From: Clostridia bacterium
GTDB lineage: Bacteria > Bacillota > Clostridia > Oscillospirales > CAG-272
Assembly (NCBI GenBank): GCA_017403155.1
Contig: JAFQOP010000003.1
Location: forward strand, 2,504-66,503
Direction of reading: 5' to 3'
Length of the DNA: 64,000 nucleotides
Shown here: one piece after another, positions 1 through 64,000 of the stretch
Numbering within the stretch: position 1 is the first letter of the stretch
How the letters are laid out: the number at the start of each line of letters is the position of its first letter
Notes under the pieces: generated by a model
What the model saw: the letters and a program-made list of their open reading frames with translations, nothing else
The model's database searches: none
What the model was told of the DNA's origin: nothing
Made by a program: the position numbers and the translations under genes

Positions 1-741
1 TACGTCAAGGATCAGTGGAGCATGGATGAGTACGAGGGTGTTCTTCGTGTTTTCACTACCACTAACGCAACGACCATTAGAGAGCAGTATCATGACAACG
101 GAACTGTTTCTGCCGAAATACTTCAAACTGCTACGGGGCAATCCAATGCAAGCTTGTATTGCATCGACCTTTCCACATTTGAGGTTGTCGCTTCGGTGAT
201 TGATTTTGCACCCCCGCGCGAGGAAATTCAATCAGTAAGATTCGATAAAGAAATTGCTTATGTTTGTACCTCTATTGAACTTTCTGATCCCGTATTCTTC
301 TTTGAACTTTCTGATCTGAACAACATCACCTATAAGGATACCGGCACGATAGAGGGCTTCTCAACCTCTCTTATCAACCTCGGAAACGGTTATCTCCTCG
401 GCATTGGTAGGGGAGATAGTTGGAGTAGCTTTAAGGCTGAAGTGTATGAGGAAACAGAAGATGGAGTTCGTTCTGTCTGCTCTTATGAGATTCAAGATGC
501 ACAGTATTCTACCGAATACAAGTCCTATTATGTAGATCGTCAAAATCAATTCGTAGGTGTTGGCGTGATAGCGGAAGGAGTAACTAAATACATTCTCCTT
601 CATTTTGATGGGTACGAGCTTGTCGAGCTTGTTAACGTACAGCTTGACGGAGATCCTGCATTTATGCGCGGTGTTTATATAGACGGATATATGTATATGT
701 TCGGAACTAACGACTATAAGGTTGAAAAGCTTTTTGACTAA
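1..741 (+). CDS. beta-propeller domain protein, C-terminal part (5' end lies outside the window)
   Basis: Frame 1 is open from nt 1, so the listed Met at 22 is internal. The run VRFDKEIAYVCTSIELSDPVFFFELSDL...GFSTSLINLGNGYLLGIGRG resembles the secreted Beta_propel (PF09826-type) family from memory. Hairpin terminator follows. GC is visibly lower than the window average. Confidence 0.6.
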   Translation, partial: YVKDQWSMDEYEGVLRVFTTTNATTIREQYHDNGTVSAEILQTATGQSNASLYCIDLSTFEVVASVIDFAPPREEIQSVRFDKEIAYVCTSIELSDPVFFFELSDLNNITYKDTGTIEGFSTSLINLGNGYLLGIGRGDSWSSFKAEVYEETEDGVRSVCSYEIQDAQYSTEYKSYYVDRQNQFVGVGVIAEGVTKYILLHFDGYELVELVNVQLDGDPAFMRGVYIDGYMYMFGTNDYKVEKLFD

Positions 742-789
742 TTGATGCCAGAGCGCGAAGAAATGAAAAGATAACAACTTGTAAGAATT

Positions 790-820
790 GCCACGGGTTT
801 TATGATCCGTGGCTTTTTCT
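790..820 (+). terminator. rho-independent terminator
   Basis: Stem gccacgg (790-796) pairs with ccgtggc (807-813), followed by a T-run. Confidence 0.7.
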
Positions 821-983
821 CTGTCTTCAGCAGGTCAGTTTTTGATATTTGAGGGTTGAAATCCTTCTGATTGAACAATGGACTATTTTTGAAAAAAGTA
901 GGCGCGAAAAAACGGGAGAAATCTCTCGAAATCTCCTGTTTTCTCTTGTTTTTTCTTTCGGATCTTTTTTGACAGATAGCCAT

Positions 984-1250
984 GTGAAGAGCGGACAAAA
1001 AAGATATTTTTAAGTGTTTTCGTATTGACTTGAATTCACGTACCAAATCGCGCCGAAAGGCGTGTATGGAATCAATGCAAAGAATTGTATGGAATCCGTT
1101 GCAAGACGGTATGGAATCAAGCCGAAGAAAATGCACCTTCGGTGATGCCATGCGCCTACGGCGATTCCATTCTCACCTGCGGTGAGATTACATACCAAGC
1201 CTGCGGCTTGGATAAAAAAATTCGACAAGTCGAAACCTGTCGAATTTTTT
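984..1250. repeat. repeat unit A: 28-bp header, motif/hairpin array, terminator-like hairpin
   Basis: Header gtgaagagcggacaaaaaagatattttt (984-1011) is identical to 1251-1278. gtatggaatc occurs 3x direct (1064, 1087, 1109; period 22-23 nt). Three inverted, partly degenerate copies follow (gatgccat 1144, gattccat 1163, gattacatac 1186). Seven short GC stems with 3-4 nt loops are interleaved. The unit ends with an A-run/hairpin/T-run at 1214-1250. Confidence 0.7.
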
Positions 1251-1517
1251 GTGAAGAGCGGACAAAAAAGATATTTTTCGTTGTTTTGATATGGACTTGA
1301 ACTTGTGTGTTAATGAAGCATCGGCTTACGCCGATATGAAGCACTCGCTACGCACGTATGAAGTATTTGCTACGCAAATATGAAGCGAAGCGCGTGTAAC
1401 CTCTCCGTGAGCCAAAGGCTCGCTTCATAGGGCGAAGTCCTGCTTCATTTTTCATGCGTCGTAGACGCGCTTCATTGAAAAAACGACAAACTTCTGTCGA
1501 AGCTTGTCGTTTTTTCT
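1251..1517. repeat. repeat unit B: same 28-bp header and architecture, different internal motif
   Basis: Header at 1251-1278. atgaagc/atgaagt occurs 4x direct (1313, 1336, 1358, 1380; period 22-23 nt) and gcttcat inverted (1422, 1442, 1469, plus partial 1451). Tri-loop hairpins are interleaved: atcggc-ttac-gccgat 1320-1335, atttgc-tac-gcaaat 1365-1379, gcgtc-gta-gacgc 1456-1468. atgaagcga (1380-1388) is perfectly complementary to tcgcttcat (1420-1428). The unit ends with an A-run/hairpin/T-run at 1478-1516. Confidence 0.7.
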
Positions 1518-1592
1518 GGCAGGGGCGGAAGGACTCGAACCCACGACCCATGGTTTTGGAGACCAGTACTCTACCAACTGAGCTACACCCCT
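1517..1592 (-). tRNA. trnW: tRNA-Trp (anticodon CCA), CCA end encoded
   Basis: The reverse complement folds as a cloverleaf: acceptor AGGGGTG/CGCCCCT, D-arm GCTC-AGTTGGTA-GAGT, anticodon arm CTGGT-CTCCAAA-ACCAT (CCA anticodon flanked by CT and AA), T-arm GTGGG-TTCGAGT-CCTTC, then discriminator G plus CCA. The T-stem has one T:T mismatch and one G:T pair. Confidence 0.85.
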
Positions 1593-1604
1593 TCAAACGA
1601 GAGT

Positions 1605-1633
1605 ATTATACTAGATTTATCTGCGTTTGTCAA
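1605..1633 (-). promoter_or_regulatory. sigma-A type promoter for tRNA-Trp
   Basis: On the minus strand: TTGACA (1633-1628), 17-nt spacer, TATAAT (1610-1605), about 12 nt upstream of the mature tRNA 5' end. Confidence 0.75.
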
Positions 1634-1683
1634 GAGGCTTGCGAAATATTTTGGCATATTTTTGTCCGTGCGCACGCTATTGC

Positions 1684-1712
1684 TTGACATAGAGGAGGAT
1701 TTTTGATATAAT
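1684..1712 (+). promoter_or_regulatory. sigma-A type promoter
   Basis: TTGACA 1684-1689, 17-nt spacer, TATAAT 1707-1712, upstream of the CDS at 1751. Confidence 0.75.
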
Positions 1713-1750
1713 TCAAGTAAAGAATATAACTATATAGGAGGCCTTATATT

Positions 1751-2188
1751 ATGACACGACTTGAGAGATTCGCTCGCTTTTTTGTTGTAGCTGTGCTTGT
1801 TATTACGGCGGTGCTGTCGCTATCCTCATGCGGAATCGACAAAGATGAGGCGAAGGAGGATATGCTCTCGTTTCTCGAGGCAGTTGAAGCGGAGAGATTC
1901 GATGACGCAAAGGCTCTTTTGCATCCCGAGCTTATCGAAAAGACAACCGATTTCGCCACGGCTATACACTCTCTTGAGGAGCGATGCGGAATTGATTTCA
2001 GCGACGGAATCACTATAAACAAAACCGTAAATATGCAATATAGCCTCTACAACAGTGATTATAACGGATCGGGCTATGAGCTCACCTTCTATGCCGCAGT
2101 AGGCGAGGCGGACGTATATATAACCCTGCGGGTGGTTGAGAATAATGACGGATACGGAGTATATTACTTCGGAGTAGATAACGGCTAA
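1751..2188 (+). CDS. small lipoprotein of unknown function
   Basis: Signal peptide with lipobox (VLSLSSC-G). RBS ataggagg upstream. Own consensus promoter. Confidence 0.75.
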   Translation: MTRLERFARFFVVAVLVITAVLSLSSCGIDKDEAKEDMLSFLEAVEAERFDDAKALLHPELIEKTTDFATAIHSLEERCGIDFSDGITINKTVNMQYSLYNSDYNGSGYELTFYAAVGEADVYITLRVVENNDGYGVYYFGVDNG

Positions 2189-2252
2189 GCACAGTGAGTA
2201 CAATATACCACACAGAGAGCGTAGCTTGAGTAAAAAATAAGGGAAGATAATT

Positions 2253-2426
2253 GTGGAAAACTGGCAAGAAGTTGAGGATATTGAACTGGGATTTGACCCT
2301 GAAATGGCATATAAAAAACCTCCGGCATATAATTATAAGCTGATGAGAGAATATGTAAAGGAAAAAAACAAATTGTGGAGCGAATTGACGACAGAGGAAA
2401 TTGAGCAATTTCGCTTGCAGGACTAA
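2253..2426 (+). CDS. hypothetical small protein (57 aa, GTG start; below the ORF-track cutoff)
   Basis: My own translation: VENWQEVEDIELGFDPEMAYKKPPAYNYKLMREYVKEKNKLWSELTTEEIEQFRLQD. aaggga lies 8 nt upstream. A strong terminator follows immediately. Confidence 0.4.
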   Translation: MENWQEVEDIELGFDPEMAYKKPPAYNYKLMREYVKEKNKLWSELTTEEIEQFRLQD

Positions 2427-2438
2427 TAGAATAGATAA

Positions 2439-2470
2439 ACACCCCGCACTCGTTGCGGGGTGTTTTTTTA
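2439..2470 (+). terminator. rho-independent terminator
   Basis: acaccccgca (2439-2448) pairs with tgcggggtgt (2454-2463), followed by T7. Confidence 0.8.
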
Positions 2471-2514
2471 TCATTGCAAGCTATAATACTGAGGGCGGAT
2501 TTGGCGGTGTCCTC

Positions 2515-2543
2515 TTGACAAATTGGGGCGGCGGTATTATAAT
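2515..2543 (+). promoter_or_regulatory. sigma-A type promoter of the riboswitch-led operon
   Basis: TTGACA 2515-2520, 17-nt spacer, TATAAT 2538-2543. Confidence 0.75.
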
Positions 2544-2549
2544 ATACGC

Positions 2550-2786
2550 GACAAAGGAATAAACGAGTGGTATTGCCCCATTGGGCATTGTCGGGGCGGG
2601 TATTGGCTCACCTCGGGGATAAGGAAAGTGCGGTGAAAATCCGCCACAACAGCCATTACCGTAAAAGTCGGAATGCTTATCACCTCTTGCACTAAAGGGA
2701 TTCTTCGGGCAAACGGAGGAGTCGGCGCGGCAGGGTGAAGACTGCCTATTTTCGCTTGGCACTCCGTGGAGGAGTGCTTTTATTTT
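2550..2786 (+). promoter_or_regulatory. candidate cobalamin (B12) riboswitch with terminator expression platform
   Basis: About 240-nt structured leader. It contains ggtgaaaatccgccacaacagcc (compare the conserved GGTGNNAAATCC...GCCAC core) and aagtcggaatgc (B12-box-like). It ends in hairpin gcactcc (2759-2765)/ggagtgc (2771-2777) plus a T-run. The downstream genes (DUF4430-type lipoprotein, small polytopic membrane protein) are classic B12-regulon members. Confidence 0.55.
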
Positions 2787-2822
2787 ATCCTTTTGATATT
2801 TTTAAAATTGAAAGGAAGAAAA

Positions 2823-3260
2823 ATGAAAAAAATCATCAGTATCACACTTGCGGTGCTGCTCCTTGTGTGCACAGCGCTCACTCTCATCTCCTGCAACTCG
2901 GTAGATGCAGAGGGACTTTGGGAGAATGCCACGCACCGCCGCGACAAGACCTTCGGCAGCGGAGATAAAACATTTTCAGTCACGGTAACGGCAGGGGAGA
3001 GCAGTGTAGTATTCACTGTCAGGACCGATAAGGACAACCTCGCCGACGCGCTCCTCAAGCATGAGCTTATTGACGGGGAGGAGGGCGATTTCGGCTTTAC
3101 CGTCTATTCGGTAAACGGTATGACAGCCGACTTCACCGTCGACAAGGCGTATTGGGCAATATACGTGGGTGATAAGTATGCGAGCACGGGTGCGTCGGGC
3201 ATCAAGATAGCCGACGGAGCATCCTATTCCTTCGTATACGAGGTGTACAGTGCATACTAA
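2823..3260 (+). CDS. DUF4430-type lipoprotein (putative corrinoid-binding surface protein)
   Basis: ATG at 2823 gives MKKIISITLAVLLLVCTALTLISC-N (lipobox) with RBS aggaag upstream. The track start at 2766 lies inside the leader terminator. The C-terminal WAIYVGDKY...GIKIADGASYSFVY is typical of DUF4430. Confidence 0.75.
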   Translation: MKKIISITLAVLLLVCTALTLISCNSVDAEGLWENATHRRDKTFGSGDKTFSVTVTAGESSVVFTVRTDKDNLADALLKHELIDGEEGDFGFTVYSVNGMTADFTVDKAYWAIYVGDKYASTGASGIKIADGASYSFVYEVYSAY

Positions 3261-3780
3261 AAGCCGAAGGAGGGTATTTGAGCTCGTTCTGTTTTCTATG
3301 CTCGGTGCGATAATGTTTGCGTCCGACCTGGCGATGGAAATGCTGCCGAATATCCACATCCTGGGTATGCTGACGGTGCTCTTCACAGCACTCTTCCGCC
3401 TGAAGGCGCTTATACCCATATACGTCTACGTTTTTCTGACGGGCTTGTTCTACGGCTTTGCCATCTGGTGGGTCGCCTACCTTTATATATGGCTACCCCT
3501 CTGGGGGCTTGCGATGCTCGTGCCGAGAAGGGCACCCGCGTGGCTCGCGTGCATAGTATATCCCGTTATCACCTGCTTGCACGGTCTGTTTTTCGGTGTG
3601 CTTTATGCACCTGCGCAGGCGCTCTTCTTCCGTCTCACTCTCGAAGAGACTATTGCGTGGATTGGGGCAGGGCTGGTGTTTGACGTGGTGCACGCGATAG
3701 GCAACCTTGCGGCAGGGCTGCTCGTCTACCCCTTGCGCGAGCTGCTTTCAAAAATGCTCAAAAGGGTAGGATATTACTGA
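3250..3780 (+). CDS. small polytopic membrane protein, ECF S-component-like (putative corrinoid transporter by context)
   Basis: 176 aa with about 6 hydrophobic helices. GTG start overlaps the upstream stop. Lies in the same riboswitch-led operon. Confidence 0.55.
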   Translation: MHTKSRRRVFELVLFSMLGAIMFASDLAMEMLPNIHILGMLTVLFTALFRLKALIPIYVYVFLTGLFYGFAIWWVAYLYIWLPLWGLAMLVPRRAPAWLACIVYPVITCLHGLFFGVLYAPAQALFFRLTLEETIAWIGAGLVFDVVHAIGNLAAGLLVYPLRELLSKMLKRVGYY

Positions 3781-3839
3781 TATGGAGGCGCACAGAGTGT
3801 TCTGTGCGCCCTCATTTGTGCAATTTTTTATTCACGAAA

Positions 3840-3855
3840 GTTAGCAAAGGCTAAC
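3840..3855. promoter_or_regulatory. palindromic operator candidate, copy 1 (GTTAGCAAAGGCTAAC)
   Basis: 6-4-6 inverted repeat located 47 nt upstream of the feo -35 box. Same palindrome as at 3938 and 4255. Confidence 0.5.
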
Positions 3856-3901
3856 TCGGTTGTATATTATCACCAAAATACACAAAATTGTGGAAAAAAT
3901 A

Positions 3902-3930
3902 TTGACAGTCGGAAAAAAATAATGTATAAT
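3902..3930 (+). promoter_or_regulatory. sigma-A type promoter of feoAB
   Basis: TTGACA 3902-3907, 17-nt spacer, TATAAT 3925-3930. Confidence 0.75.
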
Positions 3931-3937
3931 AGCATCA

Positions 3938-3953
3938 GTTAGCGGAGGCTAAC
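3938..3953. promoter_or_regulatory. palindromic operator candidate, copy 2 (GTTAGCGGAGGCTAAC)
   Basis: Begins 8 nt downstream of the -10 box, so it covers the expected transcription start. Confidence 0.55.
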
Positions 3954-3995
3954 TCGAATGAAATTCTATGATTTTTTTCTCGGCAGGAGGATGCT

Positions 3996-4217
3996 ATGAA
4001 TACTTTGAGAGACGTGAAGATTGGCTCGCGCTGTAGGGTAGTGAAGCTGCACGGCGAGGGTCCCATCAGACGCAGAATAATGGATATGGGTATAACCAAG
4101 GGCGTCGAGATATACGTCCGCAAGGTTGCACCTCTCGGTGACCCTATCGAGATTATGGTGCGCGGCTATGAGCTCTCGCTTCGCAAGTCGGATGCCCAGA
4201 CGATAGAGGTAGAATAA
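3996..4217 (+). CDS. feoA: ferrous iron transport protein A
   Basis: 73-aa SH3-like FeoA pattern (VVKLHGEGPIRRRIMDMGITKGVEIYVRKVAPLGDPIEI). Lies directly upstream of feoB. Confidence 0.9.
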   Translation: MNTLRDVKIGSRCRVVKLHGEGPIRRRIMDMGITKGVEIYVRKVAPLGDPIEIMVRGYELSLRKSDAQTIEVE

Positions 4218-4254
4218 AAGGGGGAAGGTATTTCCCCTAAATGCTTGCGTGTGA

Positions 4255-4270
4255 GTTAGCGGTGGCTAAC
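4255..4270. promoter_or_regulatory. palindromic operator candidate, copy 3 (GTTAGCGGTGGCTAAC)
   Basis: Same palindrome, here in the feoA-feoB spacer. Confidence 0.5.
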
Positions 4271-4319
4271 CGAAGCAAAAATTAATTTCACAATATGATG
4301 TGTATGAAAGGAAGAAAGT

Positions 4320-6728
4320 ATGGGTATCAAAATTGCCCTGGCAGGTAACCCGAACTGCGGTAAGACCACCCTGTTCAACGCACTCACGGGCTCTAATCAG
4401 TTCGTCGGCAACTGGCCGGGTGTTACCGTGGAGAAGAAGGAGGGAAAGCTGAAGGGGCGCGACGACGTTATCATCACCGACCTTCCCGGCATTTATTCGC
4501 TCTCTCCCTATACGCTTGAGGAGGTTGTGGCAAGAAACTACCTTATAGTCGAGCGCCCCGACGCGATTCTTAACATCGTCGACGGCACCAACCTTGAGCG
4601 CAATCTCTATCTCACCACTCAGCTTTGCGAGATAGGTATCCCCGTTGTAATTGCCATCAATATGATGGACGTTGTAAGAAAGAACGGCGACAAGATAGAC
4701 ACCGAGCAGCTCTCGCGCGAGCTTGGCTGTCCGATCGTTGAGATATCCGCCCTCAAGAGCACGGGTATCCTCGAGGCGGCAGAGGTGGCGATAGAGACGG
4801 CAAAGGGCGGCAAAACCGTTCCGATGCATACCTTCTCGGGTATAGTTGAGCACGCACTCGCACACATCGAGGAGGCAGCGATTCACGGTCTGCCTGAGGA
4901 GCAGCAGCGCTGGTATTCCATTAAGATATTCGAGAGGGACGCGAGGGTAATCGAGGCACTCAAGATAGATAAGGAAAAGCTCGCTCACATCGAAAAGGAT
5001 ATACAAAGGGCAGAGCACGACCTCGACGATGATGCCGAGGGCATCATTACCAACGAGCGCTATCTCTACATAGAGCAGCTGACGAAGCGCTGCTACAAGA
5101 AAAAGCACGCGAACAGACTCACCGTGTCCGATAAGATAGACAAGGTGGTAACCAACCGCATACTTGCCCTTCCTATCTTCGCGCTCGTTATGTTCCTTGT
5201 GTATTTCATTTCGGTAACCACGGTCGGAACGTGGGTGACCGACTTTACCAACGACGGCCTCTTCGGTGACGGCTGGCATCTCTTCGGTATAAACGGAGAC
5301 TATGATACTCACGTCGAGGAATACGCCGAGCCGTTATGGACGGAGGCAGACCTGCTATACAGTCTCGAGAGTGCTACCGATGCCGACGTGCCGGGTGCGG
5401 ACGAGGTTCTCGACGCATTCCGCGAGAAGGACTACGGTGCCTTTGAGGAGGCATACGGCAGCTACGGTGCAGCCCTCGTTGAGGACGGATTTATATCCGA
5501 GGAGAGGGACGCATACCTCTCCGGGTACTTTGAGGGTGCTCCCGACCCGTCCGAATACGGTGTTTGGGTGCCCGGCATCGGCGTGCTTGTTGCCTCGGGG
5601 CTTCAGGCAATCGGCTGCTGGGAGTGGCTTGAGAGCCTTATCGTGGACGGCATCGTAGGCGGTGTCGGTGCGGTGCTCGGCTTCGTGCCCCAGATGCTTG
5701 TGCTCTTCCTTCTTCTCGCATTCCTCGAGGCGTGCGGCTATATGTCTCGTATCGCCTTTGTGCTTGACAGAATATTCAGAAAGTTCGGTCTTTCGGGCAA
5801 GTCCTTTATTCCTATGCTTATCGGCACGGGCTGTGGCGTTCCCGGTATTATGGCATCCCGCACGATAGAAAACGAGCGCGACCGCCGTATGACTATTATC
5901 ACAACCACCTTCGTGCCCTGCGGTGCGAAGCTGCCGATTATCGCGCTCATCGCCTCCGCCCTCTTCGGCGGTGCCTGGTGGGTAGCCCCCTCGGCATACT
6001 TTATCGGTATTGCCGCAGTAATCATCTCGGGCATTATGCTGAAGAAGACAAAGCCCTTCGCAGGCGAGCCCGCTCCCTTTGTAATGGAGCTGCCCGCATA
6101 TCATATGCCCACCGTCATAAACCTCCTTCGCTCTATGTGGGAGCGCGGCTGGTCCTTCATCAAGAAGGCAGGCACGGTAATCCTTCTCTCCTCCGTAATA
6201 ATCTGGGCAACCTCCAGCCTCGGCTTTGTTGACGGTGCGTTTACCTTCGACCCCGAGATGGATATAGCAAACTCCTTCCTCGGCTATTTCGGTATGGCAT
6301 TCTCCTGGCTCTTTGCGCCCCTGGGCTTCGGCTCCATCGAGGCAACGGTGGCAACCTTTATGGGTCTGCTTGCCAAGGAGGAGGTCGTCGGAGTATTCGG
6401 AGTGCTTGAGTTTGTAGGCCTCGGAAAGCTCGAGGGCTTCTCATTCCTGCTCTTCAACCTTCTTTGCGCACCCTGCTTTGCGGCTATCGGCGCAATCAAG
6501 CGCGAGATGAACAACACCAAGTGGACCCTCTTTGCGATAGGCTATCAGACCCTGCTCGCATACTGCGTGTCCTTCTGTCTGTACAACATCGGCTCGCTCT
6601 TCGTAGGCACCTTCAATTGGTGGGAGCCTATAACCTTCACGATCTCCCTCGCTATAATCGCATTCGTAGTTTATATGCTCGTCCGCCCCTACAAGGATAG
6701 CACCGATAATAAAATCAAAAGCCTCTGA
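4320..6728 (+). CDS. feoB: ferrous iron transporter FeoB
   Basis: G-domain motifs GNPNCGKTT, DLPG and NMMD, followed by a polytopic permease. 802 aa, including an acidic insert of about 130 aa after the first TM helix. Confidence 0.95.
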   Translation: MGIKIALAGNPNCGKTTLFNALTGSNQFVGNWPGVTVEKKEGKLKGRDDVIITDLPGIYSLSPYTLEEVVARNYLIVERPDAILNIVDGTNLERNLYLTTQLCEIGIPVVIAINMMDVVRKNGDKIDTEQLSRELGCPIVEISALKSTGILEAAEVAIETAKGGKTVPMHTFSGIVEHALAHIEEAAIHGLPEEQQRWYSIKIFERDARVIEALKIDKEKLAHIEKDIQRAEHDLDDDAEGIITNERYLYIEQLTKRCYKKKHANRLTVSDKIDKVVTNRILALPIFALVMFLVYFISVTTVGTWVTDFTNDGLFGDGWHLFGINGDYDTHVEEYAEPLWTEADLLYSLESATDADVPGADEVLDAFREKDYGAFEEAYGSYGAALVEDGFISEERDAYLSGYFEGAPDPSEYGVWVPGIGVLVASGLQAIGCWEWLESLIVDGIVGGVGAVLGFVPQMLVLFLLLAFLEACGYMSRIAFVLDRIFRKFGLSGKSFIPMLIGTGCGVPGIMASRTIENERDRRMTIITTTFVPCGAKLPIIALIASALFGGAWWVAPSAYFIGIAAVIISGIMLKKTKPFAGEPAPFVMELPAYHMPTVINLLRSMWERGWSFIKKAGTVILLSSVIIWATSSLGFVDGAFTFDPEMDIANSFLGYFGMAFSWLFAPLGFGSIEATVATFMGLLAKEEVVGVFGVLEFVGLGKLEGFSFLLFNLLCAPCFAAIGAIKREMNNTKWTLFAIGYQTLLAYCVSFCLYNIGSLFVGTFNWWEPITFTISLAIIAFVVYMLVRPYKDSTDNKIKSL

Positions 6729-6751
6729 TAAAAAAAGAAAGGAGAAGCACC

Positions 6752-6988
6752 GTGTTTTTTGAATGGCTCGCTGACAACATTTTTTCCGTTTTAATTCTTC
6801 TCGGCGTGATAGCCGTGCTCGCCATACTCGCCTTCAGGATGTATAGAGAGCATAAGGCATCGGCGCACTCTCCCACCCCGAGGTGCTGCGGCTGTCCTTA
6901 TGCCAAGAGGTGCTCCTCGGGCAGCTCCTCCTGCTCCTGCCACCCCGAAAAGGAGGGTGGGGAAGGGGAAGAAACAAAAAATCCTTAA
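6752..6988 (+). CDS. FeoB-associated Cys-rich membrane protein
   Basis: One N-terminal TM helix followed by a Cys-rich tail (CCGCPYAKRCSSGSSSCSC). GTG start after aggag. Lies immediately after feoB. Confidence 0.75.
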   Translation: MFFEWLADNIFSVLILLGVIAVLAILAFRMYREHKASAHSPTPRCCGCPYAKRCSSGSSSCSCHPEKEGGEGEETKNP

Positions 6989-7006
6989 GCCTTGTATGCC
7001 AAACGA

Positions 7007-7042
7007 AAGGGTGCATAGACAGCCGTCTATGCACCCTTTTTA
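7007..7042 (+). terminator. rho-independent terminator (shared by convergent genes)
   Basis: aagggtgcatagac (7007-7020) pairs with gtctatgcaccctt (7025-7038), followed by a T-run. Confidence 0.8.
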
Positions 7043-7092
7043 AATCCGTAGGGGAGGCGTTTCACCTCCCGTTTTTATTGTTTAAAGCTTGC

Positions 7093-7857
7093 CTAAATAC
7101 GCGCGAAGTAGCCGTCATATGCCAAAACCATGCCGTGCTGTGCCACAATCGGTGCAAGCTCGAAGTGTATCTCCCTCTTTTTGTCGGTCGGAATATGAGA
7201 AACTATGTATTTCGTCTTTTCTCCCGTTATACCTGCCGACTCGAGAATCCCCTTCATTTTTACAAGGGTATTGAGGTCGTTGTGATAGAGGTGCCTCTCA
7301 CTTATCGGCTCCCCCTCAAGCGCGCAGTCAAGCACTGCGCAGTCGATTTTTAGCATCTTCAGCACGTTGAAGGCTCTCTTGTTGAAGAAGCCGCCGTCAA
7401 GCGCGTAGAATAGCGTGCGCGAGCCGACGAGCAAAAAGCTGAAGCACTCCTCGGCAGGGTCGGAGGTCTGATGATTTGTCGGCAGCGCCGCGGCGGTGTA
7501 TTCTCCCACAACAAGCTCCGAGAAGACACCGATGGGATGTCGCTCGATATTCGGGCTCTCGGGCAGGCGCGAGAGCACCTTCTCCGAGGCAAAAACGCGC
7601 ACCCTTTTTCTCTGTGCCAGGCGCAGCACAGCCCTCGGTGAAAAGTGCCCCTCGTGGGAGTGAGATATCAAAACGTCGGTAACCGTGTTAAATATTTCGT
7701 CAAATCCGAGCTCCTTTGCCACCTCAAAAATGTCGTCGGGCGCATCGATAAGAATATGCTCGTCGACAAGGACGCCTCCGCGTCCACGGAACTCCTTTGA
7801 GTATTTTCTTTTATTCTTGCAGGGGCCGTATCCCGTTCCCAGCATTCTTATTTTCAT
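7093..7857 (-). CDS. MBL-fold metallo-hydrolase
   Basis: ISHSHEGH motif (HxHxxH variant), 254 aa. Start is coupled to the galM stop (TAAtATG). Confidence 0.7.
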   Translation of the reverse strand: MKIRMLGTGYGPCKNKRKYSKEFRGRGGVLVDEHILIDAPDDIFEVAKELGFDEIFNTVTDVLISHSHEGHFSPRAVLRLAQRKRVRVFASEKVLSRLPESPNIERHPIGVFSELVVGEYTAAALPTNHQTSDPAEECFSFLLVGSRTLFYALDGGFFNKRAFNVLKMLKIDCAVLDCALEGEPISERHLYHNDLNTLVKMKGILESAGITGEKTKYIVSHIPTDKKREIHFELAPIVAQHGMVLAYDGYFARI

Positions 7858-7858
7858 A

Positions 7859-8872
7859 TTACTTCAGCCTTTCCACACCGTAGACGGTTGTATGGGTATA
7901 GGTCGAGCCCGCGTCGTAGAAGCCGATACCGCGCTTTATGCTGTTCGGCTCGGTTTGCGTCTCAAGGCAGAGGGCTCCGTGCTTTATCCTCTCAACACCG
8001 CCCTTGAAGTCGGGCTTGCCGCCGAGAAAGTTGCCCGTGTAGAACTGGACGCAGGGCTGATCGGTAAAGACGAAGAGCTTTATTTTTCCGTTGTCCACGG
8101 TTGCAATGAGTGGGAGCTCGTCGTCGTGCAGCCCATCCTTCACCGCGTAGTCGATGTGATAGTTGTGGTCGTATCCGCCAGCCTCGTCGATTCTCTCACC
8201 GATTTTGCGCGGAGAGGTGAAGTCATACGTTGTGCCCTTGACCGCAGGGCGCCTGCCCGTTGGGATGAGGCTGCCGTCAACCTCGGTATATACGTCTGCC
8301 ATTATACGCACGGTGTGACCGAGCACGGTGCCGCCGAGTCCGTCCAGGTTAAAGTACGTGTGGTTTGTGAGTGATATGGGTGTCCTCGCCGAGGGCTGTG
8401 CTATGTATTTTATGGTGAGATATGTGCCTGCTAGCGTGTACGTAACCTTGACGGCAAGCTCGGCAGGGAAGCCCTCCTCTCCGTCTGCGGAAAGGTAGGA
8501 AAGGGTAAGCGACTCTGCGCCCTCTCTTTTTTCGGTGCCCTCATATTTCCACATGCGTCTGTCAAAGCCGCAGCCGCCGTGCAGACAGCTCTCCCCGTCA
8601 TTTTTCGGCAGGAGGTATTCCTTGCCATCCATTGTGAAGGAGGCGTCGGCAATGCGGTTTGCAACCCTGCCGATGAGCCCACCCTGGTGAGAGTCATCGT
8701 TGATATAGCCCTCCACGCTGTCGTAGCCGCCGACGATATCCGTGCCATAGACAACGAAGCGCTGCACCGTTGCACCGAGGTCGAGTATAGCCACCTCGCA
8801 GTCTGCGTTTTTCAGTATATATTCGTGCACGGTGGCACCCGTGTCAAGTTTTCCAAACTCTTTTATCTCCAT
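7859..8872 (-). CDS. galM: aldose 1-epimerase (galactose mutarotase)
   Basis: 337 aa. GGLIGRVANRI and LHGG motifs typical of the aldose epimerase family. RBS ggagga. Confidence 0.85.
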   Translation of the reverse strand: MEIKEFGKLDTGATVHEYILKNADCEVAILDLGATVQRFVVYGTDIVGGYDSVEGYINDDSHQGGLIGRVANRIADASFTMDGKEYLLPKNDGESCLHGGCGFDRRMWKYEGTEKREGAESLTLSYLSADGEEGFPAELAVKVTYTLAGTYLTIKYIAQPSARTPISLTNHTYFNLDGLGGTVLGHTVRIMADVYTEVDGSLIPTGRRPAVKGTTYDFTSPRKIGERIDEAGGYDHNYHIDYAVKDGLHDDELPLIATVDNGKIKLFVFTDQPCVQFYTGNFLGGKPDFKGGVERIKHGALCLETQTEPNSIKRGIGFYDAGSTYTHTTVYGVERLK

Positions 8873-9018
8873 TTTGCATTTCCTCCGAGGATGCTTTTCT
8901 GCTTTTCTCTTATATTATAATTTATTTTTTCCAACTTGTAAAGGGTGTTTTTTGTCACTTTTCGTATTTCTTTAAAATGTTAACTTTTTTGCACCGCGTG
9001 AAAAAAACACCATTTTAC

Positions 9019-9047
9019 TTGATTTTCGTCCTGCATTATGATATGAT
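9019..9047 (+). promoter_or_regulatory. sigma-A type promoter of the three-lipoprotein operon
   Basis: TTGATT 9019-9024, 17-nt spacer, TATGAT 9042-9047. Confidence 0.6.
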
Positions 9048-9100
9048 ATACTAGAGAAAAAATAAAAACGCGTATATGTACGTAAAATAAGGAGATATGT

Positions 9101-12100
9101 ATGACAAGGACTAGAAGAATTATCTCGCTGCTTCTTGCGGCGGTAATGCTTGTGCTTTGCGCATTGCCGCTCGCCTCGTGCGGGTCGGATGACGACACCC
9201 CCTGCACCTCCCACGTTGACGCAAACGGCGACGGTGTGTGTGACAAGGAGGGCTGCGGCGCGAGCATGGGCACGGGCACGTGCCAGAATCACGTTGACCT
9301 CAACGGCGACGGTGTGTGTGACAGAGAGGGCTGCAACGAGCCCGTTGCACCGGCACCGGCAGGAAAAACCAAATACACGGTCCAGCTGAAGTCCGTGGGC
9401 GGCTATAAGCTCTCGGGCGTCTACCTCGACCTATACGATAGCGAGACGGGCGCGCTCGTTACCTACGAGAAGACGGACAAGGACGGCTTTGCCACCTTTG
9501 AGGTAGCAACGAAGGAGACCTACTACGTTTCCTTTGGCGATGGTGCGGCTCCCGCAGGCTATATAGGTCAGCAGAGCTATCCGCTTCAGGCAACGGGAAC
9601 CGTTATCACCCTTGCAACACAGCTTCAGCCGGAGGGACACGCGGGTGTTACCTACGCACTCGGTGATATTATGCACGACTTCACCGTCACCACGAGCGAC
9701 GGCACCGTTATAAAGCTCTCCGAGCTTCTCAAGACGAAGAAGGCTGTTGTGCTTAACTTCTGGTACACAGATTGCTCCTGGTGTATTGAGGAATTCCCCG
9801 ACATCCAGACGGCATACGACACTGTTATAGACGAGGAGACGGGGCTTAAATACAGCGACCTCGTTGAGGTTGTGGCTCTTGACCCACCTGCCGCAAACGG
9901 AGACACGATGACCTCTATCCGCGGCTTCAAGGCGGACATGGATCTCACCTTCCCGATGGGACTTGACAACGACGGCATATATGCCTCCTTCGGTGTCGGC
10001 TCCTTCCCGACCACCGTTATCGTTGACCGCTACGGCATGGTTACGGTAAAGCACGCGGGTGCACTCCTCGGTGCAAGCTACTGGAGAAAGCTGTTCTCCT
10101 ACTTCACCTCGGACAGCTATGAGCAGAAAACTGCCGCTACCTTCGAGGAGCTTATGCCCAAGGATAAGCCCAACGTACAGATGCCCTCCTCCGACAAGAT
10201 AGCGGAGTATTTTGACGGTCAGTCAAATATGGGAATAACCTATTCCCCCGAAACCAAGCCCGGAGACGCAGAGTTCTCCTGGCCCTTCACCACAAAGACA
10301 CTCGATGACGGCACGAAGTGCATAGTCCCCACCAACACGGGCTATGACAATTCCTATGCAACCCTCTACGCCACCGTAACGCTGGAGGCGGGCGAGGCGC
10401 TGATGTTCGACTACCACTCCTCCACCGAGCTTACCGATACCAATGCGGACGTCCTCTACGTAATAGTTGACGGCAAGGATATGTATTCCATCGCGGGTCT
10501 GCACGACAACAAGGATAGCTTCTGGGATAAGTGCTGTGCCTTTGTTGCTGAGGAGGCAGGCACCTATGAGGTAGCCTTCGTCTACATCAAGGACACAGCC
10601 GACGATGACCTTGCGGGAGTTGAGGATACTATATATCTTTCCAACCTGCAAAGGCTCGATAAGTCCGAGGTCGACGTGCCGACGTATATCTTCCGCTATG
10701 CCGACGGACTCACCTCCGGGCAGCTGTATCTGAGCGACGTCGACGGCTACTATCACGTAGGCAGTGCCGACGGTCCCATTCTCCTTGCTAACCTTATCGG
10801 ATATACGCCCTTCGAGAGCAAGCTCGAGACGACCAACGCGAGAAAGACGGTCTCCGAGCGCCTTACCGAGGCGGGTACCTTCCTTGTTGGAGGCACCGAC
10901 AGATACAATGACTTTATCAAGCACGCAAATTACAGCGTAAACTCCAGGAGCAGTGGCTACACCTCGGTTACCGAGGAGCTCTATACCCTCCTCGACGCAT
11001 ACGTAAGGAAGTATGCCGCAACCGCAGGAGTTACCTACACCGCCAACACCTGGCTCACCCTCTGTGCATACTACAACGCGTATGGCACGGGCGGCGAGGA
11101 GATGGCAGACCCGATAAAGGGACTTACCTCCTTCTCAGCCTTCGAGACGCTTGAAACCACCGACCCGAATAATAAGCAGTATAACACGGTAACCTTTGAA
11201 ACCGTGGTAATGCCGAGAGGCTATCTGTATAAGTTCGTGCCCACAAAATCGGGCGCATACCGCATCACAACGCAGAGCGACGGTGTAACGATGAACGACA
11301 GAATCGATGCGTGGATTTTCGTCGGTGACCACTACACCTGGCCGTCGGTTCAGGAAAGAGTGCTTTACGACGATTCCGGTAGGGGCGAGAGATACAACCT
11401 CGACCTGCTTGTTGAGGGCGAAAACGGCTTTGAGCGTGATTACATCAACGCAAGTATGATAACCTACCTTGAGGCAGGAAAGACCTATTACCTTGCGTTT
11501 GGCTACGACGACATTTATAAATTCGACACCTTCACCTTCACCGTAACCTATGAGGCAGAGGCGTTTAACGCCTTCTTCGAGGCGAGCCCCGGCACCTTCA
11601 CCTTTGAGGAGGGCCTCGGCGGCGCTGTCGGCGACACCATCGCGGGCGGCATTGACGTAATGATCAGCCCCGAGGACGGCATCTACCGTCATCTCATCTC
11701 CACCGAGACCGACAAGCAGACGGGTCTTGCACTCACTGATGCGGATCGACTTCGTGGAGAGGGCAGCTTTGTTGAGAAGAGCTGGGAGAATGATGGCATC
11801 TTCACCTACGTAACGGAGGTTTCCACCACGGTTGCACGCAACCGCTACGGTGTGCTTAATAAATCAGTGCTCACCACAACCTATAAGCTTGGCGGCAAGG
11901 TCTATGCCGACCTTATCTGGCCCACCAATATATTCACGACCAGAACAATGCAGCAGCTTATAAACGCGGATTCCTTCGACTTTACCAAGACCTCGGTCGA
12001 CCTTGAGGCGCTTGCAATTTACACAGCTTATGCCGAGGACGGTATAAAGCGCTCCGTAATTATGACCCCCTGGCTCACCGAGCGCTTTGAGGAGCACTGG

Positions 12101-13981
12101 GTGGCAGACGGCACCGAGGCAGCCCTTGGTGCGGCAGGCAAGAGCCCGAGCGAGATTGCCGCAGTAAAGGCAGAGCGCCTTGCCGCCTATATCTCGGCTA
12201 TGAACGAGACGAGCCTCGTTATCGCACCTCTGTTTGAAGAATGGTGGGTGGCCGAGGATATGGAGGCAGAGCTCAAGAAGGACGGTAAGACCAACGCAGA
12301 AATCGTTGAAATTAAAATTGAGGAATTCTATAATTACTGCTCCACCGAATTCACAGGATATGATGGCTACGAGATTATCTTCGAGGGCATTTGGCTCACC
12401 TCGGGCAGGGAGGACGCACTCCGAGCAGAGGGCATGGGACTTGCCGACATCAGAAATCTCAAGAAGGCAGAGCGGATTAAATACGTTGCAGACAGAGAGG
12501 CGTGGGATGAATACTACACCGAGATGAGTGCAACCGACGAGGCTCTTACCAAGCTCTTCAACATCGAGTGGGCAGAGAATGACTCCGAGGGCGACAAGGC
12601 AGCAGCCCTTGCCGCATATCTCGAGGAGGTTCACGAAAGACAGGCTGCGTGGGCTTCCGAATTTGAGTCCGTATGGGAGGAGGGCGGCTATCAGGCTATC
12701 TCCGACGGGCTTTATGACAAGAACTATTTCGAGGGCGAGTATAACGATAATTTCCATGAGCACGCAAGGCGCGGCTTCTATGAGTATCACGGCTACGAGG
12801 GCTTCTACTACTGGAGCGATATCTATGATATGGATAATCTCCTTATAGGAGTATTCCACGGCAGTATCCACTCATCTCTTGACAAGGAGGCTCTTGACCT
12901 CTTTGAGAAGGGCGCTGCGAGAATGCTTAGGGCAGAGTGGGGAAGCGAGTACACCGCAAGGTGGAACGAGATGCGTATGGGCGAGGTTGTCAGCGCATTC
13001 AGACTCGGCACCCTCTCCGTTGCCGATATCCCCGAGGCCTCGGTCAGCACCTTCCTTGCCGCAGGCAGGGCGGGAGTCGTTGAAATTTGGCTTGACGAGA
13101 TGTATGAGTCCTTCGGCATTAACGATATAATCGGAGGCACCTTCCACGGCTCGGTATATTCCGAGGACGATCTTTATATTATGAATCTCGCGCTTGAGGC
13201 GGCATACAAGCTTCTCGCGAGCGAGTGGGGCGAGGACTTTGATCGCAACTGGGACCTCTACGGCATGGACGAGATGGTTGTTGCCTTTATGAACGGAACC
13301 GTCAGAGCCGATGAGCTTCTTAATCCCGATACGGTCACCCTCTTTGTAGATGCTCTGGCGCGAGGACTTGCAACCGAGCTCGGTCAGACCGAGGCGGACG
13401 CGGCGTGGAGCAGCTATGCTATGGAGCAAATCCTTGACGGCACCTTCCACGGCAGCATAAAGAGCGCACAGGACGCAGAGTCCATCGAGCAGTACCTCGA
13501 GCTTGCACGCGAGGGACTCGCTGAGCTCTGGGGCGACGAATATGAGGCAAATCTTGCCGCACACAGAATGGCAGACGTATTCGCTGCCTTCGAGGCAGGC
13601 ACCCTCTCCGAGCTCGGTGAGGAGTACGACGGCGCCGTTGCACTCTTCCACAGCACAGTAAGAGAAAAGATCAAGCAAATGCAGGGGGAGATGTTCGATG
13701 AGAAGTGGGCTTCCTATCAGCTCGACGACGTCCTCGCAGGTATCTTCCACAATGACCTCACCGCAAGGATGCAGGCAGTCCTTGACGCTAATCTCGTCTT
13801 CGACGGCGAGGGTAACCTCGAGTATGAGAAGGCGAATCCCGAGAGGCAGGGCTGCGTCGAGGTTGATGCAGCACTTGCCGAGATGCTCCAGGCTCTTATG
13901 GATAAGTACACCTTTGCAGGTGTAGACCACTCCTGGACCAAGCTCTGCTACTATTATCTGTACCTCGGTCCCGAGGCGTGA
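9101..13981 (+). CDS. giant lipoprotein (1626 aa): 2x Cys/Asp module, prealbumin-like domain, thioredoxin/TlpA-fold domain (CSWC), large repeat-containing C-terminal region
   Basis: RBS aaggag. Lipobox LPLASC-G. Modules CTSHVDANGDGVCDKEGC (9203-9256) and CQNHVDLNGDGVCDREGC (9281-9334). Redoxin-like AVVLNFWYTDCSWCIEEFPD...FPTTVIVDRYG (about 9653-10105). Four GxFH(G/N) repeats of about 100 aa near the C-terminus. Confidence 0.9.
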   Translation: MTRTRRIISLLLAAVMLVLCALPLASCGSDDDTPCTSHVDANGDGVCDKEGCGASMGTGTCQNHVDLNGDGVCDREGCNEPVAPAPAGKTKYTVQLKSVGGYKLSGVYLDLYDSETGALVTYEKTDKDGFATFEVATKETYYVSFGDGAAPAGYIGQQSYPLQATGTVITLATQLQPEGHAGVTYALGDIMHDFTVTTSDGTVIKLSELLKTKKAVVLNFWYTDCSWCIEEFPDIQTAYDTVIDEETGLKYSDLVEVVALDPPAANGDTMTSIRGFKADMDLTFPMGLDNDGIYASFGVGSFPTTVIVDRYGMVTVKHAGALLGASYWRKLFSYFTSDSYEQKTAATFEELMPKDKPNVQMPSSDKIAEYFDGQSNMGITYSPETKPGDAEFSWPFTTKTLDDGTKCIVPTNTGYDNSYATLYATVTLEAGEALMFDYHSSTELTDTNADVLYVIVDGKDMYSIAGLHDNKDSFWDKCCAFVAEEAGTYEVAFVYIKDTADDDLAGVEDTIYLSNLQRLDKSEVDVPTYIFRYADGLTSGQLYLSDVDGYYHVGSADGPILLANLIGYTPFESKLETTNARKTVSERLTEAGTFLVGGTDRYNDFIKHANYSVNSRSSGYTSVTEELYTLLDAYVRKYAATAGVTYTANTWLTLCAYYNAYGTGGEEMADPIKGLTSFSAFETLETTDPNNKQYNTVTFETVVMPRGYLYKFVPTKSGAYRITTQSDGVTMNDRIDAWIFVGDHYTWPSVQERVLYDDSGRGERYNLDLLVEGENGFERDYINASMITYLEAGKTYYLAFGYDDIYKFDTFTFTVTYEAEAFNAFFEASPGTFTFEEGLGGAVGDTIAGGIDVMISPEDGIYRHLISTETDKQTGLALTDADRLRGEGSFVEKSWENDGIFTYVTEVSTTVARNRYGVLNKSVLTTTYKLGGKVYADLIWPTNIFTTRTMQQLINADSFDFTKTSVDLEALAIYTAYAEDGIKRSVIMTPWLTERFEEHWVADGTEAALGAAGKSPSEIAAVKAERLAAYISAMNETSLVIAPLFEEWWVAEDMEAELKKDGKTNAEIVEIKIEEFYNYCSTEFTGYDGYEIIFEGIWLTSGREDALRAEGMGLADIRNLKKAERIKYVADREAWDEYYTEMSATDEALTKLFNIEWAENDSEGDKAAALAAYLEEVHERQAAWASEFESVWEEGGYQAISDGLYDKNYFEGEYNDNFHEHARRGFYEYHGYEGFYYWSDIYDMDNLLIGVFHGSIHSSLDKEALDLFEKGAARMLRAEWGSEYTARWNEMRMGEVVSAFRLGTLSVADIPEASVSTFLAAGRAGVVEIWLDEMYESFGINDIIGGTFHGSVYSEDDLYIMNLALEAAYKLLASEWGEDFDRNWDLYGMDEMVVAFMNGTVRADELLNPDTVTLFVDALARGLATELGQTEADAAWSSYAMEQILDGTFHGSIKSAQDAESIEQYLELAREGLAELWGDEYEANLAAHRMADVFAAFEAGTLSELGEEYDGAVALFHSTVREKIKQMQGEMFDEKWASYQLDDVLAGIFHNDLTARMQAVLDANLVFDGEGNLEYEKANPERQGCVEVDAALAEMLQALMDKYTFAGVDHSWTKLCYYYLYLGPEA

Positions 13982-14008
13982 TATTCCTTGTAGGAAAGGA
14001 AAAATAAA

Positions 14009-15877
14009 ATGACGAAATTCAAGAAAATATGGGCGCTTCTGACCTCGCTTGTGCTCCTCCTTTCGGTGCTCTCGGCTCTCTCCGCCTGCACCGAGCCCGA
14101 CGAGGGCGACGGTGGCACTCCCTGCACCTCCCACGTGGACAACAACGGAGACGGTGTGTGCGACAGCGAGGGCTGTGACGAGAGTGTTGCACCCGAACAG
14201 ACGGGGCCTGTTACCTACAAGGTAACGGTGAGGGACTACTTCGGCAATATTCCCGAGGGCTCCTTCGTCCTTGAGGTCGACACGGGTGCGGAGAACACCG
14301 TCAAGGCAAGGCTCAGAGACGGTGTTGCATCCCTCACTCTCGACCGAGGAGAATACACCTTCTTTATAAACACCGACGGTAAATACGTTTATGACGCGCA
14401 GAGCGCTGTCTGGACACCCGACAGCCGAGAGGCGGAGATAGTTTTCTACTCTCCCACCGTTGCAGGGCCCTCGATAGGCGTGGTATGCACCGAGCATACC
14501 GACAGCAATACCGACGGTGACTGCAGATGTGACCTCTGCGGACTCACACTTCCCACCTCCCACGTAAATGTGCAGGGAAATGACTGCGTTTGCGACGTGT
14601 GCGACGAGGTAATCGATGCATTCCATGAGGATAATGACGGTGACTGCGCGTGCGACACCTGCAGCTCGCCCTACCACCCCGACCTTGGCGGCGACAGAAG
14701 CTGTGACAACTGCGGCACCCCCCTCGTCAACCTTGACGGCTTGCTCGAGGGACGTCGCTACGTGACTACAACGGGCGTGTCTGTCGGTGCTACCTCGGTA
14801 GCCCTTGTGGCAGGGGATATGACCTACTTCATCTTTACCCCCACTGTGGGCGGTATATACAAATTCAGCTGTGTTGCCGAGGGTGAAAGCTCGATAGGCT
14901 ACTACGGAGCTCCCCACTTCGTTCAGAAGGAAAACACCGCTACGATAGTCGATGGTGCATTCAGACTCACTATACCCGAGAGTGCAATAAACGAAGGTGC
15001 CGGTGGCACCGCGCAGTACGTTATCGGTATCAGAAGCGAGTCGACCGAGAGCGCTGTCCTGGTTATAGAGCGTGAGGACGACGTGCCCGAGGAGCTTCCC
15101 TTTGTTGACGTGCGTGCGGAGAGTGGTGCAGTAAAATACGACGACCCTCTCAACGACGGACTCGTCGACATCGACGTCACAAAGGCGGTTACGGTCGTTT
15201 ACAACGAGGATGACGGATATTACCATTACGGCAGCGCAGACGGTCCCCTCGTGCTCGTCAAAATAACAGCGTGCGGCAACTCAAATCTTCCCGATTTTGC
15301 ATTTGCCTCCTTCCTCTCGATAACCGAGACGGACAGGCTCTGCTACTATTTCTATGAGGGCGATACCGTCGTCCGCAAGGAAAGCTATAACGTAATGATA
15401 GAGGACTATGCGGCTCTCGCAGGCTCGCGCGGACTCGTCCCCCTTGACAAGACTCTTGCCGATTCGATAAAGAAAATGGGCGAGCACAACGGCTGGTGGG
15501 AGAAGGGCGGCGTCGGCTACATCTTCGGAGACGTATCGGTGAATGCCGAGTCGGCTTGGCTCTTCGCTTGCTCCTACGTCTCCCCCGACCTCTACGGCAG
15601 CTCTGCCTCTCCGATAGGCGTGAGACCCGAGGAGGGCAAGAGCTTTGCGGTGAGGGTCGACGCAGACAGCTCCACCTATCTCAAAATTATAGGCTCCGTC
15701 GGCGGCAGCTTCACCGTGACACTCTCCGACCCGACGGGCACTGCCACAGCCTCGGTGGGCTCTATGGAATACACCGACACCGACAGCGACGGTGTAATTA
15801 CCTTTGACGTTGCGGTAGGCACGGTGATTGTGCTGGAGTGCGGCACTGACGCGCTCCTCACCTTCACCTGCGAGTAA
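14009..15877 (+). CDS. lipoprotein (622 aa) with the shared N-terminal Cys/Asp module plus four more degenerate modules
   Basis: Lipobox LSALSAC-T. CTSHVDNNGDGVCDSEGC (14123-14176). Cluster CTEHTDSNTDGDCRCDLC...DNDGDCACDTC...GGDRSCDNC (14486-14713). Shares the DGYYHYGSADGPLVL motif with the 1626-aa protein. Confidence 0.9.
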   Translation: MTKFKKIWALLTSLVLLLSVLSALSACTEPDEGDGGTPCTSHVDNNGDGVCDSEGCDESVAPEQTGPVTYKVTVRDYFGNIPEGSFVLEVDTGAENTVKARLRDGVASLTLDRGEYTFFINTDGKYVYDAQSAVWTPDSREAEIVFYSPTVAGPSIGVVCTEHTDSNTDGDCRCDLCGLTLPTSHVNVQGNDCVCDVCDEVIDAFHEDNDGDCACDTCSSPYHPDLGGDRSCDNCGTPLVNLDGLLEGRRYVTTTGVSVGATSVALVAGDMTYFIFTPTVGGIYKFSCVAEGESSIGYYGAPHFVQKENTATIVDGAFRLTIPESAINEGAGGTAQYVIGIRSESTESAVLVIEREDDVPEELPFVDVRAESGAVKYDDPLNDGLVDIDVTKAVTVVYNEDDGYYHYGSADGPLVLVKITACGNSNLPDFAFASFLSITETDRLCYYFYEGDTVVRKESYNVMIEDYAALAGSRGLVPLDKTLADSIKKMGEHNGWWEKGGVGYIFGDVSVNAESAWLFACSYVSPDLYGSSASPIGVRPEEGKSFAVRVDADSSTYLKIIGSVGGSFTVTLSDPTGTATASVGSMEYTDTDSDGVITFDVAVGTVIVLECGTDALLTFTCE

Positions 15878-15903
15878 AATAGGAAATTAAAGGAGAATAT
15901 AAA

Positions 15904-16692
15904 ATGAATATCAAGAGAATAATTTCTCTTCTTCTCGTGCTTGTGCTCTCGCTTGGCGTATGTGTTGGACTTGCCTCCTGCGGTGAGCCCGAGACCGAGC
16001 CCTGCACCTCCCACGTTGATAATGACAAGGACGGTGTGTGTGACACCGAGGGCTGCACCGAGGCGGTAACTCCCTCCGAGCCCGAGAAAACAGCCTATAC
16101 GGTAACCGTGCTTGACGACGAGGGCAACGCGGTTGTCGGAGCTACGGTGGAAATCCTTGTCGGCTCCGTCAGATCGGATATCCTCACCACCAACACCGAG
16201 GGCAAGGTAAGCGCAGAATTTGACGTTCAGGGTACGGGTACTGTTGTTGCGAGAGCTACCGTAAAGACCGTCCCCGCAGGATACAAAACACCCTCCTCTG
16301 CCGAGAGATTTTCCGCAGGCGAGACCGAGCTGACCGTAACGGTTGAGAAGGACAGAAGGGTTGCCCATACCGTAAAGCTCGTTGACAGCGAGGGCAACGC
16401 GCTGAATATTGCAGGCGCGACGGTAATGATTTGCCAGCAGACCTGCCAGACCCCCGTAGATACGGATGAAAACGGCGTTGCAGTAATCACCTTCGAGCCC
16501 CTCCCCACCTACCTCAAGGTAAAAATCACCAACTTCGACTACGACACAAGTGACAACAATGATATCGAGACTCTCGATGCTCTTGTCGGCTACGTCTATG
16601 CCAAGGATACCGATGCTGAGGGATACATTCACTTCGAGCTGAGCGAGTTTGATGCCGCAGCTCCCGTGCTTGAGATCGTGCTTCTCAAGTAA
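15904..16692 (+). CDS. lipoprotein (262 aa) with the shared N-terminal Cys/Asp module and two prealbumin/CarboxypepD_reg-like domains
   Basis: Lipobox VGLASC-G. CTSHVDNDKDGVCDTEGC (16003-16056). YTVTVLDDEGNAVVGATVEI and HTVKLVDSEGNALNIAGATVMI beta-sandwich signatures. Confidence 0.9.
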   Translation: MNIKRIISLLLVLVLSLGVCVGLASCGEPETEPCTSHVDNDKDGVCDTEGCTEAVTPSEPEKTAYTVTVLDDEGNAVVGATVEILVGSVRSDILTTNTEGKVSAEFDVQGTGTVVARATVKTVPAGYKTPSSAERFSAGETELTVTVEKDRRVAHTVKLVDSEGNALNIAGATVMICQQTCQTPVDTDENGVAVITFEPLPTYLKVKITNFDYDTSDNNDIETLDALVGYVYAKDTDAEGYIHFELSEFDAAAPVLEIVLLK

Positions 16693-16707
16693 GATATAAG
16701 AAAATGT

Positions 16708-16738
16708 AAAAAAGGACGAGAAATTCTCGTCCTTTTTT
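16708..16738. terminator. bidirectional rho-independent terminator
   Basis: A-run, stem aggacgag/ctcgtcct, T-run, between convergent genes. The 30-mer at 16709-16738 is identical to 38271-38300. Confidence 0.8.
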
Positions 16739-16745
16739 GTTGTAT

Positions 16746-18368
16746 TCAGTTGTAAAATGACTTTATTTCCTCAATATCCCGCTTCAGCTCGTCGTAGGTA
16801 AGCTCGCTTGCATATTTGTATTCTATCAAGCCGTCGGGATTCAGAATTACCGTGACGGGGTAGCCGCCCGTAAAGCCGAGTGAGGTGTAATATTTGTCTG
16901 CCGTCGAGCCCTCAATCTGCGTGTCGAGCGCGAATATCATATTGTCCCAGTCGGAGTAGTTGTTTTTGATGTGGTCGGGAGCCTGATCCTCGTTCAGGAC
17001 CGTGTGTATCGCAATGACAGTGACCTCGCCTGCATACTCGTCTGCAATGCGGTTAAAGTCGGGCAGCTCCTTTTTACAGCCGTCGCACCAAACGCCCCAG
17101 AAGTTGATAATCACAATTTTGCCGTCGGTCGCGGCAGGGTTGATTATATCACCCGTTTTGCCGTTTTCGTCGAGCACCTCGAGGTGTGCGCCAATGCACT
17201 TGTCGAATATTGCATTGCCCGTTGCAATCTCGCTTCCGTCCTTGTTAAGGAAGGCAAGACCGCACGTATCGCAGCATAGATCGCCGTCCCCGTCTGTGCA
17301 GCTGTCGGAAACAACAAGCTCGGAGGGGTCCTTGTAGATGAAGTTGTAGTAAACAAGAGAGCCGACAAGGAGCGCGACGGTGAGAATCAGGGAGACGAGC
17401 CTTGCTACAAAGGAGCGGCGCTCCGCCTTCTTCTTCTCGGCGGCAACCTCCTCCTCGGTGGCAGGGCGCTCGAGCCTTGCCGACAGCTCCGTCTCATTCG
17501 GGGGGAGGAATATTTTTGATCCGCGCCAGGTTATGGCATTCGTCGGGCACACGTCAACACACTCGCCGCAGTTGATGCACTCGCGGTCGCCAACGTGCTT
17601 GATATCCATCTTGCATTTTGCGTGGCATCTTCCGCAGTCAACGCACTTGTCTCGGTTGAGCTTGATGCCGAGGATAGAGAAGCGGTTGAACAAGCCGTAC
17701 AGAGCCCCGAGAGGGCAGAGAAAGCGGCAGAAGAAGCGGTAGATAAATACGCACAGTAGCATTACAGTCACAAAAAGTGAGAACTTCCACACGAACAGCG
17801 GACCGAGGTTTAACAGCTCTGCCGCGTTGTCCGCATGGGAGAGCAGACCTATCGCACCCTCGAGCACACCTGCGGGGCAGATATACTTACAGAAGGAGGG
17901 AATTCCTCTGTCCTTCATCATATATAGAAGTGGAATGCAAACCGTTATAAATACGAGAATTACGTACTTGAGGCAGGATAGCACTCGCGTAAATCTCGAT
18001 TTTTTAATCTTCGGGGTCTTAATCTTGTGCAAAAGATCCTGAACAAGTCCGAAGGGACAGAAGAAGCCGCATATCATTCTGCCGAACATAATGCTGTAAA
18101 GCAGGATAATGCCGAATATGTAGTAGGGAGCTCTCTTTCCCGAGGCAGAGAAGGCATTCTGGAGTGCACCGATGGGGCACGCCGCCGACGCACCGGGGCA
18201 GGAGTAGCAGTTGATGCCCGGGGCGCACAGATTCTTGAGCGGACCCTGGTATATCTTTCCCGTCACAAAGCCCTTGATATGCGCGTTGAAGAGCAGGGCG
18301 CAGTACAGCTGTATAAGACGGCGCTTGGTGGGGATGTGGCTCTTAAACCAATTTAATATCCTTTTCAT
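16746..18368 (-). CDS. NapH-like membrane polyferredoxin fused to a C-terminal thioredoxin/TlpA-family domain
   Basis: N-terminal half has CxxCP-type motifs in and near TM helices (CYSCPGASAACP, FFCPFG, YICPAG, FLCPLGALYG). Two 4Fe-4S motifs: CVDCGRCHAKC and CINCGECVDVCP (17547-17645). One further TM helix (about 17334-17405). Then CTDGDGDLCCDTC (17262-17300) and redoxin-like IVIINFWGVWCDGCKKELPDF (CxxC at 17076-17087). Confidence 0.9.
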   Translation of the reverse strand: MKRILNWFKSHIPTKRRLIQLYCALLFNAHIKGFVTGKIYQGPLKNLCAPGINCYSCPGASAACPIGALQNAFSASGKRAPYYIFGIILLYSIMFGRMICGFFCPFGLVQDLLHKIKTPKIKKSRFTRVLSCLKYVILVFITVCIPLLYMMKDRGIPSFCKYICPAGVLEGAIGLLSHADNAAELLNLGPLFVWKFSLFVTVMLLCVFIYRFFCRFLCPLGALYGLFNRFSILGIKLNRDKCVDCGRCHAKCKMDIKHVGDRECINCGECVDVCPTNAITWRGSKIFLPPNETELSARLERPATEEEVAAEKKKAERRSFVARLVSLILTVALLVGSLVYYNFIYKDPSELVVSDSCTDGDGDLCCDTCGLAFLNKDGSEIATGNAIFDKCIGAHLEVLDENGKTGDIINPAATDGKIVIINFWGVWCDGCKKELPDFNRIADEYAGEVTVIAIHTVLNEDQAPDHIKNNYSDWDNMIFALDTQIEGSTADKYYTSLGFTGGYPVTVILNPDGLIEYKYASELTYDELKRDIEEIKSFYN

Positions 18369-18375
18369 ACCTTAA

Positions 18376-19203
18376 TCACCCCAATCCTATACATTCGCGG
18401 CATATCTTTGCCGCCTTGTCGAGCACGTCTGCCATTCCCCCGTTTACAATGCCGAGGATAATGAAGACCATCGAAAGCGCAAGAATGGCGGTTGCCGCAA
18501 TTCTGCCGATAAGTGCCGAATTAGTGCGGAGCCACACGGCGGCGGCAGGGGGAGGGGGCAGGGGAGAGCCGTCCTCGGCACTCATTCGCAGGAGCTTGCC
18601 CTCGCGCCTCTTCGAGCTTGCGAAGAGGATACCGATTACAAAAGCATACACCGCCGACGGAGTGAGAAAGGCGAGGAGCACAAGAGAGAATGCAAGCACC
18701 TCTTCGTTTGCATTGCCGAGGGCTGTAAAGGTCTCGCTGTCAAGCATTCTGATAATGGGATATATCAAAGATATGATAAACAGACCTATCCCCGAGAGGG
18801 TAAAGATAAAGCGAAGCCTTCTCTCCCTCATTATGGCAGAGACTGTCTCACTGTCATAGAGCGCGTCCTTGGCGCGTCTTTTTGCGATAGAGTATTTTGC
18901 GTCCTCGTCGGGGGCAGCCTTGAGCTTTTCGTCTGTGAGGGGGAGCAGGCGGTTTAGGATGGGTGTACCGATTATCATGGCGAGAGCTATCGCAGACGGA
19001 CAAATCAGACGCAAAAGCGCCCCTCCGATTTCCTCTCGCAGCCCATCACCCGTATATCTGCCCTCGCTCGCAAGGCGCTCGATATTCTCCTCCGAGAAAA
19101 CGCAGGCACAGGATATGATGAAGCAAATCCCGAGTGCTATCAGCATAGCCGCGAGGACGGTAGAGTATATTCTGTGTATCAGCCTCTTTTTGTTTTCGTT
19201 CAT
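18376..19203 (-). CDS. polytopic membrane protein with a C-terminal CxxC tail (KICRECIGLG)
   Basis: About 5 predicted TM helices. Start moved to the ATG at 19203 because the track start (19248) lies inside the promoter spacer. Stop lies 8 nt before the polyferredoxin start, consistent with co-transcription. Confidence 0.8.
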   Translation of the reverse strand: MNENKKRLIHRIYSTVLAAMLIALGICFIISCACVFSEENIERLASEGRYTGDGLREEIGGALLRLICPSAIALAMIIGTPILNRLLPLTDEKLKAAPDEDAKYSIAKRRAKDALYDSETVSAIMRERRLRFIFTLSGIGLFIISLIYPIIRMLDSETFTALGNANEEVLAFSLVLLAFLTPSAVYAFVIGILFASSKRREGKLLRMSAEDGSPLPPPPAAAVWLRTNSALIGRIAATAILALSMVFIILGIVNGGMADVLDKAAKICRECIGLG

Positions 19204-19238
19204 AAGGCGACCGTAGCCTTTCTTAAAAATTATTAAAT

Positions 19239-19267
19239 AGTATATCATGTTTTCTTTGAAAAGTCAA
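19239..19267 (-). promoter_or_regulatory. sigma-A type promoter of the CxxC-membrane/polyferredoxin operon
   Basis: On the minus strand: TTGACT (19267-19262), 17-nt spacer, TATACT (19244-19239). Confidence 0.65.
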
Positions 19268-19475
19268 TATAAATCGCGCGTTGCGGCTCGGGAAATGTAA
19301 AAAAACGGGATTGCATAAAAACAAAATCATTCGCAATAATTTTACACGGGATACCGTTTATTGACAAAAATGTAAATAATTATTTGCCATTTTCCGACAG
19401 TGCTGTCGCGCCGTACGAACGGGCATCCCGCCTCGCGCGAATTGTTAATAATCTGTTATAAAGATAGAAAGGTGC

Positions 19476-19504
19476 TTGAAATTGTCGGCAAAATATGCTA
19501 TAAT
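19476..19504 (+). promoter_or_regulatory. sigma-A type promoter of the protease/Opp operon
   Basis: TTGAAA 19476-19481, 17-nt spacer, TATAAT 19499-19504. This coincides with the track ORF start, which argues for the downstream ATG at 19560. Confidence 0.65.
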
Positions 19505-19559
19505 CTTCTACGCGTATTATATATTTATACGCGCAAAAACAGAAAGGCAAAACAGATCA

Positions 19560-22500
19560 ATGAACAGAAAGAATCTCACAAGGCTATCATCGCTGCTCGT
19601 CGTAGCCGTTATGGTTGCTCTTCTTCTTGCGTCCCTTCTCACACCCGTTATGGGTGCGGGCTCGGGTACAATCGGGGGCATCAATGCACTTAACGGCATC
19701 AACACGAACTGGCAGCAGTATCTTGACGGCTCGGTAGTAACAAAGCTCCCCGAGACCGTTAAGTCCACCGACGAAATATCGGTGATAATAAAGCTTGATA
19801 ACCCTGCGCTCCTCGATGCTCACGAGGCAACCGACAGGACTATGTCCCTCGCCGAGTTTGCCCTCACCGATGAGGCGGAGGCTGTCAGAAAGGAAATACT
19901 CAGGGAAAAGAGCGAGTATCTCGCCCTGCTCGACGAGCGCGGAATAGAATACGCGACGGGTCTCACCTACGATACCGTTTTTGCCGGCTTTGAGATAATC
20001 ATCAAGGCGTCGAGCTTTGCTACCGCTACCACCCTGCTCGGCGAGAACGGCACAGCCATCGTCGGTGAGGTGTATGAGGTTGCCGAGACCAAGCTCGTGA
20101 ACAACAAGGTCGACTTCTATGAGGATACGGGTATATTCGACAGCTCGGACTTCCCCTTCGACGGCTCGGGCATGGTTATTGCCGTGCTTGATACGGGTCT
20201 TGACTACACCCACTCTGCCTTCGATCCCTCGAGATTTACAGCCACCGAGCTCGGTCTTACCAAGGATGAGGTTGCAGCCCTGCTTGGAAATACCGATGCG
20301 GCATCCCGTTATCCCGGTCTCTCCGCAGACGACGTGTATCTCAACGACAAGGTACCCTTTTCCTTCGACTATGCGGACAGCGACCCCGACGTTTACTCCA
20401 TGCACAACAACCACGGCACCCACGTCTCGGGCGTTATAGTGGGCAAGGACGACGTTATCACGGGTGTTGCACCCAACGCACAGCTTGTGTCGATGAAGAT
20501 ATTCTCGGATACCGCCGACAGCGCGCGTACCTCCTGGATACTTGCCGCGCTCGAGGACTGTGTTACACTCGGAGTTGACGTTATCAATATGTCTCTCGGT
20601 ACCGCCTGTGGCTTCAGCCGCGAGATGGACAAGGAGGCAGTGACGGGTGTCTACGACAGAATCCGCTCCACCGGTATCAGCATGGTCGTTGCCGCCTCCA
20701 ACAGCTTTAACTCCGCCTACTCCTCGGAGAAGAACGGCAACCTTCCTCTGACCTCCAACCCCGACTCCGCTACGGTAGGCTCCCCCTCCACCTATGAGGG
20801 CGCGCTCTCGGTTGCATCCATCGCAGGCGAGAAGACCCCCTATATGCTCTACAACGGAAAGATAGTCTATTTCGTTGAGGCAACCAATTCCTCCCAGAAG
20901 GAAAAGGACTTTTTTGATGAGATTCTGACTCCCCTTGGCACTGATTCTGTTGAAATTGAATATATACTTATCCCCGGTGCGGGACGCCCCGCAGATTATA
21001 CGGGTCTTGATATGACGGGCAAAATTGCCCTCGTCCGCCGCGGCTCGAACACCTTCGAGGAGAAGGCGAATGCCGCGCAGGCCGCAGGCGCCGCAGGCAT
21101 CATCGTCTTCAACAACGTTGCAGGCGACATCAAGATGAACGCAGGCGTAACCAAAATTCCGATTTGCTCGATAGGGCAGGACGACGGTGAGATGCTTGCC
21201 GCAGCGGGCAGCGGTGTGCTGAAAATAAGCCGCATACAGACCTCGGGCCCCTTCATCTCCGACTTCTCATCCTGGGGCCCCACCCCCGACCTCGGAATCA
21301 AGCCCGAGATAACCGCCCACGGAGGCAACATCCTCTCCGCTGTAACCGCAAATACGGGCGAGAGCGGCTATGACCGTCTCTCGGGTACCTCGATGGCTTG
21401 TCCCAATATGGCGGGTGCCGTTGCTCTTATGAGACAGTACGTCAAGGCAACCTTCCCCGAGATCCGTGAGGACGAGGTCGAGGTTACCGCTATGGTAAAC
21501 AGACTCCTTATGTCCACCGCGGATATAATGCTCAACAAAAACGGTCTGCCCTATGCCGTAAGAAAGCAGGGCGCGGGACTCGGCAACCTTGACAAGGCGT
21601 CCGCCACCACCGCATATATCCTCACCTACGACCGTCTCGACGGCTCCGTGATGGACAAGACCAAGCTCGAGCTCGGAGACGACCCCGAGAGGACGGGCGT
21701 ATATGAGATGACCTTCTCGGTCAATAACTTCGGCTACTACGACCTTATCTATTTCGTTGACGCATACGTCATGACCGAGGGCGTCAGTGAGACCAAGACA
21801 CACGCGGGCGAGACCACCGTAACCGAGGAGGGCTACCTCCTTGACGGCGCAAAAATCGAGATAATCTCGGTAAGCGGCGGCACACAGAGCGGCATGAAGG
21901 TCACCGTCCCTGCAGGTGAGAGCACCGACGTCACGGTGAGAATAACCCTCTCCGATGCCGATAAGAAATACATAGACGACTCCTTTGAGAACGGTATGTA
22001 CGTAGAGGGCTTCGTAAGGCTTGAGCCCGTGTCGGGCACCGACGTAGGAATGAGCGTGCCCTACCTCGCCTTCTACGGCGACTGGACCGAGGCACCCCTC
22101 TTTGACCTCGACTATTTTGAGACCAACAAGGACGAGCTCGACGATTCTATCGAAACCCTTGACAAGACCCTCCCCGACGCATACGCAACCCGTCCCGTCG
22201 GCGGTCTTTACCTCGATTACATCAGCTATCTTGGCTCCTACTACTTCGTTCAGGACCCCCAGAATGAAATAATCTCGGCAAACCGCGATTACATATCCCT
22301 CACCAACACGGGCGAGGCGCTCCACTCTCTTGTCAGCGTCTACGCCGGACTTCTCCGTAACGCGGAGAGGATAGTCGTGACGATAACCGACGATGCAACG
22401 GGCGAGGTTATATTCGAAACTGTTGCAAACGACGTGAGAAAGTCCTACGGTGACGGCGGACCCATCTATCCTGCCAACGTGGAGATAGAGTTCGACACCC

Positions 22501-25500
22501 TCGACTACAACCTTATGAACAACAGTCGCTACACCGTGCGCCTTGAGGGCTACCTCGATTACGGTGACGGCGGCATTGAAACGAATGAGAAGAACACCTT
22601 CGAGTTCCCGATAACCATGGACTTCCAGGCTCCGCAGGTCACGGGTGTGGAGTATTACACAGAGTATGACCGCGATAGCGAGAAGATGCGCCTTTATGCC
22701 AAGGTTGCAATTTACGACAACCACTATGCAATGTCCTCGCAGATAGGCTACATAAGCGACAACCTCGATTACGACCCCACAGACCCCGAGGACAGCCCCT
22801 ACATCTTCAACACCTTCAATTCCTATATGACCCCGGTCTACTCCGAGCGCAACAGCGTAAGCTACGTTACCTACGAGCTCACCGACTATATCTCCGACTT
22901 CAAGGAGAAGGCGTCGGTCGCAGAGCTTGACGGCACCTCCTTGAGAAACAGCTTCGTCATCTCCTGCTATGACTATGCGCTGAACGAGTCGACCTTCCAG
23001 ATTCCTCTGCCCGACGATATCACCGACTTCTACTTCGACGGGTATGAGCTCACCCTTTGCCGCAACGAGGTGTTCACCCTCGAGCCCGAGACCTATCCCG
23101 GCACCGAATGGACCGACTTCCTCGTCTACGGGGACTACGACGCCTCCGTTGTGAACGTCGTCGGCAATAAGATAGTAGCGGTAGGCAAGGGCACCACCGA
23201 CGTCACCGTAAGAAGCCTTGACGAGAGTGGCAGGAGCGTTGTTGCCGAGCAGAAGCTGCGCATAAGAGTTCTTGACGAGGGAGACCCGGGATTTGTCTAC
23301 TATGACAAGCCCGTAGCCGACGTCTTTGAGCTTCGCGCCTACGAAACGCTCAAGGCATACTACGTTGTCAACACCGACGAGCGCGATATTGGCTCGACGG
23401 GCAGCATCACCACCTTCAACGGCAGATACTCGCTGAAGCTCTATCCCTCCGAGTCTGTCAGACTCATATATGAGCTAGCGGAGTATTTCCCGTCAGACAC
23501 GACGGTCGTCTTTGAGAGCTCAAACGAGAATATTGTAAAGATTGACGGCACGGGCACCGTTGTCGCCCGTGAGGAGGGCTATGCCTCCGTCACTGTCAGC
23601 GTATACCTCGACGGAGAGCCCACCTACTATTCCGCAACGGTCGATATAGAGGTAAAGGACCCCTACCTTACGACAGGCCCCTCCCTCACTCACTACTACG
23701 GACTCGGCGGCACCGTTGAGGTGCCCGCAAGACTCGAGCTCACCGAGATCGGTCAGTTTGCCTTCTCCAACTACGACTGGGTAGAGAAGGGCGAGGACGA
23801 CGAGATAAGCGAGGAGGAGCCCACCGAGACCAAGCAGTGGTTCCTCGGAGAGGGAACTATCACCAAGGTCGTTATCCCCGAGGGCATCAAGAAGATTGGC
23901 GCCTACGCCTTTGCCAGCCTCACCGCCCTCGAGGAGGTTGTTCTTCCCTCGACTCTCGAGGCAATCGAATACGGTGCCTTCTACAACTGCGTAAAGCTCA
24001 AGAGGGTAGTGGGACTCGAGCACGTCCAGCTTATAAACAAGCACGCCTTCTACAACTGCCCGATAACGGGTAGAATAGACCTCTCGAGCGCGTATGCCGT
24101 CTCCGACTATGCCTTCGCTGCACCTTCCAATGCGGCTCTGGCCGAGGTTGTCCTCCCCGAAACACTCCGCTCCATCGGAGCCTATGCCTTCTCGGGACAG
24201 AATAAGCTCACCCGCGTGACGGTAAATGCCGCAAGCGTCAAGCTCGGAGCCTATGCCTTTATGAATTGCACACGACTCACAAGCATAAACATCAATACCC
24301 AGGTTATTCCGACGGGAGCCTTCTACGGATGTCTCTCCCTCGCGTCGATAACTCTCGGTGCAGATGTTGCTACGGTAGGCGAGTATGCGTTCTACAACAC
24401 CAAGCTCACAGCCTTCACCGTTGCCGACGGCAACGCAGTCTACCGTCCCCAGCAGAGCGGTGCCTACCTCCTCTCTGCCGACGGCTCGACACTTCTGCTC
24501 GTTGCACCGGGTGTCGGCTCGTCCTTTGCGCTCAATAACCCCGAGGTAACGAGAATAGGCAGCGGTGCCTTCTCCGCCAGCCAGACGCTGAAGAGCGTCA
24601 GCATCCCCTCGGTAACCGAGGTTGACAGCCATGCCTTTGCAGGCTGCTCCGTCCTTGAGAGCATCACCCTCGGCACTCTTACCTACGTCGGCTCCTATGC
24701 CTTTGCCGACACAGCGATTAAGGTGCTGCCCGATATCAGCGCCCTCGACGAGATAAGCGATTATGCATTTGCATACACCGACCTGACCGAGGTAACGATT
24801 CCCGACGGCACGGTGATCGGAGAGGCGGCATTCGGTGAGTGCCGTTCTCTTGAGCGCATCCATATCGGAAATAACGTTATTATAGGCAGCTCCGCCTTTA
24901 TGGTGACACCCACCATCGTCTACTATGATGAATATACACCCCCCTCGTATGACGACGGTGGCAGAAGGGTCTACTACTATGAGTTTGAGTCTCCTCTGAA
25001 GGAGCTCCATATAGGTGAAGGCGCAGTGATAGGCACCTCTGCCTTCTATTATGCAACGAATCTCGAGAGAGTCACCCTCGGTGACGGTGCGGTAATAGGA
25101 GATCTCGCCTTCTACAATGCCTGCTCGCTCAGGGAGATTGACCTCTCGGCGGCTGTGAGCATCGGCTCCTATGCCTTCTCGGGCGACTCCTGGCCGACCT
25201 TCACCGACAAGACCTTCTCCGACCAGTATATCAAGGAAAATTATTACGTTTACAAGTATTTTGCACCTAAGCTCACGAGCGTCGACCTCTCGAGTGCGAC
25301 CTATATCGGCGAGAGAGCCTTCCACTACTGTGAGAGTCTCGTCTCTGTCAAGCTCGGCGAGGGTGTGAGAAGCATCTCCACCTATGCCTTTGCAAACTGC
25401 TCCGCGCTGAAGAGCATCAATCTCGAGGGCGTTGAGTATATAGACGAGAGTGCCTTTGCCGAAACGGCACTTACGGAGGTAAGCCTCGACAGCATCGTCA

Positions 25501-26867
25501 CGGTAGGTAAGTACGCCTTCACCACCTGTGAAAGCCTTACCTCGGTAAGCCTCAATCCCTCCTGCGCCGAGATTCTCGAGGGTGCTTTTGCAAGCTGCAC
25601 GGCACTTCGCAGGGTTGACAACCTCAGATATATATCCAGAATCGGCGCGTATGCCTTTGCGCATACCCTGCTTAATAACATCGACCTCACCATGGCAAGC
25701 TACGTCGGTGACCTTGCGTTTATGAAGCAGCGCTTCACGATAGTCAGGCTGACCCTCGGCGAGCTGCTCACCGAGATTGGTGACAACCCGTTTGCTATGT
25801 GCATCATCGACCCCGAGTGCCTCACCCGAGAGGTCGTGGTTGACAGCTTCAACGGCACAGACCTCACCGAAGCGGTCAACACCTATGAAATAAGCGAGAA
25901 TATCCTCGTTATAAACGGCTCTCTGTATGCAAGAGTTCCGAACGGGCTCGAGCTCGTCTTCTACACGGGAGACGGAGCGCGCTATGAGGTTGAGGAGGGA
26001 ACGGTCAGAATATCCTCCTATGCCTTCGCGGGCTCAACCCTCGAGGACATAGTTCTCCCCGAGTCGCTCAGGTCGATAGGACACAAGGCGTTCTACGGTG
26101 TGACGAATATAGACAGCGTGGTATTCAAGAGCTACAGCGCTCCCGTCCTCGAGGAGGAGTACGACCAGGAATACTATATGAGCTACGACAATATCCCCGG
26201 CTCGGGCAGCTACGGCATCTCCGAGTATGACAGCAAGTATCCCCTGTCGCAGAACACGGTGATAAAGACGGGTCTCGGCATAAGCCCCTATTATATGTGG
26301 GGCATCACCTCCAGATCCTCAAACTACTTCTACGGCGCAAGCTTTGTCGATTATATCGGCAAGGGGAATAAGGATATCGAGATGGTTCGTCCCGTCAACG
26401 GTGTCGGCTATGACTCGTTTATCTATTCGCAGTATTTCACCGACGTGCAGGACGGTGCAGCCGCCCCCGACGAGGTTACCACCCTCGCTATCGAGGCGAT
26501 AGAGAAGCTCGTCGGCGTCAGAATCAATCTTGAGCATGAGCAGCTCGTCCTTGAGGCGCGTGCGGCGTATGACAGGATTGCCACCGAGCTCCAGCGCGCA
26601 ATTGTAAGCGAGCGCTACGATGAGAGCGGCACCTCCTACACCAACATCCTCACCTCCGCGGAGAGAAGAATAGCAGCGCTCAAGGGCGCAGCCGGCGAGA
26701 GCCCCGATGAGCCCGAGGATGCCCCGAGCACCGACGAGCCCGAAAATGCACCCGACAACACGGTAAGAAACACCGTTATCGTTATTACGGCACTGCTGCT
26801 TATAGCAGGCGTTGCCACCGTCCTCATCATCGCAAGAAAGAGAAGAGAAGGAGAGAGTGAAGAGTAA
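19560..26867 (+). CDS. cell-envelope S8 subtilisin-like serine protease with PA insert, Big2 domains, long BspA-type LRR region and C-terminal TM anchor
   Basis: Signal peptide MNRKNLTRLSSLLVVAVMVALLLASLL. Catalytic triad contexts VIAVLDTGLDYTH, HGTHVSGV, LSGTSMACPNMAG. PA domain GKIALVRRGSNTFEEKANAAQAAGAAGIIVFNN. Big2-like VGKGTTDVTVRS. Many IGxYAFxxCxxLxxVxLP LRR units (about 23.8-26.2 kb). TM anchor VIVITALLLIAGVATVLIIARKRR. Confidence 0.92.
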   Translation: MNRKNLTRLSSLLVVAVMVALLLASLLTPVMGAGSGTIGGINALNGINTNWQQYLDGSVVTKLPETVKSTDEISVIIKLDNPALLDAHEATDRTMSLAEFALTDEAEAVRKEILREKSEYLALLDERGIEYATGLTYDTVFAGFEIIIKASSFATATTLLGENGTAIVGEVYEVAETKLVNNKVDFYEDTGIFDSSDFPFDGSGMVIAVLDTGLDYTHSAFDPSRFTATELGLTKDEVAALLGNTDAASRYPGLSADDVYLNDKVPFSFDYADSDPDVYSMHNNHGTHVSGVIVGKDDVITGVAPNAQLVSMKIFSDTADSARTSWILAALEDCVTLGVDVINMSLGTACGFSREMDKEAVTGVYDRIRSTGISMVVAASNSFNSAYSSEKNGNLPLTSNPDSATVGSPSTYEGALSVASIAGEKTPYMLYNGKIVYFVEATNSSQKEKDFFDEILTPLGTDSVEIEYILIPGAGRPADYTGLDMTGKIALVRRGSNTFEEKANAAQAAGAAGIIVFNNVAGDIKMNAGVTKIPICSIGQDDGEMLAAAGSGVLKISRIQTSGPFISDFSSWGPTPDLGIKPEITAHGGNILSAVTANTGESGYDRLSGTSMACPNMAGAVALMRQYVKATFPEIREDEVEVTAMVNRLLMSTADIMLNKNGLPYAVRKQGAGLGNLDKASATTAYILTYDRLDGSVMDKTKLELGDDPERTGVYEMTFSVNNFGYYDLIYFVDAYVMTEGVSETKTHAGETTVTEEGYLLDGAKIEIISVSGGTQSGMKVTVPAGESTDVTVRITLSDADKKYIDDSFENGMYVEGFVRLEPVSGTDVGMSVPYLAFYGDWTEAPLFDLDYFETNKDELDDSIETLDKTLPDAYATRPVGGLYLDYISYLGSYYFVQDPQNEIISANRDYISLTNTGEALHSLVSVYAGLLRNAERIVVTITDDATGEVIFETVANDVRKSYGDGGPIYPANVEIEFDTLDYNLMNNSRYTVRLEGYLDYGDGGIETNEKNTFEFPITMDFQAPQVTGVEYYTEYDRDSEKMRLYAKVAIYDNHYAMSSQIGYISDNLDYDPTDPEDSPYIFNTFNSYMTPVYSERNSVSYVTYELTDYISDFKEKASVAELDGTSLRNSFVISCYDYALNESTFQIPLPDDITDFYFDGYELTLCRNEVFTLEPETYPGTEWTDFLVYGDYDASVVNVVGNKIVAVGKGTTDVTVRSLDESGRSVVAEQKLRIRVLDEGDPGFVYYDKPVADVFELRAYETLKAYYVVNTDERDIGSTGSITTFNGRYSLKLYPSESVRLIYELAEYFPSDTTVVFESSNENIVKIDGTGTVVAREEGYASVTVSVYLDGEPTYYSATVDIEVKDPYLTTGPSLTHYYGLGGTVEVPARLELTEIGQFAFSNYDWVEKGEDDEISEEEPTETKQWFLGEGTITKVVIPEGIKKIGAYAFASLTALEEVVLPSTLEAIEYGAFYNCVKLKRVVGLEHVQLINKHAFYNCPITGRIDLSSAYAVSDYAFAAPSNAALAEVVLPETLRSIGAYAFSGQNKLTRVTVNAASVKLGAYAFMNCTRLTSININTQVIPTGAFYGCLSLASITLGADVATVGEYAFYNTKLTAFTVADGNAVYRPQQSGAYLLSADGSTLLLVAPGVGSSFALNNPEVTRIGSGAFSASQTLKSVSIPSVTEVDSHAFAGCSVLESITLGTLTYVGSYAFADTAIKVLPDISALDEISDYAFAYTDLTEVTIPDGTVIGEAAFGECRSLERIHIGNNVIIGSSAFMVTPTIVYYDEYTPPSYDDGGRRVYYYEFESPLKELHIGEGAVIGTSAFYYATNLERVTLGDGAVIGDLAFYNACSLREIDLSAAVSIGSYAFSGDSWPTFTDKTFSDQYIKENYYVYKYFAPKLTSVDLSSATYIGERAFHYCESLVSVKLGEGVRSISTYAFANCSALKSINLEGVEYIDESAFAETALTEVSLDSIVTVGKYAFTTCESLTSVSLNPSCAEILEGAFASCTALRRVDNLRYISRIGAYAFAHTLLNNIDLTMASYVGDLAFMKQRFTIVRLTLGELLTEIGDNPFAMCIIDPECLTREVVVDSFNGTDLTEAVNTYEISENILVINGSLYARVPNGLELVFYTGDGARYEVEEGTVRISSYAFAGSTLEDIVLPESLRSIGHKAFYGVTNIDSVVFKSYSAPVLEEEYDQEYYMSYDNIPGSGSYGISEYDSKYPLSQNTVIKTGLGISPYYMWGITSRSSNYFYGASFVDYIGKGNKDIEMVRPVNGVGYDSFIYSQYFTDVQDGAAAPDEVTTLAIEAIEKLVGVRINLEHEQLVLEARAAYDRIATELQRAIVSERYDESGTSYTNILTSAERRIAALKGAAGESPDEPEDAPSTDEPENAPDNTVRNTVIVITALLLIAGVATVLIIARKRREGESEE

Positions 26868-28168
26868 TGAAAGCTAAAAACAGAATAACGCTACTCCTTG
26901 CGGCACTTATGCTTCTCCTTTGCCTGATGTGCGTCAGCGCCTGCTCGCAGGAGGAGGCGGAGGGCACTGTGTCGGTAAGATACAATGCCAACGGCGGTAC
27001 TTTTACAACCAACACCTACACGGTAATTGATACCTACTCCCTCTCCGAGCTGCCGAAAAACGGCAGCGGAGGCTATGAGGTACCTCTCGTTGATCCGAGC
27101 GACTCCCGTCGCGGCGAGGAAAACTCCTTCCTCGCCTCGCGCTCCGGCTATTTCCTCGTCGGCTGGTACGCGGCATTTGAGTCGGACGGTGAGACCGTAT
27201 ATCAGCGGTGGGACTTCAGTAGCGACACACTCGAGCTCGATGAGAAGAGCGCAAGAGAGGGTGGGGTAGTCCTCGACGTCTATGCAATGTGGCTGCCCGA
27301 GTTTACCTATGAGTTCTATGAGCTCTCCACGGGCAACCTTCTCAAGGCGCATAGGGTAGACCCGATGTACGTCGACTCCCTCCTCCTTCCCGAATGGGAT
27401 GAGGAAACGGGCAAGCTCGATATGCACGATTTCCCCGAGGTTGAGGGAAGGACCTATAAGGGCTTGTACCTTGACCCCCACGGTATAGAGTCGGTGACGG
27501 ATGAGCGCGTGTACCACACGGGCAAAATCGACTATGAGGCAATCGAGGCGACCGACACGGTGATGAAGCTGTACGTCGACACCTACGATACCGTGACCTA
27601 CAACGTATACAAGGCAGAGCACCTCATCGATGCGGCTGACCCCACCGCCACGTACAACATTATGTGCGACCTCGACTTTTCCGAGGACGGCTGGGCAGAC
27701 GAATTTATCTACGGTGAGTTCTCGGGCAGAATATACGGCAACGGTCATAAGCTCAGCAACATCACGCTCTATCAGTCCTCCACCTCCAAGACCGACGCAG
27801 GACTTTTCGGCGTCGTAAAGGACGGTGCGGTATTTGAGGACGTTATGCTTGAAAACGTTAATTTCTATATTGAGACGGGCTCACGTATGGTGGGTGCCAG
27901 CTTTGGACTTTTCGCGGGCGTGCTCGAGGAGGGTGCGGAGCTCTCGGGAGTCTCAATAAACGGCAAAATAACAGTTACACCCTCGCCTTATATCACGTCA
28001 GGCACGGTTCTCGGCTTGTTCTGCGGAACGGGTAACCACAAGGATATCGACATTTCGGGTATCCGCTGTGTGGCTCTCGCACCCGAGAGCGATTATGACA
28101 CGGGTCTTTCGCTCCTCGTCGACGGCAACACGGTGAAAATAACGGTTATCCCTGCCAAGGAAGACTAG
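26867..28168 (+). CDS. lipoprotein with Listeria-Bacteroides (InlB B-type) repeat and GLUG-motif region
   Basis: Start overlaps the protease stop (TAATG). Lipobox MCVSAC-S. VRYNANGGTF repeat. AGLFG/GASFGLFAG GLUG-like motifs. Confidence 0.8.
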   Translation: MKAKNRITLLLAALMLLLCLMCVSACSQEEAEGTVSVRYNANGGTFTTNTYTVIDTYSLSELPKNGSGGYEVPLVDPSDSRRGEENSFLASRSGYFLVGWYAAFESDGETVYQRWDFSSDTLELDEKSAREGGVVLDVYAMWLPEFTYEFYELSTGNLLKAHRVDPMYVDSLLLPEWDEETGKLDMHDFPEVEGRTYKGLYLDPHGIESVTDERVYHTGKIDYEAIEATDTVMKLYVDTYDTVTYNVYKAEHLIDAADPTATYNIMCDLDFSEDGWADEFIYGEFSGRIYGNGHKLSNITLYQSSTSKTDAGLFGVVKDGAVFEDVMLENVNFYIETGSRMVGASFGLFAGVLEEGAELSGVSINGKITVTPSPYITSGTVLGLFCGTGNHKDIDISGIRCVALAPESDYDTGLSLLVDGNTVKITVIPAKED

Positions 28169-28204
28169 ACTGTGACGTGCTAACGAAGCTATAAGGAGGA
28201 AAAA

Positions 28205-30844
28205 ATGAAGAAAGTCATATCACTCATACTTGTCCTTTGTATGTGCCTTTCTATGGTGCTCACGCTTGCCTCGTGCGCGGACTCGGGAGCACCCGATGCG
28301 TTCGTAATAATGTCCGAGGAGCTTGACGGACTCTTTAATCCGTTCTTCTCGACCACGGGCGCCGATAACACCATCGTCGCCATGACACAGATAAGTATGC
28401 TAACGTCTAAATACGAAAACGGTGAGGTCGTCGTCGGCTACGGCGAGGATGAGGCCGTTGTAACTCTGGACTTTGAGAGTGTCTACAACAAGAAGAAGGA
28501 CCAGACCGTATTTACCTTTGTAATAAAGAACGGAGTCAAGTTCTCCGACGGGCATCCTCTCACGATAGAGGACGTGCTCTTTAACCTTTATGTATATCTC
28601 GACCCCGTCTACACGGGCTCTGCCACGATGTATTCGACCGATATCGTCGGACTCACAGCATACAGAACGCAGACCGTTGGCGCAGGCTCCTCGAGCAGCA
28701 ATGACGACAGAATCTCGTCCCTTGCAAACGACAGAGCAAGCTCGAGAGTAAAGGAGCTTCTCAACCTGTTCAACAGCCTTCGCAAGAAGAACAGAAATAC
28801 ACCCGTATCCTACGAGGATATGAAGGCGGCTATCCTTGCCCATTCGCTCTCCTCGGGATACAAAAACGCAGTATCCAACACTCCCGAGAGTGTAAAGGTA
28901 GACCAGCTTCTCGCTGACTACGACCTCACCCTCAAGAAGTTCCGCGAGGAGCTTGAGTCCGACTACGTAAGCTCGCAGGAGTCCTTCACGGAATCTCCCT
29001 ACAAGGAGAGAAAGGAGTTCCTTGACCCCATCTTCTGCTATATGTTTGCAGAGGGCTACGTGGACGTTGAGTACTACAAGGACCCCGTAACCAACAAGGA
29101 GGATCGCTCGAGGATAATCAAGCTCACCAAGAACTACAACGACGCGCTCCTCACCACCAAGGAGGCGGCTATCAGCTTCGTCTACGAGGACAAGATATCC
29201 AACGAGCTTAATATCATACTCACCTATTGGGCAACCGCGCAGGAGCTCATGACCGAGTATGCCGCTCAGGCAAAGGAGGTTATCCTCCATGCAAATATCA
29301 AGGACGGTGACCTTCGCGTAGACAGCATATCGGGCATCGTCTCCCTCGGTCACAGCAAGACCACCGCGGGCACCACCGTCACCGTAAACGGCACCGACTA
29401 CCTCGTTGCCGACAAGCATAACGACGACGGCACACCCACCCAGCCCGAGACCGTAACCGATGCCGATGGCAAGCCCGTGGAGCAGCCCGAGGCATTCGAC
29501 GTCCTGCAGATCACCATCGACGGTGTTGACCCCAAGGCTGTGTGGAACTTCGCCTTTACCGTAGCGCCTCAGCATTACTACGGAGAGGGAAGTAAGGTGG
29601 GCGTTGACGTCGCAAGCAATAAGTTCGGTGTAGAATACGGCTCGTTCGACTTTATGACCAAGATAGTCCAGTCCAACCGCAACATCTCCGTGCCGATGGG
29701 CGCAGGTGCCTACAAGGCAACCAACCGCGCAAACGCGGACAACCCCGACGGCAACGAGTTCTACTCGGATAACGTCGTCTACTTCAAGGCAAACGAGTAT
29801 TTCGAGACGGTAGGAGAGGGACTTAACAACGCGAAGATAGAGAAGATACGCTATCAGGTAGTAAGCTCCAATAACGCTCTGTCTGCACTCGAGTCCGGCT
29901 CGGTACACTACGTATCCCCCCAGCTTACCCAGGACAACTATAAGAAGATAGACGCCCTTGAGGCTGTGGGAATGAACTCCCTGCTTGCAAAGCAGCTCGG
30001 CTACGGCTACATTGGCGTAAACGCGAGCAAGATAACCGATATCAACCTTCGCCGCGCAATCCTCTCCGCAATGAACACCGCCTCGGCAATAGCATACTAC
30101 CGTGCAGGCACGGCAGAGCAGATTTACTGGCCGATGTCTACCGTCTCCTGGGCATATCCGAGGGACGACAGCGGCAAGCTCTCGCAGGACAACGGCAGAG
30201 ACTACCCTCAGATAGGACTCTTCGATAAGGAGGTCGCAAGGGAGAAGATTCTCGAGTATATGGCGGCAGCAGGCGTCAGTGAGGGCGACTCGCAGCTTGA
30301 CATCACCTTCACCATAGCGGGCTCCAACCTTCAGGAGCACCCCGCCTACGTCACCTTCCGTGATGCCGCGGCTCTTCTCAACGAGCTCGGCTGGGAGGTA
30401 GAGGTTGTTCCCGACACCCAGGCGCTCACCAAGCTCTCCACGGGCTCGCTCGAGGTTTGGGCGGCAGCATGGGGCTCAACGATTGACCCCGACCTTTACC
30501 AGGTCTATCACAAGAACTCCACCGCGACGAGCACTCTCGCGTGGGGTTACCCCTCAATAAAGAACAGCTCGACCCGTCGCCAGGAGCAGAAGATTCTTGA
30601 CGAGCTGAGTGAGCTTATCGACGACGCACGCTCCACCACCGACAAGGAGGAGCGAATAGAGCTGTATGAGGAGGCAATGGGCAAGATACTCGACCTTGCC
30701 ATCGAGCTTCCCATCTACCAGCGCTCGACCGTCTACGTTTATAATGCAAACATAATTGACCCCGCGTCCCTTCCCACAAACGAGGAGATGAACCCCTACA
30801 CGTCTCCGCTTGACCGAATCTGGGAAGTTGATTTCGTGAGGTAG
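28205..30844 (+). CDS. unusually large (879 aa) family-5 peptide/nickel ABC substrate-binding lipoprotein
   Basis: RBS aaggagg. Lipobox LTLASC-A. SBP_bac_5-type signature VKFSDGHPLTIEDVLFNLYVYLDP. Followed by Opp/Dpp-type permeases. Confidence 0.85.
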   Translation: MKKVISLILVLCMCLSMVLTLASCADSGAPDAFVIMSEELDGLFNPFFSTTGADNTIVAMTQISMLTSKYENGEVVVGYGEDEAVVTLDFESVYNKKKDQTVFTFVIKNGVKFSDGHPLTIEDVLFNLYVYLDPVYTGSATMYSTDIVGLTAYRTQTVGAGSSSSNDDRISSLANDRASSRVKELLNLFNSLRKKNRNTPVSYEDMKAAILAHSLSSGYKNAVSNTPESVKVDQLLADYDLTLKKFREELESDYVSSQESFTESPYKERKEFLDPIFCYMFAEGYVDVEYYKDPVTNKEDRSRIIKLTKNYNDALLTTKEAAISFVYEDKISNELNIILTYWATAQELMTEYAAQAKEVILHANIKDGDLRVDSISGIVSLGHSKTTAGTTVTVNGTDYLVADKHNDDGTPTQPETVTDADGKPVEQPEAFDVLQITIDGVDPKAVWNFAFTVAPQHYYGEGSKVGVDVASNKFGVEYGSFDFMTKIVQSNRNISVPMGAGAYKATNRANADNPDGNEFYSDNVVYFKANEYFETVGEGLNNAKIEKIRYQVVSSNNALSALESGSVHYVSPQLTQDNYKKIDALEAVGMNSLLAKQLGYGYIGVNASKITDINLRRAILSAMNTASAIAYYRAGTAEQIYWPMSTVSWAYPRDDSGKLSQDNGRDYPQIGLFDKEVAREKILEYMAAAGVSEGDSQLDITFTIAGSNLQEHPAYVTFRDAAALLNELGWEVEVVPDTQALTKLSTGSLEVWAAAWGSTIDPDLYQVYHKNSTATSTLAWGYPSIKNSSTRRQEQKILDELSELIDDARSTTDKEERIELYEEAMGKILDLAIELPIYQRSTVYVYNANIIDPASLPTNEEMNPYTSPLDRIWEVDFVR

Positions 30845-30856
30845 GAAGGAGGAAAT

Positions 30857-31849
30857 ATGCTTAAATACATAATCAAAAGACTTCTTTTGTCCATAGTAAT
30901 TCTTCTTGGCGTGTCGCTGATAATATATTTCCTCGTCCGCCTCATGCCCGTCGACTTCATCCAGAACAAGATTAACGCGATGAACCAGGGCGGTGCTACC
31001 ATCGACGAGTCCACCGTGCAGGCGATGTATGAGATGTACGGTCTCGGTGACAACAGCTTTATGGGAATTCTCTCGGGCTACTTTAACTGGCTTGGCAATC
31101 TATTCCGACTTGACCTCGGTCGCAGCTTCCAGTATTCCGCACCCGTCACCGACGTTATCGTCGACCACATGGGCGTGTCTTTTGCGGTGGCTCTTATCGC
31201 GACCTTCTTCGAGTTTATGATTGCCATTCCCCTCGGCATCACCGCCGCAACCCACCAGTATTCGATACGCGACTATGCTGTAACGATACTCGTAATGATA
31301 GGCATATCCCTTCCGTCCTTCTTCTTCGGTCAGATGCTGAAGGACCTGTTTGCAAACAAGCTGAAATGGTTTCCCGCCTCGGGTCTTGTCGATGCGGGCA
31401 GCTCCGCGACGGGACTTGCGCTGTTGCCCGACTATCTTGCACATATGTTCCTGCCGATACTGACGGTAGTAATACTCAGCATAGGCGGACGAATGCGTAT
31501 GACGCGAACGAATATGCTCGAGGTTCTCAATGCCGACTACATCCGCACGGCAAGAGCCAAGGGCTTGAAGGAAAGCAAGGTTATCTACAAGCACGCCTTC
31601 CGCAACACCCTTATCCCCATAGTAACGACCCTTGCGGGACTTTTGCCCTCCCTCTTCTCGGGTGCTATCATCACCGAGCAGGTCTTCGACCTTCCCGGTA
31701 TCGGTAACGTAGCGCTCAAGGCGATGAACGCGGGCGATATTCCCTTCATAATGGGCTACAATATGTTCTTAGCATTCCTCTCGGTTATAGGAGTGCTCTT
31801 ATCAGACCTTATGTATGCGCTGGTAGACCCGCGCGTAAAGCTGGAGTAA
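30857..31849 (+). CDS. ABC transporter permease (OppB/DppB type)
   Basis: 330 aa. N-terminal MLKYIIKRLL and the EAA-region YIRTARAKGL are typical of OppB. Confidence 0.9.
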   Translation: MLKYIIKRLLLSIVILLGVSLIIYFLVRLMPVDFIQNKINAMNQGGATIDESTVQAMYEMYGLGDNSFMGILSGYFNWLGNLFRLDLGRSFQYSAPVTDVIVDHMGVSFAVALIATFFEFMIAIPLGITAATHQYSIRDYAVTILVMIGISLPSFFFGQMLKDLFANKLKWFPASGLVDAGSSATGLALLPDYLAHMFLPILTVVILSIGGRMRMTRTNMLEVLNADYIRTARAKGLKESKVIYKHAFRNTLIPIVTTLAGLLPSLFSGAIITEQVFDLPGIGNVALKAMNAGDIPFIMGYNMFLAFLSVIGVLLSDLMYALVDPRVKLE

Positions 31850-31867
31850 AGGAGGGCAGACGAAAAT

Positions 31868-32935
31868 ATGGAAAACAAAAAAGCTATAAATCAGAACGAA
31901 GCCCTCAGCGAAGCGAAGGAAAAGGATACGGAGGCGCCCCTCGACAAGAACGTGCGCCTTATGTCCCCGACGCGTATGGTTGTCCGTCGCTTCTTCCGCT
32001 CGAAGCTGTCTATCATAGGACTTATAATGATTATAAGCCTCTTCGCCTTCAGCTTCCTCGGACCTCTGTTCTATACCCAGTGGGGAGAGATAGAGGTAGA
32101 CGAGTCTCAGCCCGTAAAGCCTAACTATTCAACCTATGAGATAGAGCTCACCGATAAGGACGGAAAGGTCATCCACGTCAGCCAGACTATCGAGACCGTC
32201 TCCGACTTCAACGGACTTGCACCTATGTCGTGGGAGCATCCCCTCGGCACGGATAAGCAGGGCTACGACGTTTTCGTCCGCCTTATGTACGGCGGCAGAA
32301 TATCCCTTATCGTCAGCTTCCTCTCGGTATTCGTCATCACCGTTCTCGGTGTAATTATGGGCGGTATCGCGGGCTACTTCGGCGGCGCTATCGACAACGT
32401 GATAATGCGTGTGTGCGATATCCTAATGTGTCTGCCCGGCGTGCCGATCCTCCTTATCATAAGCCTTATCCTTGATTCGGCTGACGTCGATGCCAAGTAC
32501 CGTATATATCTGCTTATGATATATCTGACACTCTTCTCCTGGCCGGGCACCGCCCGTCTTGTCAGAGGACAGATACTCTCCCTTCGCGAGCAGGAGTATA
32601 TGGTTGCCGCGGAGGCGATGGGCTACTCGGTGCCCCGTAAGATATTCAAGCACCTCGTGCCCAACGTAATGCCCCAGCTCATCGTTCAGATGACCCTCAG
32701 CCTCGGTAGCATGATACTCTATGAGGCAACCCTCTCTTACCTGAACCTCGGTGTAAGAGCGCCCTACGCCGCGTGGGGCACTATGATAAACGTAATTTCC
32801 ACCGATATGGAAATTCTCCAGAACTACTTTAACGTATGGGGCCCGCCCGGCATCTGTATCGTTATTGCCGTTCTCGGCTTCAACTTTGTTGGCGACGGCC
32901 TGCGCGATGCGCTCGACCCGAAGATGAGGAGGTAA
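31868..32935 (+). CDS. ABC transporter permease (OppC/DppC type)
   Basis: 355 aa with an extended external loop after TM1. HPLGTDKQGYDVFVRLMYGGR motif. Confidence 0.9.
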   Translation: MENKKAINQNEALSEAKEKDTEAPLDKNVRLMSPTRMVVRRFFRSKLSIIGLIMIISLFAFSFLGPLFYTQWGEIEVDESQPVKPNYSTYEIELTDKDGKVIHVSQTIETVSDFNGLAPMSWEHPLGTDKQGYDVFVRLMYGGRISLIVSFLSVFVITVLGVIMGGIAGYFGGAIDNVIMRVCDILMCLPGVPILLIISLILDSADVDAKYRIYLLMIYLTLFSWPGTARLVRGQILSLREQEYMVAAEAMGYSVPRKIFKHLVPNVMPQLIVQMTLSLGSMILYEATLSYLNLGVRAPYAAWGTMINVISTDMEILQNYFNVWGPPGICIVIAVLGFNFVGDGLRDALDPKMRR

Positions 32936-32938
32936 AAA

Positions 32939-34273
32939 ATGAGCAAGGATAAAAAGCTTGAAATAAAAACCTCCGCAAAGGCAAAAAGCTACCTTACGGG
33001 TAAGGAAATAAAGGAAATAGCCAAGGCAAACGCCAAGGTTATGAAGCAGCTTGAGAAGTACAAGTACCGCAAGGCTGACGAGTCCGAGTTCGTCACCGAG
33101 ATGAAGGACGACGCCAATATCCTTGAGATTGAGGACCTCAACACCTATTTCTTCACCGACCAGGGTGTCGTAAAGGCGGTAAACGGCGTTTCCCTCAATA
33201 TCCCGAAGAATGCCACCGTAGGCATCGTCGGTGAGTCGGGCTGCGGCAAGAGTGTAACGAGTATGTCGGTTATGCGCCTGCTCCAGGGACCGCAGGGACA
33301 GATATACTCGGGCTCAATCCGCTTCAAGGCATACGACTACGTCCTCGACGACAAGGGCAGACCCATTCCCGTCTACGAAAAGGATGAGGAGGGCAACGTC
33401 ATAACCGAGGAGGTAACCGATAAGAAGGGCAGAGTGACTACCCGTCCCGTTCACAAGAAGGACGCACAGGGCAACCTTATGTACGAGAGCGAGGAGAAGG
33501 TCTACGATATCGCAAAGATGCCGATAAGGGAGATATACCGCATCCGCGGCAAGCAGATTGCGATGATCTTCCAGGAGCCCATGACCTCCCTTAACCCCGT
33601 ATTCACGATAGGACAGCAGCTCGACGAGGTAACCTTTATCCACGTTCCCGACGCAACGAAGGAAATGGCAAAGGCAAAGTCGCTCGAGATGCTCAACCTC
33701 GTCGGCATAGCAATGCCCGAGCGCGTATACAACTCCTATCCCCACGAGCTCTCGGGAGGTATGAGACAGCGCGTTATGATTTCTATGGCGCTCGCCTGCA
33801 ACCCCCGTCTTATAATCGCAGACGAGCCCACCACCGCCCTTGACGTTACGATACAGGCGCAGATACTCGACCTGCTTCGCGATATCAAGGACAAGATGGA
33901 CGGCTCGATAATGCTCATCACCCACGACCTCGGCATCATTGCCGAGATGGCAGACTACGTCGTCGTTATGTACGCGGGCAGAGTAATAGAGCAGGGCACC
34001 GTCTCCGAGATATTCCACAATCCCCTCCATCCCTATACCGTAGGACTACAGAAGTCGAAGCCGACGCTCGACTCCGACTCGGACACCCTCTTCAACATTC
34101 CGGGCAACGTACCCAACCCGATAAATATGCCCACCCACTGCTTCTTCAAGGAAAGATGCTCGCAGTGTGTGGAGAAGTGCTCGGGCGACTACCCGTGTAT
34201 GGTGCAGGTGAGCCCCACTCACTTTGTGTCCTGCCACCTCTACAAAGACAGAAAGGAGAGCGACAATGGCTGA
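32939..34273 (+). CDS. ABC transporter ATP-binding protein (OppD type) with N-terminal extension and internal insert
   Basis: Walker A GESGCGKS, signature LSGGMRQR, Walker B IIADEPTTALD, and the C-terminal oligopeptide-type Cys motif. Extra K/E-rich leader of about 55 aa, plus an insert of about 70 aa (about 33293-33509). Confidence 0.9.
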   Translation: MSKDKKLEIKTSAKAKSYLTGKEIKEIAKANAKVMKQLEKYKYRKADESEFVTEMKDDANILEIEDLNTYFFTDQGVVKAVNGVSLNIPKNATVGIVGESGCGKSVTSMSVMRLLQGPQGQIYSGSIRFKAYDYVLDDKGRPIPVYEKDEEGNVITEEVTDKKGRVTTRPVHKKDAQGNLMYESEEKVYDIAKMPIREIYRIRGKQIAMIFQEPMTSLNPVFTIGQQLDEVTFIHVPDATKEMAKAKSLEMLNLVGIAMPERVYNSYPHELSGGMRQRVMISMALACNPRLIIADEPTTALDVTIQAQILDLLRDIKDKMDGSIMLITHDLGIIAEMADYVVVMYAGRVIEQGTVSEIFHNPLHPYTVGLQKSKPTLDSDSDTLFNIPGNVPNPINMPTHCFFKERCSQCVEKCSGDYPCMVQVSPTHFVSCHLYKDRKESDNG

Positions 34274-35432
34274 TATAAATGAAAAGAACGAAGCCCTCGA
34301 AGCCTCTCCCGATGTAGAGATGAAGCAGACGGCACAGACCCCCGATACCGCCGCTCCCTCCGAGGCGACTCCCACCTGGGACGACGAGGCGGAGCGCCGC
34401 CGCTATGAGGAGGCAAAGGCAGCGAGAATCAAGGCGGACAAAAAGAAGCCCTTCGATCCCGACGCCCTGCTCGAGGTGCGCCATCTGCGCAAGGCATTCC
34501 CCCTCAAGAAGACCATAACGGGCAAGGTGCTCTCCGAGCTCGTTGCCGTGGACGACATCTCCTTCACACTGAAGGCGGGTGAGACGCTCGGCATCGTCGG
34601 TGAGTCGGGCTGTGGCAAGACCACGATGGGCAGAACTATACTGAAGCTCCACCCCTCAAACGGCGGACAGATTATCTTCGACGGCAAGGACATCACGAAT
34701 GCCACCTCTTCCGAGATGCGCGAGATTCGCAAGCAGATGCAGATAATCTTCCAGGACCCCTATTCCTCTCTCCCTCCCCGTAGCACGGTCGGCGGAATTC
34801 TCTCCGAGCCCGTAGAGGTGCATAAGATTGTGCCCAAGGCCGAGATAAAGGACTACGTGCTTGACCTTATGGACAAGTGCGGACTCCGTGACTACTACTA
34901 TGAGAGATATCCCCACGAATTCTCCGGAGGACAGAGACAGCGTATTTGCATAGCGCGCGCCCTCTCCGTAAACCCCAAGCTCGTCGTTTGCGACGAGCCC
35001 GTATCCGCTCTCGACGTTTCTATCCAGGCGCAGATAATCAATCTGCTCAAGGAGCTGCAGCAGTCGATGAACCTCACCTACCTCTTCATCTCCCACGACC
35101 TCTCCGTCGTAAAGTTCATCTCTGACAAAATAGGAGTTATGTACCTCGGTACAATGGTAGAGTACGGTGCCAAGTCGGATATATTCTCCAACCCCCTCCA
35201 CCCCTATACCAAGGCTCTTTTCTCAGCGATTCCTCATCCGAATCCCGATATCAAGATGAACCGTATAGTTCTGAAGGGAGATATCCCCTCTCCCGCAAAT
35301 CCTCCGCGCGGATGCCGCTTCCACACCCGTTGCCCCTATGCCACGGAAATATGCAAGCACGTCACCCCCGAGTATAAGGAATATGAAGAGGGGCACTTTG
35401 CCGCATGTCACCTCCTCGAGGGAGATAAGTGA
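34266..35432 (+). CDS. ABC transporter ATP-binding protein (OppF type) with an acidic N-terminal extension of about 70 aa
   Basis: ATG at 34266 overlaps the upstream stop (ATGGCTGA). Walker A GESGCGKT, FSGGQRQR, VVCDEPVSALD. Confidence 0.9.
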   Translation: MADINEKNEALEASPDVEMKQTAQTPDTAAPSEATPTWDDEAERRRYEEAKAARIKADKKKPFDPDALLEVRHLRKAFPLKKTITGKVLSELVAVDDISFTLKAGETLGIVGESGCGKTTMGRTILKLHPSNGGQIIFDGKDITNATSSEMREIRKQMQIIFQDPYSSLPPRSTVGGILSEPVEVHKIVPKAEIKDYVLDLMDKCGLRDYYYERYPHEFSGGQRQRICIARALSVNPKLVVCDEPVSALDVSIQAQIINLLKELQQSMNLTYLFISHDLSVVKFISDKIGVMYLGTMVEYGAKSDIFSNPLHPYTKALFSAIPHPNPDIKMNRIVLKGDIPSPANPPRGCRFHTRCPYATEICKHVTPEYKEYEEGHFAACHLLEGDK

Positions 35433-35701
35433 TGGCGAAGAAAAAGAAAAAGAAGGAAAAGATAACCTATATCGACGACGGCAGAACCATTGCCGATATG
35501 TCAGGGACGAGCAAGCCGAGCCCGATTCTCGGCTCTCGCTCCCGTACAAGCGAGAGGGGAAAGCGTCGCGCAGGAGCGCGCGAGCAGTGGAACACATATA
35601 AGACCGCTGCAAAGCAGATGTTTCTCCCTATGCTCGTCGTTATGGGTATCATCACGGTCGCCTTTGGCGTTATGTATCTTTTGCTGAAATACGGAGTATA
35701 G
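35429..35701 (+). CDS. small membrane protein with poly-Lys N-terminus
   Basis: MMAKKKKKKEK... with a basic middle and one C-terminal TM helix (MFLPMLVVMGIITVAFGVMYLLL). Start overlaps the oppF stop. Confidence 0.55.
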   Translation: MMAKKKKKKEKITYIDDGRTIADMSGTSKPSPILGSRSRTSERGKRRAGAREQWNTYKTAAKQMFLPMLVVMGIITVAFGVMYLLLKYGV

Positions 35702-35704
35702 ATT

Positions 35705-36208
35705 ATGAAGAAGCTCACAATTGTAATAAACGGCGCAGGCGGAGTAGGAAAGGACACCCTCTGCTCTCTTGCCGCAAAGCACTTTAAGGTAATGAATATC
35801 TCCTCCATAACGCCGATAAAGGAGATAGCAGCGCAGTGCGGCTGGAACGGTGCCAAGGATGACCGCGCGCGCAAGTTTCTCTCCGACCTGAAGCGGCTCA
35901 CCGTGGAGTACAACGATTACCCGACCACCTGGGCTCTGGAGCGCTACAACTCCTTCCTTATGTCCGACTGTGAGATAATGTTCGTCCACATAAGGGAGGC
36001 GGATGAGATTCGCAAGTTCGTCCGTGCCACCAAGGGCAACGCAAAAACGCTCCTTGTCCGCGCAGGCGCGAGAATGACCAAGGAGATTTACGGCAACGTC
36101 TCCGACGACGAGGTCGAAAACTATGACTACGACTACTATTTCACAAACGATAAGACCCTTGATATAGCAGAGACGGAGTTCGTAGGACTCCTTGAGCAAA
36201 TGAGATAA
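35705..36208 (+). CDS. P-loop NTPase of unknown function (dNMP-kinase-like size)
   Basis: Walker A INGAGGVGKDT near the N-terminus, 167 aa. Last gene before the terminator. Confidence 0.6.
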   Translation: MKKLTIVINGAGGVGKDTLCSLAAKHFKVMNISSITPIKEIAAQCGWNGAKDDRARKFLSDLKRLTVEYNDYPTTWALERYNSFLMSDCEIMFVHIREADEIRKFVRATKGNAKTLLVRAGARMTKEIYGNVSDDEVENYDYDYYFTNDKTLDIAETEFVGLLEQMR

Positions 36209-36213
36209 AATAA

Positions 36214-36255
36214 AAGCACCCGTGTGAAATTATCACACGGGTGCACCTTTTTTTG
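36214..36255. terminator. bidirectional rho-independent terminator
   Basis: gcacccgtgtga (36216-36227) pairs with cacacgggtgc (36234-36245), flanked by A- and T-runs. Confidence 0.8.
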
Positions 36256-36281
36256 TTGTTAATAATTATTGTCAAAAAGCG

Positions 36282-37742
36282 TCACAGAAGTATGCAGACG
36301 AGTCCGTTTGCCCCCTCGTTTACAATCCTCTCGAGAGTCACCGCCAGCTTCTCGCGTGACTCGTCGGGGATGTTCATCAGCTTTGCGTGCAGTCCGTCCT
36401 TAACAAGGTCGTAGAGCGACTTGCCGAACATATTGGATTCCCACACCCTCTCGGGTGCCTCCTCAAGCTCGCCGAGCAGGTATTTCACTACCTCCTCGCT
36501 CTGCTCCTCCGTGCCGACAACGGGGCACAGCTCGGTTTTTATTCCCGTCCTTATCATATGTATGCTGTCTGCGTGCGCGCATACCTTAACACCCCAGCCG
36601 CCCGATTGCTTCGTGAGTGTCGGCTCGTCGAGCTGAAGCTCCTCGGGCGAGGGCATGACGATGCCATATCCCTTCTCCGTAGCATCGCGCAGTGCGCTCT
36701 CGATGCGGCTGTACTCGCGCTCGGTTGCCGAAAGGCGTATGACAGAGCGCATAAGCGCGCATTCGTCGTGTATATCAAGCCCCGAAAGGTCGGACAGGGC
36801 ACCGAGATATTCCTCCCTCGACAGCGGGATTTTCAAATCCCCGACACCGTCACATGCCGACAGGCATTCGGTGCTTATACCCTCATACTCTCCTACAACC
36901 CTCTCCACGTCTCCTAGGGTTTTGACACGTGAGCACAGAGATTCTATCTTGTCGAGTATCGTAGAGTATATCGGGTGTCCCTCGGGCAGAAGAGAGGTCC
37001 ACTCGGGCAGATGGAAGGAAAGTGCCGTCACGGGAAATTCCCGAAGCACAAGCCCCAGAATCCCCTTTATATCCTCCGCGCACAGGAGAGTGCAGTTGAC
37101 AAGCGCGACGGGAGCCGAGTATTTTTCCTCCAGACTCATCGCCAGCTCTCTTGCCCTCTCACTCTCGGGCTCGGCTGAGTTGAGCACGATGACAAACGGC
37201 TTGCCGAGCTCATGCAGCTCCCGTGCCACTCTTTCCTCCGCCGCGATAAAGGAATCGCGCGGTATCTCTCCGAAGCTGCCGTCCGACGTAACGAGCACAC
37301 CTATCGTCGAGTGCTCGCTTATAACCCTCTCGGTGCCCAGCTCCGCCGCCTCGGCAAAGGGCATCGCCTCCTCGCTCCACGGTGTGTGCACCATTCTTGT
37401 GACCTCGCCCTCCTCTGTGCCGAGAGCCCCGTCGACAAGGTAGCCGACGCAGTCTATCATCTTGATATTAAGAGATGTGCCGTCCTCCATCCTGACTCTT
37501 ACCGACTCGTCGGGCACAAACTTCGGCTCCGTCGTCATAACGGTACGACCCGAGGCGCTCTGCGGTGTGGTGTCCAGTGCGCGTGCTCTGTCGTATTCAT
37601 TCTCGATATTCGGTATCACAAGCCCGTCGAGCATCCTGCTGATAAAGGTAGATTTTCCCGTTCTGACGGGTCCGACAACACCGATATAAATATCTCCGCC
37701 CGTCCTTTTTGCTATGTCCTGGTATATAGAGTTGTTCTGCAT
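36282..37742 (-). CDS. spoIVA: stage IV sporulation protein A
   Basis: MQNNSIYQDIAKRTGGDIYIGVVGPVRTGKSTFI (Walker A), 486 aa. Start chosen at 37742 after ggaaggag rather than the track start at 37772. Confidence 0.93.
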   Translation of the reverse strand: MQNNSIYQDIAKRTGGDIYIGVVGPVRTGKSTFISRMLDGLVIPNIENEYDRARALDTTPQSASGRTVMTTEPKFVPDESVRVRMEDGTSLNIKMIDCVGYLVDGALGTEEGEVTRMVHTPWSEEAMPFAEAAELGTERVISEHSTIGVLVTSDGSFGEIPRDSFIAAEERVARELHELGKPFVIVLNSAEPESERARELAMSLEEKYSAPVALVNCTLLCAEDIKGILGLVLREFPVTALSFHLPEWTSLLPEGHPIYSTILDKIESLCSRVKTLGDVERVVGEYEGISTECLSACDGVGDLKIPLSREEYLGALSDLSGLDIHDECALMRSVIRLSATEREYSRIESALRDATEKGYGIVMPSPEELQLDEPTLTKQSGGWGVKVCAHADSIHMIRTGIKTELCPVVGTEEQSEEVVKYLLGELEEAPERVWESNMFGKSLYDLVKDGLHAKLMNIPDESREKLAVTLERIVNEGANGLVCILL

Positions 37743-37869
37743 AAATAGCTCCTTCCGCCAATTCCTTTTCACATCAATCTATGCACCCACATCTGCGAAT
37801 ATTCATTCGACCGCATAAATACGGCGGCAGGGGTGCATAATACCCATATAATACCAAAAGGAGTGTAAA

Positions 37870-38268
37870 ATGGACAGAAAGAGCAAATTCTTTATCTGTA
37901 ATAGGTGTAACAATCTTAATCTCTCCCTCACCTTCTCCGGAGAGATTCCCACCTGCTGCGGCAGAGAAATGGAGAATATCGCGCCCCACACGGAGGGGGA
38001 GGGTACAGAGAAGCATCTGCCGAGGGTCAGGGTGTCGGGTAGCCTCGTCACAGTATCCGTCGCAGACACACCCCACCCGATGACAGAGGAGCATAACATC
38101 GGCTGGATATATCTTGTCACCCGTGAGGGCGACGCGCGCAAGCACCTTATCGCAGAGGACTCCCCCGAGCGCACCTTCGCCCTCACCGAGGGCGATATCC
38201 CCGTTGCCGCCTACGCCTATTGCAACCGCCACGGACTCTGGAAAACGCAGATAAATAAGGGTAAATAA
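37870..38268 (+). CDS. dfx: desulfoferrodoxin (2Fe superoxide reductase)
   Basis: N-terminal desulforedoxin-type CNRC...CCG. SOR-centre motifs HPMTEEHNIGWIY and CNRHGLW. Confidence 0.92.
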   Translation: MDRKSKFFICNRCNNLNLSLTFSGEIPTCCGREMENIAPHTEGEGTEKHLPRVRVSGSLVTVSVADTPHPMTEEHNIGWIYLVTREGDARKHLIAEDSPERTFALTEGDIPVAAYAYCNRHGLWKTQINKGK

Positions 38269-38270
38269 CG

Positions 38271-38300
38271 AAAAAGGACGAGAAATTCTCGTCCTTTTTT
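38271..38300. terminator. bidirectional rho-independent terminator (exact copy of 16709-16738)
   Basis: aaaaaggacgagaaattctcgtcctttttt. Confidence 0.8.
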
Positions 38301-38415
38301 ATCTCCTACTCTCAGAATTTCAACCTTAGAAAAAACGCTCACAAATATCAAAAGAGACACTACGTAAAAACGTAATGCCTCTTTTTCGTTCGGTTATACT
38401 TAAATACGAAGCCTC

Positions 38416-39183
38416 TTATTTCTTCAGCTTTATCTTTTTGGGTATTATCACACTCGCAGGACGGGTGATATGCTTGATGCCGTCCTTCTTTGTTTCCACA
38501 ATGAGGGCGGAGGTCGCCGTGTCAACGCTCAGCACCTTGCAGCTGCGGCGCTTGCCGTCCTCGATGAGCTTCACCTTCGTGCCCGATAGGATAAAGCGCT
38601 TGTGATAGGATGCCATGAAGCTCGTCGACGTCTTCATATTCGCATAGAAGGGGAAAAACTTGTTCAGCACGTTCTTTGCGATAATGGTGGCGATAGAGTT
38701 GTTGTTGCTCTCAAACACCTTCTTTATCATATCGGTGAGCCTCGGAGGAAAGTCCTCGCGCGGTAGCCTGACGGCAAAGTTGACTATTATGTATTCATAC
38801 GTCGCGTAGTTGTCGAGCTTGCCCTCGATTGTGACTCCGCCTATATGCTTGCCCTCGCAGTAAACGCCTCCGACCCAGCCTATGCCGAGCCTTTTTGTCG
38901 TGTGCTCCTCGAGTGCCTTGACCAGCGCCACAGTGGCAAGGGCGGTGAGCAGACCTGCCTGAGAGGGGAAAAGGGAGGGGCGCAGCAGCAGTGACATGTA
39001 CATTCCCTTTGTGTCTCCGCCGTAGGAGAAGTCCTGCTCCGCTATTACCGCAAATCTGTCCGAGTAGCTCGGGTCGGCGGCATAGTCGCGCATCAGTGAG
39101 GCGCAGGATTCGATCCTGTCGTGACACTCGAGCTTGACAATGCTGTTGTCCTGCGCGCGCATGCTTATTATACTGTGTGCCAC
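38416..39183 (-). CDS. biotin-protein-ligase-fold (BPL/LPL family) protein lacking canonical catalytic motifs
   Basis: GTG start after ggaggagg. Aligns by eye to the BirA catalytic core (VIAEQ..., LGIGWVGGVYCEGKHIGGVTIE) and the C-terminal SH3-like tail. However, GRGRRGR is replaced by SYGGDTKG and KWPND by GWVGG. No HTH domain. Confidence 0.55.
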   Translation of the reverse strand: MAHSIISMRAQDNSIVKLECHDRIESCASLMRDYAADPSYSDRFAVIAEQDFSYGGDTKGMYMSLLLRPSLFPSQAGLLTALATVALVKALEEHTTKRLGIGWVGGVYCEGKHIGGVTIEGKLDNYATYEYIIVNFAVRLPREDFPPRLTDMIKKVFESNNNSIATIIAKNVLNKFFPFYANMKTSTSFMASYHKRFILSGTKVKLIEDGKRRSCKVLSVDTATSALIVETKKDGIKHITRPASVIIPKKIKLKK

Positions 39184-39392
39184 GGTCCTCTACCTCCTCC
39201 GTCAGAAAACGTGTGTCCTATCCCCTCCTCGGGGATATAAATATCATAACCAAATTATACAATACCGGCTCGATTTTGTCAAGCAAAAGCCTCAAAATAT
39301 ATATAATATATAGTATAGTGCATAACTTATCGCAGAAAATATGTATAATATGCAACAACTTTGAATTTAAAAGGATAATTTTGAAAAATCCC

Positions 39393-39421
39393 TTGAAATA
39401 AATTTCAAAATGTACTATAAT
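39393..39421 (+). promoter_or_regulatory. sigma-A type promoter
   Basis: TTGAAA 39393-39398, 17-nt spacer, TATAAT 39416-39421. Confidence 0.65.
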
Positions 39422-39494
39422 AAAGGGGAATTTTGGTATAAATGAATAGCATTTTGAAATTTTTGATTTCAAAAAATGCAAAAAAGGAATCGAA

Positions 39495-40766
39495 ATGAAG
39501 GATTACAGATCACTTAGTGCCAAGGAGAGAGAGCATCTTCTTGCACAGCTCCTTGGCGAATACGAAAAGTACAAGGCAATGGGACTCTCGCTCGACCTCT
39601 CGCGCGGAAAGCCGAACGCTGAGCAGCTGGACATCAGCCAGGCTATGCTTGCGGTGGATATGTCGCGTGAGGCGTGCTTTGACGATACGGGCTTCGACTG
39701 CCGCAACTACGGTATGCTCGACGGTGTGCCCGAGATGAAGCGCTTCTTTGCCTATCTCTACGGACTTAAAAAGGAATATATATTTATCGGAGGAAATTCC
39801 TCCCTCCAGCTTATGTACGACACCCTTGCGCGCGCAATGCTCTTCGGTGTGCTCGGCTCACCCCGTCCCTGGTGCCGTGAGGAGGGACGCAAGTGGATAT
39901 GCGTGGCTCCGGGCTACGACCGCCACTTTGCCATTACCGAGGCATTCGGCTTTGAGCTCCTCACAGTAAGGATGACTCCAACGGGTCCCGATATGGACGA
40001 GGTAGAGAAGCTCGTCGCTGACCCGAAGGTAAAGGGAATCTGGTGTGTGCCCAAGTATTCCAACCCCACGGGCAACACCTATTCGGACGAGACGGTGCGC
40101 CGCCTTGCCAAGATGAAGTGTGCCGCCCCCGACTTCCGCATTATGTGGGACAACGCCTATGCCGTCCACGATATCAACGACCACGGTGACACCCTCGCGG
40201 ATATCTTCGCAGAGGCGAGAGCCTTCGGCACAGAGGACAGAATATTCTACTTCTCCTCCACCTCCAAGATAACCTTCCCGGGTGGCGGTGTATCCCTCCT
40301 TGCCGCAACGCCTGCCAACCTAGCACAGATGAAGCCCCTTATCGGTGTGCAGACGATAGGCTACGACAAGCTCAACCAGCTTCGACATCTCCGCTACTTT
40401 GCCAACCCCGACGCTGTTCGCGAGCATATGACGAGGATGGGAGACTATATCAGAAACAAGTTCAGCATCACCCTTGCCGCGCTCAGCGAGCTTGACGGAC
40501 TCGGCATTGCCGAGTGGACGAAGCCCAACGGTGGCTATTTCATATCCCTCGACGTCCTTCCGGGCACGGCAAAGCGTGTATTTGAGCTTATGCGCGAGGT
40601 CGGTGTAACCCTCACGGGTGTCGGCGCCACCTTCCCATACGGTGTAGACCCCGATGACAGCAATCTGCGCATAGCACCCACCTATCCCACAGACTCCGAC
40701 CTTGCCCTCGCGTGCAAGATTCTTGTTCTCGCGGTGAAGATTGCCGCCCTCGAAAAGATGAAATAA
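39495..40766 (+). CDS. class I/II PLP-dependent aminotransferase
   Basis: 423 aa. LSRGKP, KYSNPTG and SSTSKITFPGGG (PLP-lysine region) motifs. Confidence 0.8.
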   Translation: MKDYRSLSAKEREHLLAQLLGEYEKYKAMGLSLDLSRGKPNAEQLDISQAMLAVDMSREACFDDTGFDCRNYGMLDGVPEMKRFFAYLYGLKKEYIFIGGNSSLQLMYDTLARAMLFGVLGSPRPWCREEGRKWICVAPGYDRHFAITEAFGFELLTVRMTPTGPDMDEVEKLVADPKVKGIWCVPKYSNPTGNTYSDETVRRLAKMKCAAPDFRIMWDNAYAVHDINDHGDTLADIFAEARAFGTEDRIFYFSSTSKITFPGGGVSLLAATPANLAQMKPLIGVQTIGYDKLNQLRHLRYFANPDAVREHMTRMGDYIRNKFSITLAALSELDGLGIAEWTKPNGGYFISLDVLPGTAKRVFELMREVGVTLTGVGATFPYGVDPDDSNLRIAPTYPTDSDLALACKILVLAVKIAALEKMK

Positions 40767-40798
40767 AACGAGCGCTCATCCGAGCGCTCGTTTTATTA

Positions 40799-41737
40799 TT
40801 ACTGTGCATCTCTGAAGCCCTTGCCCATTATCTCGCTTGTCTTTGTGATAATGATAAATGCACCGGGGTCAATCTCCTTGACCTTGCGGCGCAGGCGAAG
40901 TGCCTCCGTACGGCGGCATACGGTAACGATGACCTTCTTCTCCTGATGGGAGAAGGCACCCTCTGCGTTGTAGACGGTGGCGCCGCGCTTCATATTGTTC
41001 ATAATGAAGTCGTCTATCTCCTCTGCCTTCGTCGTTATTATGGTAAACGCCTTGCACATATTCATAGAGTCGAGAATATCGTCCACCACAAATACCTTTG
41101 CAAACAGACCGAGAAGGGAGTACAGACCCGTTTCGAGATTATATATAAATATACTCGATGCAGCTATTATAATATCGGTGCAGAGCAGGGCAGTACCTAC
41201 GTTGATGCTGGTGTACTTCTTGATAATGAGTGCAACGATGTCGGTGCCGCCCGACGATGCGTTGCAGCGGAAGATGACAGCCGAGCCGATGCCGGTCAGC
41301 ATAACGGCAAATATAAGGTCGAGCAGCGGTGAGGAGGTAAGCGTGTATCCGATAACCTCTCCGCTTTCGCTGAGCTTTGCAACAGCCCCGGGAATATTGC
41401 TTATCGGCAGAAACGTCTCGAGCAGAAAATTCTCTATCGAGTACATAAGAGAGCAGAATATAGTCAGAAGACCGCATTGCCTGCCGAGCACGGCAACTCC
41501 CAGCACAAGCAGGACGGAGTTGAATATAAGAACGTAGGTTGACTGATTTATTCCGAGGAAGGACAGTGCCCTCGTCAAAATAATTGCCAGACCCGTAACG
41601 CCGCCGGTAGCAAAGCCGTTTGGTGCCTTGAAGAAGTATATACCCAGGGTGAGCATAAGTATACCGAGGTTCAAAATTAGGATATAGGTAAGCCTTCTTG
41701 CCCACTGGGTCTTACCAAAGCCTGAGAAGCTGCTCAT
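40799..41737 (-). CDS. YitT-family membrane protein (with DUF2179 C-terminal domain)
   Basis: FKAPNGFATGGVTGLAIIL and ASSGGTDIVALIIKK motifs. C-terminal soluble domain. RBS ggagg. Confidence 0.85.
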   Translation of the reverse strand: MSSFSGFGKTQWARRLTYILILNLGILMLTLGIYFFKAPNGFATGGVTGLAIILTRALSFLGINQSTYVLIFNSVLLVLGVAVLGRQCGLLTIFCSLMYSIENFLLETFLPISNIPGAVAKLSESGEVIGYTLTSSPLLDLIFAVMLTGIGSAVIFRCNASSGGTDIVALIIKKYTSINVGTALLCTDIIIAASSIFIYNLETGLYSLLGLFAKVFVVDDILDSMNMCKAFTIITTKAEEIDDFIMNNMKRGATVYNAEGAFSHQEKKVIVTVCRRTEALRLRRKVKEIDPGAFIIITKTSEIMGKGFRDAQ

Positions 41738-41917
41738 TATAGCGTCCTCCGAAAGAAAATGTATACAATCAATATTATAGAATTTTTTCAGTGAATGTCA
41801 ATACACAAAATTAATTCATTTTTGCCGTTTTTTACGCTGTGTCTCACCCGTTTTTGAATAATTTCAATCTTCTTTATTCAATTTGGAGAAAACTCCTTCC
41901 CAAAGGTGCGAATTTGA

Positions 41918-43989
<2,072 letters not shown>

Positions 43990-44002
43990 ACAAAACATTA
44001 CA

Positions 44003-44033
44003 AAGCGCCACCTATTTCGGTGGCGCTTTTCTC
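44003..44033 (+). terminator. rho-independent terminator
   Basis: agcgccacc pairs with ggtggcgct, followed by a T-run. Confidence 0.8.
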
Positions 44034-44071
44034 GCATACGCGCATAATAAATTAATATTATGTTCATATTA

Positions 44072-44100
44072 TTGACTTTTACATCTGTGTGTGATATAAT
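44072..44100 (+). promoter_or_regulatory. sigma-A type promoter of the teichoic-acid-like cluster
   Basis: TTGACT 44072-44077, 17-nt spacer, TATAAT 44095-44100. The track start at 44060 lies upstream of it, so the start is moved to 44129. Confidence 0.7.
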
Positions 44101-44128
44101 CAATACGATACTTGATTTGGAGGATGTT

Positions 44129-46834
44129 ATGTCAAATCTTCAAACGGATATAAACAGCTTTAAATATAAGGTCTCCATTGTTTGCTCTGTTTATAACGTC
44201 GAGAGCTACATCCGCGAGGCAATTGACAGCATTATTGCGCAGTCAATAGGCTTCAGGGAAAACGTTCAGATCGTTATGGTTGACGATGGCTCTACCGATA
44301 GTAGCGGTGCCATATGTGATGAGTATGCTGCCGAGTACCCCGATAACATCGTCGTTCTTCACAAGGAGAACGAGGGGCTCTCAAGAGCGAGAAAGGACGG
44401 CATCCCTCTCACTGTCGGTAAGTACGTCACCTTCTTTGACCCCGACGATATACTTTCATCCGAGACCCTTGAGAATGTAGTAAGGTTCTTTGATAAGCAC
44501 TACGACCGGACCGACGTTGTCTCCGTTCCCATCTATATGTTTGGCGGCTATGAGGGTGCCCATCCTCTTAACGACAAGTTCGAGGAGGGCACGAGAGTGA
44601 TAAACCTTGCCGAGGAATGGCAGGTTGCGCAGATGAGCCTCGCCACCGCATACATAAAGCGCGAGGTGATTAATCTCATAGATGCGGATGAGCAGCTCGT
44701 TACCAGCGAGGATGCAAAGGAGCTTGTCAAGATACTGACCGAAAAGATGACCCTCGGTGTTGTCAGCGAGGCGAAATATCTTTATCGCCGCCGCGGTAAT
44801 TCCCAGGTTGGCAAATCCAGATCCAAGCCTGCCTGGTATCTGACGTATCTTGAGCATTACACCGAGTGGGCGATTGATTATTGCCGCGAAAAGCTCGGCT
44901 ATGTTCCAAATTTCATATATTACACGCTTATGTACGACCTCCAGTGGAGGTTTATGCCCGCAAGGATAGAGAATGACGAAATCAGCGAGGAGCAGAAGAG
45001 AGAATACGTCACAAAGCTCTTCTCGCTTGTCAACGGCTTCCCGTCCGAGGTGATCTTCTGTCAGAGACTCCTTCCCGTCTACCATAAGCTATATCTTGCG
45101 TACAGAAGCCACGGTGCCACCCCTCCCGAGGTAATAAAGGGAGAGGACGGTGTGCATTACTGCTTCGCATATAACGGCGAGTCCCTCCATCCCATCGACG
45201 GAGAGCTCTGCAGAATCCATTTTATAAGATTAAGTGAGAAGAATCTGACCGTCGAGGGCACCTTCACCAGACCTGCCGTCGGCATTGATTTTTCCGCGCT
45301 TTATGCATCTGTTGGCGGCGAGCGAGTTCCCATCAGATGGACGGGCTACGATGAGAGCACCCTTTCGGCAGGAGTTGAAATATGCACCTCGTCGGGCTTT
45401 GAGCTGAAGCTCCCCCTCTCCGAGCTGACAAGCCCGACAACCCTCTCCTTTGAGATTGATATAGCGGGCACGGTCATTCCTCTTGGCGCGCCCTGCTATG
45501 AGAAATTTGCTCCCCTGACCGGAGAGTGCGAGTATTCCTACTATGCAAAGGGAGGATATATGCTCACTCCCTCCGCGGAGGGCATGGTTATTGCACCCGC
45601 CACAAGGAAGGAGATAAAGCGACGCGACAGGCTCTTTACGCGCGCGCTCCTGAGAGGCGAGGGCAAGGCGTCGAAGAAGGCATTCGTCGCCAGAATTCTC
45701 TATAAAACAGCAAAAAGAATATACCCGAAGAATATCTGGCTCGTGATGGACAAGGCTGACCGCGCCGACGATAACGGCGAGGCATTCTTCACGTATCTTT
45801 GCAAGAATAAGGACAAGCTCGATTGCACCCCCATATTTGCTATCAGCAAGAGCTCGGTTGACTATAAGCGCCTTAAAAGGATCGGACACGTCGTCCCGTA
45901 TATGTCCTGGCGCCACAAGATATTGCATCTGATTGCAAAGCACACCGTGTCGGCATACAGCCACGATGAGATAAGCCGTCCGTTCCTTGAGAATACTAAA
46001 TTTTATGCCAACCTTATGCAGGATAACCAGGTTATCTTCCTTCAGCACGGCATAATAAAGGACGACCTCTCGAAGAGCTTAAATCGCCGTCACAAGAACT
46101 TCAGCATGTTCGTCACCTCGACGGTGCAGGAGCGCGATTCGGTCCTCCGCTGCAACTACGGCTACAACGAGGACGAGGTAGTCCTCACGGGTCTGCCGAG
46201 ATACGACGCGCTTTATAACGCCCCCGAGAAGAAGATAACGATAATGCCGACCTGGCTAAGAAAGCTGTTCGGCAGCTATGATGCCGCCAGCTCGACCTGG
46301 TCGCTTCTCGACGGATTTGAGGAGAGTGAATACTACCTGTTCTACAACTCTCTCATCAATTCCGACAGACTCCTCAGCGCAGCAGAGAAGTACGGCTACA
46401 CAATTCAGTTTATGCCGCACCCCGTCTTCTTCCCCTACATGGACCGCTTCACCACCGACGGTCGCGCGGTAATTCTCGACCCTGCGACAAGATACAGAGA
46501 CGTATTTGCGACAAGCTCGCTGATAACCACCGACTATTCCTCGGTTGCCTTCGACTTCGCATACCTTCGCAAGCCCCTCTTCTATACCCAGTTTGAGGAG
46601 AATCACTATGAAACGGGCTACTTTGATTATGAGCGCGACGGCTTCGGTGAGGTCGAGAAAACCCTGGAAGCGACCGTTGACAGAATGATAGAGTATATGC
46701 AAAACGACTGCCGTCTCAAGGACGAATACAGAGCGCGCATAGACTCCTTCTTCGCCTTCGCAGACAAAAACAACTGCCGGCGCGTCTATGAGAAGATTCT
46801 CGAGGTTGAGAAATTAAAGGACGACAGACGGTAG
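44129..46834 (+). CDS. bifunctional GT2 glycosyltransferase / CDP-glycerol glycerophosphotransferase (TagF-like)
   Basis: RBS ggagga. GT2 N-terminus VSIVCSVYNVESYI...VDDGSTD...DPDD. TagF-like C-terminus IWLVMDKADRADDNGEAFF, IMPTW, LITTDYSSVAFDFAYLRKP. Confidence 0.88.
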   Translation: MSNLQTDINSFKYKVSIVCSVYNVESYIREAIDSIIAQSIGFRENVQIVMVDDGSTDSSGAICDEYAAEYPDNIVVLHKENEGLSRARKDGIPLTVGKYVTFFDPDDILSSETLENVVRFFDKHYDRTDVVSVPIYMFGGYEGAHPLNDKFEEGTRVINLAEEWQVAQMSLATAYIKREVINLIDADEQLVTSEDAKELVKILTEKMTLGVVSEAKYLYRRRGNSQVGKSRSKPAWYLTYLEHYTEWAIDYCREKLGYVPNFIYYTLMYDLQWRFMPARIENDEISEEQKREYVTKLFSLVNGFPSEVIFCQRLLPVYHKLYLAYRSHGATPPEVIKGEDGVHYCFAYNGESLHPIDGELCRIHFIRLSEKNLTVEGTFTRPAVGIDFSALYASVGGERVPIRWTGYDESTLSAGVEICTSSGFELKLPLSELTSPTTLSFEIDIAGTVIPLGAPCYEKFAPLTGECEYSYYAKGGYMLTPSAEGMVIAPATRKEIKRRDRLFTRALLRGEGKASKKAFVARILYKTAKRIYPKNIWLVMDKADRADDNGEAFFTYLCKNKDKLDCTPIFAISKSSVDYKRLKRIGHVVPYMSWRHKILHLIAKHTVSAYSHDEISRPFLENTKFYANLMQDNQVIFLQHGIIKDDLSKSLNRRHKNFSMFVTSTVQERDSVLRCNYGYNEDEVVLTGLPRYDALYNAPEKKITIMPTWLRKLFGSYDAASSTWSLLDGFEESEYYLFYNSLINSDRLLSAAEKYGYTIQFMPHPVFFPYMDRFTTDGRAVILDPATRYRDVFATSSLITTDYSSVAFDFAYLRKPLFYTQFEENHYETGYFDYERDGFGEVEKTLEATVDRMIEYMQNDCRLKDEYRARIDSFFAFADKNNCRRVYEKILEVEKLKDDRR

Positions 46835-46891
46835 TCTGACATTTCCCACGGTCGGAGTGTCACGAAAACCAAAAAAGTAACGGAGTAAATT

Positions 46892-47656
46892 ATGTTTACT
46901 AAATTCAAAGAGAATAGCTTCCTTTTTTCCGAGCTGGTAAAAAGGGACTTCAAAAAGAAGTATAAGCGCACCTATCTCGGCATGCTGTGGAGCGTTCTGT
47001 CCCCACTTCTCACCCTGCTGGTCATGAGGCTGGTGTTCACGAAGTTCTTCGGCAATGAGATAGAGCACTACACGATATACCTCTTCTGCGGTAACATCGT
47101 ATTCTCCTTCTTCAGCGATTGCACGAACGGAGGCATGGGCTCCCTGATGGGAAACGCGCACATCTTCTCGAAGATAAACGTGCCTAAATACCTCTTCCTC
47201 TTCTCGCGCACCGTATCCTCGCTCATCAACTTCGGACTGACGTTTATCGTTTTCCTTATCTTCTGTGTTATCGACGGGGTACCCTTCTCGTTCAGCTTCT
47301 TCGCGCTGATAATTCCCATCATCTGCCTCGTTATATTCAACGTAGGTGTGGGACTTATCCTCTCGGCGCTCTTTATGTTCTTCCGCGACGTGCAGTATCT
47401 GTGGAGCGTGTTCTCCATGCTCCTTATGTATATGTCGGCAATCTTCTACGACCCCGCCCGCTTCGGCGCGCTTGAGCGCCTCTTCCTCATCAATCCCGTC
47501 TACGTGTATATCAAGTATTTCAGGATTGCGGTGCTGGAGGGCTACCTGCCGTCAATTCAGTTCCACCTTCTTGCCATCGGCTATGCGGTAGTATTCTTCG
47601 CTATCGGAGCTCTGATATACAAGAAGTTCAACCACAAGTTCATCTATTACATCTGA
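46892..47656 (+). CDS. tagG: ABC-2 type polymer export permease (TagG/Wzm-like)
   Basis: 254 aa, 6 TM helices. N-terminal ELVKRDFKKKYKRTYLGMLWSVLSPLL signature. Confidence 0.85.
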   Translation: MFTKFKENSFLFSELVKRDFKKKYKRTYLGMLWSVLSPLLTLLVMRLVFTKFFGNEIEHYTIYLFCGNIVFSFFSDCTNGGMGSLMGNAHIFSKINVPKYLFLFSRTVSSLINFGLTFIVFLIFCVIDGVPFSFSFFALIIPIICLVIFNVGVGLILSALFMFFRDVQYLWSVFSMLLMYMSAIFYDPARFGALERLFLINPVYVYIKYFRIAVLEGYLPSIQFHLLAIGYAVVFFAIGALIYKKFNHKFIYYI

Positions 47657-47669
47657 GGAGGGAAGAGCA

Positions 47670-48437
47670 GTGACACACGAACCTATCCTCTCCTTGGACA
47701 ACGTCTCCATCCGTTATATGACGGGAGATTTCAAGGAGATTGGAATAAAAGAGTTTTTCCTGCGTAAGATAACGGGAAAGTACAAGGTGACCGAGTTCTG
47801 GGCTGACAGGCACGTCACCTTCACCATCAACCGCGGCGATATGCTCGGTATAATCGGCACCAACGGTGCGGGCAAATCCACACTTCTCAAGGCGGTCTCC
47901 GGCATTATGCGACCCACCGAGGGCACAGTGTGGTGCAACGGCAAGATAGCCGCCCTGCTTGAGCTCGGCTCGGGCTTCGACGGAGACCTCACCGTCGGTG
48001 AGAACACCTATCTTCGCGGTGCCATGCTCGGCTACACAAGAAGGTTTATGGACGAGAAATATCGGGAAATACTCGCCTTTGCTGAGCTTGAGGAATATGA
48101 GGAAAGAGCCTTCAAGCATCTCTCCTCGGGAATGAAATCCCGCCTCGCCTTCTCAATTGCCTCTCTCGTCAACCCCGATATCCTCATCCTCGACGAGGTT
48201 CTCTCGGTCGGTGACGGCGCCTTCCGCAAGAAGAGCGAGGCAAAGATGAAGTCTATAATAAACGGCGGAGCCACAACGATTCTCGTCTCCCACTCGATTC
48301 CGCAGGTGCGCTCGATGTGCAGCAAGATTCTCTGGCTCGACCACGGCAAGCAGATAACCTTTGGCGATGACGTGAACGGTATATGCGACGCATACGAGGA
48401 ATTCCTCAAAACCAAGGTCTTACCGACTAATCTTTAA
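47670..48437 (+). CDS. tagH: polymer export ABC ATP-binding protein (TagH/Wzt-like)
   Basis: Walker A GTNGAGKST, LSSGMKSRLAF, Walker B LILDEVLSVGD. GTG start after ggaggg. Confidence 0.88.
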   Translation: MTHEPILSLDNVSIRYMTGDFKEIGIKEFFLRKITGKYKVTEFWADRHVTFTINRGDMLGIIGTNGAGKSTLLKAVSGIMRPTEGTVWCNGKIAALLELGSGFDGDLTVGENTYLRGAMLGYTRRFMDEKYREILAFAELEEYEERAFKHLSSGMKSRLAFSIASLVNPDILILDEVLSVGDGAFRKKSEAKMKSIINGGATTILVSHSIPQVRSMCSKILWLDHGKQITFGDDVNGICDAYEEFLKTKVLPTNL

Positions 48438-48466
48438 TTAAAGCAGCATTAAGGAGAAAAAGGAAA

Positions 48467-51172
48467 TTGGATAAGCCGATTCTCAGTAGCAAAGAGTACA
48501 AATACAAATTCACACTGATATGTGCGGTTTACAATGTAGAAAACTATATAGAGGAAACGCTTGAGAGCTTTATTTCGCAGGATATTGGCTTCATTGAGAA
48601 CGTCCAGGTAGTATTGGTTAACGACGGATCAAAGGACGGTAGCGGCGCTATATGCGATAAATATGCCCTAAGGTATCCCGATAATATAAAGGTCATTCAC
48701 AAGGCTAACGGCGGAGTTTCCTCTGCGAGAAATATTGGTCTGCAGAATATAGAGGGAAAGTATTATAACTTCTGTGATCCTGATGACCTTCTTACTCGCA
48801 ACACGCTATCATCTGTATGGAAATTCTTCGAGGAGCATGAGGACGAGATCGATATTGCAACTATCCCTATGCATTTCTTTGAGGCATATACAGGTGTACC
48901 GTACCATAACTCAAAGTTTGAAAAGGGAACGCGCGTTATAGATCTTATGGCAGAGCCATACGCGCCCCTGTTCAGCAGTTCCTCCTCATTTATCCATAGC
49001 AGAATGAAGGATAAGTTTACGTTTGATACAAGGCTGAAGTTTGCCGAGGACTCTAAGTACATCCAGCACATTCTCCTCGAGAAGCTTGCACTCGGTGTTG
49101 TTGCCGACTGCAAATATATGTATAGGAGACGTGTAGCAAACACCTCGGCAATAAATTCATCACAGAACAAGGACGAGTGGTATTTTGACACTCTTGAGCA
49201 CTCATTCTGGGATACTATGCAGTATGCCAAGGAGAAGTACGGATACATTCCTCAGTTCATCCAGCATACCTTCCTTTGTGATTTCAAATGGCGTCTGACG
49301 CAGGCAAGGGAGGACAATAAGTATATAGACAAGGATGAGGAAACCTACAATAAATATTTCGCTCTCCTGTCCAGATGCATAAACGAGATAGATGTAGACG
49401 TGGTGATGTCAAACCAGTTCTACAATGCTCAGCTGATGCTTCTTGTGCTGAAGGATATTCAAAAGCGAGATCTTACGATAAGAAATCTGCGCGGAGTGGA
49501 CTGCTATTTCTTCGGAAGAAAATGGCTTTTCGACCTTTCCAGACTCTTTGAGGCTGAATTTGATATTTTTGAGCCTAAGGGGGATCACGCCGATTTGTAT
49601 TTTTCCATCAGCGGTCCTTCCACAATTGAAAAATATGAGTTCTGCCTCGAGGTTAACGGGCAGAGATGCTTCGCATCACTTTTGAAGAGTGAGTCCGCCT
49701 ACAACCTTCATATCAATTCGGGCATAAAGAGGTATTACAAGGTATCAATTCCGCTAAAGGACAAGGAAAATTACTTCTCGCTTAAAATGTGCGATAAGGC
49801 TACCAACCGTCTGTCTATGGTTGAGGTTAACAAATTCGGCAGATTCTTCCCCCTCAACACGGTACCTACTTCGTATTTCTCCTTCGGTCGGTACGTTATG
49901 AGAAGGTCGGATAAGCAGGTGTTCCTGATTAAGAGGGCATCGAGAATACGTAAGCTGGCATATGAGCTGAAATATTGCCGCAGTCTGCTCAAGGTCAAGA
50001 ATCCAAAGGGCACCAAAATTATTGCATACAGATGGTTGTATTTTGTCGGCAGGCTCTTCTCATTTAAGAAGAAGTGGCTGCTTATGGATAGAATCAATAA
50101 GGCAGACGATAATGCAGAGGCGCTCTTTGATTATATGAATAAAAAGGGTCGCAGAAAGGCAAAGGCAAGATTTGCCGTTGCTGACGGAGGGGAGCTCAAG
50201 AGACTTAAAAAGAGGTATAGGGGTGTAATAAAATACAATACACGCCGCTTTTATCTTAACTATGTATTGAGTGACGTCATAATATCTTCCCACGTTGATG
50301 ACTTCATAATGAGACCCCTTTTGTGGAAACAGGTCTATATCAAGGATATATCTGCGAAGAAGAAATTCGTATTCCTTCAGCACGGTGTAACACAGAACGA
50401 TATTTCGAATTATCTCAACAAGTTCAGCAAAAATATATATGGCATTACCGTAGTGTCCGATATAGAGAGGGAGAACATTTCCCGGACGGAATATATGTAT
50501 GAAGATTCCAACATCTGGCTGAGTGGCTTTGCTCGCTTTGACCGCTTGTATGATGCAACCGAGAAGGTTGTAACAATCATGCCTACCTGGCGCAGCTATC
50601 TTGCGGCAGGTATGGATAACGAGACCGGAATTTGGAAGCTGTACGATGATTTTAAGGATTCGTCGTTCTATACCTTCTACAATAATCTGCTGAATGATGA
50701 GCGGCTGATAGAGGCAGCACAGAGGAGCGGATATAGTCTGCAGTTTATGCCACATCCGATACTTGCTCCGCATATCGATCTGTTTGATAAGAACGAGAAC
50801 GTCGAATTCCTCGACCCACTGACCTCTTACCGCGAAATTTACGCGCGAAGCGCGCTGGTTCTTACCGACTATTCCTCGGCAGTATTTGACTTCGCATACC
50901 TGCGTAAGCCCGTTCTTTATACGCAGTTTGACCGAGAGGAAATGCAAAAGCGTGCCAACACCTATTCGTTGAACGTCGATTTCTATGATAAATACGCATT
51001 CGGAGAGATTGCGTTCGACTATGACACTACCGTAGACCTCCTTATTGAGTATATGGAGAACGGCTGTCGTGTTAAGGACGAATATCGTAAAAAAATTGAT
51101 GATTTCTTTGCATACAACGATAACAATAACTGTGCTCGTATAGTAGAGAGGATCGTCAAGTCGCGCGATTAA
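48467..51172 (+). CDS. second bifunctional GT2 / CDP-glycerol glycerophosphotransferase (paralog, visibly lower GC)
   Basis: TTG start after aaggag. Same architecture as 44129-46834 (FTLICAVYNVENYI...VNDGSKD...DPDD; WLLMDRINKADDNAEALF; IMPTW; VLTDYSSAVFDFAYLRKP). Confidence 0.85.
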   Translation: MDKPILSSKEYKYKFTLICAVYNVENYIEETLESFISQDIGFIENVQVVLVNDGSKDGSGAICDKYALRYPDNIKVIHKANGGVSSARNIGLQNIEGKYYNFCDPDDLLTRNTLSSVWKFFEEHEDEIDIATIPMHFFEAYTGVPYHNSKFEKGTRVIDLMAEPYAPLFSSSSSFIHSRMKDKFTFDTRLKFAEDSKYIQHILLEKLALGVVADCKYMYRRRVANTSAINSSQNKDEWYFDTLEHSFWDTMQYAKEKYGYIPQFIQHTFLCDFKWRLTQAREDNKYIDKDEETYNKYFALLSRCINEIDVDVVMSNQFYNAQLMLLVLKDIQKRDLTIRNLRGVDCYFFGRKWLFDLSRLFEAEFDIFEPKGDHADLYFSISGPSTIEKYEFCLEVNGQRCFASLLKSESAYNLHINSGIKRYYKVSIPLKDKENYFSLKMCDKATNRLSMVEVNKFGRFFPLNTVPTSYFSFGRYVMRRSDKQVFLIKRASRIRKLAYELKYCRSLLKVKNPKGTKIIAYRWLYFVGRLFSFKKKWLLMDRINKADDNAEALFDYMNKKGRRKAKARFAVADGGELKRLKKRYRGVIKYNTRRFYLNYVLSDVIISSHVDDFIMRPLLWKQVYIKDISAKKKFVFLQHGVTQNDISNYLNKFSKNIYGITVVSDIERENISRTEYMYEDSNIWLSGFARFDRLYDATEKVVTIMPTWRSYLAAGMDNETGIWKLYDDFKDSSFYTFYNNLLNDERLIEAAQRSGYSLQFMPHPILAPHIDLFDKNENVEFLDPLTSYREIYARSALVLTDYSSAVFDFAYLRKPVLYTQFDREEMQKRANTYSLNVDFYDKYAFGEIAFDYDTTVDLLIEYMENGCRVKDEYRKKIDDFFAYNDNNNCARIVERIVKSRD

Positions 51173-51263
51173 ATCCCTCAAAAAAGAAAGGGAGAAATAG
51201 TATATCTTCCCAATGTGTTCTTGGGCTTGAAGCACGCGAGTTCTTCGGAATTTGATAAATACA

Positions 51264-51300
51264 GAAAAAATCCCGACGGAAAATTCCGTCGGGATTTTTA
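51264..51300. terminator. bidirectional rho-independent terminator
   Basis: aatcccgacgga (51269-51280) pairs with tccgtcgggatt (51286-51297), flanked by A- and T-runs. Confidence 0.8.
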
Positions 51301-51310
51301 TCATTTATTA

Positions 51311-53116
51311 TTAGTTCTTCTTGTAAAGGGGGCCGTAGGCTGCGCAAGCGCGGTAGTCCTGACCCTCCTTATCAGCGCCAAAGGCGTTCCAAGCCGCAGG
51401 GCGGAAGATGTTCTCGGGAGAGACGTTGTGCATACATACGGGTATGCGGAGCATCGAGCAGAGGGTAATGAGGTCTGCGCCGATGTGACCGTAGCTGATA
51501 GCGCCGTGGTTAGCACCCCAGTTGTTCATAACCGAGTATGCATTCTCAAACGGAGAGCCTGCAACACCGTCGCATCTGGGTGCGAACCAGGTGCAGGGCC
51601 AGGTGTAGTCGGTTCTCTTCCAGAGTGTGTCGGTAACCTCGAGGGGAAGGTCAACCGTCCAGCCCTCGGCTATCTGGAGCACGGGGCCAAGACCCTTTAC
51701 GAGGTTGAGTCTTATCATAGTGCAGGGAACCTCAGCACGGGTAAGGAAGCGAGAGGAGAATCCTCCGCCTCTGAAGTATCCGTTGTCAGCAGGGCACCAC
51801 TCTACGTTTGCCATAATTGCATCGGCATCCTTCGCAGTAACGTCGAACCACCTCTTGATTTCGGGCTCGCCTGCCTCGTTCTTTGCCTGGCAGCTTGCAT
51901 CAAGGCAAGCCGCACCCGAGTTGATAAGGTGGATAAATCCGCCTGCCTCGGCAGCCTTGCCCTCTATCTCATAGCCCGTAACTCTCTTAACAGCCTCGCC
52001 CGACCAGTAGGTACGTACGTCAGCGAATATCTGGGGACGGTTGGTAAGCAGCTTCATAAACAGCATACCGAAGCCGTTGAGCACGTCGTTCTCTGTTGCG
52101 AGTATGTAGGGCTCACGGATGCCGTTCCAGTCAAAGGAGGAGTTGAGGATTGCCTCGGCAAAGTCGCCGTTGGGGTAGAAGTCAGTCCACTGTCTCTGTC
52201 CCTGGAAGCCTGCCGCAATAGCGTTGTGACCGACCTTCTCCTCCTCGCAGCCCTTGGGGAGCTTGTCGTTGCCGTTCATAAGGTCCTTGATGATAATAGC
52301 GGTCTTAACGCAGAATTCGAGCTCCTCCTCCTTCTTCTCGTCGGAGTGCTTGATAAAGTCGGGGTTCTTGTCAAAGCCGATAATGCACTTCTCCTTCGCC
52401 CACTTCATAGCCTTGTCAAACTCGTCCTTGTCGTAGATGCCCTCTGTCATGCGGCGGATGATCTCAACCTCGTCAACCGACTCGACTCTCATGCCGAAGT
52501 AGTCCTCGATAAAGTCGGAGTTTATCTGCGAGCCTGCGATACCCATGCAGAGCGAGCCTATCTGGAGATAGGACTTTCCTCTCATCGTGGCCGCAGCGAC
52601 AGCCGCGCGACCGAAGCGGAGCAGCTTCTCCTCTACGTCCTTCGGGATAGTGGTGTCGTCCAGATCCTGCACCTCGTGGCCATAGATGCCGAATGCGGGC
52701 AGACCCTTCTGCGCGTGACCTGCGAGCACTGCCGCGAGGTAAACCGCACCGGGGCGCTCAGTGCCGTTGAAGCCCCACACACCCTTGATGGTGAGGGGGT
52801 CCATATCCATAGTCTCCGAGCCGTAGCACCAGCAGGGAGTAACGGTGAGGGTGATGTCAACGCCCTCGCGGCGGAACTTCTCTGCGCAGGCAGCTGCCTC
52901 GGCAACTCTGCCGATGGTGGTATCTGCTATAACTACCTTAACGGGCTCGCCGTTGGAATACTTGAGATTTTCGCTGAAGAGCTTTGCCGCGCTCTTCGCC
53001 ATATTCATAGTCTGTACCTCGAGAGATTCGCGCACACCGAGTGCACCGCGACGTCCGTCGATGGTGGGGCGGATACCGATAACGGGATACTCGCCGATAA
53101 GTCTGCTTTTTGCCAT
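51311..53116 (-). CDS. fucI: L-fucose isomerase
   Basis: 601 aa. N-terminus [33 protein letters not shown] and overall length are typical of FucI. RBS aaggagg. Confidence 0.9.
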
Positions 53117-53286
53117 AAGAAATTCCTCCTTGCAGTGAGCGACTCGAAGAGCCGTTCTTAAATATTTTATTCTTACAATAATATTATAAAGTTATATTTT
53201 GCTAAAAGCAATACGTCATTTTCACAAAAAACCCTATACTTCTTTAGGCAATAATGAATAAAAAAACGCGCGCACGCGCGTGAGTC

Positions 53287-53315
53287 TTGACAAAAGGTGC
53301 GTCCTTCGGTAAAAT
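53287..53315 (+). promoter_or_regulatory. sigma-A type promoter upstream of the GH94 remnant
   Basis: TTGACA 53287-53292, 17-nt spacer, TAAAAT 53310-53315. Confidence 0.65.
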
Positions 53316-53346
53316 GAAAAGAGAAAAAAGCTAAAGGAGACGACGA

Positions 53347-53586
53347 GTGTATTCTTTTAACAATGAGAAAAAGGAGATCACCTTTGACAGCCATAGAACA
53401 CCCACCCCGTGGATGAACTATTTCTCAAACGGCTCGTTTCACACGATGATGTCGCAGGCAGGCGGCGGCGTTGCCTTCTATAAGTCGCCACAGATATGGC
53501 GCATAAACCACTACCGCTTCTTCCACCTCCCGACCGTCCTTATCCCTCACGTTGATGGCAGAGAGCACTGCGAGATAACAGTGTAA
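53347..53586 (+). pseudogene. N-terminal remnant of a GH94 cellobiose/chitobiose-phosphorylase-like gene
   Basis: 79-aa ORF. The first 60 aa or so (RTPTPWMNYFSNGSFHTMMSQAGGGVAFYKSPQIWRINHYRFFHLPT) match the N-terminus of 800-900 aa GH94 phosphorylases as I recall them. The ORF then diverges and stops, and a terminator follows. Confidence 0.6.
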
Positions 53587-53624
53587 AAAGGAAAGGCGCG
53601 ACGGTGTCACCGTCGCGCCTTTTG
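53587..53624. terminator. bidirectional rho-independent terminator
   Basis: aggcgcgacgg (53594-53604) pairs with ccgtcgcgcct (53610-53620), flanked by A- and T-runs. Confidence 0.75.
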
Positions 53625-53631
53625 TACGGAC

Positions 53632-53910
53632 CTAGCCGAGCTCGTCCTCGACAACGTAGGCAAGGTCAATCGGTGTTGCCAGATTGTCGCACAGCTTGTC
53701 GAAGAAGCGCTCCGCCTTCCTCTCGTCGGCAAAGATGCCGCCCGTGTGCGCCTCGGTGACTTTTCCCGTCCTGCCGCACTCCATCCGCACGCGTAGGGAA
53801 TAGACGGGTATTCCTACCGTGGTTGTGACGGTGTCGGTGTTGTAGATAAGCTCATAGATATAGGTGTCGCCACCCTCGCAGCGGCGCCTTTGCCTTATGC
53901 ACTCGGTCAT
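53632..53910 (-). CDS. small hypothetical protein (DUF6514-like pattern)
   Basis: 92 aa. YIYELIY...VYSLRV...ATPIDLAYVVEDEL resembles the small clostridial DUF6514 family from memory. Confidence 0.5.
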   Translation of the reverse strand: MTECIRQRRRCEGGDTYIYELIYNTDTVTTTVGIPVYSLRVRMECGRTGKVTEAHTGGIFADERKAERFFDKLCDNLATPIDLAYVVEDELG

Positions 53911-54196
53911 TCGTGTTTTCTCCCCTTATGTATTTACGGGAATATTATATCATAAATAAAAAAATAAAGTTGTTAAGATATGGGGCAAAATAATGCTCGA
54001 TAGCCGTCGAAGTCTGTCCCGCATTGCCAAAATTGTCTCTTCCCGACAGATATATGCACAAGTCGACAAAAAGAAAAAGCACCGACGGGACGGGCAGTGG
54101 AGTGCGCGTGCCTTCGACGATGCTTTTTGCACTGACTTTAAGTCAAAAAAATTGAAATAATTGCAGAATCTGCCTGATTGAACGGAGAGGTAAATT

Positions 54197-54913
54197 TTAG
54201 CAATCCAGCGGTACAGTGCGTATTTCCGCCTCGCTGTTTATCCTGCCGTCGGAGCGGAAGGTGCGAAAATAGTATCTGCCCTCGCTCTCACCGCGCAGAA
54301 CCGTGAGCACGTCGCCGGCGGGAGCCTCGTTCCGGTAATTTATCGTTATCTCCTCAATTCTTCTTCCCTCGAGGTCGAGGAAGTTGGAGTACATATCGGG
54401 ATATTTCGTATTGTTCATGTGTCTGTTCTGGTCTACCGAGTCATAGGTAACCTCATATTTGCCGACAAGAGTCATTGACTCGGGCATCACTATTCTCGAT
54501 ATGGGGTAGTCGAGAGGGTCAAAGGTCGTAAGCCCGAGCTCAAAGTCATTCACCTTGACAAGTGCGTGCGTGTCGGTGTCTATGAGTGCCCACACGGATG
54601 CCGCCCGACCGACAATTCCTCCGTCCCGTAGTAGCTCATAGCAGCGCAGAAAGCTGTATCCGCGGCTATGGCAGGGAAAGCTTATGCCAACAAGACGCTC
54701 ATACGCGTGTATATCCTCTGTGAATTCCATCCTTATCCTCGAGAGGACAAAGGCGCGCTTCTTGTCCTTGAGGCTGTCGTAGGACATGCCCCCCTCGGTG
54801 AGCTGCGACTGTGCTGTCGATTGAATAAGGCGCATAAGCGCGCTCGTCCTTGCAACGCCGTTGAAGTCGACGTCGTGGATATCAACCTCGAATTCCTTCT
54901 TATAGTATTCCAT
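54197..54913 (-). CDS. acyl-ACP thioesterase
   Basis: Double hot-dog family pattern (EVDIHDVDFNGVARTSALMRLIQ..., second half VDQNRHMNNTKY). Start moved to the second ATG (54913), 9 nt after GGAG; the first ATG directly abuts the SD. Confidence 0.8.
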   Translation of the reverse strand: MEYYKKEFEVDIHDVDFNGVARTSALMRLIQSTAQSQLTEGGMSYDSLKDKKRAFVLSRIRMEFTEDIHAYERLVGISFPCHSRGYSFLRCYELLRDGGIVGRAASVWALIDTDTHALVKVNDFELGLTTFDPLDYPISRIVMPESMTLVGKYEVTYDSVDQNRHMNNTKYPDMYSNFLDLEGRRIEEITINYRNEAPAGDVLTVLRGESEGRYYFRTFRSDGRINSEAEIRTVPLDC

Positions 54914-54996
54914 AGCATACATCTCCTTTTACCGACTATATTTTACCCCTCATGCAAGGAATTTTCAAGTAAAAAATGTAAATAATTAAAATATAC

Positions 54997-55025
54997 TGGA
55001 CAAGACCCTAAATGTGTGGTAAAAT
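54997..55025 (+). promoter_or_regulatory. sigma-A type promoter of trxA
   Basis: TGGACA 54997-55002, 17-nt spacer, TAAAAT 55020-55025. Confidence 0.6.
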
Positions 55026-55048
55026 AAGGGCAAAAGGAGGTACTAATA

Positions 55049-55360
55049 ATGATACAGCTTACAAAGGATAATTTTAAGAGCGAGGTGGAGGAGCACGACG
55101 GTCTTGTCGTCATCGACCTCTATGCCGATTGGTGCGGTCCGTGCAAGATGCTTGCCCCCACCGTTGAGGCTCTCGAGCGCGAGATGCCCGACGTCAAGTT
55201 TGCCAAGGTGAACGTGGACAGTGAGATGGAGATAGCAAAGATGTTTAAGGTGACGAGCATACCCATGATTGCACTCGTGCGCGACAACACCTTCCTCGAT
55301 ATGTCCGTCGGCTATGTCCCGAAGCAAACACTCGAGAATCTCATAAACGAATACAGATAA
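55049..55360 (+). CDS. trxA: thioredoxin
   Basis: 103 aa. WCGPC active site. RBS aaggagg. Confidence 0.93.
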   Translation: MIQLTKDNFKSEVEEHDGLVVIDLYADWCGPCKMLAPTVEALEREMPDVKFAKVNVDSEMEIAKMFKVTSIPMIALVRDNTFLDMSVGYVPKQTLENLINEYR

Positions 55361-55385
55361 TAAATCGCAGGAAATACCCACCACA

Positions 55386-55417
55386 GAGCCCGAAGCATCA
55401 CGCTTCGGGCTTTTTCG
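55386..55417 (+). terminator. rho-independent terminator
   Basis: agcccgaagc pairs with gcttcgggct, followed by T5. Confidence 0.8.
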
Positions 55418-55514
55418 TGCCACCCGCGTCACATTTTGCTATATTTAAACCTTGCATACTTATCATCTCGGGGATAGAATTTACGTAATACGCTTTATCT
55501 TTCGGGAGATTGAA

Positions 55515-58500
55515 ATGAGAAGACTGCTAAAAACTGTAATTTTCCTCGCCCTCGCTACCTTATCGCTGCTTTTTGCAATGCCTGTCAGTGCCGCGGAGGC
55601 GGCAGGCGAGCCCTGCCGCATATATTCCGATGGTGGAGAGTACGTGCTCGTGTGCGGCGATGGCGAGATGCGCTCGGACAGCCTCACCTCGCTTTTTGCC
55701 GAGGTGCCGCAGGGCTCCACCGTCACCCTCGACGGGCTCTCGAGCGACGGGAGCATACTTATAAGCCACCCCTCCCTCACGCTGACGGGTAGCCTCGCGC
55801 TGACGGGCGGAGCCACACTTACTCTTGACGGAGGAAATCTGACTTTTCGCGCCGTCACTCTCACCTCCGAGGGGCAGGCTGTCAGAATAAAGCGCGGCAC
55901 ACTTACCCTTGAGAGTGGCAGCATCACAGCGCGCGGCGCATCTGTTGTCCTCGATTTCGCCGCATCTGCCGAGTATATACAGACGGGCGGCGCCATCACC
56001 TCGACAGAGGGGGTTGCTCTCTCGGTCTGGCAGGGCAGTGCCACGGTGAGAGGAGGCAGGATTTGCTCTCTTAGCGACCTTGCGGTGGTCTCCTCCTCCA
56101 CTCTGACCCTTGTCGGTGCGCCCGAGCTTGTCGGTGCCTCCTACGATATTGCCCTTTCCTCTCCCGCTACCCTTTATGAGGGAAATGCTGTCTTTCGCGG
56201 CTCTGCCCGCACAAAGCTGCTCTACGGGGTAGAGCGCGGACGCGTCAAGGCAGCCTTTTATACAGAGAGTGCCGATTCTCTTTCGGGCATATCCCTCTAC
56301 TCCACCCTCGGAGAGCAGCTGACGCTCAGATACCTTGAGGCAGGAGAGTACGGGTGCGACGAGGGGACGGGCGCAGTATGGCTGCCGTTTTTTGTCACCT
56401 TTGTTCGTGAGGGAGGGGGAGAGACGGTCGTTGAATGCATGTCCTCCGATACCGTCACACCCCCAACACCTCCCTCGGTGAGTGGCTATGCCCACACGGG
56501 CTGGTGCTACTCGGACGGAGAGAGCTTTGACGTCGGTGCGTCGGTGCAGGGGGACGTAACGGTCTATGCAACCTACTCCCTCCTGCCACCCACCTTCAGA
56601 ATGCGCGGCGAGGGCTTTGCCTTCGACGGTGAGGAGAGGTATATCTCCATCTCCGATATCACTCACCCTCTCCTTGAGTCGGGCTATCTCTCCTTCGAGT
56701 GGTACAAGGACGGTGCCCCCCTCTCCTCCTACACGCAAACTCACCCCATAAGATACGCTTCGGACAGCGGAATATATGAGGCAAGGATAACCTTCACCGT
56801 CGGAACAGATACCGTAACGGTAAGCACACCGAGCGTTGATATAAGAATAACGAAGAGGGTTGTCAATATCCCGAAAATACCCTCGAAATTTTACACGGGG
56901 CAGCACCAGAGCCCCGAAATAGCCGAAAACGGCATATATACGGCAGCCCCCGTCACGGGCAGGGAGGTTGGCATATATCCCGTCCGCCTCACCCTTATCG
57001 ACCCTGCCAACAATTCTTTTTTTGGCACCTTGGAGGCGCACGCGTATTCCGACTTTGAGATAAAGAGGGCAGAAAACAGCTGGACAGAGTCTCTTGCCAT
57101 CTCCGATTTTTATACGGGAGGTGCGCCGATTCCCACCGCCCGTGCTGCCTTCGGTGAGGTTAGATATCTCTATGCATCGGCGGCGGACGGGCTCTTCTCC
57201 TCCTCGCCTCCGACAGAGGCAGGGGAGTATCTTGTGCGCGCCTTCGTCGACGGCACGGAAAACTATACCTCTCTTGAGAGTGAGACGGTAGCGTTTAAGG
57301 TAATCCTCGAAGTGCCACTCGCCATCTCTGTGAAGATACCGCCGACAAGAGAGAGCTATACCGCCTTTGAGAGGATAGACCCCGAGGGGATTTGTGTTGA
57401 GGTTGTATATAACAGCAAAAGGTGTGCCCTTCTTTATTCGGATAGCCTCACCTTCTCCTATCAGACGTCGGGGGCAGACTCGCTCCGCTACGGAGACAGC
57501 GGTGTCACCGTCAGCTATATGGGTGCGTCGGTTATGCTCCCGCTCTCTGTCGGTCGAGCAGAGTACGACATTTCCTCCGTCGTCTTCTCCGACCTGACTC
57601 TTACCTTTGACGGTGAGCCGAAAACTATACCCCAGCCTACGGGGCTGCCCGTTGGACTTGACGGCATACCTCTGTGCGCCACAGTGTCGGGTGGCGGCAC
57701 CGATGCGGCAGATTATACCGTGATACTCACCTTTTACAGCGAGAGCCGAAATTACACCCTCCCCGAGCCGATAAGCGCCACCCTCACCGTCCTGCCGAGA
57801 GAGTGCGAGGTCGTGTGGGGAGCGAGAGAATTCGTATACGACGGAGGGGAGAAGCTGCCGAGTGCCTTCTATACCGATATATACGGCAGGCGTATCGACC
57901 TCTCGGTTGAGGGGAGGCATAGCCTGGCAGGCACCTATACCGCCACAGTCCGCAGTGAAAATCCAAACTACACTCTGAAAAATCCAACGGCAGAATATAC
58001 GGTACTGAAGGCGGACTATGACCTCTCGGGCGCTGTGTGGGTGGGTGGAGAATTCGTCTATAACGGCTCTTCTCACTCGGTCACCCTCACAGGGCTACCC
58101 GACGGGGTCGGTGTAATAGGCTACCTGAATGCGGATGCCACACTGGCAGGCAGCTACGTTGCGAGCGCCACCCTCTCCTACGACGCGCGCAACTACAATC
58201 CGCCGACGGTGCCCGACTTTGCGTGGCAGGTTTGCCGCGCAGAATACCCGAGCGGCGGCTATCACTTTGCCGACCTTGCCGTCACCTACGACGGGGGCGT
58301 GCATTATCCCACCCTTGTCGGTGAGATGCCCTGTGGGCTTGACGGCTCGGTGCCTAGCTATACCTTCTCGCGCGGTGTTTGCCACGTCGCAGAGGGGAGA
58401 GCGGCGGTCACCGTAGTCTTCTCCACCGACAGCCGTAACTACAATCCACCCCCGAGCCTCGTTGCCTTTGTAACGGTATCTGCTATGGAGATAAGTGTCG

Positions 58501-60401
58501 AGTGGGGGAATAGTGAGTTCGTTTACTGTGCCGCTTACACAGTGCCGAGCGCAGTGAGCGAATATACCTCCGTAACGGTTACGGGCGGCGGTGTTGATGC
58601 AGGGGATTATATCGCCCGCGCCACCTCGGATAACCCCGATTATCTCGTCACAAACTGCGAGCTCCCCTTCAGCATATTGAGGGCAGAAAACGCATGGACG
58701 GCAGAGCCCTCCGTTTCCGACGTCTTCTACGGCAGGCTACCCTCGCCCGAGGGCGCGTGCATCGCAGGTGCGCTTGTTCCTGCCTATTATTCAGCCGCGT
58801 CGGGAGAGCCGCTTGCCGAAATACCAAGGGCGGTGGGGGAGTATATCCTCGTCCTCTCGAGCGAGGGAGATAGAAATTATCTGCCTATATCGTCAGAGCC
58901 TCTTCGCTTCTCTGTAATCGCGGTGGTTCCCGTTTCGGTAAGCGCCTCCCTCACGGGCACGCCGCTTGTCGCTATGTCCTCTCTCGGCGAGGAGGATATC
59001 ACGGTTCTCCTCCATTATAATGACGGCACGAGCTCCCCGGTGCCGCACAGACTTGCCGAAATACAGTACCAGAGTGGGGAGAGCCTTCGCCACTCGGACA
59101 CCGAGCTCACCGTTTCCTATCTTGGCTTTGCCGTCACCCTTCCCATAAGCGTCGGTCGCGCAGATTACGATATGAGCCACGTGCGCTGGGAGAACACCCT
59201 GCTTGTCTTTGACGGGAGCGAGAGGGTGGCGTATCTCTCGGGGCTTCCCGAGGGTGTCACGGTCAGAGAATATATTTCCTGCTCTGCCACCGCGGCAGGC
59301 AGGTATCCCCTTGCGGCAACCGTCGATTACGACCGCGAGAATTACAATCCGCCAAAAATCCCGAGCGGAGTTATGATTATCGAGAGGTGCATAGTGCCTC
59401 TTCCGATTATAGAGTCGGTTGTCTATGACGGAGAGTGGCACCTGCCCGAGGTGCCCGAGAGTGCCCTGTATACAGCCTCCTTTGCTGATGGGGTGAGAGC
59501 GGCAGGGCACTATCCCGTCAGGCTCACCCTCGCCGACGGAGCAAACTATGCCTTCCCGACGGGTGCGGCAAGTGCCTCGGTTGACTTCGTTGTAGCTCGC
59601 CGCCCCATAACGGTGAGGGTAGCGGACGTTCGTCTTTGCCTCTTTGAGGAGGATTACGTCCCCTCGTTTGTAATAACCGAGGGCACCCTTGTCGGCTCCG
59701 ACACCCTCACTCCCACCTACACCGAGCGAGACGGACGGATATACGCCCGCTTCGACAGCCCCTCTTATGATATAACCGTTATCGCAGGCACCCTCGAGCA
59801 TACGCGCTCGCTGTCCCCGAGAGCTCTCGGTATCATAATCTTCTCGCTTCTTTTGCTGCTTCTCGTCCTCTTAATCGTCTATCTTCTCCTGCGCCACAGA
59901 GCATACGCATACTATTCCGTGCGCTCCCGTCTTTTCGGAGCCACAGCCGAGCTTGCCGACCCCACGCCTCCCCCGCCTCCGACGGAAGAGGAGAAAAAGG
60001 AGGACACCGATGCGGACGCGGTGAGCGAGGTCGCGGCTATCAGCGTCGAGTATGCTGACGGAGCTATCTCCGACTCGCTTGCCAAGGATCTCATAAGACG
60101 GGACGAGGTGATAGTCACCGAAGGGCGTCGGCGCGGAATAATAAACGTTGATACCCTCTCGCGCGCCTTCTCGGCAGGGGATAGGGTAGACGTCAATATC
60201 CTGAAGCGAAGGAGCCTTATCCCGTATGACACCGCATATATCAAGGTGCTCGCCCGCGGTATAATCGACAAGCCGCTTGAGGTATATGCAAACGACTTCA
60301 GCCTCTCGGCGGTAAAGATGATAGCCCTCTCGGGTGGCAAGGCTATCCGCGTCGGCACTATGTTGGCACCGCGGACGGAGAAAAATAAAGAAAAGCCTTG
60401 A
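55515..60401 (+). CDS. giant surface protein (1628 aa): beta-helix-like N-terminus, InlB B-repeat, multiple MBG-type and Ig-like repeats, TM helix, cytoplasmic uL15-like tail
   Basis: ATG at 55515 gives signal peptide MRRLLKTVIFLALATLSLLFAMPVSA-AE. Repeated ...NPNYTLKNPTAEYTVLKA-type modules. TM helix LGIIIFSLLLLLLVLLIVYLLL (about 59826-59891). Tail GIINVDTLSRAFSAGDRVDVNILKRRSLIPYDTAYIKVLARGIIDKPLEVYANDFSLSAVKMIALSGGKAIRV. Confidence 0.88.
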   Translation: MRRLLKTVIFLALATLSLLFAMPVSAAEAAGEPCRIYSDGGEYVLVCGDGEMRSDSLTSLFAEVPQGSTVTLDGLSSDGSILISHPSLTLTGSLALTGGATLTLDGGNLTFRAVTLTSEGQAVRIKRGTLTLESGSITARGASVVLDFAASAEYIQTGGAITSTEGVALSVWQGSATVRGGRICSLSDLAVVSSSTLTLVGAPELVGASYDIALSSPATLYEGNAVFRGSARTKLLYGVERGRVKAAFYTESADSLSGISLYSTLGEQLTLRYLEAGEYGCDEGTGAVWLPFFVTFVREGGGETVVECMSSDTVTPPTPPSVSGYAHTGWCYSDGESFDVGASVQGDVTVYATYSLLPPTFRMRGEGFAFDGEERYISISDITHPLLESGYLSFEWYKDGAPLSSYTQTHPIRYASDSGIYEARITFTVGTDTVTVSTPSVDIRITKRVVNIPKIPSKFYTGQHQSPEIAENGIYTAAPVTGREVGIYPVRLTLIDPANNSFFGTLEAHAYSDFEIKRAENSWTESLAISDFYTGGAPIPTARAAFGEVRYLYASAADGLFSSSPPTEAGEYLVRAFVDGTENYTSLESETVAFKVILEVPLAISVKIPPTRESYTAFERIDPEGICVEVVYNSKRCALLYSDSLTFSYQTSGADSLRYGDSGVTVSYMGASVMLPLSVGRAEYDISSVVFSDLTLTFDGEPKTIPQPTGLPVGLDGIPLCATVSGGGTDAADYTVILTFYSESRNYTLPEPISATLTVLPRECEVVWGAREFVYDGGEKLPSAFYTDIYGRRIDLSVEGRHSLAGTYTATVRSENPNYTLKNPTAEYTVLKADYDLSGAVWVGGEFVYNGSSHSVTLTGLPDGVGVIGYLNADATLAGSYVASATLSYDARNYNPPTVPDFAWQVCRAEYPSGGYHFADLAVTYDGGVHYPTLVGEMPCGLDGSVPSYTFSRGVCHVAEGRAAVTVVFSTDSRNYNPPPSLVAFVTVSAMEISVEWGNSEFVYCAAYTVPSAVSEYTSVTVTGGGVDAGDYIARATSDNPDYLVTNCELPFSILRAENAWTAEPSVSDVFYGRLPSPEGACIAGALVPAYYSAASGEPLAEIPRAVGEYILVLSSEGDRNYLPISSEPLRFSVIAVVPVSVSASLTGTPLVAMSSLGEEDITVLLHYNDGTSSPVPHRLAEIQYQSGESLRHSDTELTVSYLGFAVTLPISVGRADYDMSHVRWENTLLVFDGSERVAYLSGLPEGVTVREYISCSATAAGRYPLAATVDYDRENYNPPKIPSGVMIIERCIVPLPIIESVVYDGEWHLPEVPESALYTASFADGVRAAGHYPVRLTLADGANYAFPTGAASASVDFVVARRPITVRVADVRLCLFEEDYVPSFVITEGTLVGSDTLTPTYTERDGRIYARFDSPSYDITVIAGTLEHTRSLSPRALGIIIFSLLLLLLVLLIVYLLLRHRAYAYYSVRSRLFGATAELADPTPPPPPTEEEKKEDTDADAVSEVAAISVEYADGAISDSLAKDLIRRDEVIVTEGRRRGIINVDTLSRAFSAGDRVDVNILKRRSLIPYDTAYIKVLARGIIDKPLEVYANDFSLSAVKMIALSGGKAIRVGTMLAPRTEKNKEKP

Positions 60402-60445
60402 AAAAAATATAAAATAATGCTAGAATTATTTTAAGCAAAAGTAAT

Positions 60446-60480
60446 GCCGCAGTCGTCTCTTTGCCGACTGCGGCTTTTTA
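60446..60480 (+). terminator. rho-independent terminator
   Basis: gccgcagtcg pairs with cgactgcggc, followed by T5. Confidence 0.8.
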
Positions 60481-60495
60481 AAAGGGATTTTTGAA

Positions 60496-62319
60496 ATGCA
60501 GATAATCTACAAGGATAAGGATATCGTATTTATAAACAAGGCGGCAGGTATGCCCAGCCAGCCCGACCCGACGGGCGACACGGATGCTATGAGCGCTACG
60601 TCAGCGGAGCTTTCCGCGTGCGGCGAGAGGGATGCGCTCTGGCTCGTCCATAGGCTTGACCGCGTTGTCGGTGGAGTAATGGTCTTTGCCAGAAGCAAGG
60701 AATATGCCGCGCGCCTCAGCGCCCTAATCTCGGATAAAACGGCAAGGAAGGAATATCTTGCCGTAGTCGAGGGGCGTGCCGAGGGCGGTGCTCTCACCGA
60801 CCTGATATACAAGGATGCGAGGGCGGCAAAGGCGTTTGTCGTTGACCGCAAGCGCTCAGGGGTAAAGGAGGCGCGGCTCGAGTATATCCCCCTTGAGTGC
60901 GTAAGGACGGATAGGGGAGAATATACCCTCGTCCGTGTCAGACTCGATACGGGCAGATACCATCAGATACGCGTGCAGCTCTCTCACAGAGGAATGCCCA
61001 TAGTAGGTGACGGTAAGTACGGCAGTCACGACAACCGCGCCCACCTGCCAGCGCTATTTTCAACTCGGCTCTCCATCCCCCTCGGCAAGAGGGCGGCGGG
61101 GTGCAGTGTCCTTCCCGACCTTGAGAGCTATCCGTGGTCGCTCTTCTCAAAAGAGGCATATGAAAAGGAGTTTATAATGACTGAAAAGCTGTATTATAAG
61201 GATGCATATATAAAGGAGTTCGACGCGAGGGTAATCTCCGTAAGGAGCAAGTCGGATGAGTACGTAGTCGTCCTCGACAGGACTGCCTTCTTCCCCGAGG
61301 CGGGAGGACAGTATGCCGACAACGGCACGATTGGCGGCATTGCAGTTGCCGACGTGCGTGAGTGCGATGGAGTGATATATCATCACCTTCCCGTGCCTGT
61401 TGAGGTCGGTGCCACCGTACACTGCGTTATCGACTTTGAGGAAAGGTATGAAAAGATGCGCGTGCATACCGCCGAGCATATACTATCGGGTCTTTTTCAC
61501 ACGCACTACGGTCTTGACAACGTCGGATTTCACCTCGGAGCCGAGGATGTAACAATGGATATCAGCGCACCTCTGGGCTACGACGAGCTTATGAGGATTG
61601 AGGAGCTTGCCAACCGCGCCGTGCTCGATAACCTTGAGGTTACCGCCTTCTTTCCCACACCCGAAGAGCTCCCGACGCTCACCTATCGCTCGAAGCTCGA
61701 GCTTACCAAGGATGTAAGAATAGTGAAAATCGGAGACGTCGACTCCTGCGCCTGCTGTGCGCCCCACGTCGGGAGGACGAGTGAGGTCGGCAGCATCAAG
61801 ATTATCGACTTTGAGAAGCTGCGCGGCGGACTTCGCATACATATCGCCGCAGGCGAGAGAGCCCTCCGCTATTACAGAGGAATGTACGAAAATCTTACAA
61901 AAATCTCTCGCGCCCTCTCCGCCCCCAAGCTAGAGTGCGCGGCGGCAGTGGAGCGCACCCTGTCCGAGCTCGAGAGCTGGCGTGCCGCATATAAGAGGGC
62001 GAGGGTCAGCTACTTTGAGAGGGAGGCTACCCTTATACATCCTGCCCCCAAGAACCTCGTTCTCGACTACCCCGACGCAACCTATGAGGAGCTTCGCGTG
62101 CTGGCAAACCTCGCCCGCGACAGAGTCGAGGGTATGCTCGTCCTCCTTTCGGGCACAGAAGGTGACTACAATTACGTAATAACCTCAAATAGCATAGATA
62201 TGAGAGGCGAGATTAAAAAAATAAACACCGCCCTTTTTGGTGTGGGCGGTGGTAATTCGCTTATGGTGCAGGGTGGCTTCTCTGCCAAGCTCGAGGAAAT
62301 AAAGAAATACTTTATTTGA
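60496..62319 (+). CDS. single ORF joining an RluA-family pseudouridine synthase (aa 1-227) in frame to an AlaX-L type alanyl-tRNA editing protein (aa 228-607)
   Basis: N-terminal part has HRLDRVVGG (catalytic Asp) and YHQIRVQL. From the internal ATG at 61177 (preceded by aaaaggag): MTEKLYYKDAYIKEFDA..., the HTAEHILSG zinc motif, CCAPHV, and a DHHA1-like C-terminus GGGNSLMVQGG. There is no in-frame stop between the parts. Confidence 0.85.
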   Translation: MQIIYKDKDIVFINKAAGMPSQPDPTGDTDAMSATSAELSACGERDALWLVHRLDRVVGGVMVFARSKEYAARLSALISDKTARKEYLAVVEGRAEGGALTDLIYKDARAAKAFVVDRKRSGVKEARLEYIPLECVRTDRGEYTLVRVRLDTGRYHQIRVQLSHRGMPIVGDGKYGSHDNRAHLPALFSTRLSIPLGKRAAGCSVLPDLESYPWSLFSKEAYEKEFIMTEKLYYKDAYIKEFDARVISVRSKSDEYVVVLDRTAFFPEAGGQYADNGTIGGIAVADVRECDGVIYHHLPVPVEVGATVHCVIDFEERYEKMRVHTAEHILSGLFHTHYGLDNVGFHLGAEDVTMDISAPLGYDELMRIEELANRAVLDNLEVTAFFPTPEELPTLTYRSKLELTKDVRIVKIGDVDSCACCAPHVGRTSEVGSIKIIDFEKLRGGLRIHIAAGERALRYYRGMYENLTKISRALSAPKLECAAAVERTLSELESWRAAYKRARVSYFEREATLIHPAPKNLVLDYPDATYEELRVLANLARDRVEGMLVLLSGTEGDYNYVITSNSIDMRGEIKKINTALFGVGGGNSLMVQGGFSAKLEEIKKYFI

Positions 62320-62806
62320 TATCGAAATCAAGCACAAGACGTGCCTTGGTGGGCTTCAGCTTTGTGAGCTTGACGCCTGCCGCCTCGAGCATACGCTTGG
62401 ATGCTACGTCGGAGGGAGTGCCGTTATACTTGTCGGAGAGGTAAACCACCTCGGTAACGCCCGACTGTATGATAGCCTTGGCGCACTCATGGCAGGGGAA
62501 GAGGCTGACGTACAGCTTCGAGCCCGAGAGATTCTTGCCGCGCGAGTTCAGTATGGCATTGAGCTCTGCGTGAACAACAAACTGATACTTCGTCTCACCG
62601 AGGGAGGAATCTCTGTTCCAGGGGAAGTCGTCGTCCGAGCATCCGTGGGGGAATCCGTTGTAGCCTGTCGAGAGTATTCTGTTCTGGTCGTCGATGATGC
62701 AGGCACCGACCTGCGTGTTCGGGTCCTTTGAGCGCTGTGCCGCCAGCAGGGAAACACCCATAAAGTATTCGTCCCAGCTTATGTAATCGAGTCTTTTGTC
62801 TGCCAT
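62312..62806 (-). CDS. comEB: dCMP deaminase (ComEB-type)
   Basis: HAELNAI and PCHECAKAI zinc motifs. Start set to the ATG at 62806, which has GAGG about 10 nt upstream; the track GTG at 62821 would contain that SD. Confidence 0.88.
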   Translation of the reverse strand: MADKRLDYISWDEYFMGVSLLAAQRSKDPNTQVGACIIDDQNRILSTGYNGFPHGCSDDDFPWNRDSSLGETKYQFVVHAELNAILNSRGKNLSGSKLYVSLFPCHECAKAIIQSGVTEVVYLSDKYNGTPSDVASKRMLEAAGVKLTKLKPTKARLVLDFDIK

Positions 62807-62887
62807 AGCATAAAACCTCACATACCTTTTATAACCCTAATTTTACCACACTTTTCATACTATGTCAACAGTAAAGGAGGGATAATT

Positions 62888-63787
62888 GTGATAGATAACG
62901 AGAATATATACTATTCCTCCTGCCGCCTTTGCGCAAGGGAGTGCGGTGTTGACCGCACGCGAGTCAACGGTGGGTGCGGTGTCGGGAGCGAGCTGCTCGT
63001 TGCCCGTGCCTCCCTCCACGCGTGGGAGGAGCCTCCCATATCGGGCACTCGCGGTTCGGGCACTATCTTCTTCTCGGGCTGCTCTCTCGGCTGCTCCTTC
63101 TGCCAAAATAGGGAAATCTCGGGCGGCAGGGTAGGCAAGACTGTCACCACCGACCGCCTTGCCGACATAATGCTCGAGCTTGAGGGGAGGGGCGCACACA
63201 ATATCAACCTTGTTACCCCCACCCATTACGTGCCGAGCATAATCCGCGCCATCGACCGCGCAAGGGGGCTTGGGCTCACCCTGCCGATAGTATATAACAC
63301 CTCCTCGATAGACACCCCCGACACCCTCCGCATGCTTGAGGGCTACGTCGATATTTACCTCGCGGACTATAAGTATAACACCGAAAAAACCGCCCAAGCC
63401 CTCACCCGTGTAAAAAATTACACCGCCGCCGCCCGTCTGGCAATAGCCGAGATGGTGCGCCAGAGGCCGACGCCAACCATAGAGGACGGGCTTATGAAGA
63501 GCGGAGTCATCGTCCGCCTCCTTCTCCTGCCCGCCCACGTTGCCGAGGCAAAGCTCTCGGTGAAGTATCTCTATGAGACCTACGGCGATAGCATAATTAT
63601 GAGCCTTATGAGCCAGTACACCCCGATGGAGGGCGTCGCCGCACCTCTTGACCGCCCCGTAACGGCGGCAGAATACGACGAGCTTGTAGCCTACGCCCTG
63701 CGCAAGGGCGTGAAAAACGCGTATATCCAAGAGGACGGTGCCGCCCGCGAGAGCTTTATCCCGCCCTTTGATTTGACAGGCGTTTAG
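62888..63787 (+). CDS. radical SAM protein, PflX-like (putative glycyl-radical activating enzyme family)
   Basis: GTG after aaaggaggg. CSLGCSFCQN CxxxCxxC cluster motif. N-terminal Cys pair CRLCARECGVDR. Confidence 0.8.
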   Translation: MIDNENIYYSSCRLCARECGVDRTRVNGGCGVGSELLVARASLHAWEEPPISGTRGSGTIFFSGCSLGCSFCQNREISGGRVGKTVTTDRLADIMLELEGRGAHNINLVTPTHYVPSIIRAIDRARGLGLTLPIVYNTSSIDTPDTLRMLEGYVDIYLADYKYNTEKTAQALTRVKNYTAAARLAIAEMVRQRPTPTIEDGLMKSGVIVRLLLLPAHVAEAKLSVKYLYETYGDSIIMSLMSQYTPMEGVAAPLDRPVTAAEYDELVAYALRKGVKNAYIQEDGAARESFIPPFDLTGV

Positions 63788-63791
63788 CCCT

Positions 63792-63912
63792 TTATCGGTG
63801 ACGCAGTCGCCGTATATCATCGGCACGAGGTGCCGCACATCACCAAAGCCCGTTGGGCTTTGCATATCATTAAAGCCGCAGGCTTTGGAAATCATCAATT
63901 CCACAGAATTGC
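63792..63912. repeat. third motif/hairpin array (motif ATATCAT-like, five interleaved short hairpins)
   Basis: Motif copies: ttatc 63792, gtatatcatc 63812, gcacatcacc 63835, gcatatcatt 63862, ggaaatcatc 63888. They alternate with hairpins ggtgac-gca-gtcgcc, ggcac-gag-gtgcc, aaagccc-gtt-gggcttt, aaagcc-gca-ggcttt and aattc-caca-gaatt. A terminator follows. Confidence 0.6.
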
Positions 63913-63915
63913 ATT

Positions 63916-63950
63916 AAAAAAGAGGAACAGAAACCTGTTCCTCTTTTTCT
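63916..63950. terminator. bidirectional rho-independent terminator
   Basis: agaggaacag (63921-63930) pairs with ctgttcctct (63935-63944), flanked by an A-run and a T-run. Confidence 0.8.
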
Positions 63951-64000
63951 TATTTGGTTTTCTTTTTCCTGTAATGCTTTGAGCGCTTCTTCTTTATATA
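63950..64000 (-). CDS. 3' end of an unidentified gene (Lys/Arg-rich C-terminus), remainder outside the window
   Basis: My own reverse translation gives ...YIKKKRSKHYRKKKTK-stop, with TAA at 63952-63950 directly followed by the terminator. Too short to identify. Confidence 0.3.
   Translation of the reverse strand, partial: YIKKKRSKHYRKKKTK

Follow-up and report, generated by a model that had tools for sequence, protein, structure and literature searches.

Two probable mobile tRNA-end cassettes with a Gut-1-related core stacked behind a tRNA-Trp gene of a Clostridia bacterium

In a 64,000-nucleotide stretch of contig JAFQOP010000003.1 from a Clostridia bacterium (hereafter the window), we found that 534 bp are inserted between the CCA end of a tRNA-Trp gene and the native 3' trailer of that gene. 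The inserted DNA consists of two tandem units of 267 bp each, termed A and B, which are very probably mobile cassettes residing at tRNA ends and carrying a core of the type of Gut-1, a candidate small RNA (sRNA) filed in Rfam. The insertion at the CCA end, the role of the header as distal boundary, the mirror symmetry of the unit bodies and the links to Gut-1 and the protein family PF05635 go beyond a first-pass annotation, which had been made from the letters of the window. The features of the locus are as follows.

906..983, minus strand: native 3' trailer of the tRNA-Trp gene with its terminator hairpin (arms 906-921 and 940-955)
983..1045, plus strand: header of unit A, the distal cassette end
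1047..1212, no strand: body of unit A, a dyad array of words with mini-hairpins between them; the strand with the GNRA/GNA loops reads inward
Starts 1064, 1087 and 1109 (spacing 23 and 22): direct words of unit A, GTATGGAATC
Starts 1144 (degenerate, GATGCCATGC), 1163 and 1186: inverted words of unit A
1215..1250, no strand: bidirectional terminator of unit A, AAAAAATTCGACAAGT cgaa ACCTGTCGAATTTTTT, conserved in sequence
1250..1311, plus strand: header of unit B
1312..1476, no strand: body of unit B, a dyad array with a homologous unit in locus L169
Starts 1313, 1336, 1358 and 1380: direct words of unit B, ATGAAGC/T
Starts 1422, 1442 and 1469: inverted words of unit B, GCTTCAT
1477..1516, no strand: bidirectional terminator of unit B, starting immediately past the CCA end of tRNA-Trp
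1517..1592, minus strand: tRNA-Trp(cca) gene, whose CCA end is the insertion point
1605..1633, minus strand: sigma-70-type promoter of the tRNA-Trp gene, a perfect TTGACA-17-TATAAT (1633-1605)

Both units open with the header TGTGAAGAGCGGACAAAAAAGATATTTTT, 29 nt of which are identical at 983-1011 and 1250-1278, and over a stretch of 52 nt the two copies agree at 88%. The header gave no matches in shuffled sequence and has no third copy within the 64 kb; that of unit A starts with the word-like GTGAAGAG. As annotated in the first pass, the direct words are specific to each unit and spaced 22-23 nt apart, mini-hairpins lie between the words of both units, and an A-run/hairpin/T-run element resembling a terminator ends each unit. 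These terminator palindromes (1215-1250 and 1477-1516) have arms of 16 and 18 nt with 94% complementarity. The innermost word pair of unit B, also described before as complementary, forms a perfect 10-nt complement (1379-1388 with 1420-1429). The claim of equal numbers of direct and inverted copies holds for unit A (3/3, one of them degenerate), whereas unit B has four direct and only three clear inverted words, so that the same number is only approximate. We agree with the earlier inference of a conserved architecture with differing words. No further arrays were found in the window or in Rhs-related loci.

The insertion was evident from related loci in which the site is empty. In loci L026-L029, the sequence '...gatcttttttgaccgatagaca' is fused directly to TGGCAGGGG, the end of tRNA-Trp, where the window has its 534 bp, and the neighbouring protein of these loci is 95% identical to that of the window. 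The native trailer is now split from the tRNA in the window, and homologous sequence follows the CCA directly in L026-L029 and L031. The tRNA 3' end is therefore polymorphic: the site is empty in these five loci but occupied in the window and L023/L024. The terminator of unit B now acts as the terminator of the tRNA-Trp gene. Genes nearby in the window code for an ECF sigma factor, a beta-propeller protein, a lipoprotein and FeoAB. The cassettes lack terminal inverted repeats, their two ends (terminator hairpin and header) being unrelated to each other, and the only possible target duplication in the window is an ambiguous 2-nt CA; an origin as a MITE or insertion-sequence derivative was rejected on these grounds. 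The distal junction in the window also lacks a direct repeat of the tRNA 3' end and has only a degenerate T-arm-like piece inside the header: the inner header of unit A is a decayed tRNA T-arm-like fragment, and the header aligns with a repeat of a tRNA-Gln 3' end. None of the words is complementary to the adjoining tRNA.

Copies exist elsewhere. In other gut Clostridia, homologous units with 75-91% identity from header to terminator directly follow the CCA of tRNA genes for Met, Gln and Val and of tmRNA. Unit A is 88.7% identical over 274 nt to a unit behind tRNA-Met (L004) and 91% identical to another (L007), and the unit-B homologue of L169 shows a mean column identity of 85% with compensatory stem changes. 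In L001, L004, L014 and L016, the terminator hairpin of the unit A type lies immediately next to the CCA of tmRNA or of a Met, Val or Gln tRNA gene, and a CCA-ending minihelix is also among the insertion targets. In 12 of the 15 filled sites examined (9 with arrays), the terminator begins directly past the CCA; the exceptions are the L132 and L136 rows, which are offset by 3 nt according to their coordinates, and L021, where another hairpin comes first. In locus L030, a body with GTGATAT words follows tRNA-Gln, and upstream of it lies an orthologue 93% identical to the beta-propeller gene of the window. The header of unit A matched the alignment of 14 headers with an nhmmer E value of 4e-19, a conservation that is partly forced by the search because a 20-mer of the window served to collect the header family. 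Of the loci found by scanning metagenomes for the header pattern, only 4 were true, and each of these carried gene cargo. No match to plasmids or phages was obtained by blastn of the units, and the header 21-mer was absent from viral contigs. A viral scan with three GTGAAAT words returned mostly chance matches, from which 12 true bodies were kept by requiring inverted words.

Earlier, a REP-like family had been suggested. The units are indeed repeated and mobile, given the empty site and the copies that follow many tRNA genes, but they are not specific to this genome and their hairpin sequences are not conserved; REP or BIME elements were rejected because the hairpins differ from module to module with only the words conserved, and because the 64 kb contain no further copies. 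The exact boundary also bears on whether the units are retroposed transcripts, that is, DNA copies of an RNA running from header to U-tract whose reverse transcription was primed by the CCA 3'-OH of a mature RNA and which were fixed at the gene of that RNA. Such an origin would account for a boundary exactly past the CCA of many unrelated tRNAs, tmRNA and the minihelix, for the A-run of variable length (4-8 nt) at this proximal boundary, which would complement a terminator U-tail, for the fixed distal boundary, and for ends without inverted terminal repeats or target duplication. However, none of the 14 header loci holds a promoter-bearing master copy, no reverse transcriptase is encoded nearby, the cargo genes of related cassettes run antisense to the postulated transcript, and a direct repeat at L159 (see below) fits recombination better. 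We therefore regard retroposition as very unlikely.

Gut-1 is filed in Rfam (RF01706) as a candidate sRNA, and it had been classed as a likely sRNA with covariation (Weinberg et al. 2010, PMC2864571). The published description says only that it was detected in human gut sequences (PMC2864571); although the family has been in Rfam since 2010, neither the papers nor the supplement that were searched give a function or a cultivated host. Scanning the window with the RF01706 covariance model, a check suggested by the first-pass annotation, returned a best match of 24 bits (E 0.04; 1397-1477, minus strand), which points to a relationship with Gut-1 but stays under the gathering cut-off of 50. This sub-threshold match corresponds to the tRNA-proximal half of the unit B body, and unit A gave no match. 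Canonical Gut-1 bodies among the relatives score 50.8-77.5 bits. In L005, where they reach 64-69 bits, mirrored halves on opposite strands both pass the cut-off beside a canonical header unit, and a degenerate header also precedes a GTGAAAT body. A gene flanked by Gut-1 units at this locus was considered as a transposase and ruled out, its product being an Rhs-immunity-like protein.

Gut-1 and the window units share a 7-nt linker word followed by a short hairpin, repeated 3-4 times, and both window units have three to four words per half with hairpin spacers, and thus the repeated linker with at least three hairpins that characterizes Gut-1. They also share a terminator straight after the tRNA CCA and an occurrence in human and animal gut Clostridia; one Gut-1 seed sequence itself runs from tRNA-CCA through a terminator and direct words to inverted words. 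Canonical Gut-1 bodies are mirrored like the window units, with direct words before inverted ones, and the Rfam model spans only one half-array. The linker words differ, being (G)UGAAAU in Gut-1, AUGAAGC in unit B and GUAUGGAAUC in unit A. The dyad layout, the header, the insertion at tRNA ends and the link to PF05635 lie outside the published description. Judged from these sequence comparisons, the array core of the window units is a diverged, mirror-symmetric relative of Gut-1, and the units share descent or context with bona fide members.

The spacer hairpins are under strong selection: 53 of the 69 distinct spacers have at least four uninterrupted Watson-Crick pairs, compared to 2.5 in shuffles, and compensatory stem changes were seen between homologues. 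Between the ATGGAAT and ATATCAT classes, all six words switch together, with several hairpins unchanged. Where direct and inverted words do not match, the mismatch is conserved and not compensated, which suggests that word-word pairing may not be the selected feature. Inspection revealed no loop-loop complementarity between mirrored hairpins. The word spacing, which had been equated with two helical turns, is 22-23 nt in the window but ranges from 16 to 27 nt across the family and is not conserved. This variability largely refutes an iteron origin or partition centromere, in which a double-stranded array would be bound cooperatively on one helical face. The spacing within the window and the direct and inverted words would fit such an array, and the concerted change of words and the heptad runs described below favour protein binding, as the first-pass annotation had allowed for. 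Because rep or par genes are absent, plasmid and phage matches are lacking and the palindromic spacers would be left unexplained, we find this reading hardly credible.

Since Gut-1 was classed as a likely sRNA, the units may alternatively represent a classical RNA of this type, in which a transcribed row of hairpins presents single-stranded words as a protein sponge or scaffold and mobility is incidental. A structured sRNA had already been considered in the first pass, and it agrees with the filing of Gut-1, with the strong covariation of the hairpins and with the folding of RNA from both strands, which exceeds that of shuffles at z values of -5.4 to -7.1. DNA folding also departs from shuffles (z -4.2 and -6.0), with word-word helices enclosing the hairpins. 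The loops are mostly C-GNA-G or GNRA, and the GNRA loops and the tandem G-A pairs present fit RNA equally well. Against an RNA, G-U accounts for only 1.4% of the stem pairs, with A-C mismatches about equally frequent (348 Watson-Crick, 5 G-T and 3 A-C pairs, without strand bias); an assignment of the strand from these pairs was dropped because both kinds are too few and unbiased. Roughly one loop in two is a triloop. The stable loops sit on one strand in one half of a body and on the opposite strand in the other, and unit A has the two halves exchanged relative to unit B, which makes the design strand-symmetric in a way that a single RNA does not require. A sponge RNA of the CsrB/RsmZ type was rejected, as the words lie between the hairpins and not in loops, and GGA occurs in the unit A word only.

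The transcript postulated for an sRNA would have to come from read-through of the tRNA promoter or from an unrecognized header promoter. A perfect tRNA promoter does lie ahead of the units and is the sole one that could feed read-through into them, and intrinsic terminators stand on both sides of the units; yet read in the direction of the tRNA, the unit starts only after a strong terminator. As the first-pass annotation had stated, no sigma-70-type promoter is present inside either unit. Scanning and inspecting the header on both strands for sigma-70, extended -10, ECF, sigma-54 and sporulation-type promoters gave no convincing candidate, the only one being a weak, outward-facing TTCAAG-17-NAAAAT on the tRNA strand. 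The header shows no structure by RNAalifold and no proper T-arm in either orientation. Moreover, sister cassettes carry the same words next to a promoter, in heptad runs that contain no hairpins. Weighing these points, we consider the sRNA reading doubtful and give slightly more weight to a role at the DNA level, in single-stranded or cruciform form.

These sister cassettes contain the common terminator and header as a frame around a gene for a PF05635 four-helix-bundle protein, with or without a GNAT gene, in place of the array. Beside the same terminator they carry uninterrupted GTGAAGA/GTGAAAA heptad runs. Both cassette types are stacked in L169, and in L136 a PF05635 ORF directly follows a Gut-1 body without a clear promoter between them, an arrangement that would also suit an sRNA. 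The window itself has no PF05635 gene, and no gene for a ribbon-helix-helix protein was detected among the genes examined beside cassettes. The element carries no integrase gene, the window units being non-coding and the cargo of the sisters being limited to PF05635 with or without GNAT, and genes for a recombinase or transposase were neither detected within any cassette nor consistent neighbours of one. The absence of adjacent replication, partition or reverse transcriptase genes, noted in the first pass, was likewise confirmed. In L169 and L172, a gene for a large serine recombinase is located 2.8 kb past the cassettes. In L159, L160 and L164, at least 24 nt of the tRNA-Gln 3' end are repeated exactly at the position that the header takes in other cassettes.

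These observations bear on whether a unit is simply a minimal attP, in which header end and terminator would meet at the crossover in a circle, the half-arrays would be arms whose words bind a class-specific integrase, and no host function would exist. The lambda attP is about the size of a 267-bp unit. Precise integration at tRNA and tmRNA 3' ends, the direct repeat of a tRNA 3' end flanking one cassette type, the concerted evolution of the words of both arms, the heptad runs adjoining the junction in gene-carrying cassettes and the recombinase genes in L169 and L172 would all agree with it. However, most loci have no linked integrase, double-stranded arm sites leave the palindromic spacers unexplained, and the targets have only the CCA and T-arm in common, less identity than a typical tyrosine recombinase would need. 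We judge a pure attP to be improbable.

We propose instead that the two units are stacked copies of a non-coding mobile cassette of about 267 bp, of which unit B, adjoining the tRNA, would have arrived later. The cassette consists of a bidirectional terminator abutting the CCA, a dyad array and an unstructured 60-nt header at the far end, whose inner part is a decayed tRNA 3'-end fragment, i.e., an att-like scar, and it would be inserted at CCA ends by a recombinase supplied in trans. Each array module combines a word of 7-10 nt with a mini-hairpin, and one word-specific protein per class is predicted to bind the words. In single-stranded DNA or a transcript, the spacers would fold out as hairpins with their stems abutting the words, bringing consecutive words together while direct words pair with inverted ones, and so recreate an uninterrupted heptad array like the GTGAAGA repeats of the sister cassettes. 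The PF05635 protein is the only recurrent neighbour and thus the leading candidate for the binder. We rate this account of mobile cassette and word docking, taken as a whole, slightly above even; the docking mechanism, with the words as docking sites for a word-specific protein, is more tentative and somewhat more probably wrong than right. Its most far-reaching form is speculative and, in our estimate, improbable: Gut-1 elements would not be RNA genes but the working part of minimal mobile cassettes homing to any stable-RNA CCA end, with the array folding, as single-stranded or cruciform DNA, into a four-way-junction ladder that rebuilds contiguous heptads for a class-specific protein, possibly PF05635/Avd-like.

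Several known systems share parts of this design. Islets integrated at tRNA or tmRNA 3' ends by site-specific recombinases resemble the cassettes in target, variable cargo and stacking, and their attL/attR direct repeats are matched by the tRNA-Gln repeat of sister cassette L159. In contrast, the cassettes measure only 0.27-1.1 kb, lack an integrase, in most copies replace the tRNA-specific repeat by a generic, degenerate header, and occur as one type behind many different tRNAs. The intervening sequences of 23S rRNA with a PF05635 (S23p) ORF are likewise small, sporadic selfish insertions in stable-RNA units, but the cassettes follow a mature tRNA 3' end instead of lying within an rRNA helix, and the window units contain no ORF. 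The Omega-protein arrays of inc18 plasmids (pSM19035) are contiguous double-stranded heptads beside par and cop promoters. They share with the cassettes multiple 7-bp words in direct and inverted orientation, and the word ATATCAC contains the Omega heptad WATCACW, whereas the cassette words are parted by hairpin-forming spacers. Ultra-stable C-GNA-G DNA mini-hairpins are found in single-strand origins, parvoviral ends and Streptomyces telomeres. By analogy, the short GC stems, the GAA/GTA/GCA triloops including GCGAAGC, the sheared G-A pairs and the branched fold-backs of the units may be of the same kind, although a replication or telomere context is absent at the window units.

Together with its relatives, the locus places Gut-1 in gut Clostridia assembled from metagenomes, where multicopy cassettes on very short contigs probably break assemblies at tRNA loci. 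The published motif represents one half of a mirror-symmetric module, and this module is tied to a precise insertion behind the CCA of genes for tRNA and tmRNA, to stacking and to exchangeable cargo. It is also tied to PF05635, a very abundant family of unknown function that occurs in the intervening sequences of 23S rRNA and has a relative in Avd of diversity-generating retroelements. If the reading as a cassette with a DNA ladder is true, it would provide a first function for both Gut-1 and PF05635. The protein reading the words as well as the enzyme inserting DNA exactly at the CCA end have now become directly testable.

The two tandem 267-bp repeats beside tRNA-Trp (984-1517) proved to be built as the first-pass annotation had described them, with a repeated header, unit-specific words, terminator-like palindromes and the neighbouring tRNA gene at the following window positions.

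983 and 1250, starts of the identical 29-nt header (wider 52-nt stretch 88% identical)
1064, 1087 and 1109, direct words GTATGGAATC of unit A
1144 (degenerate), 1163 and 1186, inverted words of unit A
1215-1250, A-run/hairpin/T-run palindrome closing unit A
1313, 1336, 1358 and 1380, direct words ATGAAGC/T of unit B
1422, 1442 and 1469, inverted words GCTTCAT of unit B
1477-1516, A-run/hairpin/T-run palindrome closing unit B
1517-1592, minus strand, tRNA-Trp with a perfect promoter at 1633-1605

The header gave 0 chance matches, and a third copy was absent from the 64-kb window. Compared with shuffled sequences, both strands of the units folded into far more stable structures, as RNA (z −5.4 to −7.1) and as DNA (z −4.2 and −6.0). 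No sigma-70-type promoter pattern was found within units A and B, in agreement with the first reading.

As an empty-site test, orthologues of the upstream beta-propeller gene were compared. In four database loci with a 95% identical beta-propeller protein (L026-L029), the flank ...cggatcttttttgaccgatagaca is joined directly to TGGCAGGGG, the 3' end of tRNA-Trp, while the window at the same point reads ...cggatcttttttgacagatagcca, followed by units A and B (534 bp) and then TGGCAGGGG. This shows that the units are an insertion at the CCA end of tRNA-Trp. Because the empty-site strains join that flank to the tRNA end, the hairpin at 906-955 is the native tRNA-Trp terminator, and unit B, lying between the tRNA and unit A, is the later arrival. 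Of 15 filled sites that were examined, 12 have the cassette terminator beginning right after CCA; L132 and L136 are shifted by 3 nt because of the coordinates chosen, and L021 carries a different hairpin first. The distal end is invariably ...CTCTTCRCA, leaving a 2-nt CA ambiguity, and the cassette ends lack terminal inverted repeats. In L030 (beta-propeller protein 93% identical), tRNA-Gln and a body of the GTGATAT class lie at the equivalent place downstream of that gene.

Several further features of this region were observed. On the plus strand at 2619-2680, an AdoCbl-II (cobalamin) riboswitch aptamer scores 39.6 bits (cut-off 36.5), ahead of a lipoprotein-like ORF with its start at 2823. 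At a distance of 3 nt from the boundary of the insertion, the distal end of every cassette contains GCTCTTC, the SapI/BspQI recognition sequence (in the window GAAGAGC at 984-990 and 1251-1257, with GCTCTTC on the minus strand); this may be a coincidence. The spacer between the beta-propeller and tRNA-Trp genes contains T-arm-like tRNA-Trp fragments (e.g., gtcgtgggttcaagtccttccg), which run in the opposite orientation to the tRNA gene (window ~850-895; L026 4510-4720; L031 4495-4640), and in L031 a header-like GTGAAGAGCGtgaaaaaacgg precedes such a fragment; these may be remnants of earlier events at this hot spot. Downstream of the beta-propeller gene in L026-L031, strains with the identical 633-aa protein show three contexts beyond tRNA-Trp (L33/SecE/NusG, an HTH regulator or a PALP enzyme), and L030 has tRNA-Gln in place of tRNA-Trp. 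The tRNA locus is either a hot spot of rearrangement or a place at which assemblies turn chimeric.

A search with a 20-mer from the header returned 12 true loci in metagenome-assembled gut Clostridia (human, sheep, roe deer and other sources), together with four chance matches in coding sequence, so the homologous copies that the first-pass annotation had suggested looking for do exist elsewhere. These loci share the order of a conserved header of about 60 nt, a body with locus-specific words (GTATATCATC, GTATGGAATC or GTGATAT), a terminator, and a convergent gene for tmRNA or for tRNA-Thr, -Met, -Gln, -Val or -Tyr. The tRNA-Met copy of a Stercoripulliclostridium genome matches unit A at 88.7% identity over 274 nt, from header to terminator, and L007 matches it at 91%. 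For unit B, a homologue over the full length occurs in L169, with compensatory differences in hairpins and terminator stem. We conclude that the units are cassettes that are mobile but non-autonomous, and that their target is the CCA end of stable-RNA genes.

The anatomy of the arrays was derived from 24 segmented bodies. At least four uninterrupted Watson-Crick pairs were present in 53 of 69 distinct spacers (shuffles 2.5, maximum 8), the stems mostly abutting the words directly. The sequences of the hairpins change readily, with compensation in the stems, and the words are constant within a unit. A comparison of the ATGGAAT class with the ATATCAT class shows all six words switched together and several hairpins kept, as would be expected if a single factor reads multiple sites. 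The Gut-1-type core is under selection for both words and hairpins. Triloops account for about half of the loops. On one strand the loops are mostly C-GNA-G or GNRA, and this strand is opposite between the two halves of a body; since it points outward in unit B and in canonical Gut-1 but inward in unit A and L001-type units, the halves are swapped in the latter. On the GNRA strand, a recurrent hairpin, NNN-TCGC-loop-GCTC-NNN, forms tandem G-A pairs, and its outer stems covary. In minimum-energy folds, direct words pair with inverted words around the hairpins to form a ladder of junctions, and the mismatches between them are conserved, not compensated.

Each of the three earlier interpretations (structured small RNAs, iteron- or centromere-like arrays, a REP-like family) was right in part. 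The 22-23 nt spacing, taken at first for about two helical turns, is not a phasing rule, because words are spaced 16-27 nt family-wide, and for the same reason an iteron or centromere array is largely excluded. A classical sRNA remains a strong rival, only slightly less probable than the docking platform proposed below; it would accord with the stable folds and compensatory changes. The stems, however, contain 348 Watson-Crick, 5 G-T and 3 A-C pairs without strand bias, and such scarcity of wobble pairs is unusual for an RNA. Together with the strand symmetry, the missing promoter and the hairpin-free heptad counterparts described below, this makes us lean slightly towards action at the DNA level.

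Between a CGACAAG-type terminator and the header, other cassettes carry genes co-oriented with the tRNA, with the last stop codon abutting the header. Loci L012, L015 and L022 contain a PF05635 four-helix-bundle gene with a GNAT gene, and L011, L017, L019 and L021 the PF05635 gene with a decayed second ORF; L002 looks like such a cassette after gene deletion. In L169, a PF05635 cassette and a B-type array cassette are stacked, with a header at the end of each. An otherwise identical PF05635+GNAT cassette in L159, L160 and L164 has no header and is closed by an exact tRNA-Gln 3' repeat of at least 24 nt. As the inner header aligns with the repeat replacing it (ACGTGAGTTCAAGTCC.TAC vs. TCGTGGGTTCAAATCCTAC), we read the header as an att-like piece of a tRNA 3' end, now decayed, together with old trailer sequence. 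The header has no conserved RNA fold. A bare attP-like site, with the words as arm-type sites, is possible, though rather unlikely; no recombinase gene was found within the cassettes or consistently adjacent at the loci examined. That a terminated transcript was retroposed with the tRNA as primer would suit the position of the terminator right after CCA, but is very improbable. In L169/L172 (6196-6351, minus strand), a gene for a large serine recombinase with Recombinase, Zn_ribbon_recom and DUF4368 domains lies about 2.8 kb past the stacked cassettes at tRNA-Gln, beyond an LRR protein gene.

The terminator stems CGACAAG ... CTTGTCG are conserved in sequence across loci (window 1221-1244 and 1484-1509; L001, L004, L012, L159) and contain TGTCGAA/TTCGACA, which matches the Spo0A-box consensus. 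Over the window as a whole, CGACAAG is likewise over-represented, with 23 copies on the forward strand and 18 on the reverse where about 4 per strand are expected. The PF05635 family around the cassettes gave 7861 matches, the best 120 of which were all at least 84% identical; most lie on contigs below 2 kb, as expected if multicopy elements break assemblies.

Adjoining the same terminator, the PF05635 cassettes carry uninterrupted runs of GTGAAGA/GTGAAAA heptads. The header starts with GTGAAGAG, the word of unit B is ATGAAGC and that of its L169 homologue GCTTCAC, and a PF05635 ORF in L136 is immediately preceded, on its upstream side, by a canonical Gut-1 body. If the spacers were folded out, the array words would become contiguous and resemble these runs, which makes a PF05635 protein the first candidate binder of the words. 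We tentatively predict that the array, when its single strands are folded, serves as a platform for multivalent docking.

An Rfam scan, as advised earlier, gave no match to units A and B at the gathering threshold, and a permissive scan gave Gut-1 in the tRNA-proximal half of unit B, in tRNA orientation (24 bits vs. a cut-off of 50, E 0.04). The Gut-1 consensus consists of three UGAAAU words, each with a hairpin. Locus L005 contains two GTGAAAT-word bodies above threshold besides a canonical header unit, and the mirrored halves of one body both pass the cut-off on opposite strands (69.4 and 52.7 bits). Nine more canonical bodies on IMG/VR contigs (50.8-77.5 bits) each lie behind a tRNA or CCA-ending minihelix with the conserved terminator, and a Gut-1 seed sequence with flanks shows tRNA-CCA, terminator, GUGAUAUU three times and AAUAUCAC four times (2010 supplement, PMC2864571). 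These layouts indicate that the window units are diverged Gut-1 relatives, below the Rfam membership score, and that the published Gut-1 is half of a dyad.

Other elements accompany the Gut-1 bodies. A small gene between the units of L005 (4062-4505, minus strand) has most of its family members on contigs below 2 kb, and is probably an orphan Rhs immunity gene, because its relative in L157 (5001-5414) directly follows a 2004-aa RHS/YD-repeat toxin. In L129 (110-340), L073, L080, L139 and L149, an RNA-like segment of about 95 nt without a match in Rfam lies between the tRNA terminator and the Gut-1 body, ending in a hairpin and GCCA (...tccctccttacaaagtaagttgggggagcca); on its distal side, the body in L129 and similar loci abuts the 3' third of an IS256-type transposase gene.

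The published description of Gut-1 is limited to its occurrence in human gut sequences (PMC2864571). To this the present analysis adds how far the element truly extends, that it is symmetric and mobile, where it inserts and which protein accompanies it.

Follow-up and report, generated by a model that had tools for sequence, protein, structure and literature searches.

The window, that is, the whole stretch of 64,000 nucleotides of Clostridia DNA analyzed here, encodes three paralogous lipoproteins of 1626, 622, and 262 residues and, on the opposite strand, two membrane proteins of 540 and 290 residues (Table 1). The three lipoproteins have the signal peptide and lipobox of bacterial lipoproteins (a signal peptide ending in [LVI][ASTVI][GAS]C, read straight from the sequence), and they share an N-terminal cassette made of the signal peptide, a short Cys/Asp module, and an Ig-like domain. 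In the 1626-aa protein, two modules and the Ig-like domain are followed by a ResA/AhpC-TSA-like thioredoxin domain (CSWC at 9773) and a long C-terminal region. The 262-aa protein carries a single module and then Ig-like (Big_1/Invasin_D3-like) domains, and the 622-aa protein has no match to any Pfam family. The 540-aa protein consists of a NapH-like polyferredoxin, an extra transmembrane (TM) helix (about 17334-17414), a degenerate module, and a ResA-like thioredoxin domain (WCDGC at about 17090); no module is found in the 290-aa CD1871A-family protein. The cluster's proteins together provide two ResA-like domains and a NapH-like module for electron input, NapH-like proteins being treated as trans-membrane electron carriers (PMC8238504).

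Table 1 Genes and module copies in the window. iE, independent E-value obtained with the external HMM.
Feature	Position	Strand	Description
1626-aa lipoprotein gene	9101..13981	+	Lipobox LASC, Cys27 at 9179-9181; orthologues in L023-L029
Canonical module 1, CTSHVDANGDGVCDKEGC	9203..9256	+	1626-aa lipoprotein, 8 residues past lipobox Cys; iE 2.8e-11
Canonical module 2, CQNHVDLNGDGVCDREGC	9281..9334	+	1626-aa lipoprotein; iE 4.8e-8
622-aa lipoprotein gene	14009..15877	+	Lipobox LSAC, Cys27 at 14087-14089
Canonical module, CTSHVDNNGDGVCDSEGC	14123..14176	+	622-aa lipoprotein, 12 residues past lipobox Cys; iE 6.9e-10
Four tandem degenerate modules, CTEHTDSNTDGDCRCDLCG, SHVNVQGNDCVCDVC, FHEDNDGDCACDTC, YHPDLGGDRSCDNCG	14486..14716	+	622-aa lipoprotein, between Ig-like and C-terminal domains
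Degenerate module match	14480-14548	+	iE 0.04
Degenerate module match	14624-14668	+	iE 3.9
Degenerate module match	14690-14722	+	iE 0.69
262-aa lipoprotein gene	15904..16692	+	Lipobox LASC, Cys26 at 15979-15981
Canonical module, CTSHVDNDKDGVCDTEGC	16003..16056	+	262-aa lipoprotein, 8 residues past lipobox Cys; iE 9.6e-10
540-aa membrane protein gene	16746..18368	-	NapH-like polyferredoxin and ResA-like thioredoxin fusion (NapH-Trx)
Degenerate module, CTDGDGDLCCDTC	17262..17300	-	540-aa protein, directly past last TM helix; HMM match 17256-17303, iE 0.38
290-aa membrane protein gene	18376..19248	-	CD1871A family, C-terminal CXXC (CRECIGLG); conserved neighbor of NapH-Trx gene

Canonical and degenerate module copies

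A six-frame translation of the window contains the canonical peptide C-x2-H-V-D-x-[ND]-x-D-G-V-C-D-x-E-G-C at four sites only, and all four copies fit D-x-[DN]-x-D-G. They were also recovered (iE of 3e-11 to 5e-8) by an external HMM made of 193 module instances, all from other organisms. Such recurrence is far beyond chance. The exact 17-mer CCCTGCACCTCCCACGT is present at three sites, all on the plus strand (9200-9216, 14120-14136, and 16000-16016), as had been reported for the first copies in the three lipoprotein genes; 0.01 matches are expected from shuffles. The "near-identical DNA" that the first-pass annotation saw at these gene starts is an apt description of the 17-mer but not of the entire module, for which the three first copies are 81-83% identical pairwise.

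That annotation counted nine copies in four proteins, and the five beyond the canonical four are weak when taken alone. The copy at 14561-14602 had no match in the external HMM scan of the window, and the degenerate matches make up four of the seven best after the canonical four among 1100 translated segments. In the 622-aa family, however, orthologues possess a canonical internal module at the same position, and in the 540-aa family they possess one in the juxtamembrane linker, where close homologues have, for example, HTIHVDADGDDYCDEC. The four internal copies of the 622-aa protein are a window-specific expansion, as orthologues have one.

A widespread family and its nearest relatives

With a profile of the module copies, a search of 1.84 billion representative proteins gave 667 clusters at E<=1e-3, 58 of them at E<=1e-10; the best E-values reach 5e-62, and many proteins contain 2-12 copies. 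The consensus is [C/H]-x(1,2)-[H/C]-x-D-x-[DN]-x-D-G-x-C-D-x(1,3)-C-(G). Across 605 HMM-aligned instances (instance counts, here and below, are phylogenetically non-independent), the loop positions are conserved at 100% (D), 95-99% ([ND]), 98-99% (D/N), and 76-100% (G), the core Cys at 97-99%, and the Asp that follows it at 97-99%. The residue after the CxxC is Gly in 77% of the module instances. In an aromatic class, [FYW]-V-D-x-[ND]-G-D-G-x-C-D-N, the core Cys is kept and the other three ligands are often missing. The family is large and currently uncurated. If the reading given below is confirmed, hundreds of unannotated protein regions would gain a named domain.

One alternative is a common low-complexity linker lacking conserved structure, or a chance recurrence; in its favor, the module occupies the site of low-complexity tethers in orthologues, and AlphaFold2 confidence is only moderate. 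This account is scarcely credible given that Cys, His, Asp, and Gly are conserved at specific positions over hundreds of diverged proteins, that E-values go down to 5e-62, and that the external HMM recovers the window copies; the conservation data already refute it.

In its sequence, the module consists of an exact Dx[DN]xDG calcium-loop motif flanked on either side by a Cys/His pair. This linear motif occurs in many structural contexts, and Ca2+ is coordinated by the side chains of residues 1, 3, and 5 and the main-chain oxygen of residue 7 (Rigden et al. 2011, PMC3123361). The module has the same near-invariant D, [DN], D, and G and an acidic residue at motif position 9. The proposed resemblance of the core to calcium-binding loops is therefore borne out, with an exact motif that is conserved over hundreds of proteins.

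None of the curated DxDxDG-type families scanned matched the Cys/His-knuckle frame, and we know of no such frame among the Dx[DN]xDG contexts listed by Rigden et al. EF-hand models stayed below threshold (PF00036 and PF13202, 18.4 and 17.4 bits versus cut-offs of 25.4 and 25.9), and the module lacks the flanking helices of EF-hands; AlphaFold2 models of the double module and of the 540-aa protein have no helices beside the loop. Thresholds were also missed by Dockerin_1 (PF00404, 13.3 bits versus 22.9) and by the thrombospondin type 3 models PF02412 and PF18884 (TSP3_bac, 7.8 bits versus 25, in an aromatic-class protein only), and the repeat lengths and Cys patterns of dockerins and thrombospondin type 3 repeats are not those of the module. 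The acidic double-disulfide repeat NF033662 scored 26.1 bits versus 41 for one homologue and did not match the window proteins. In Notch LNR and LDL-receptor class A repeats, small extracellular beads that occur in tandem, a Cys frame and Ca2+ take the place of a hydrophobic core. They differ from the module in having six Cys, three disulfides, and about 35-40 residues, and no homology was detected beyond a weak, sub-threshold LNR match (PF00066, 13.9 bits versus 21.2).

Among the calcium-binding Pfam families, the best sub-threshold match for a homologue was Excalibur (PF05901), at 18.0 bits versus a gathering threshold of 22, with other homologues at 13.5-14.3 and no match to the window copies even at E<=10. 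Excalibur is an extracellular bacterial calcium-binding region with the motif DxDxDGxxCE. The module and Excalibur are both extracytoplasmic and bacterial, and in both a DxDxDG loop, closed by an upstream Cys, has a conserved Cys and an acidic position shortly after it. However, the module has the spacing DGxCD, one residue shorter than DGxxCE; its closure is a four-ligand [C/H][H/C]CC set instead of a single Cys pair; and it spans 18-24 residues in tandem juxtamembrane arrays, as compared with about 36 residues for Excalibur.

The family PF27309 (MJ0753_N), at first sight an existing family for the module, had only "faint" precomputed matches, on the homologues P0012 and P0105; it was absent from local Pfam scans, and it had no record for the window proteins. 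Literature searches for the module motif and PF27309, or for CD1871A and MJ0753, returned nothing relevant. A sequence-profile search of the PDB gave only a spurious C2H2 zinc-finger match (E 0.54), and a Foldseek search of the PDB with the double-module model gave no analogue (best E 7.7). Within the searches made, the module is covered by no curated family, solved structure, or paper.

Cys/His positions and probable metal binding

Each module contains three Cys and one His. The last Cys is found in 187/190 of the instances with His at position 4, as compared with 57/395 of those with an aromatic residue there. Of 40 cases that lack the first ligand Cys, 22 have a His in its place, as in HSHIDENNDGVCDVEGC, which occurs five times in a single protein, and HTIHVDEDGDGTCDQC, and Cys stands for the ligand His in the orthologous cluster L029 (CAQCTDANNDGKCDNCG, CVTCVDSDKDGKCDVCG). 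These swaps at the first two ligand positions, together with the co-variation of His and the last Cys, point to a four-ligand, Zn-like metal site rather than to disulfides. It should be noted that the aromatic class often lacks the other three ligands, so that a Zn tetrad would explain the invariant core Cys incompletely. A haem-binding CxxCH motif was considered and rejected, as the pattern is CxxH with no adjacent CH.

In its pattern and substitutions, the module has the two knuckles and four interchangeable Cys/His ligands of a zinc knuckle. It resembles zinc ribbons and knuckles (Zn_Ribbon_1, DZR; CxxC...CxxCG) in its two ligand pairs, the Gly after the second knuckle, and the Cys/His interchange, and the full CxxC...CxxCG form is found in L029. 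It differs in that its knuckles are eight residues apart and separated by an acidic calcium loop, not a beta-hairpin, and in being extracytoplasmic. All zinc-ribbon and zinc-finger HMMs remained below threshold (DZR, 13.4 versus 27.3); the best scores, for a module variant, were 25.4 versus 25.6 (zf_UBZ) and 20.2 versus 25 (Zn_Ribbon_1). The module is very probably metal-binding, as first proposed. The accompanying idea of a disulfide staple or redox switch does not agree with three Cys and one His per module, and the Cys/His swaps fit a metal tetrad.

One unlikely alternative is a loop that binds calcium only and is closed by a disulfide in the manner of Excalibur or thrombospondin type 3, with no transition metal and a structural or incidental His. 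It would account for the exact Dx[DN]xDG motif (as defined in PMC3123361), the sub-threshold matches to Excalibur, EF-hand_1, Dockerin_1, Notch LNR, and NF033662, the extracytoplasmic location, and those aromatic-class repeats that have exactly two Cys per unit. It fits poorly with the odd Cys count per module, the many aromatic-class repeats with one Cys, the tight coupling of His to the last Cys, and the swaps in both directions at ligand positions; moreover, the hosts are, from organism names and general knowledge, strictly anaerobic gut Clostridia.

Juxtamembrane position, orthologous clusters, and the thioredoxin genes

Among the 65 proteins of the His-containing class H, a lipobox precedes the first module in 48, with a median gap of 10 residues from the lipobox Cys (<=20 in 41/48), a statistic that may be inflated because N-terminal copies served as the seed of the profile and most of what one search returned was short N-terminal fragments. 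The position right after the lipid anchor, noted first in this window, is thus a general rule. In L016, L018, and P0184, the module lies directly before a C-terminal TM anchor.

We lean toward the explanation that the module is a Ca- and Zn-stabilized spacer bead between the anchor and the first folded domain, outside the neighboring thioredoxin machinery. It would be an autonomous mini-domain of about 18-24 residues, in which four ligands for one structural transition-metal ion, most likely Zn2+, come from two short knuckles, [C/H]xx[H/C] and CDx(1,3)C, while the eight residues between the knuckles form the Dx[DN]xDG loop and, together with the invariant Asp that follows the third ligand, bind Ca2+. 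The outcome would be a small, rigid, acidic bead that spaces a lipid-modified Cys or TM helix from the first globular domain, or two domains from each other, tandem copies making a longer stalk. In the window, it tops the N-terminal cassette of the three paralogous lipoproteins, with a degenerate copy in the NapH-thioredoxin juxtamembrane linker. Counting against the bead, the AlphaFold2 model of the double module had a mean pLDDT of 64 and isolated beta-bridges only, with no clear fold. In the model of the 540-aa protein, the thioredoxin domain was confident and the module linker had a pLDDT of about 69-77. Gram-positive surface lipoproteins are usually pictured on disordered tethers; a widespread group of gut Clostridia would instead use a defined bead of ~20 residues, probably with two metals, that is freely swapped with such tethers. 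If confirmed, this would be a new structural context for Dx[DN]xDG, in which a Cys/His metal site clamps the calcium loop, and a small, repeatable, metal-dependent rigid linker of possible use in protein engineering.

The orthologous clusters show how freely the module comes and goes. L023 has the module, L024 and L029 have variants of it, L026 lacks it in part, and in L025 and L027 S/G/D/E/P-rich low-complexity tethers take its place entirely; in L026 and L029, its presence is non-concerted, some cluster proteins having it and others not. While the thioredoxin system stays, the module appears, disappears, multiplies in tandem, or gives way to a tether. This pattern bears on a rather unlikely alternative, an active calcium-dependent docking element that bridges to anionic lipids or teichoic acids, or pairs with other modules as dockerins do, to co-assemble proteins at the membrane. 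The strict juxtamembrane position, the acidic calcium-loop character, and the sharing of the module by all four cluster proteins in the window and L023 would suit such a role. Arrays of up to 10-12 tandem copies, however, reach far from the membrane, the non-concerted presence and the unstructured tethers are not expected of it, and no partner is known.

The same sharing by all three lipoproteins and the NapH-Trx fusion had suggested a functional tie to the redox genes. A disulfide-stapled or redox-switchable module could work with the extracytoplasmic thioredoxin system as a substrate, docking site, or thiol switch kept close to the outward thioredoxin domain; it contains a CxxC or Cx4C pair, and the cluster has the two ResA-like domains and the NapH-like module. 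Nevertheless, at 14 other non-redundant module loci no enrichment of redox neighbors (thioredoxin, AhpC, Fer4) was found, a NapH-like neighbor being present only at the class-FY locus L019. The module occurs in 19 of the best 120 NapH-Trx homologues and is lacking in the other 101, and L025 and L027 retain all redox genes without it. Since Cys/His swaps are also incompatible with a disulfide role of those positions, we regard this alternative as quite improbable, and neither the functional tie nor the predicted enrichment beside thioredoxin-fold or NapH-like genes is supported. Presence of the module on all four cluster proteins in the window and L023 leaves room for a cluster-specific role, and on balance its presence in a thiol-redox cluster appears incidental, as part of the spacer-bead explanation. 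Co-occurrence with thioredoxin genes in the window does not generalize, which calls for caution in reading function from gene neighborhood.

A radical-SAM-modified, SCIFF-like peptide was rejected, as the hosts are large Sec-exported lipoproteins; no maturase was found among the families with at least two members listed for 111 neighbor ORFs. Very unlikely, in our view, is a Cys/His tetrad with a redox-active metal (rubredoxin-like Fe or a Zn-thiolate switch), by which membrane-anchored tandem arrays of up to 10-12 modules would relay electrons outside the cell or sense oxidants, fed or reset in this window by the NapH-like/thioredoxin fusion. If true, Gram-positive bacteria that are strict anaerobes would have, in these protein beads, an alternative to multihaem cytochromes or flavinylated carriers.

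Finally, paralogy and short-tract gene conversion in this lineage would explain why the three gene starts resemble one another in their DNA. The suggested origin by module duplication or gene conversion is compatible with the comparison to L023: window paralogues are 81-83% identical in module DNA versus 72-78% to their own L023 orthologues, and identical codons are locally in excess, which makes short-tract conversion among the three gene starts plausible. Within the 1626-aa gene, modules 1 and 2 use identical codons at 14/14 shared residues.

Module copies and the wider family

A six-frame scan of the window found the 18-residue peptide C-x2-H-V-D-x-[ND]-x-D-G-V-C-D-x-E-G-C in four places only, 8–12 residues past the lipobox cysteine of three lipoproteins. 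These are the canonical copies named in the first-pass annotation, and the 17-mer that it reported as shared does occur exactly three times, with 0.01 matches expected from shuffles. A hidden Markov model (HMM) trained only on 193 instances from other organisms recovered all four copies in the window at independent E-values (iE) of 3e-11 to 5e-8. The five degenerate copies also proposed are located as described and are backed by orthology, but taken alone they are below significance: the same HMM gave iE values of 0.04, 0.38, 0.69, and 3.9 for four of them and did not detect the fifth. The degenerate copies represent four of the seven best matches ranking after the canonical four.

Coordinates of the modules and of associated features
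Feature	Sequence	Position	Strand	Host or content
Canonical module	window	9203-9256	+	1626-aa lipoprotein
Canonical module	window	9281-9334	+	1626-aa lipoprotein
Canonical module	window	14123-14176	+	622-aa lipoprotein
Canonical module	window	16003-16056	+	262-aa lipoprotein
17-mer CCCTGCACCTCCCACGT	window	9200, 14120, 16000	+	
Four degenerate modules	window	14486-14716	+	622-aa protein, internal
One degenerate module	window	17262-17300	-	540-aa NapH-Trx protein, after last TM helix
Redox cluster	window	16746-19248 (with 9101-16692)	- (+)	
Four ~100-residue repeats	window	~12820-13800	+	1626-aa protein, residues ~1242-1560
Genes upstream of cluster	window	4320-8872		FeoB, Lactamase_B_2, aldose-1-epimerase
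2463-aa protein	window	19476-26867	+	Peptidase_S8, PA, fn3_5, LRR_5, C-terminal TM anchor
Class-FY genes, ECF sigma factor	L021	4128-5700		
Class-FY genes, ECF sigma factor	L015	184-1374		
Class-FY genes, ECF sigma factor	L031	8001-9613		
Class-FY genes, histidine kinase	L019	9082-11523		

The module family is real and large. When a 30-column profile built from the copies was run against 1.84 billion representative proteins, 667 were matched at E≤1e-3, with 58 reaching E≤1e-10; many of the matched proteins have 2–12 copies. The matches split into two classes. The His-containing class H has the form C-[T]-x-H-[V]-D-x-[ND]-x-D-G-x-C-D, followed by x-C-G (55%) or x-x-G-C (44%; n=178 instances); members of the aromatic class FY are small and secreted, with 3–5 repeats of [FYW]-V-D-A-[ND]-G-D-G-[VI]-C-D-N. 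Forms between the two exist, such as the homologs P0172 and P0177. An 89-aa protein from an ENA metagenome (P0161) combines a Gallimonas-type lipoprotein start, a class-H module, and class-FY repeats, and is either a true hybrid bridging the classes or an assembly chimera. A genome scan revealed 18 loci. Gut Clostridia assemblies account for 17 of them (Ca. Gallimonas, Christensenella, Ca. Limiplasma, Ca. Flavonifractor, Ruminococcus, Lachnospiraceae, and Eubacteriales), and the one labeled Nitrospiraceae is of class FY.

The module is outside every curated family tested. No match at threshold was found in Pfam-A or NCBIfam for the module regions of the window proteins and of ten diverse homologs. 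Informative sub-threshold scores were obtained with Excalibur (18.0 bits, cut-off 22), EF-hand_1 (18.4, cut-off 25.4), Notch LNR (13.9, cut-off 21.2), Dockerin_1 (13.3, cut-off 22.9), and NF033662 (26.1, cut-off 41), and CDxCG variants of the module weakly matched several zinc-ribbon and zinc-finger families. A PDB sequence profile search and Foldseek gave no analog of the module, and literature searches found nothing on it. Among the Cys-framed calcium-binding modules, where it is best grouped as a novel variant, Excalibur is the nearest relative. The precomputed Pfam label PF27309 carried by a few homologs turned out to be a "faint" MJ0753_N match.

A calcium-loop motif framed by cysteine and histidine

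The resemblance to calcium-binding loops noted in the first pass was confirmed and holds beyond the window. At its core the module has the Dx[DN]xDG linear motif for calcium binding, an exact match to the description by Rigden et al. (PMC3123361), and the residue at motif position 9 is acidic. In 605 instances aligned with an HMM and no forced anchors, the first loop Asp is invariant (100%), the second loop position is [ND] in 95–99%, the third is D or N in 98–99%, and the loop Gly is present in 76–100%; the core Cys and the Asp that follows it are each found in 97–99%. This pattern is seen in both classes.

Each class-H module contains three cysteines and one histidine, and the calcium loop is formed by the eight residues separating the two ligand pairs. 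When position 4 is a histidine, the last cysteine is also present in 187 of 190 instances; when it is aromatic, in only 57 of 395 (these are nominal counts, as the instances are related to one another). Where the first cysteine is absent, a histidine takes its place in 22 of 40 cases, for example in the five HSHIDENNDGVCDVEGC repeats of the homolog P0007 and in HTIHVDEDGDGTCDQC of NapH-Trx homologs. Conversely, cysteine replaces the module histidine in the related locus L029, giving CxxC...CxxCG. A glycine follows the second ligand pair in 77% of instances. Cys/His interchange, here at two positions, and a glycine after the second pair are expected of four-ligand Zn-type sites and not of disulfide partners; we therefore infer that the tetrad is probably a metal site, and the redox-switchable or disulfide-stapled module proposed earlier is not supported. 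AlphaFold2 modeled the double module with a pLDDT of 64 and the module linker of the full 540-aa protein with a pLDDT of about 69–77.

Placement at the membrane and variation among orthologous clusters

The membrane-proximal placement proposed for the window copies was confirmed and generalized. Among 65 class-H proteins, 55 have a signal-like start and 48 have a lipobox ahead of the first module; the distance from the lipobox cysteine to the first ligand has a median of 10 residues and is ≤20 in 41 of these 48. In two other module loci (L016 and L018) and in the homolog P0184, the module lies directly ahead of a basic-tailed C-terminal TM helix.

The cluster is syntenic in six related loci (L023, L024, L025, L026, L027, and L029), with the gene order thioredoxin-lipoprotein, ~550-aa protein, Ig-like lipoprotein, NapH-Trx fusion on the opposite strand, CD1871A-like protein, and giant S8/LRR protein. 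Module content varies between them. In the window, the N-termini of the three lipoproteins carry 2 + 1 + 1 modules, the NapH-Trx linker has one degenerate copy, and four more degenerate copies lie inside the 622-aa protein. The same 2 + 1 + 1 arrangement is found in L023, while L024 and L029 have variant modules, L026 has modules in two of four cluster proteins, and L025 and L027 have none in any cluster protein. In the latter two, tethers rich in Ser, Gly, Asp, Glu, and Pro occupy the position of the module, and the alignment of the 622-aa family contains clean indels spanning exactly the N-terminal module. The internal module of this family, which sits at a domain boundary, is single in L023, L024, L026, and L029 and absent from L025 and L027; the four window copies are a lineage-specific tandem expansion. 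The redox cluster can therefore do without the module, and a disordered tether can take its place. A spacer role draws its main support from this, and we favor, with modest confidence, a Ca- and Zn-stabilized spacer bead as the most likely function.

The three window lipoproteins begin alike, with a signal peptide, the module, and an Ig-like domain forming a shared N-terminal cassette (31–50% protein identity). At identical residues within the module, codons match in 14/14 cases between the two copies of the 1626-aa protein, in 13/14 between its first copy and that of the 262-aa protein, and in 12/16 between its first copy and that of the 622-aa protein, with about half expected by chance given codon usage; matches in the adjoining Ig-like region are near expectation. 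Among the window paralogs, the first modules share 81–83% DNA identity, versus 72–78% with their L023 orthologs, and the L023 paralogs share 63–69% among themselves. The serine codon is TCC in all three window first copies and AGC, TCG, and AGC in L023. With only 54 nt per copy to judge from, these figures are consistent with short-tract gene conversion in the lineage of the window, gene conversion being one of the two origins suggested in the first pass.

Four ~100-residue repeats of the 1626-aa protein, predicted to be helical, match no Pfam family; a G-[TV]-F-H-G-S motif marks the approximate start of each (residues 1250, 1346, 1447, and 1547). The 2463-aa protein, which has no module, is a conserved neighbor of the redox cluster in each of the seven related loci examined (L023–L029). 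The upstream pair of epimerase and metallo-beta-lactamase-fold genes is syntenic in L023, L024, L026, and L029, and FeoB_N was also found in 2 of 14 unrelated module loci by a Pfam scan of neighbors.

Redox genes and class-FY neighborhoods

A general link between the module and thioredoxin or NapH-like genes, which the first-pass annotation proposed to test, is not supported. When the window thioredoxin, NapH-like, and CD1871A-like sequences were used as tblastn and phmmer queries against the module loci of the genome scan, one NapH-like neighbor only was found, in L019. In a Pfam scan of 111 neighboring ORFs from 14 non-redundant loci, each family occurred in two ORFs at most, and the two-member families listed include no thioredoxin, AhpC, or Fer4 family. 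The NapH-like/thioredoxin fusion family is very large (at least 6252 clusters of 90% identity at E≤1e-10), and only 19 of the best 120 have the DxDxDG-x-C core in the linker. The genes of the window cluster, also found in L023–L029, form a conserved, apparently uncharacterized extracytoplasmic thiol-redox cluster. One of its proteins fuses a NapH-like polyferredoxin to a ResA-like thioredoxin domain, with an additional TM helix in between; also part of it are a membrane protein of the CD1871A family with a CXXC motif and a giant lipoprotein that has its own ResA-like domain.

The small secreted class-FY proteins may act as metal- or calcium-binding partners of envelope signaling systems. In L021, L015, and L031 their genes lie directly upstream of an ECF sigma factor, which is followed by an RsgI-like anti-sigma factor in L021 and L031; in L019 they lie upstream of a histidine kinase.

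Follow-up and report, generated by a model that had tools for sequence, protein, structure and literature searches.

The locus analyzed here raises the question of how reducing power reaches thioredoxin-like proteins outside the cytoplasmic membrane, for which, to our knowledge, all textbook routes run via the thiol-based DsbD/CcdA family. In the window (the whole 64-kb stretch of Clostridia DNA that was analyzed), a single gene encodes a protein that, from N to C terminus, comprises a NapH-like membrane module with four Cys motifs, a 2x[4Fe-4S] ferredoxin domain, a fifth transmembrane helix (TM5), and a TlpA/ResA-type thioredoxin domain. We found that the system is abundant in anaerobic Firmicutes and that it appears to serve the purpose of DsbD/CcdA by means of another membrane protein, an Fe-S input domain, and a dedicated CxxC-tailed micro-protein; reducing power is probably carried outward here without the known DsbD/CcdA carriers.

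Domain architecture of the fusion protein

The gene and its parts are as follows (window coordinates, strand in parentheses):

16746..18368 (−): fusion protein gene, 540 aa (ORF list and translation, Pfam and NCBIfam scans)
17673..18368 (−): membrane module, aa 1–232, TM1–TM4 with four invariant CP-x-G motifs (Fer4_5, AF2, NapH alignment)
17514..17672 (−): ferredoxin-like domain, aa 233–285, two CxxCxxCxxxC(P) 4Fe-4S motifs, predicted cytoplasmic (Pfam)
17346..17513 (−): charged linker (predicted cytoplasmic) and TM5 signal-anchor, aa 286–341 (hydropathy, AF2)
17262..17300 (−): CTDGDGDLCCDTC, acidic Cys-rich linker module, aa 357–369, non-conserved (alignment, regex)
16749..17195 (−): TlpA/ResA-type thioredoxin domain, aa 392–540, predicted extracytoplasmic (Pfam, AF2, Foldseek)

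All of the elements listed in the original prediction (four Cys motifs, two ferredoxin motifs, a linker followed by a TM helix, and WCDGC) are present in the translation, on the minus strand. The Cys motifs are C54-YS-C57-P...C64-PIG together with C48 (motif 1), C100-GFF-C104-PFG (motif 2), C160-KYI-C164-PAG (motif 3), and C214-RFL-C218-PLG (motif 4). The ferredoxin motifs, CVDCGRCHAKC (aa 242–252) and CINCGECVDVCP (aa 264–275), are followed by a K/R/E-rich linker, the TM helix LVSLILTVALLVGSLVYY (aa 324–341), and the thioredoxin active site (aa 427–431, W427 to C431, with the C428/C431 pair); an extra, almost invariant Cys391 lies just before the thioredoxin domain. The predicted fusion of a NapH-type module with a thioredoxin was borne out by Pfam, which matched Fer4_5 (PF12801; 6.7e-16; 58.4 bits, cut-off 22, in two stretches), Fer4 (1.2e-7), and AhpC-TSA (1.7e-9; 38.1 bits, cut-off 26, aa 406–517). 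Fer4_7 and Fer4_10 also matched the ferredoxin domain, and Thioredoxin_8 (32.2 bits, cut-off 27), Thioredoxin, and Redoxin matched the thioredoxin domain. Across 65 full-length homologs, the membrane motifs and the ferredoxin motifs together hold 18 invariant Cys, including all eight ferredoxin Cys, and the thioredoxin CxxC is invariant as well. The domain architecture is not a chance pattern.

That the C-terminal domain has a thioredoxin fold, as originally proposed, is upheld by both the Pfam scores and the structural comparison. AF2 modeled aa 390–540 with a pLDDT of ~90 or more, and Foldseek matched the domain to ResA, DsbF, Etrx1/2, TlpA, StoA, and CcmG with target TM-scores of up to 0.85 (0.83–0.85 for ResA), the best structural matches all being extracytoplasmic anchored thioredoxins. 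The equivalog cut-offs for ResA (45.4 vs 170, NF002854), StoA (43.4 vs 210, NF041202), and TlpA (36.1 vs 230, NF047696) were not reached. A peroxiredoxin reading of the AhpC-TSA match was rejected because the active site is W-C-x-x-C, of the TlpA/thioredoxin type; some family members have WCGPC at this site, which is canonical for thioredoxins that act as reductants. Only the ferredoxin domain had sequence matches in the PDB, all to ferredoxin domains, and the same search found no solved structure for the membrane module.

One further element, the CTDGDGDLCCDTC motif highlighted in the original prediction, is present but does not belong to the conserved machinery. The stretch is not conserved in the homolog alignment (a strict regex matches 15/65 homologs), and the same module also occurs after the lipobox in three neighboring lipoproteins. 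We therefore rejected it as a redox or metal centre and regard it as a copy of the linker module of those lipoproteins.

Predicted membrane topology

AF2 placed four helices in the membrane module (aa 15–36, 79–102, 125–151, and 189–206), with low confidence (pLDDT 40–65, below 50 around aa 44–75), and a TM5 helix at aa 305–344, within which the hydropathy peak spans aa 321–339. Across the 65 homologs, the density of K+R per 10 aa was 2.6 at the N-terminus, 2.2 in loop 2, and 1.5 in the ferredoxin-plus-linker region, versus 0.69 in loop 1, 0.75 in loop 3, and 0.65 at the C-terminus; the thioredoxin domain combines a low K+R density with a net charge of approximately −20. Alignment to E. coli NapH paired all 12 Cys of the CX3CP and Fer4 motifs residue for residue. 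Because of the five AF2 helices, the K+R density, and this alignment, we predict five TM helices in an N-in/C-out arrangement with the ferredoxin domain inside and the thioredoxin domain outside, which agrees with the earlier placement of the two on opposite sides of the membrane. The thioredoxin domain would thus be anchored and outward-facing, with TM5 preceded by a K/R-rich linker; thioredoxins that are split off from the module are of the classical N-in signal-anchored type.

Under this topology, the motifs at aa 100–110 and 214–225, which correspond to the two CX3CP motifs of NapH, are predicted to face the cytoplasm, and those at aa 48–70 and 160–171 are predicted to face outward, exposing six invariant Cys (C48, C54, C57, C64, C160, and C164). 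The literature on NapH gives two orientations. Its first Cys motif is required for binding of NapF (PMC5928378), which is termed cytoplasmic in the title of a paper by Kern and Simon, as given in the reference list of PMC5928378. Another paper describes the NapH Fe-S domain as periplasmic (PMC3475470), a statement that we discounted because of the NapF-interaction evidence in PMC5928378.

Distribution, split versions, and unfused relatives

As to how widespread the fusion is, relatives occur in at least 600 species genomes, mostly of gut and rumen Clostridia. More than 120 full-length homologs share the architecture, the best 120 of 6258 database matches all being fusions, and an identical 540-aa protein is present on an 84-kb metagenome contig. 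The homologs are named only "4Fe-4S binding protein" in the database, and no published description of the fusion was found; it is common yet undescribed in the literature searched. The best 80 loci that were read among the relatives all carry fusions or splits. Split versions, which the original prediction proposed to look for as neighbors, are found in two loci (L078 and L080), where the gene is divided exactly in the linker and each half has its own ribosome-binding site and ATG. More broadly, 428 protein clusters (50% identity) match the module at E < 1e-30, and of the complete representatives with four motifs (101), 40 carry a fused thioredoxin and 61 do not. Three of five unfused modules examined lie in operons with a CD1871A peptide and a thioredoxin lipoprotein or redoxin; one of the other two has a rhodanese in place of the thioredoxin and the other has no obvious partner. 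A functional link between membrane module and thioredoxin is strongly backed by these gene arrangements, because the fusion is widespread, the splits fall at the same junction, and unfused modules lie beside thioredoxin lipoproteins.

The same observations bear on whether the module conducts electrons at all. The thioredoxin could instead receive its electrons from a CcdA or DsbD whose gene lies elsewhere in the genome. The NapH-like part would then anchor the thioredoxin, act as a sensor, or be one of its clients, for example if the outer Cys have to be kept reduced. CcdA indeed serves the known thioredoxins ResA, StoA, and Etrx, and the DNA inspected comprised the 64-kb window and, for each relative, ~20 kb of surrounding sequence. 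A jackhmmer search of this DNA with E. coli DsbD aa 151–440, run without a positive control, detected no DsbD/CcdA homolog in the window or in ~95 loci (1.47 Mb of neighborhoods), whereas resA and ccdA, like etrx and ccdA, are typically adjacent genes. Moreover, module and thioredoxin recur fused, split, and adjacent in distant lineages, and none of the putative redox Cys varies on either face. We consequently consider a non-conducting module improbable.

An upstream partner with a CxxC tail

The fusion gene is preceded by a second gene on the same strand, and the two are flanked by putative expression signals:

18376..19248 (−): partner gene, multi-TM protein with a CD1871A-family tail, 8 bp upstream of the fusion start (NCBIfam NF040920)
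19239..19267 (−): promoter-like site, TTGACT, 17 nt, TG-n-TATACT (consensus scan, 10/12, pattern match only)
16708..16738 (−): intrinsic-terminator-like hairpin and T-run, 14-bp stem, directly after the fusion stop codon (consensus scan)

Judged from its sequence, the terminator-like hairpin closes a two-gene operon of partner and fusion. The −10-like element of the promoter-like site overlaps the first ATG of the partner, the true start of which may be the ATG at 19203. No riboswitch or regulatory RNA was detected in the operon leader, where there were sub-threshold terminator-like matches only, and neither of the two genes of the operon encodes an electron donor.

The C-terminal 37 aa of the partner are a CD1871A-family tail ending in ...DVLDKAAKICRECIGLG (family pattern ...KAxxICxECIGLG), with an NF040920 score of 39.7 bits (cut-off 32; aa 254–290, model positions 2–38 of 38). 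An equivalent tail is encoded directly upstream in 80/80 related loci and adjoins 5/5 of the unfused relatives examined; the CD1871A partner is obligatory. In other loci, short CD1871A members (45–52 aa) accompany the module whether or not it is fused, and the protein encoded here has in addition an N-terminal multi-TM region of ~240 aa with no family match. Since the N-termini of single-TM CD1871A forms are K/R-rich, the CxxC tail is predicted to lie outside. No natural fusion of CD1871A to the module was found among the 120 best homologs, with one locus (L072) showing stop-codon read-through only, and a literature search under the family name returned no published function for CD1871A.

Neighboring surface lipoproteins as candidate acceptors

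The two-gene system is usually joined by a further extracytoplasmic thioredoxin-fold protein. In the window, three lipoprotein genes of one convergent operon lie on the other side of the fusion gene:

9101..13981 (+): lipoprotein gene, 1626 aa (Pfam and NCBIfam matches, translation)
14009..15877 (+): lipoprotein gene, 622 aa (translation; same convergent operon as 9101..13981)
15904..16692 (+): lipoprotein gene, 262 aa (translation; same convergent operon as 9101..13981)

The 1626-aa lipoprotein is a candidate downstream acceptor of the fusion, since it contains the second thioredoxin domain of TlpA/ResA type at this locus (active site CSWC). In addition it has a lipobox, an Ig-like domain, two acidic modules rich in Cys, and binding modules of beta-sandwich fold. 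Its homologs lie near the fusion in 35/80 loci, distant loci included, and its family has 447 matches named "redoxin domain-containing protein". An AF2 model of its 670 uncharacterized residues (pLDDT 83), searched with Foldseek, revealed only CBM-, MAM-, and CUB-like beta-sandwiches and no catalytic domain. The 622-aa and 262-aa lipoproteins carry the same Cys-rich acidic modules, with weak Pfam matches to Big_1 and Invasin_D3, and have homologs in 16/80 and 7/80 loci, respectively. In this lineage, genes for the surface thioredoxins, some of which sit on large lipoproteins with binding modules, are found beside a giant subtilase and an oligopeptide importer.

The abundance of Cys-rich modules in these lipoproteins could be read as a sign of electron flow in the opposite direction, that is, of a DsbB-like oxidase for anaerobes, in which the thioredoxin oxidizes secreted proteins and electrons pass inward to the cytoplasmic Fe-S domain. 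Such an enzyme would offer one answer to how disulfides are made in strict anaerobes that have neither quinones nor DsbB/VKOR, for which we know of no established route. The fold and active sites of the thioredoxin are, however, of the reducing TlpA/ResA/thioredoxin type, WCGPC included, and not the CPHC of DsbA. Moreover, low-potential clusters of the ferredoxin type would have to accept electrons from a protein dithiol, which, going by standard potentials, would be thermodynamically uphill. We therefore hold an oxidase very improbable.

Proposed path of the electrons

We consider it fairly probable that the gene encodes the large subunit of a two-gene system by which Gram-positive anaerobes supply thioredoxin domains at the outer membrane surface with reducing equivalents drawn from the cytoplasm. 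We infer the donor, the sequence of steps and their direction, and the physiological targets as follows. Electrons would enter from a cytoplasmic donor of low potential (most likely reduced ferredoxin) at the two [4Fe-4S] clusters (aa 233–285), from which they would pass to the four Cys of the cytoplasm-facing CX3CP motifs (C100/C104 and C214/C218) and then cross the module to the six outward-facing Cys (C48, C54, C57, C64, C160, and C164). The outward C-terminal CxxC tail of the CD1871A partner would join this outer relay, and the tethered TlpA-like domain (C428/C431) would be reduced in turn, before reducing client disulfides, including that of the thioredoxin domain of the neighboring surface lipoprotein. 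By analogy with ferredoxin:thioredoxin reductase, we favor an Fe-S input that would be converted to a dithiol and continue outside as a thiol relay.

An alternative, in line with the original prediction, is a transmembrane wire made purely of Fe-S clusters. Here the Cys motifs of both faces, together with the Cys pair of the CD1871A tail, would bind clusters, single electrons would hop from one cluster to the next, and a dithiol would appear only at the thioredoxin domain. The Cys count would fit, with four cytoplasm-facing Cys for one cluster and six outward plus two tail Cys (eight) for two, and the motifs fall in Pfam Fer4_5, which is annotated "4Fe-4S binding". Against this, the CxxC of a thioredoxin requires a two-electron thiol-disulfide partner, and the known Fe-S proteins of the outer face leave the cytoplasm already folded, through Tat, whereas we know of no machinery that inserts Fe-S clusters into the outer loops of Sec-inserted polytopic proteins. 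Furthermore, NosR contained at most ~8 Fe (PMC5928378), enough only for the two ferredoxin clusters, and Buttet et al. considered disulfides more likely for CX3CP motifs (PMC5928378). A wire of this kind thus seems unlikely to us. The outer half is more likely a thiol relay, because of its six invariant outward Cys, the outward CxxC tail of the partner, and the lack of a known insertion machinery. The idea of an FeS-based alternative to CcdA/DsbD, put forward in the original prediction, accordingly holds for the predicted cytoplasmic input and fits the neighborhoods searched, in which DsbD/CcdA were not detected, but the outer steps are probably thiol-based.

More tentatively, and with somewhat less than even confidence, we suggest that the CD1871A peptide and the four-motif NapH-like protein constitute a third, unrecognized class of transmembrane reductant transporter beside DsbD and CcdA. 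Reducing equivalents would pass from ferredoxin-type Fe-S clusters to a dithiol inside the module, to an exofacial CxxC arm, and to surface thioredoxins that, in gut and rumen Clostridia, would reduce disulfides of extracellular proteins. Since surface thioredoxins are encoded beside the subtilase and importer genes, re-oxidation of ferredoxin might thereby be coupled to protein foraging. If the proposed path is true, thiol chemistry at the cell surface of fermenters would be tied directly to their low-potential ferredoxin pool. The path would also provide a function for the unexplained CX3CP motifs common to NapH, NosR, and RdhC, and a role for the CD1871A family and for the surface lipoproteins of ~1000 aa in gut bacteria that are named "redoxin domain-containing".

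Comparison with known systems

The membrane module resembles NapH of E. coli and Wolinella, which likewise has four TM helices, two cytoplasm-facing CX3CP motifs, two C-terminal 4Fe-4S motifs, and a Fer4_5 match. However, the outer loops of E. coli NapH contain no Cys (NYSSS vs NCYSC here and DPLMTLQ vs CPIGALQ here, with the loop-3 motif absent), and NapH lacks TM5, the thioredoxin, and a CD1871A partner and works with NapG and quinol. NapH/MauN being the closest named family and NapH being described as a menaquinol dehydrogenase (PMC5928378), the module might oxidize menaquinol and pass the electrons to the thioredoxin. The scores for NapH/MauN nevertheless fall far short of the cut-offs (72.8 vs 213.05 bits for TIGR02163 and 60.6 vs 234 bits for NF007013), a Pfam scan of 29 ORFs in the window turned up neither nap nor mau genes, and no quinone-related genes were found nearby. 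Menaquinol, at approximately −75 mV, could not be expected to reduce a thioredoxin-type disulfide (approximately −200 to −300 mV) without energy input, and the conserved cytoplasmic ferredoxin domain points to a cytoplasmic donor. A quinol-driven dehydrogenase is therefore extremely improbable.

NapH-like modules have already been proposed as transmembrane electron conduits to FMN-domain acceptors (Meheust et al. 2021, PMC8238504). For NosR, NirI, PceC, and RdhC, as here, a NapH-like module is proposed to link cytoplasmic or membrane electron pools with an extracytosolic redox domain to which it is covalently joined (PMC8238504), and these proteins also carry CX3CP motifs (Buttet et al. 2018, PMC5928378). 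In the flavinylated systems, however, the acceptor is an N-terminal FMN-binding domain that is flavinylated by ApbE rather than a C-terminal thioredoxin fold, and the system described here has in addition the extra outer Cys motifs and the small CxxC-tailed partner; Pfam gave no FMN_bind or ApbE match in the fusion or its neighbors. The protein is not a cupric reductase of the CcoG/FixG type either, as Pfam returned Fer4_18 at 18.3 bits against a cut-off of 27 and no FixG_C match.

Ferredoxin:thioredoxin reductase (FTR) and HdrB/HdrD use a one-electron Fe-S input to reduce disulfides, of a thioredoxin or a thiol, in a two-electron step. The likeness is mechanistic only, since these are soluble or cytoplasm-facing enzymes, and both the FTR signature CPC-x16-CPC-x8-CHC and the Hdr CCG motifs are absent from the fusion translation.

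DsbD, CcdA, and ScsB share the proposed job, namely, the transfer of cytoplasmic reducing power to anchored extracytoplasmic TlpA-like thioredoxins, and the C-terminal domain of the fusion is structurally of the DsbD/CcdA client type (ResA, StoA, TlpA, CcmG, and Etrx1/2). DsbD itself also exists as a membrane core fused to a thioredoxin-like domain, but the fusion has no match to the DsbD/CcdA core in Pfam (PF02683). Whereas DsbD takes its input from a cytoplasmic thioredoxin and uses one membrane Cys pair, the system described here has a 2x[4Fe-4S] domain, ten Cys in four CP-x-G motifs, and a separate CxxC peptide.

Fusion architecture and conservation

Every sequence element named in the original prediction was found in the translation of the fusion, in which a NapH-like membrane module is followed by a ferredoxin domain, a fifth transmembrane (TM) helix, and a thioredoxin domain:

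16746..18368 (−), fusion ORF, 540 aa
C48...C54-x2-C57-P...C64-P-I-G, Cys-Pro motif 1
C100-x3-C104-P-F-G, Cys-Pro motif 2
C160-x3-C164-P-A-G, Cys-Pro motif 3
C214-x3-C218-P-L-G, Cys-Pro motif 4
aa 242–252 and aa 264–275, two ferredoxin motifs
aa 321–341, hydrophobic helix 5, preceded by a charged linker
aa 357–369, CTDGDGDLCCDTC
aa 427–431, thioredoxin active site WCDGC

A Pfam scan returned a Fer4_5 match in two stretches (6.7e-16), Fer4 and its relatives, and AhpC-TSA, Thioredoxin_8, Thioredoxin, and Redoxin matches at aa 406–521; by sequence, the fusion is assigned to Pfam Fer4_5 and to the AhpC-TSA/Redoxin superfamily. The nearest NCBIfam families were NapH/MauN for the N-terminal part and ResA, StoA, DsbE, and TlpA for the C-terminal part, with all matches far below the curated cutoffs. 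AlphaFold2 modeling with 65 homologs gave pLDDT above 90 in the thioredoxin domain and just 40–65 in the membrane part. Foldseek matches of the thioredoxin domain in the PDB (DsbF, ResA, Etrx1/2, TlpA, StoA, CcmG, and FetE; target TM-score at most 0.85) were all extracytoplasmic membrane-anchored or lipoprotein thioredoxins. Together, the Pfam and Foldseek matches uphold the thioredoxin fold that had been proposed for the C-terminal domain.

In an alignment of 65 full-length homologs, all 18 Cys residues of the four Cys-Pro and two ferredoxin motifs were invariant, as was the thioredoxin CxxC. A third Cys just ahead of the thioredoxin fold, C391 (17196..17198, −), was at least 90% conserved in this alignment; it is kept in fused and split TM-anchored forms and missing in lipoprotein-type thioredoxin partners. 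Many homologs (including the proteins P0018, P0021, and P0023) carry two tandem thioredoxin domains, the first of which lacks CxxC in P0035 and P0050.

Predicted membrane topology

The AlphaFold2 model placed helices at aa 15–36, 79–102, 125–151, 189–206, and 305–344. Densities of K+R per 10 aa were as follows.

K+R per 10 aa in 65 homologs
N-terminus: 2.6
Loop 1: 0.69
Loop 2: 2.2
Loop 3: 0.75
Ferredoxin domain and linker: 1.5
C-terminal domain: 0.65 (net charge about −20)

Helix model and K+R densities give a predicted N-in, C-out topology with five TM helices. In an alignment with E. coli NapH, the two CX3CP motifs of NapH matched C100/C104 and C214/C218, and its eight ferredoxin Cys matched the Fer4 motifs. 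NapF binding is reported to require the first NapH Cys motif (Kern and Simon, as quoted in PMC5928378), and NapF is termed cytoplasmic in the title of a Kern and Simon paper cited there. The alignment and NapH-NapF binding thus argue that these CX3CP motifs and the ferredoxin domain are cytoplasmic, from which it follows that loop 1 (C48, C54, C57, and C64) and loop 3 (C160 and C164) are predicted to face outward. The ferredoxin motifs and the thioredoxin domain are accordingly predicted on opposite sides of the membrane, as originally proposed. In the homolog P0022, three TM helices rather than one separate the two domains, an odd count that keeps the topology.

A CxxC-tailed partner directly upstream

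18376..19248 (−), upstream partner gene, ending 8 bp ahead of the fusion ATG

The ribosome-binding site of the fusion likely lies within the last codons of this gene. Its product has several TM helices, and its final 37 aa score above the cutoff of NCBIfam NF040920 ("CD1871A family CXXC motif-containing protein"), which assigns it by sequence to the CD1871A family. In 78 of 80 loci, the gene directly upstream, on the same strand as the fusion, ended in ...DVLxKAxxIC(T)EC(I)GLG-stop; of the other two, one had a diverged tail and one a read-through. This partner, overlooked in the original prediction, is obligatory to the fusion, and a CD1871A peptide was paired with the four-motif module, fused or unfused, in every context examined. 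The N-terminal part of the partner ranged from none to about 300 aa; the conserved core is therefore one TM helix plus the tail. Since single-TM forms have K/R-rich N-termini, the CxxC tail is predicted to lie outside. A tail profile search recovered 1205 proteins, mostly of 40–95 aa, and a literature search on the family name found no published mention.

NCBI labels several CD1871A-type peptides of 40–52 aa "thioredoxin" (e.g., P0151, P0154, P0169, P0171, and P0186), a misleading label that propagates through MAG records, as they are far too short for a thioredoxin fold. Because the first ATG of the upstream ORF (290 aa) is overlapped by a promoter-like extended −10 (TG-a-TATACT, 19247..19239, −), the true start is probably the ATG at 19203 (MNENKK..., 275 aa).

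Neighboring lipoproteins and other loci

An additional thioredoxin-fold protein occurred within 10 kb of the fusion in 37 of 80 loci. In the window, this protein is the 1626-aa lipoprotein, the first of the following features:

9101..13981, 1626-aa lipoprotein with lipobox, Ig-like domain, and ResA-like domain with CSWC
9101..9400, 14009..14750, and 15904..16080 (+), acidic Cys-rich module after the lipobox of three consecutive lipoproteins
17262..17300 (−), one copy of this module in the extracytoplasmic linker of the fusion
19476..35432 (+), divergent locus with subtilase, unassigned ORF, SBP_bac_5, and Opp-type genes

Of the 80 loci, 35 had a homolog of the 1626-aa lipoprotein near the fusion, at identities down to 25–30%; such homologs also share contigs with fusion homologs. 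The remaining conserved 670 aa of the lipoprotein are predicted to form CBM, MAM, and CUB-like beta-sandwiches, and comparison of predicted folds found no catalytic domain there, which suggests a binding scaffold bearing a thioredoxin.

The acidic module, C-x-x-H-V-D-x-N-G-D-G-x-C-D-x-E-G-C, is common to the three lipoproteins, all of one operon, and the fusion linker, and marks the segment past TM5 as extracytoplasmic. CTDGDGDLCCDTC, listed as a motif of the fusion in the original prediction, falls in a region not conserved among the 65 homologs and, because the same module recurs in the neighboring lipoproteins, is better read as a lineage-specific linker. No Pfam family matches the module, which could act as a spacer, either Ca/Zn-binding or disulfide-knotted, and might itself be among the clients of the thioredoxin system. 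A tighter consensus is C-T-S-H-V-D-x-N-G-D-G-V-C-D-x-E-G-C, and a 622-aa lipoprotein holds at least five copies.

The divergent locus encodes a 2463-aa subtilase (S8 with PA, fn3_5, and BspA-LRR domains), a 433-aa ORF without a family match, an 879-aa SBP_bac_5 protein, and an OppBCDF-like ABC transporter, and represents an extracellular proteolysis and peptide-uptake locus. Synteny of subtilase and Opp-type importer with the fusion was confined to closer relatives, the subtilase being syntenic at locus L081 and at about 20 of the 80 loci. Elsewhere, the TTG-started 1649-aa ORF at 55452..60401 (+) is probably over-extended, since its family match (ribosomal L15/L27A) is confined to the last 70 aa, and a long ORF without a family match at 51215..53161 (+) is overlapped on the other strand by a second long ORF at 51311..53116 (−).

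Distribution, splits, and unfused modules

The fusion proved widespread. A protein database search gave 6258 relatives at E ≤ 1e-5. The best 120 were all full-length fusions (496–797 aa) from Clostridia MAGs under generic names (e.g., "4Fe-4S binding protein" and "redoxin family protein"). Scanning one genome per species gave at least 600 matches, the best 80 coming from gut/rumen Oscillospiraceae, Faecousia, Christensenellaceae, Lachnospiraceae, Borkfalkiaceae, and others. Split versions, which the original prediction had proposed surveying, occurred at loci L078 and L080, where the gene is divided precisely within the linker and the second gene, which has a separate GGAGG and ATG, codes for a thioredoxin with a classical signal anchor.

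Searching aa 1–300 against 1.84 billion cluster representatives yielded 428 at E ≤ 1e-30. All four motifs were complete in 101 of the best 150, 40 with a thioredoxin domain and 61 without (median length, 307 aa); the fusion is therefore one form within a wider family of four-motif modules. Unfused modules shared an operon with a thioredoxin lipoprotein (loci L090 and L091/L092) or a redoxin (L096), and one (L094) had no obvious partner at its locus. In a diderm MAG with an adjacent Omp85 gene (L095:3938-5903), an unfused module and a 46-aa CD1871A peptide neighbor a signal-peptide rhodanese in place of a thioredoxin, a hint of other sulfur-redox clients for the membrane module.

Proposed mechanism and comparison with known systems

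From the architecture, invariant Cys residues, predicted topology, CD1871A pairing, recurrent thioredoxin fusion, splitting, or adjacency, and the negative DsbD/CcdA search, we infer that the fusion and its CD1871A partner form a transmembrane reductase. The DsbD/CcdA search, run without a positive control, covered 1.47 Mb of these neighborhoods and found no homolog. The cytoplasmic 2x[4Fe-4S] domain would take up electrons, which would move via the cytoplasm-facing CX3CP pair to the outward Cys motifs and the partner's CxxC tail; these would reduce the tethered thioredoxin, which could serve clients such as the thioredoxin domain of the lipoprotein. Flow is probably outward (reducing), given the reducing-type fold and the WCGPC found among active-site variants of the family, and because low-potential ferredoxin-type input can reduce thioredoxin while menaquinol cannot, reverse flow being uphill. 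Candidate physiological targets, all speculative, are disulfides of extracellular proteins, the maintenance of surface proteins, and oxidative-stress repair.

We favor Fe-S input, a conversion step like that of FTR, and then a relay of thiols on the outer side, since no system is known that would load Fe-S clusters into the outer loops of proteins inserted by Sec. The proposed FeS-based alternative to CcdA/DsbD thus stands as an alternative, but it is probably a hybrid rather than purely FeS-based. For the Cys-motif sites, which in NapH, NosR, and RdhC too may be either Fe-S clusters or redox-active disulfides, Buttet et al. (PMC5928378) note that NosR contains just about 8 Fe and favor disulfides.

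The fusion falls outside several known systems: NapH/MauN, by a score below the cutoff, no nap context, and extra motifs; the flavinylated NosR/PceC type, with neither FMN domain nor ApbE; DsbD/CcdA, with no homology; and FTR, whose signature is absent. Loop 1 of E. coli NapH lacks Cys (NYSSS and DPLMTLQ versus NCYSC and CPIGALQ in the fusion), and NapH is also without the loop-3 Cys motif. The idea of NapH-like modules carrying electrons to extracytosolic domains has already been published for FMN acceptors (PMC8238504); the form coupled to thioredoxin and dependent on CD1871A did not turn up in targeted literature searches. There is a substantial chance that the system represents a class of transmembrane thiol reductase with a new mechanism.
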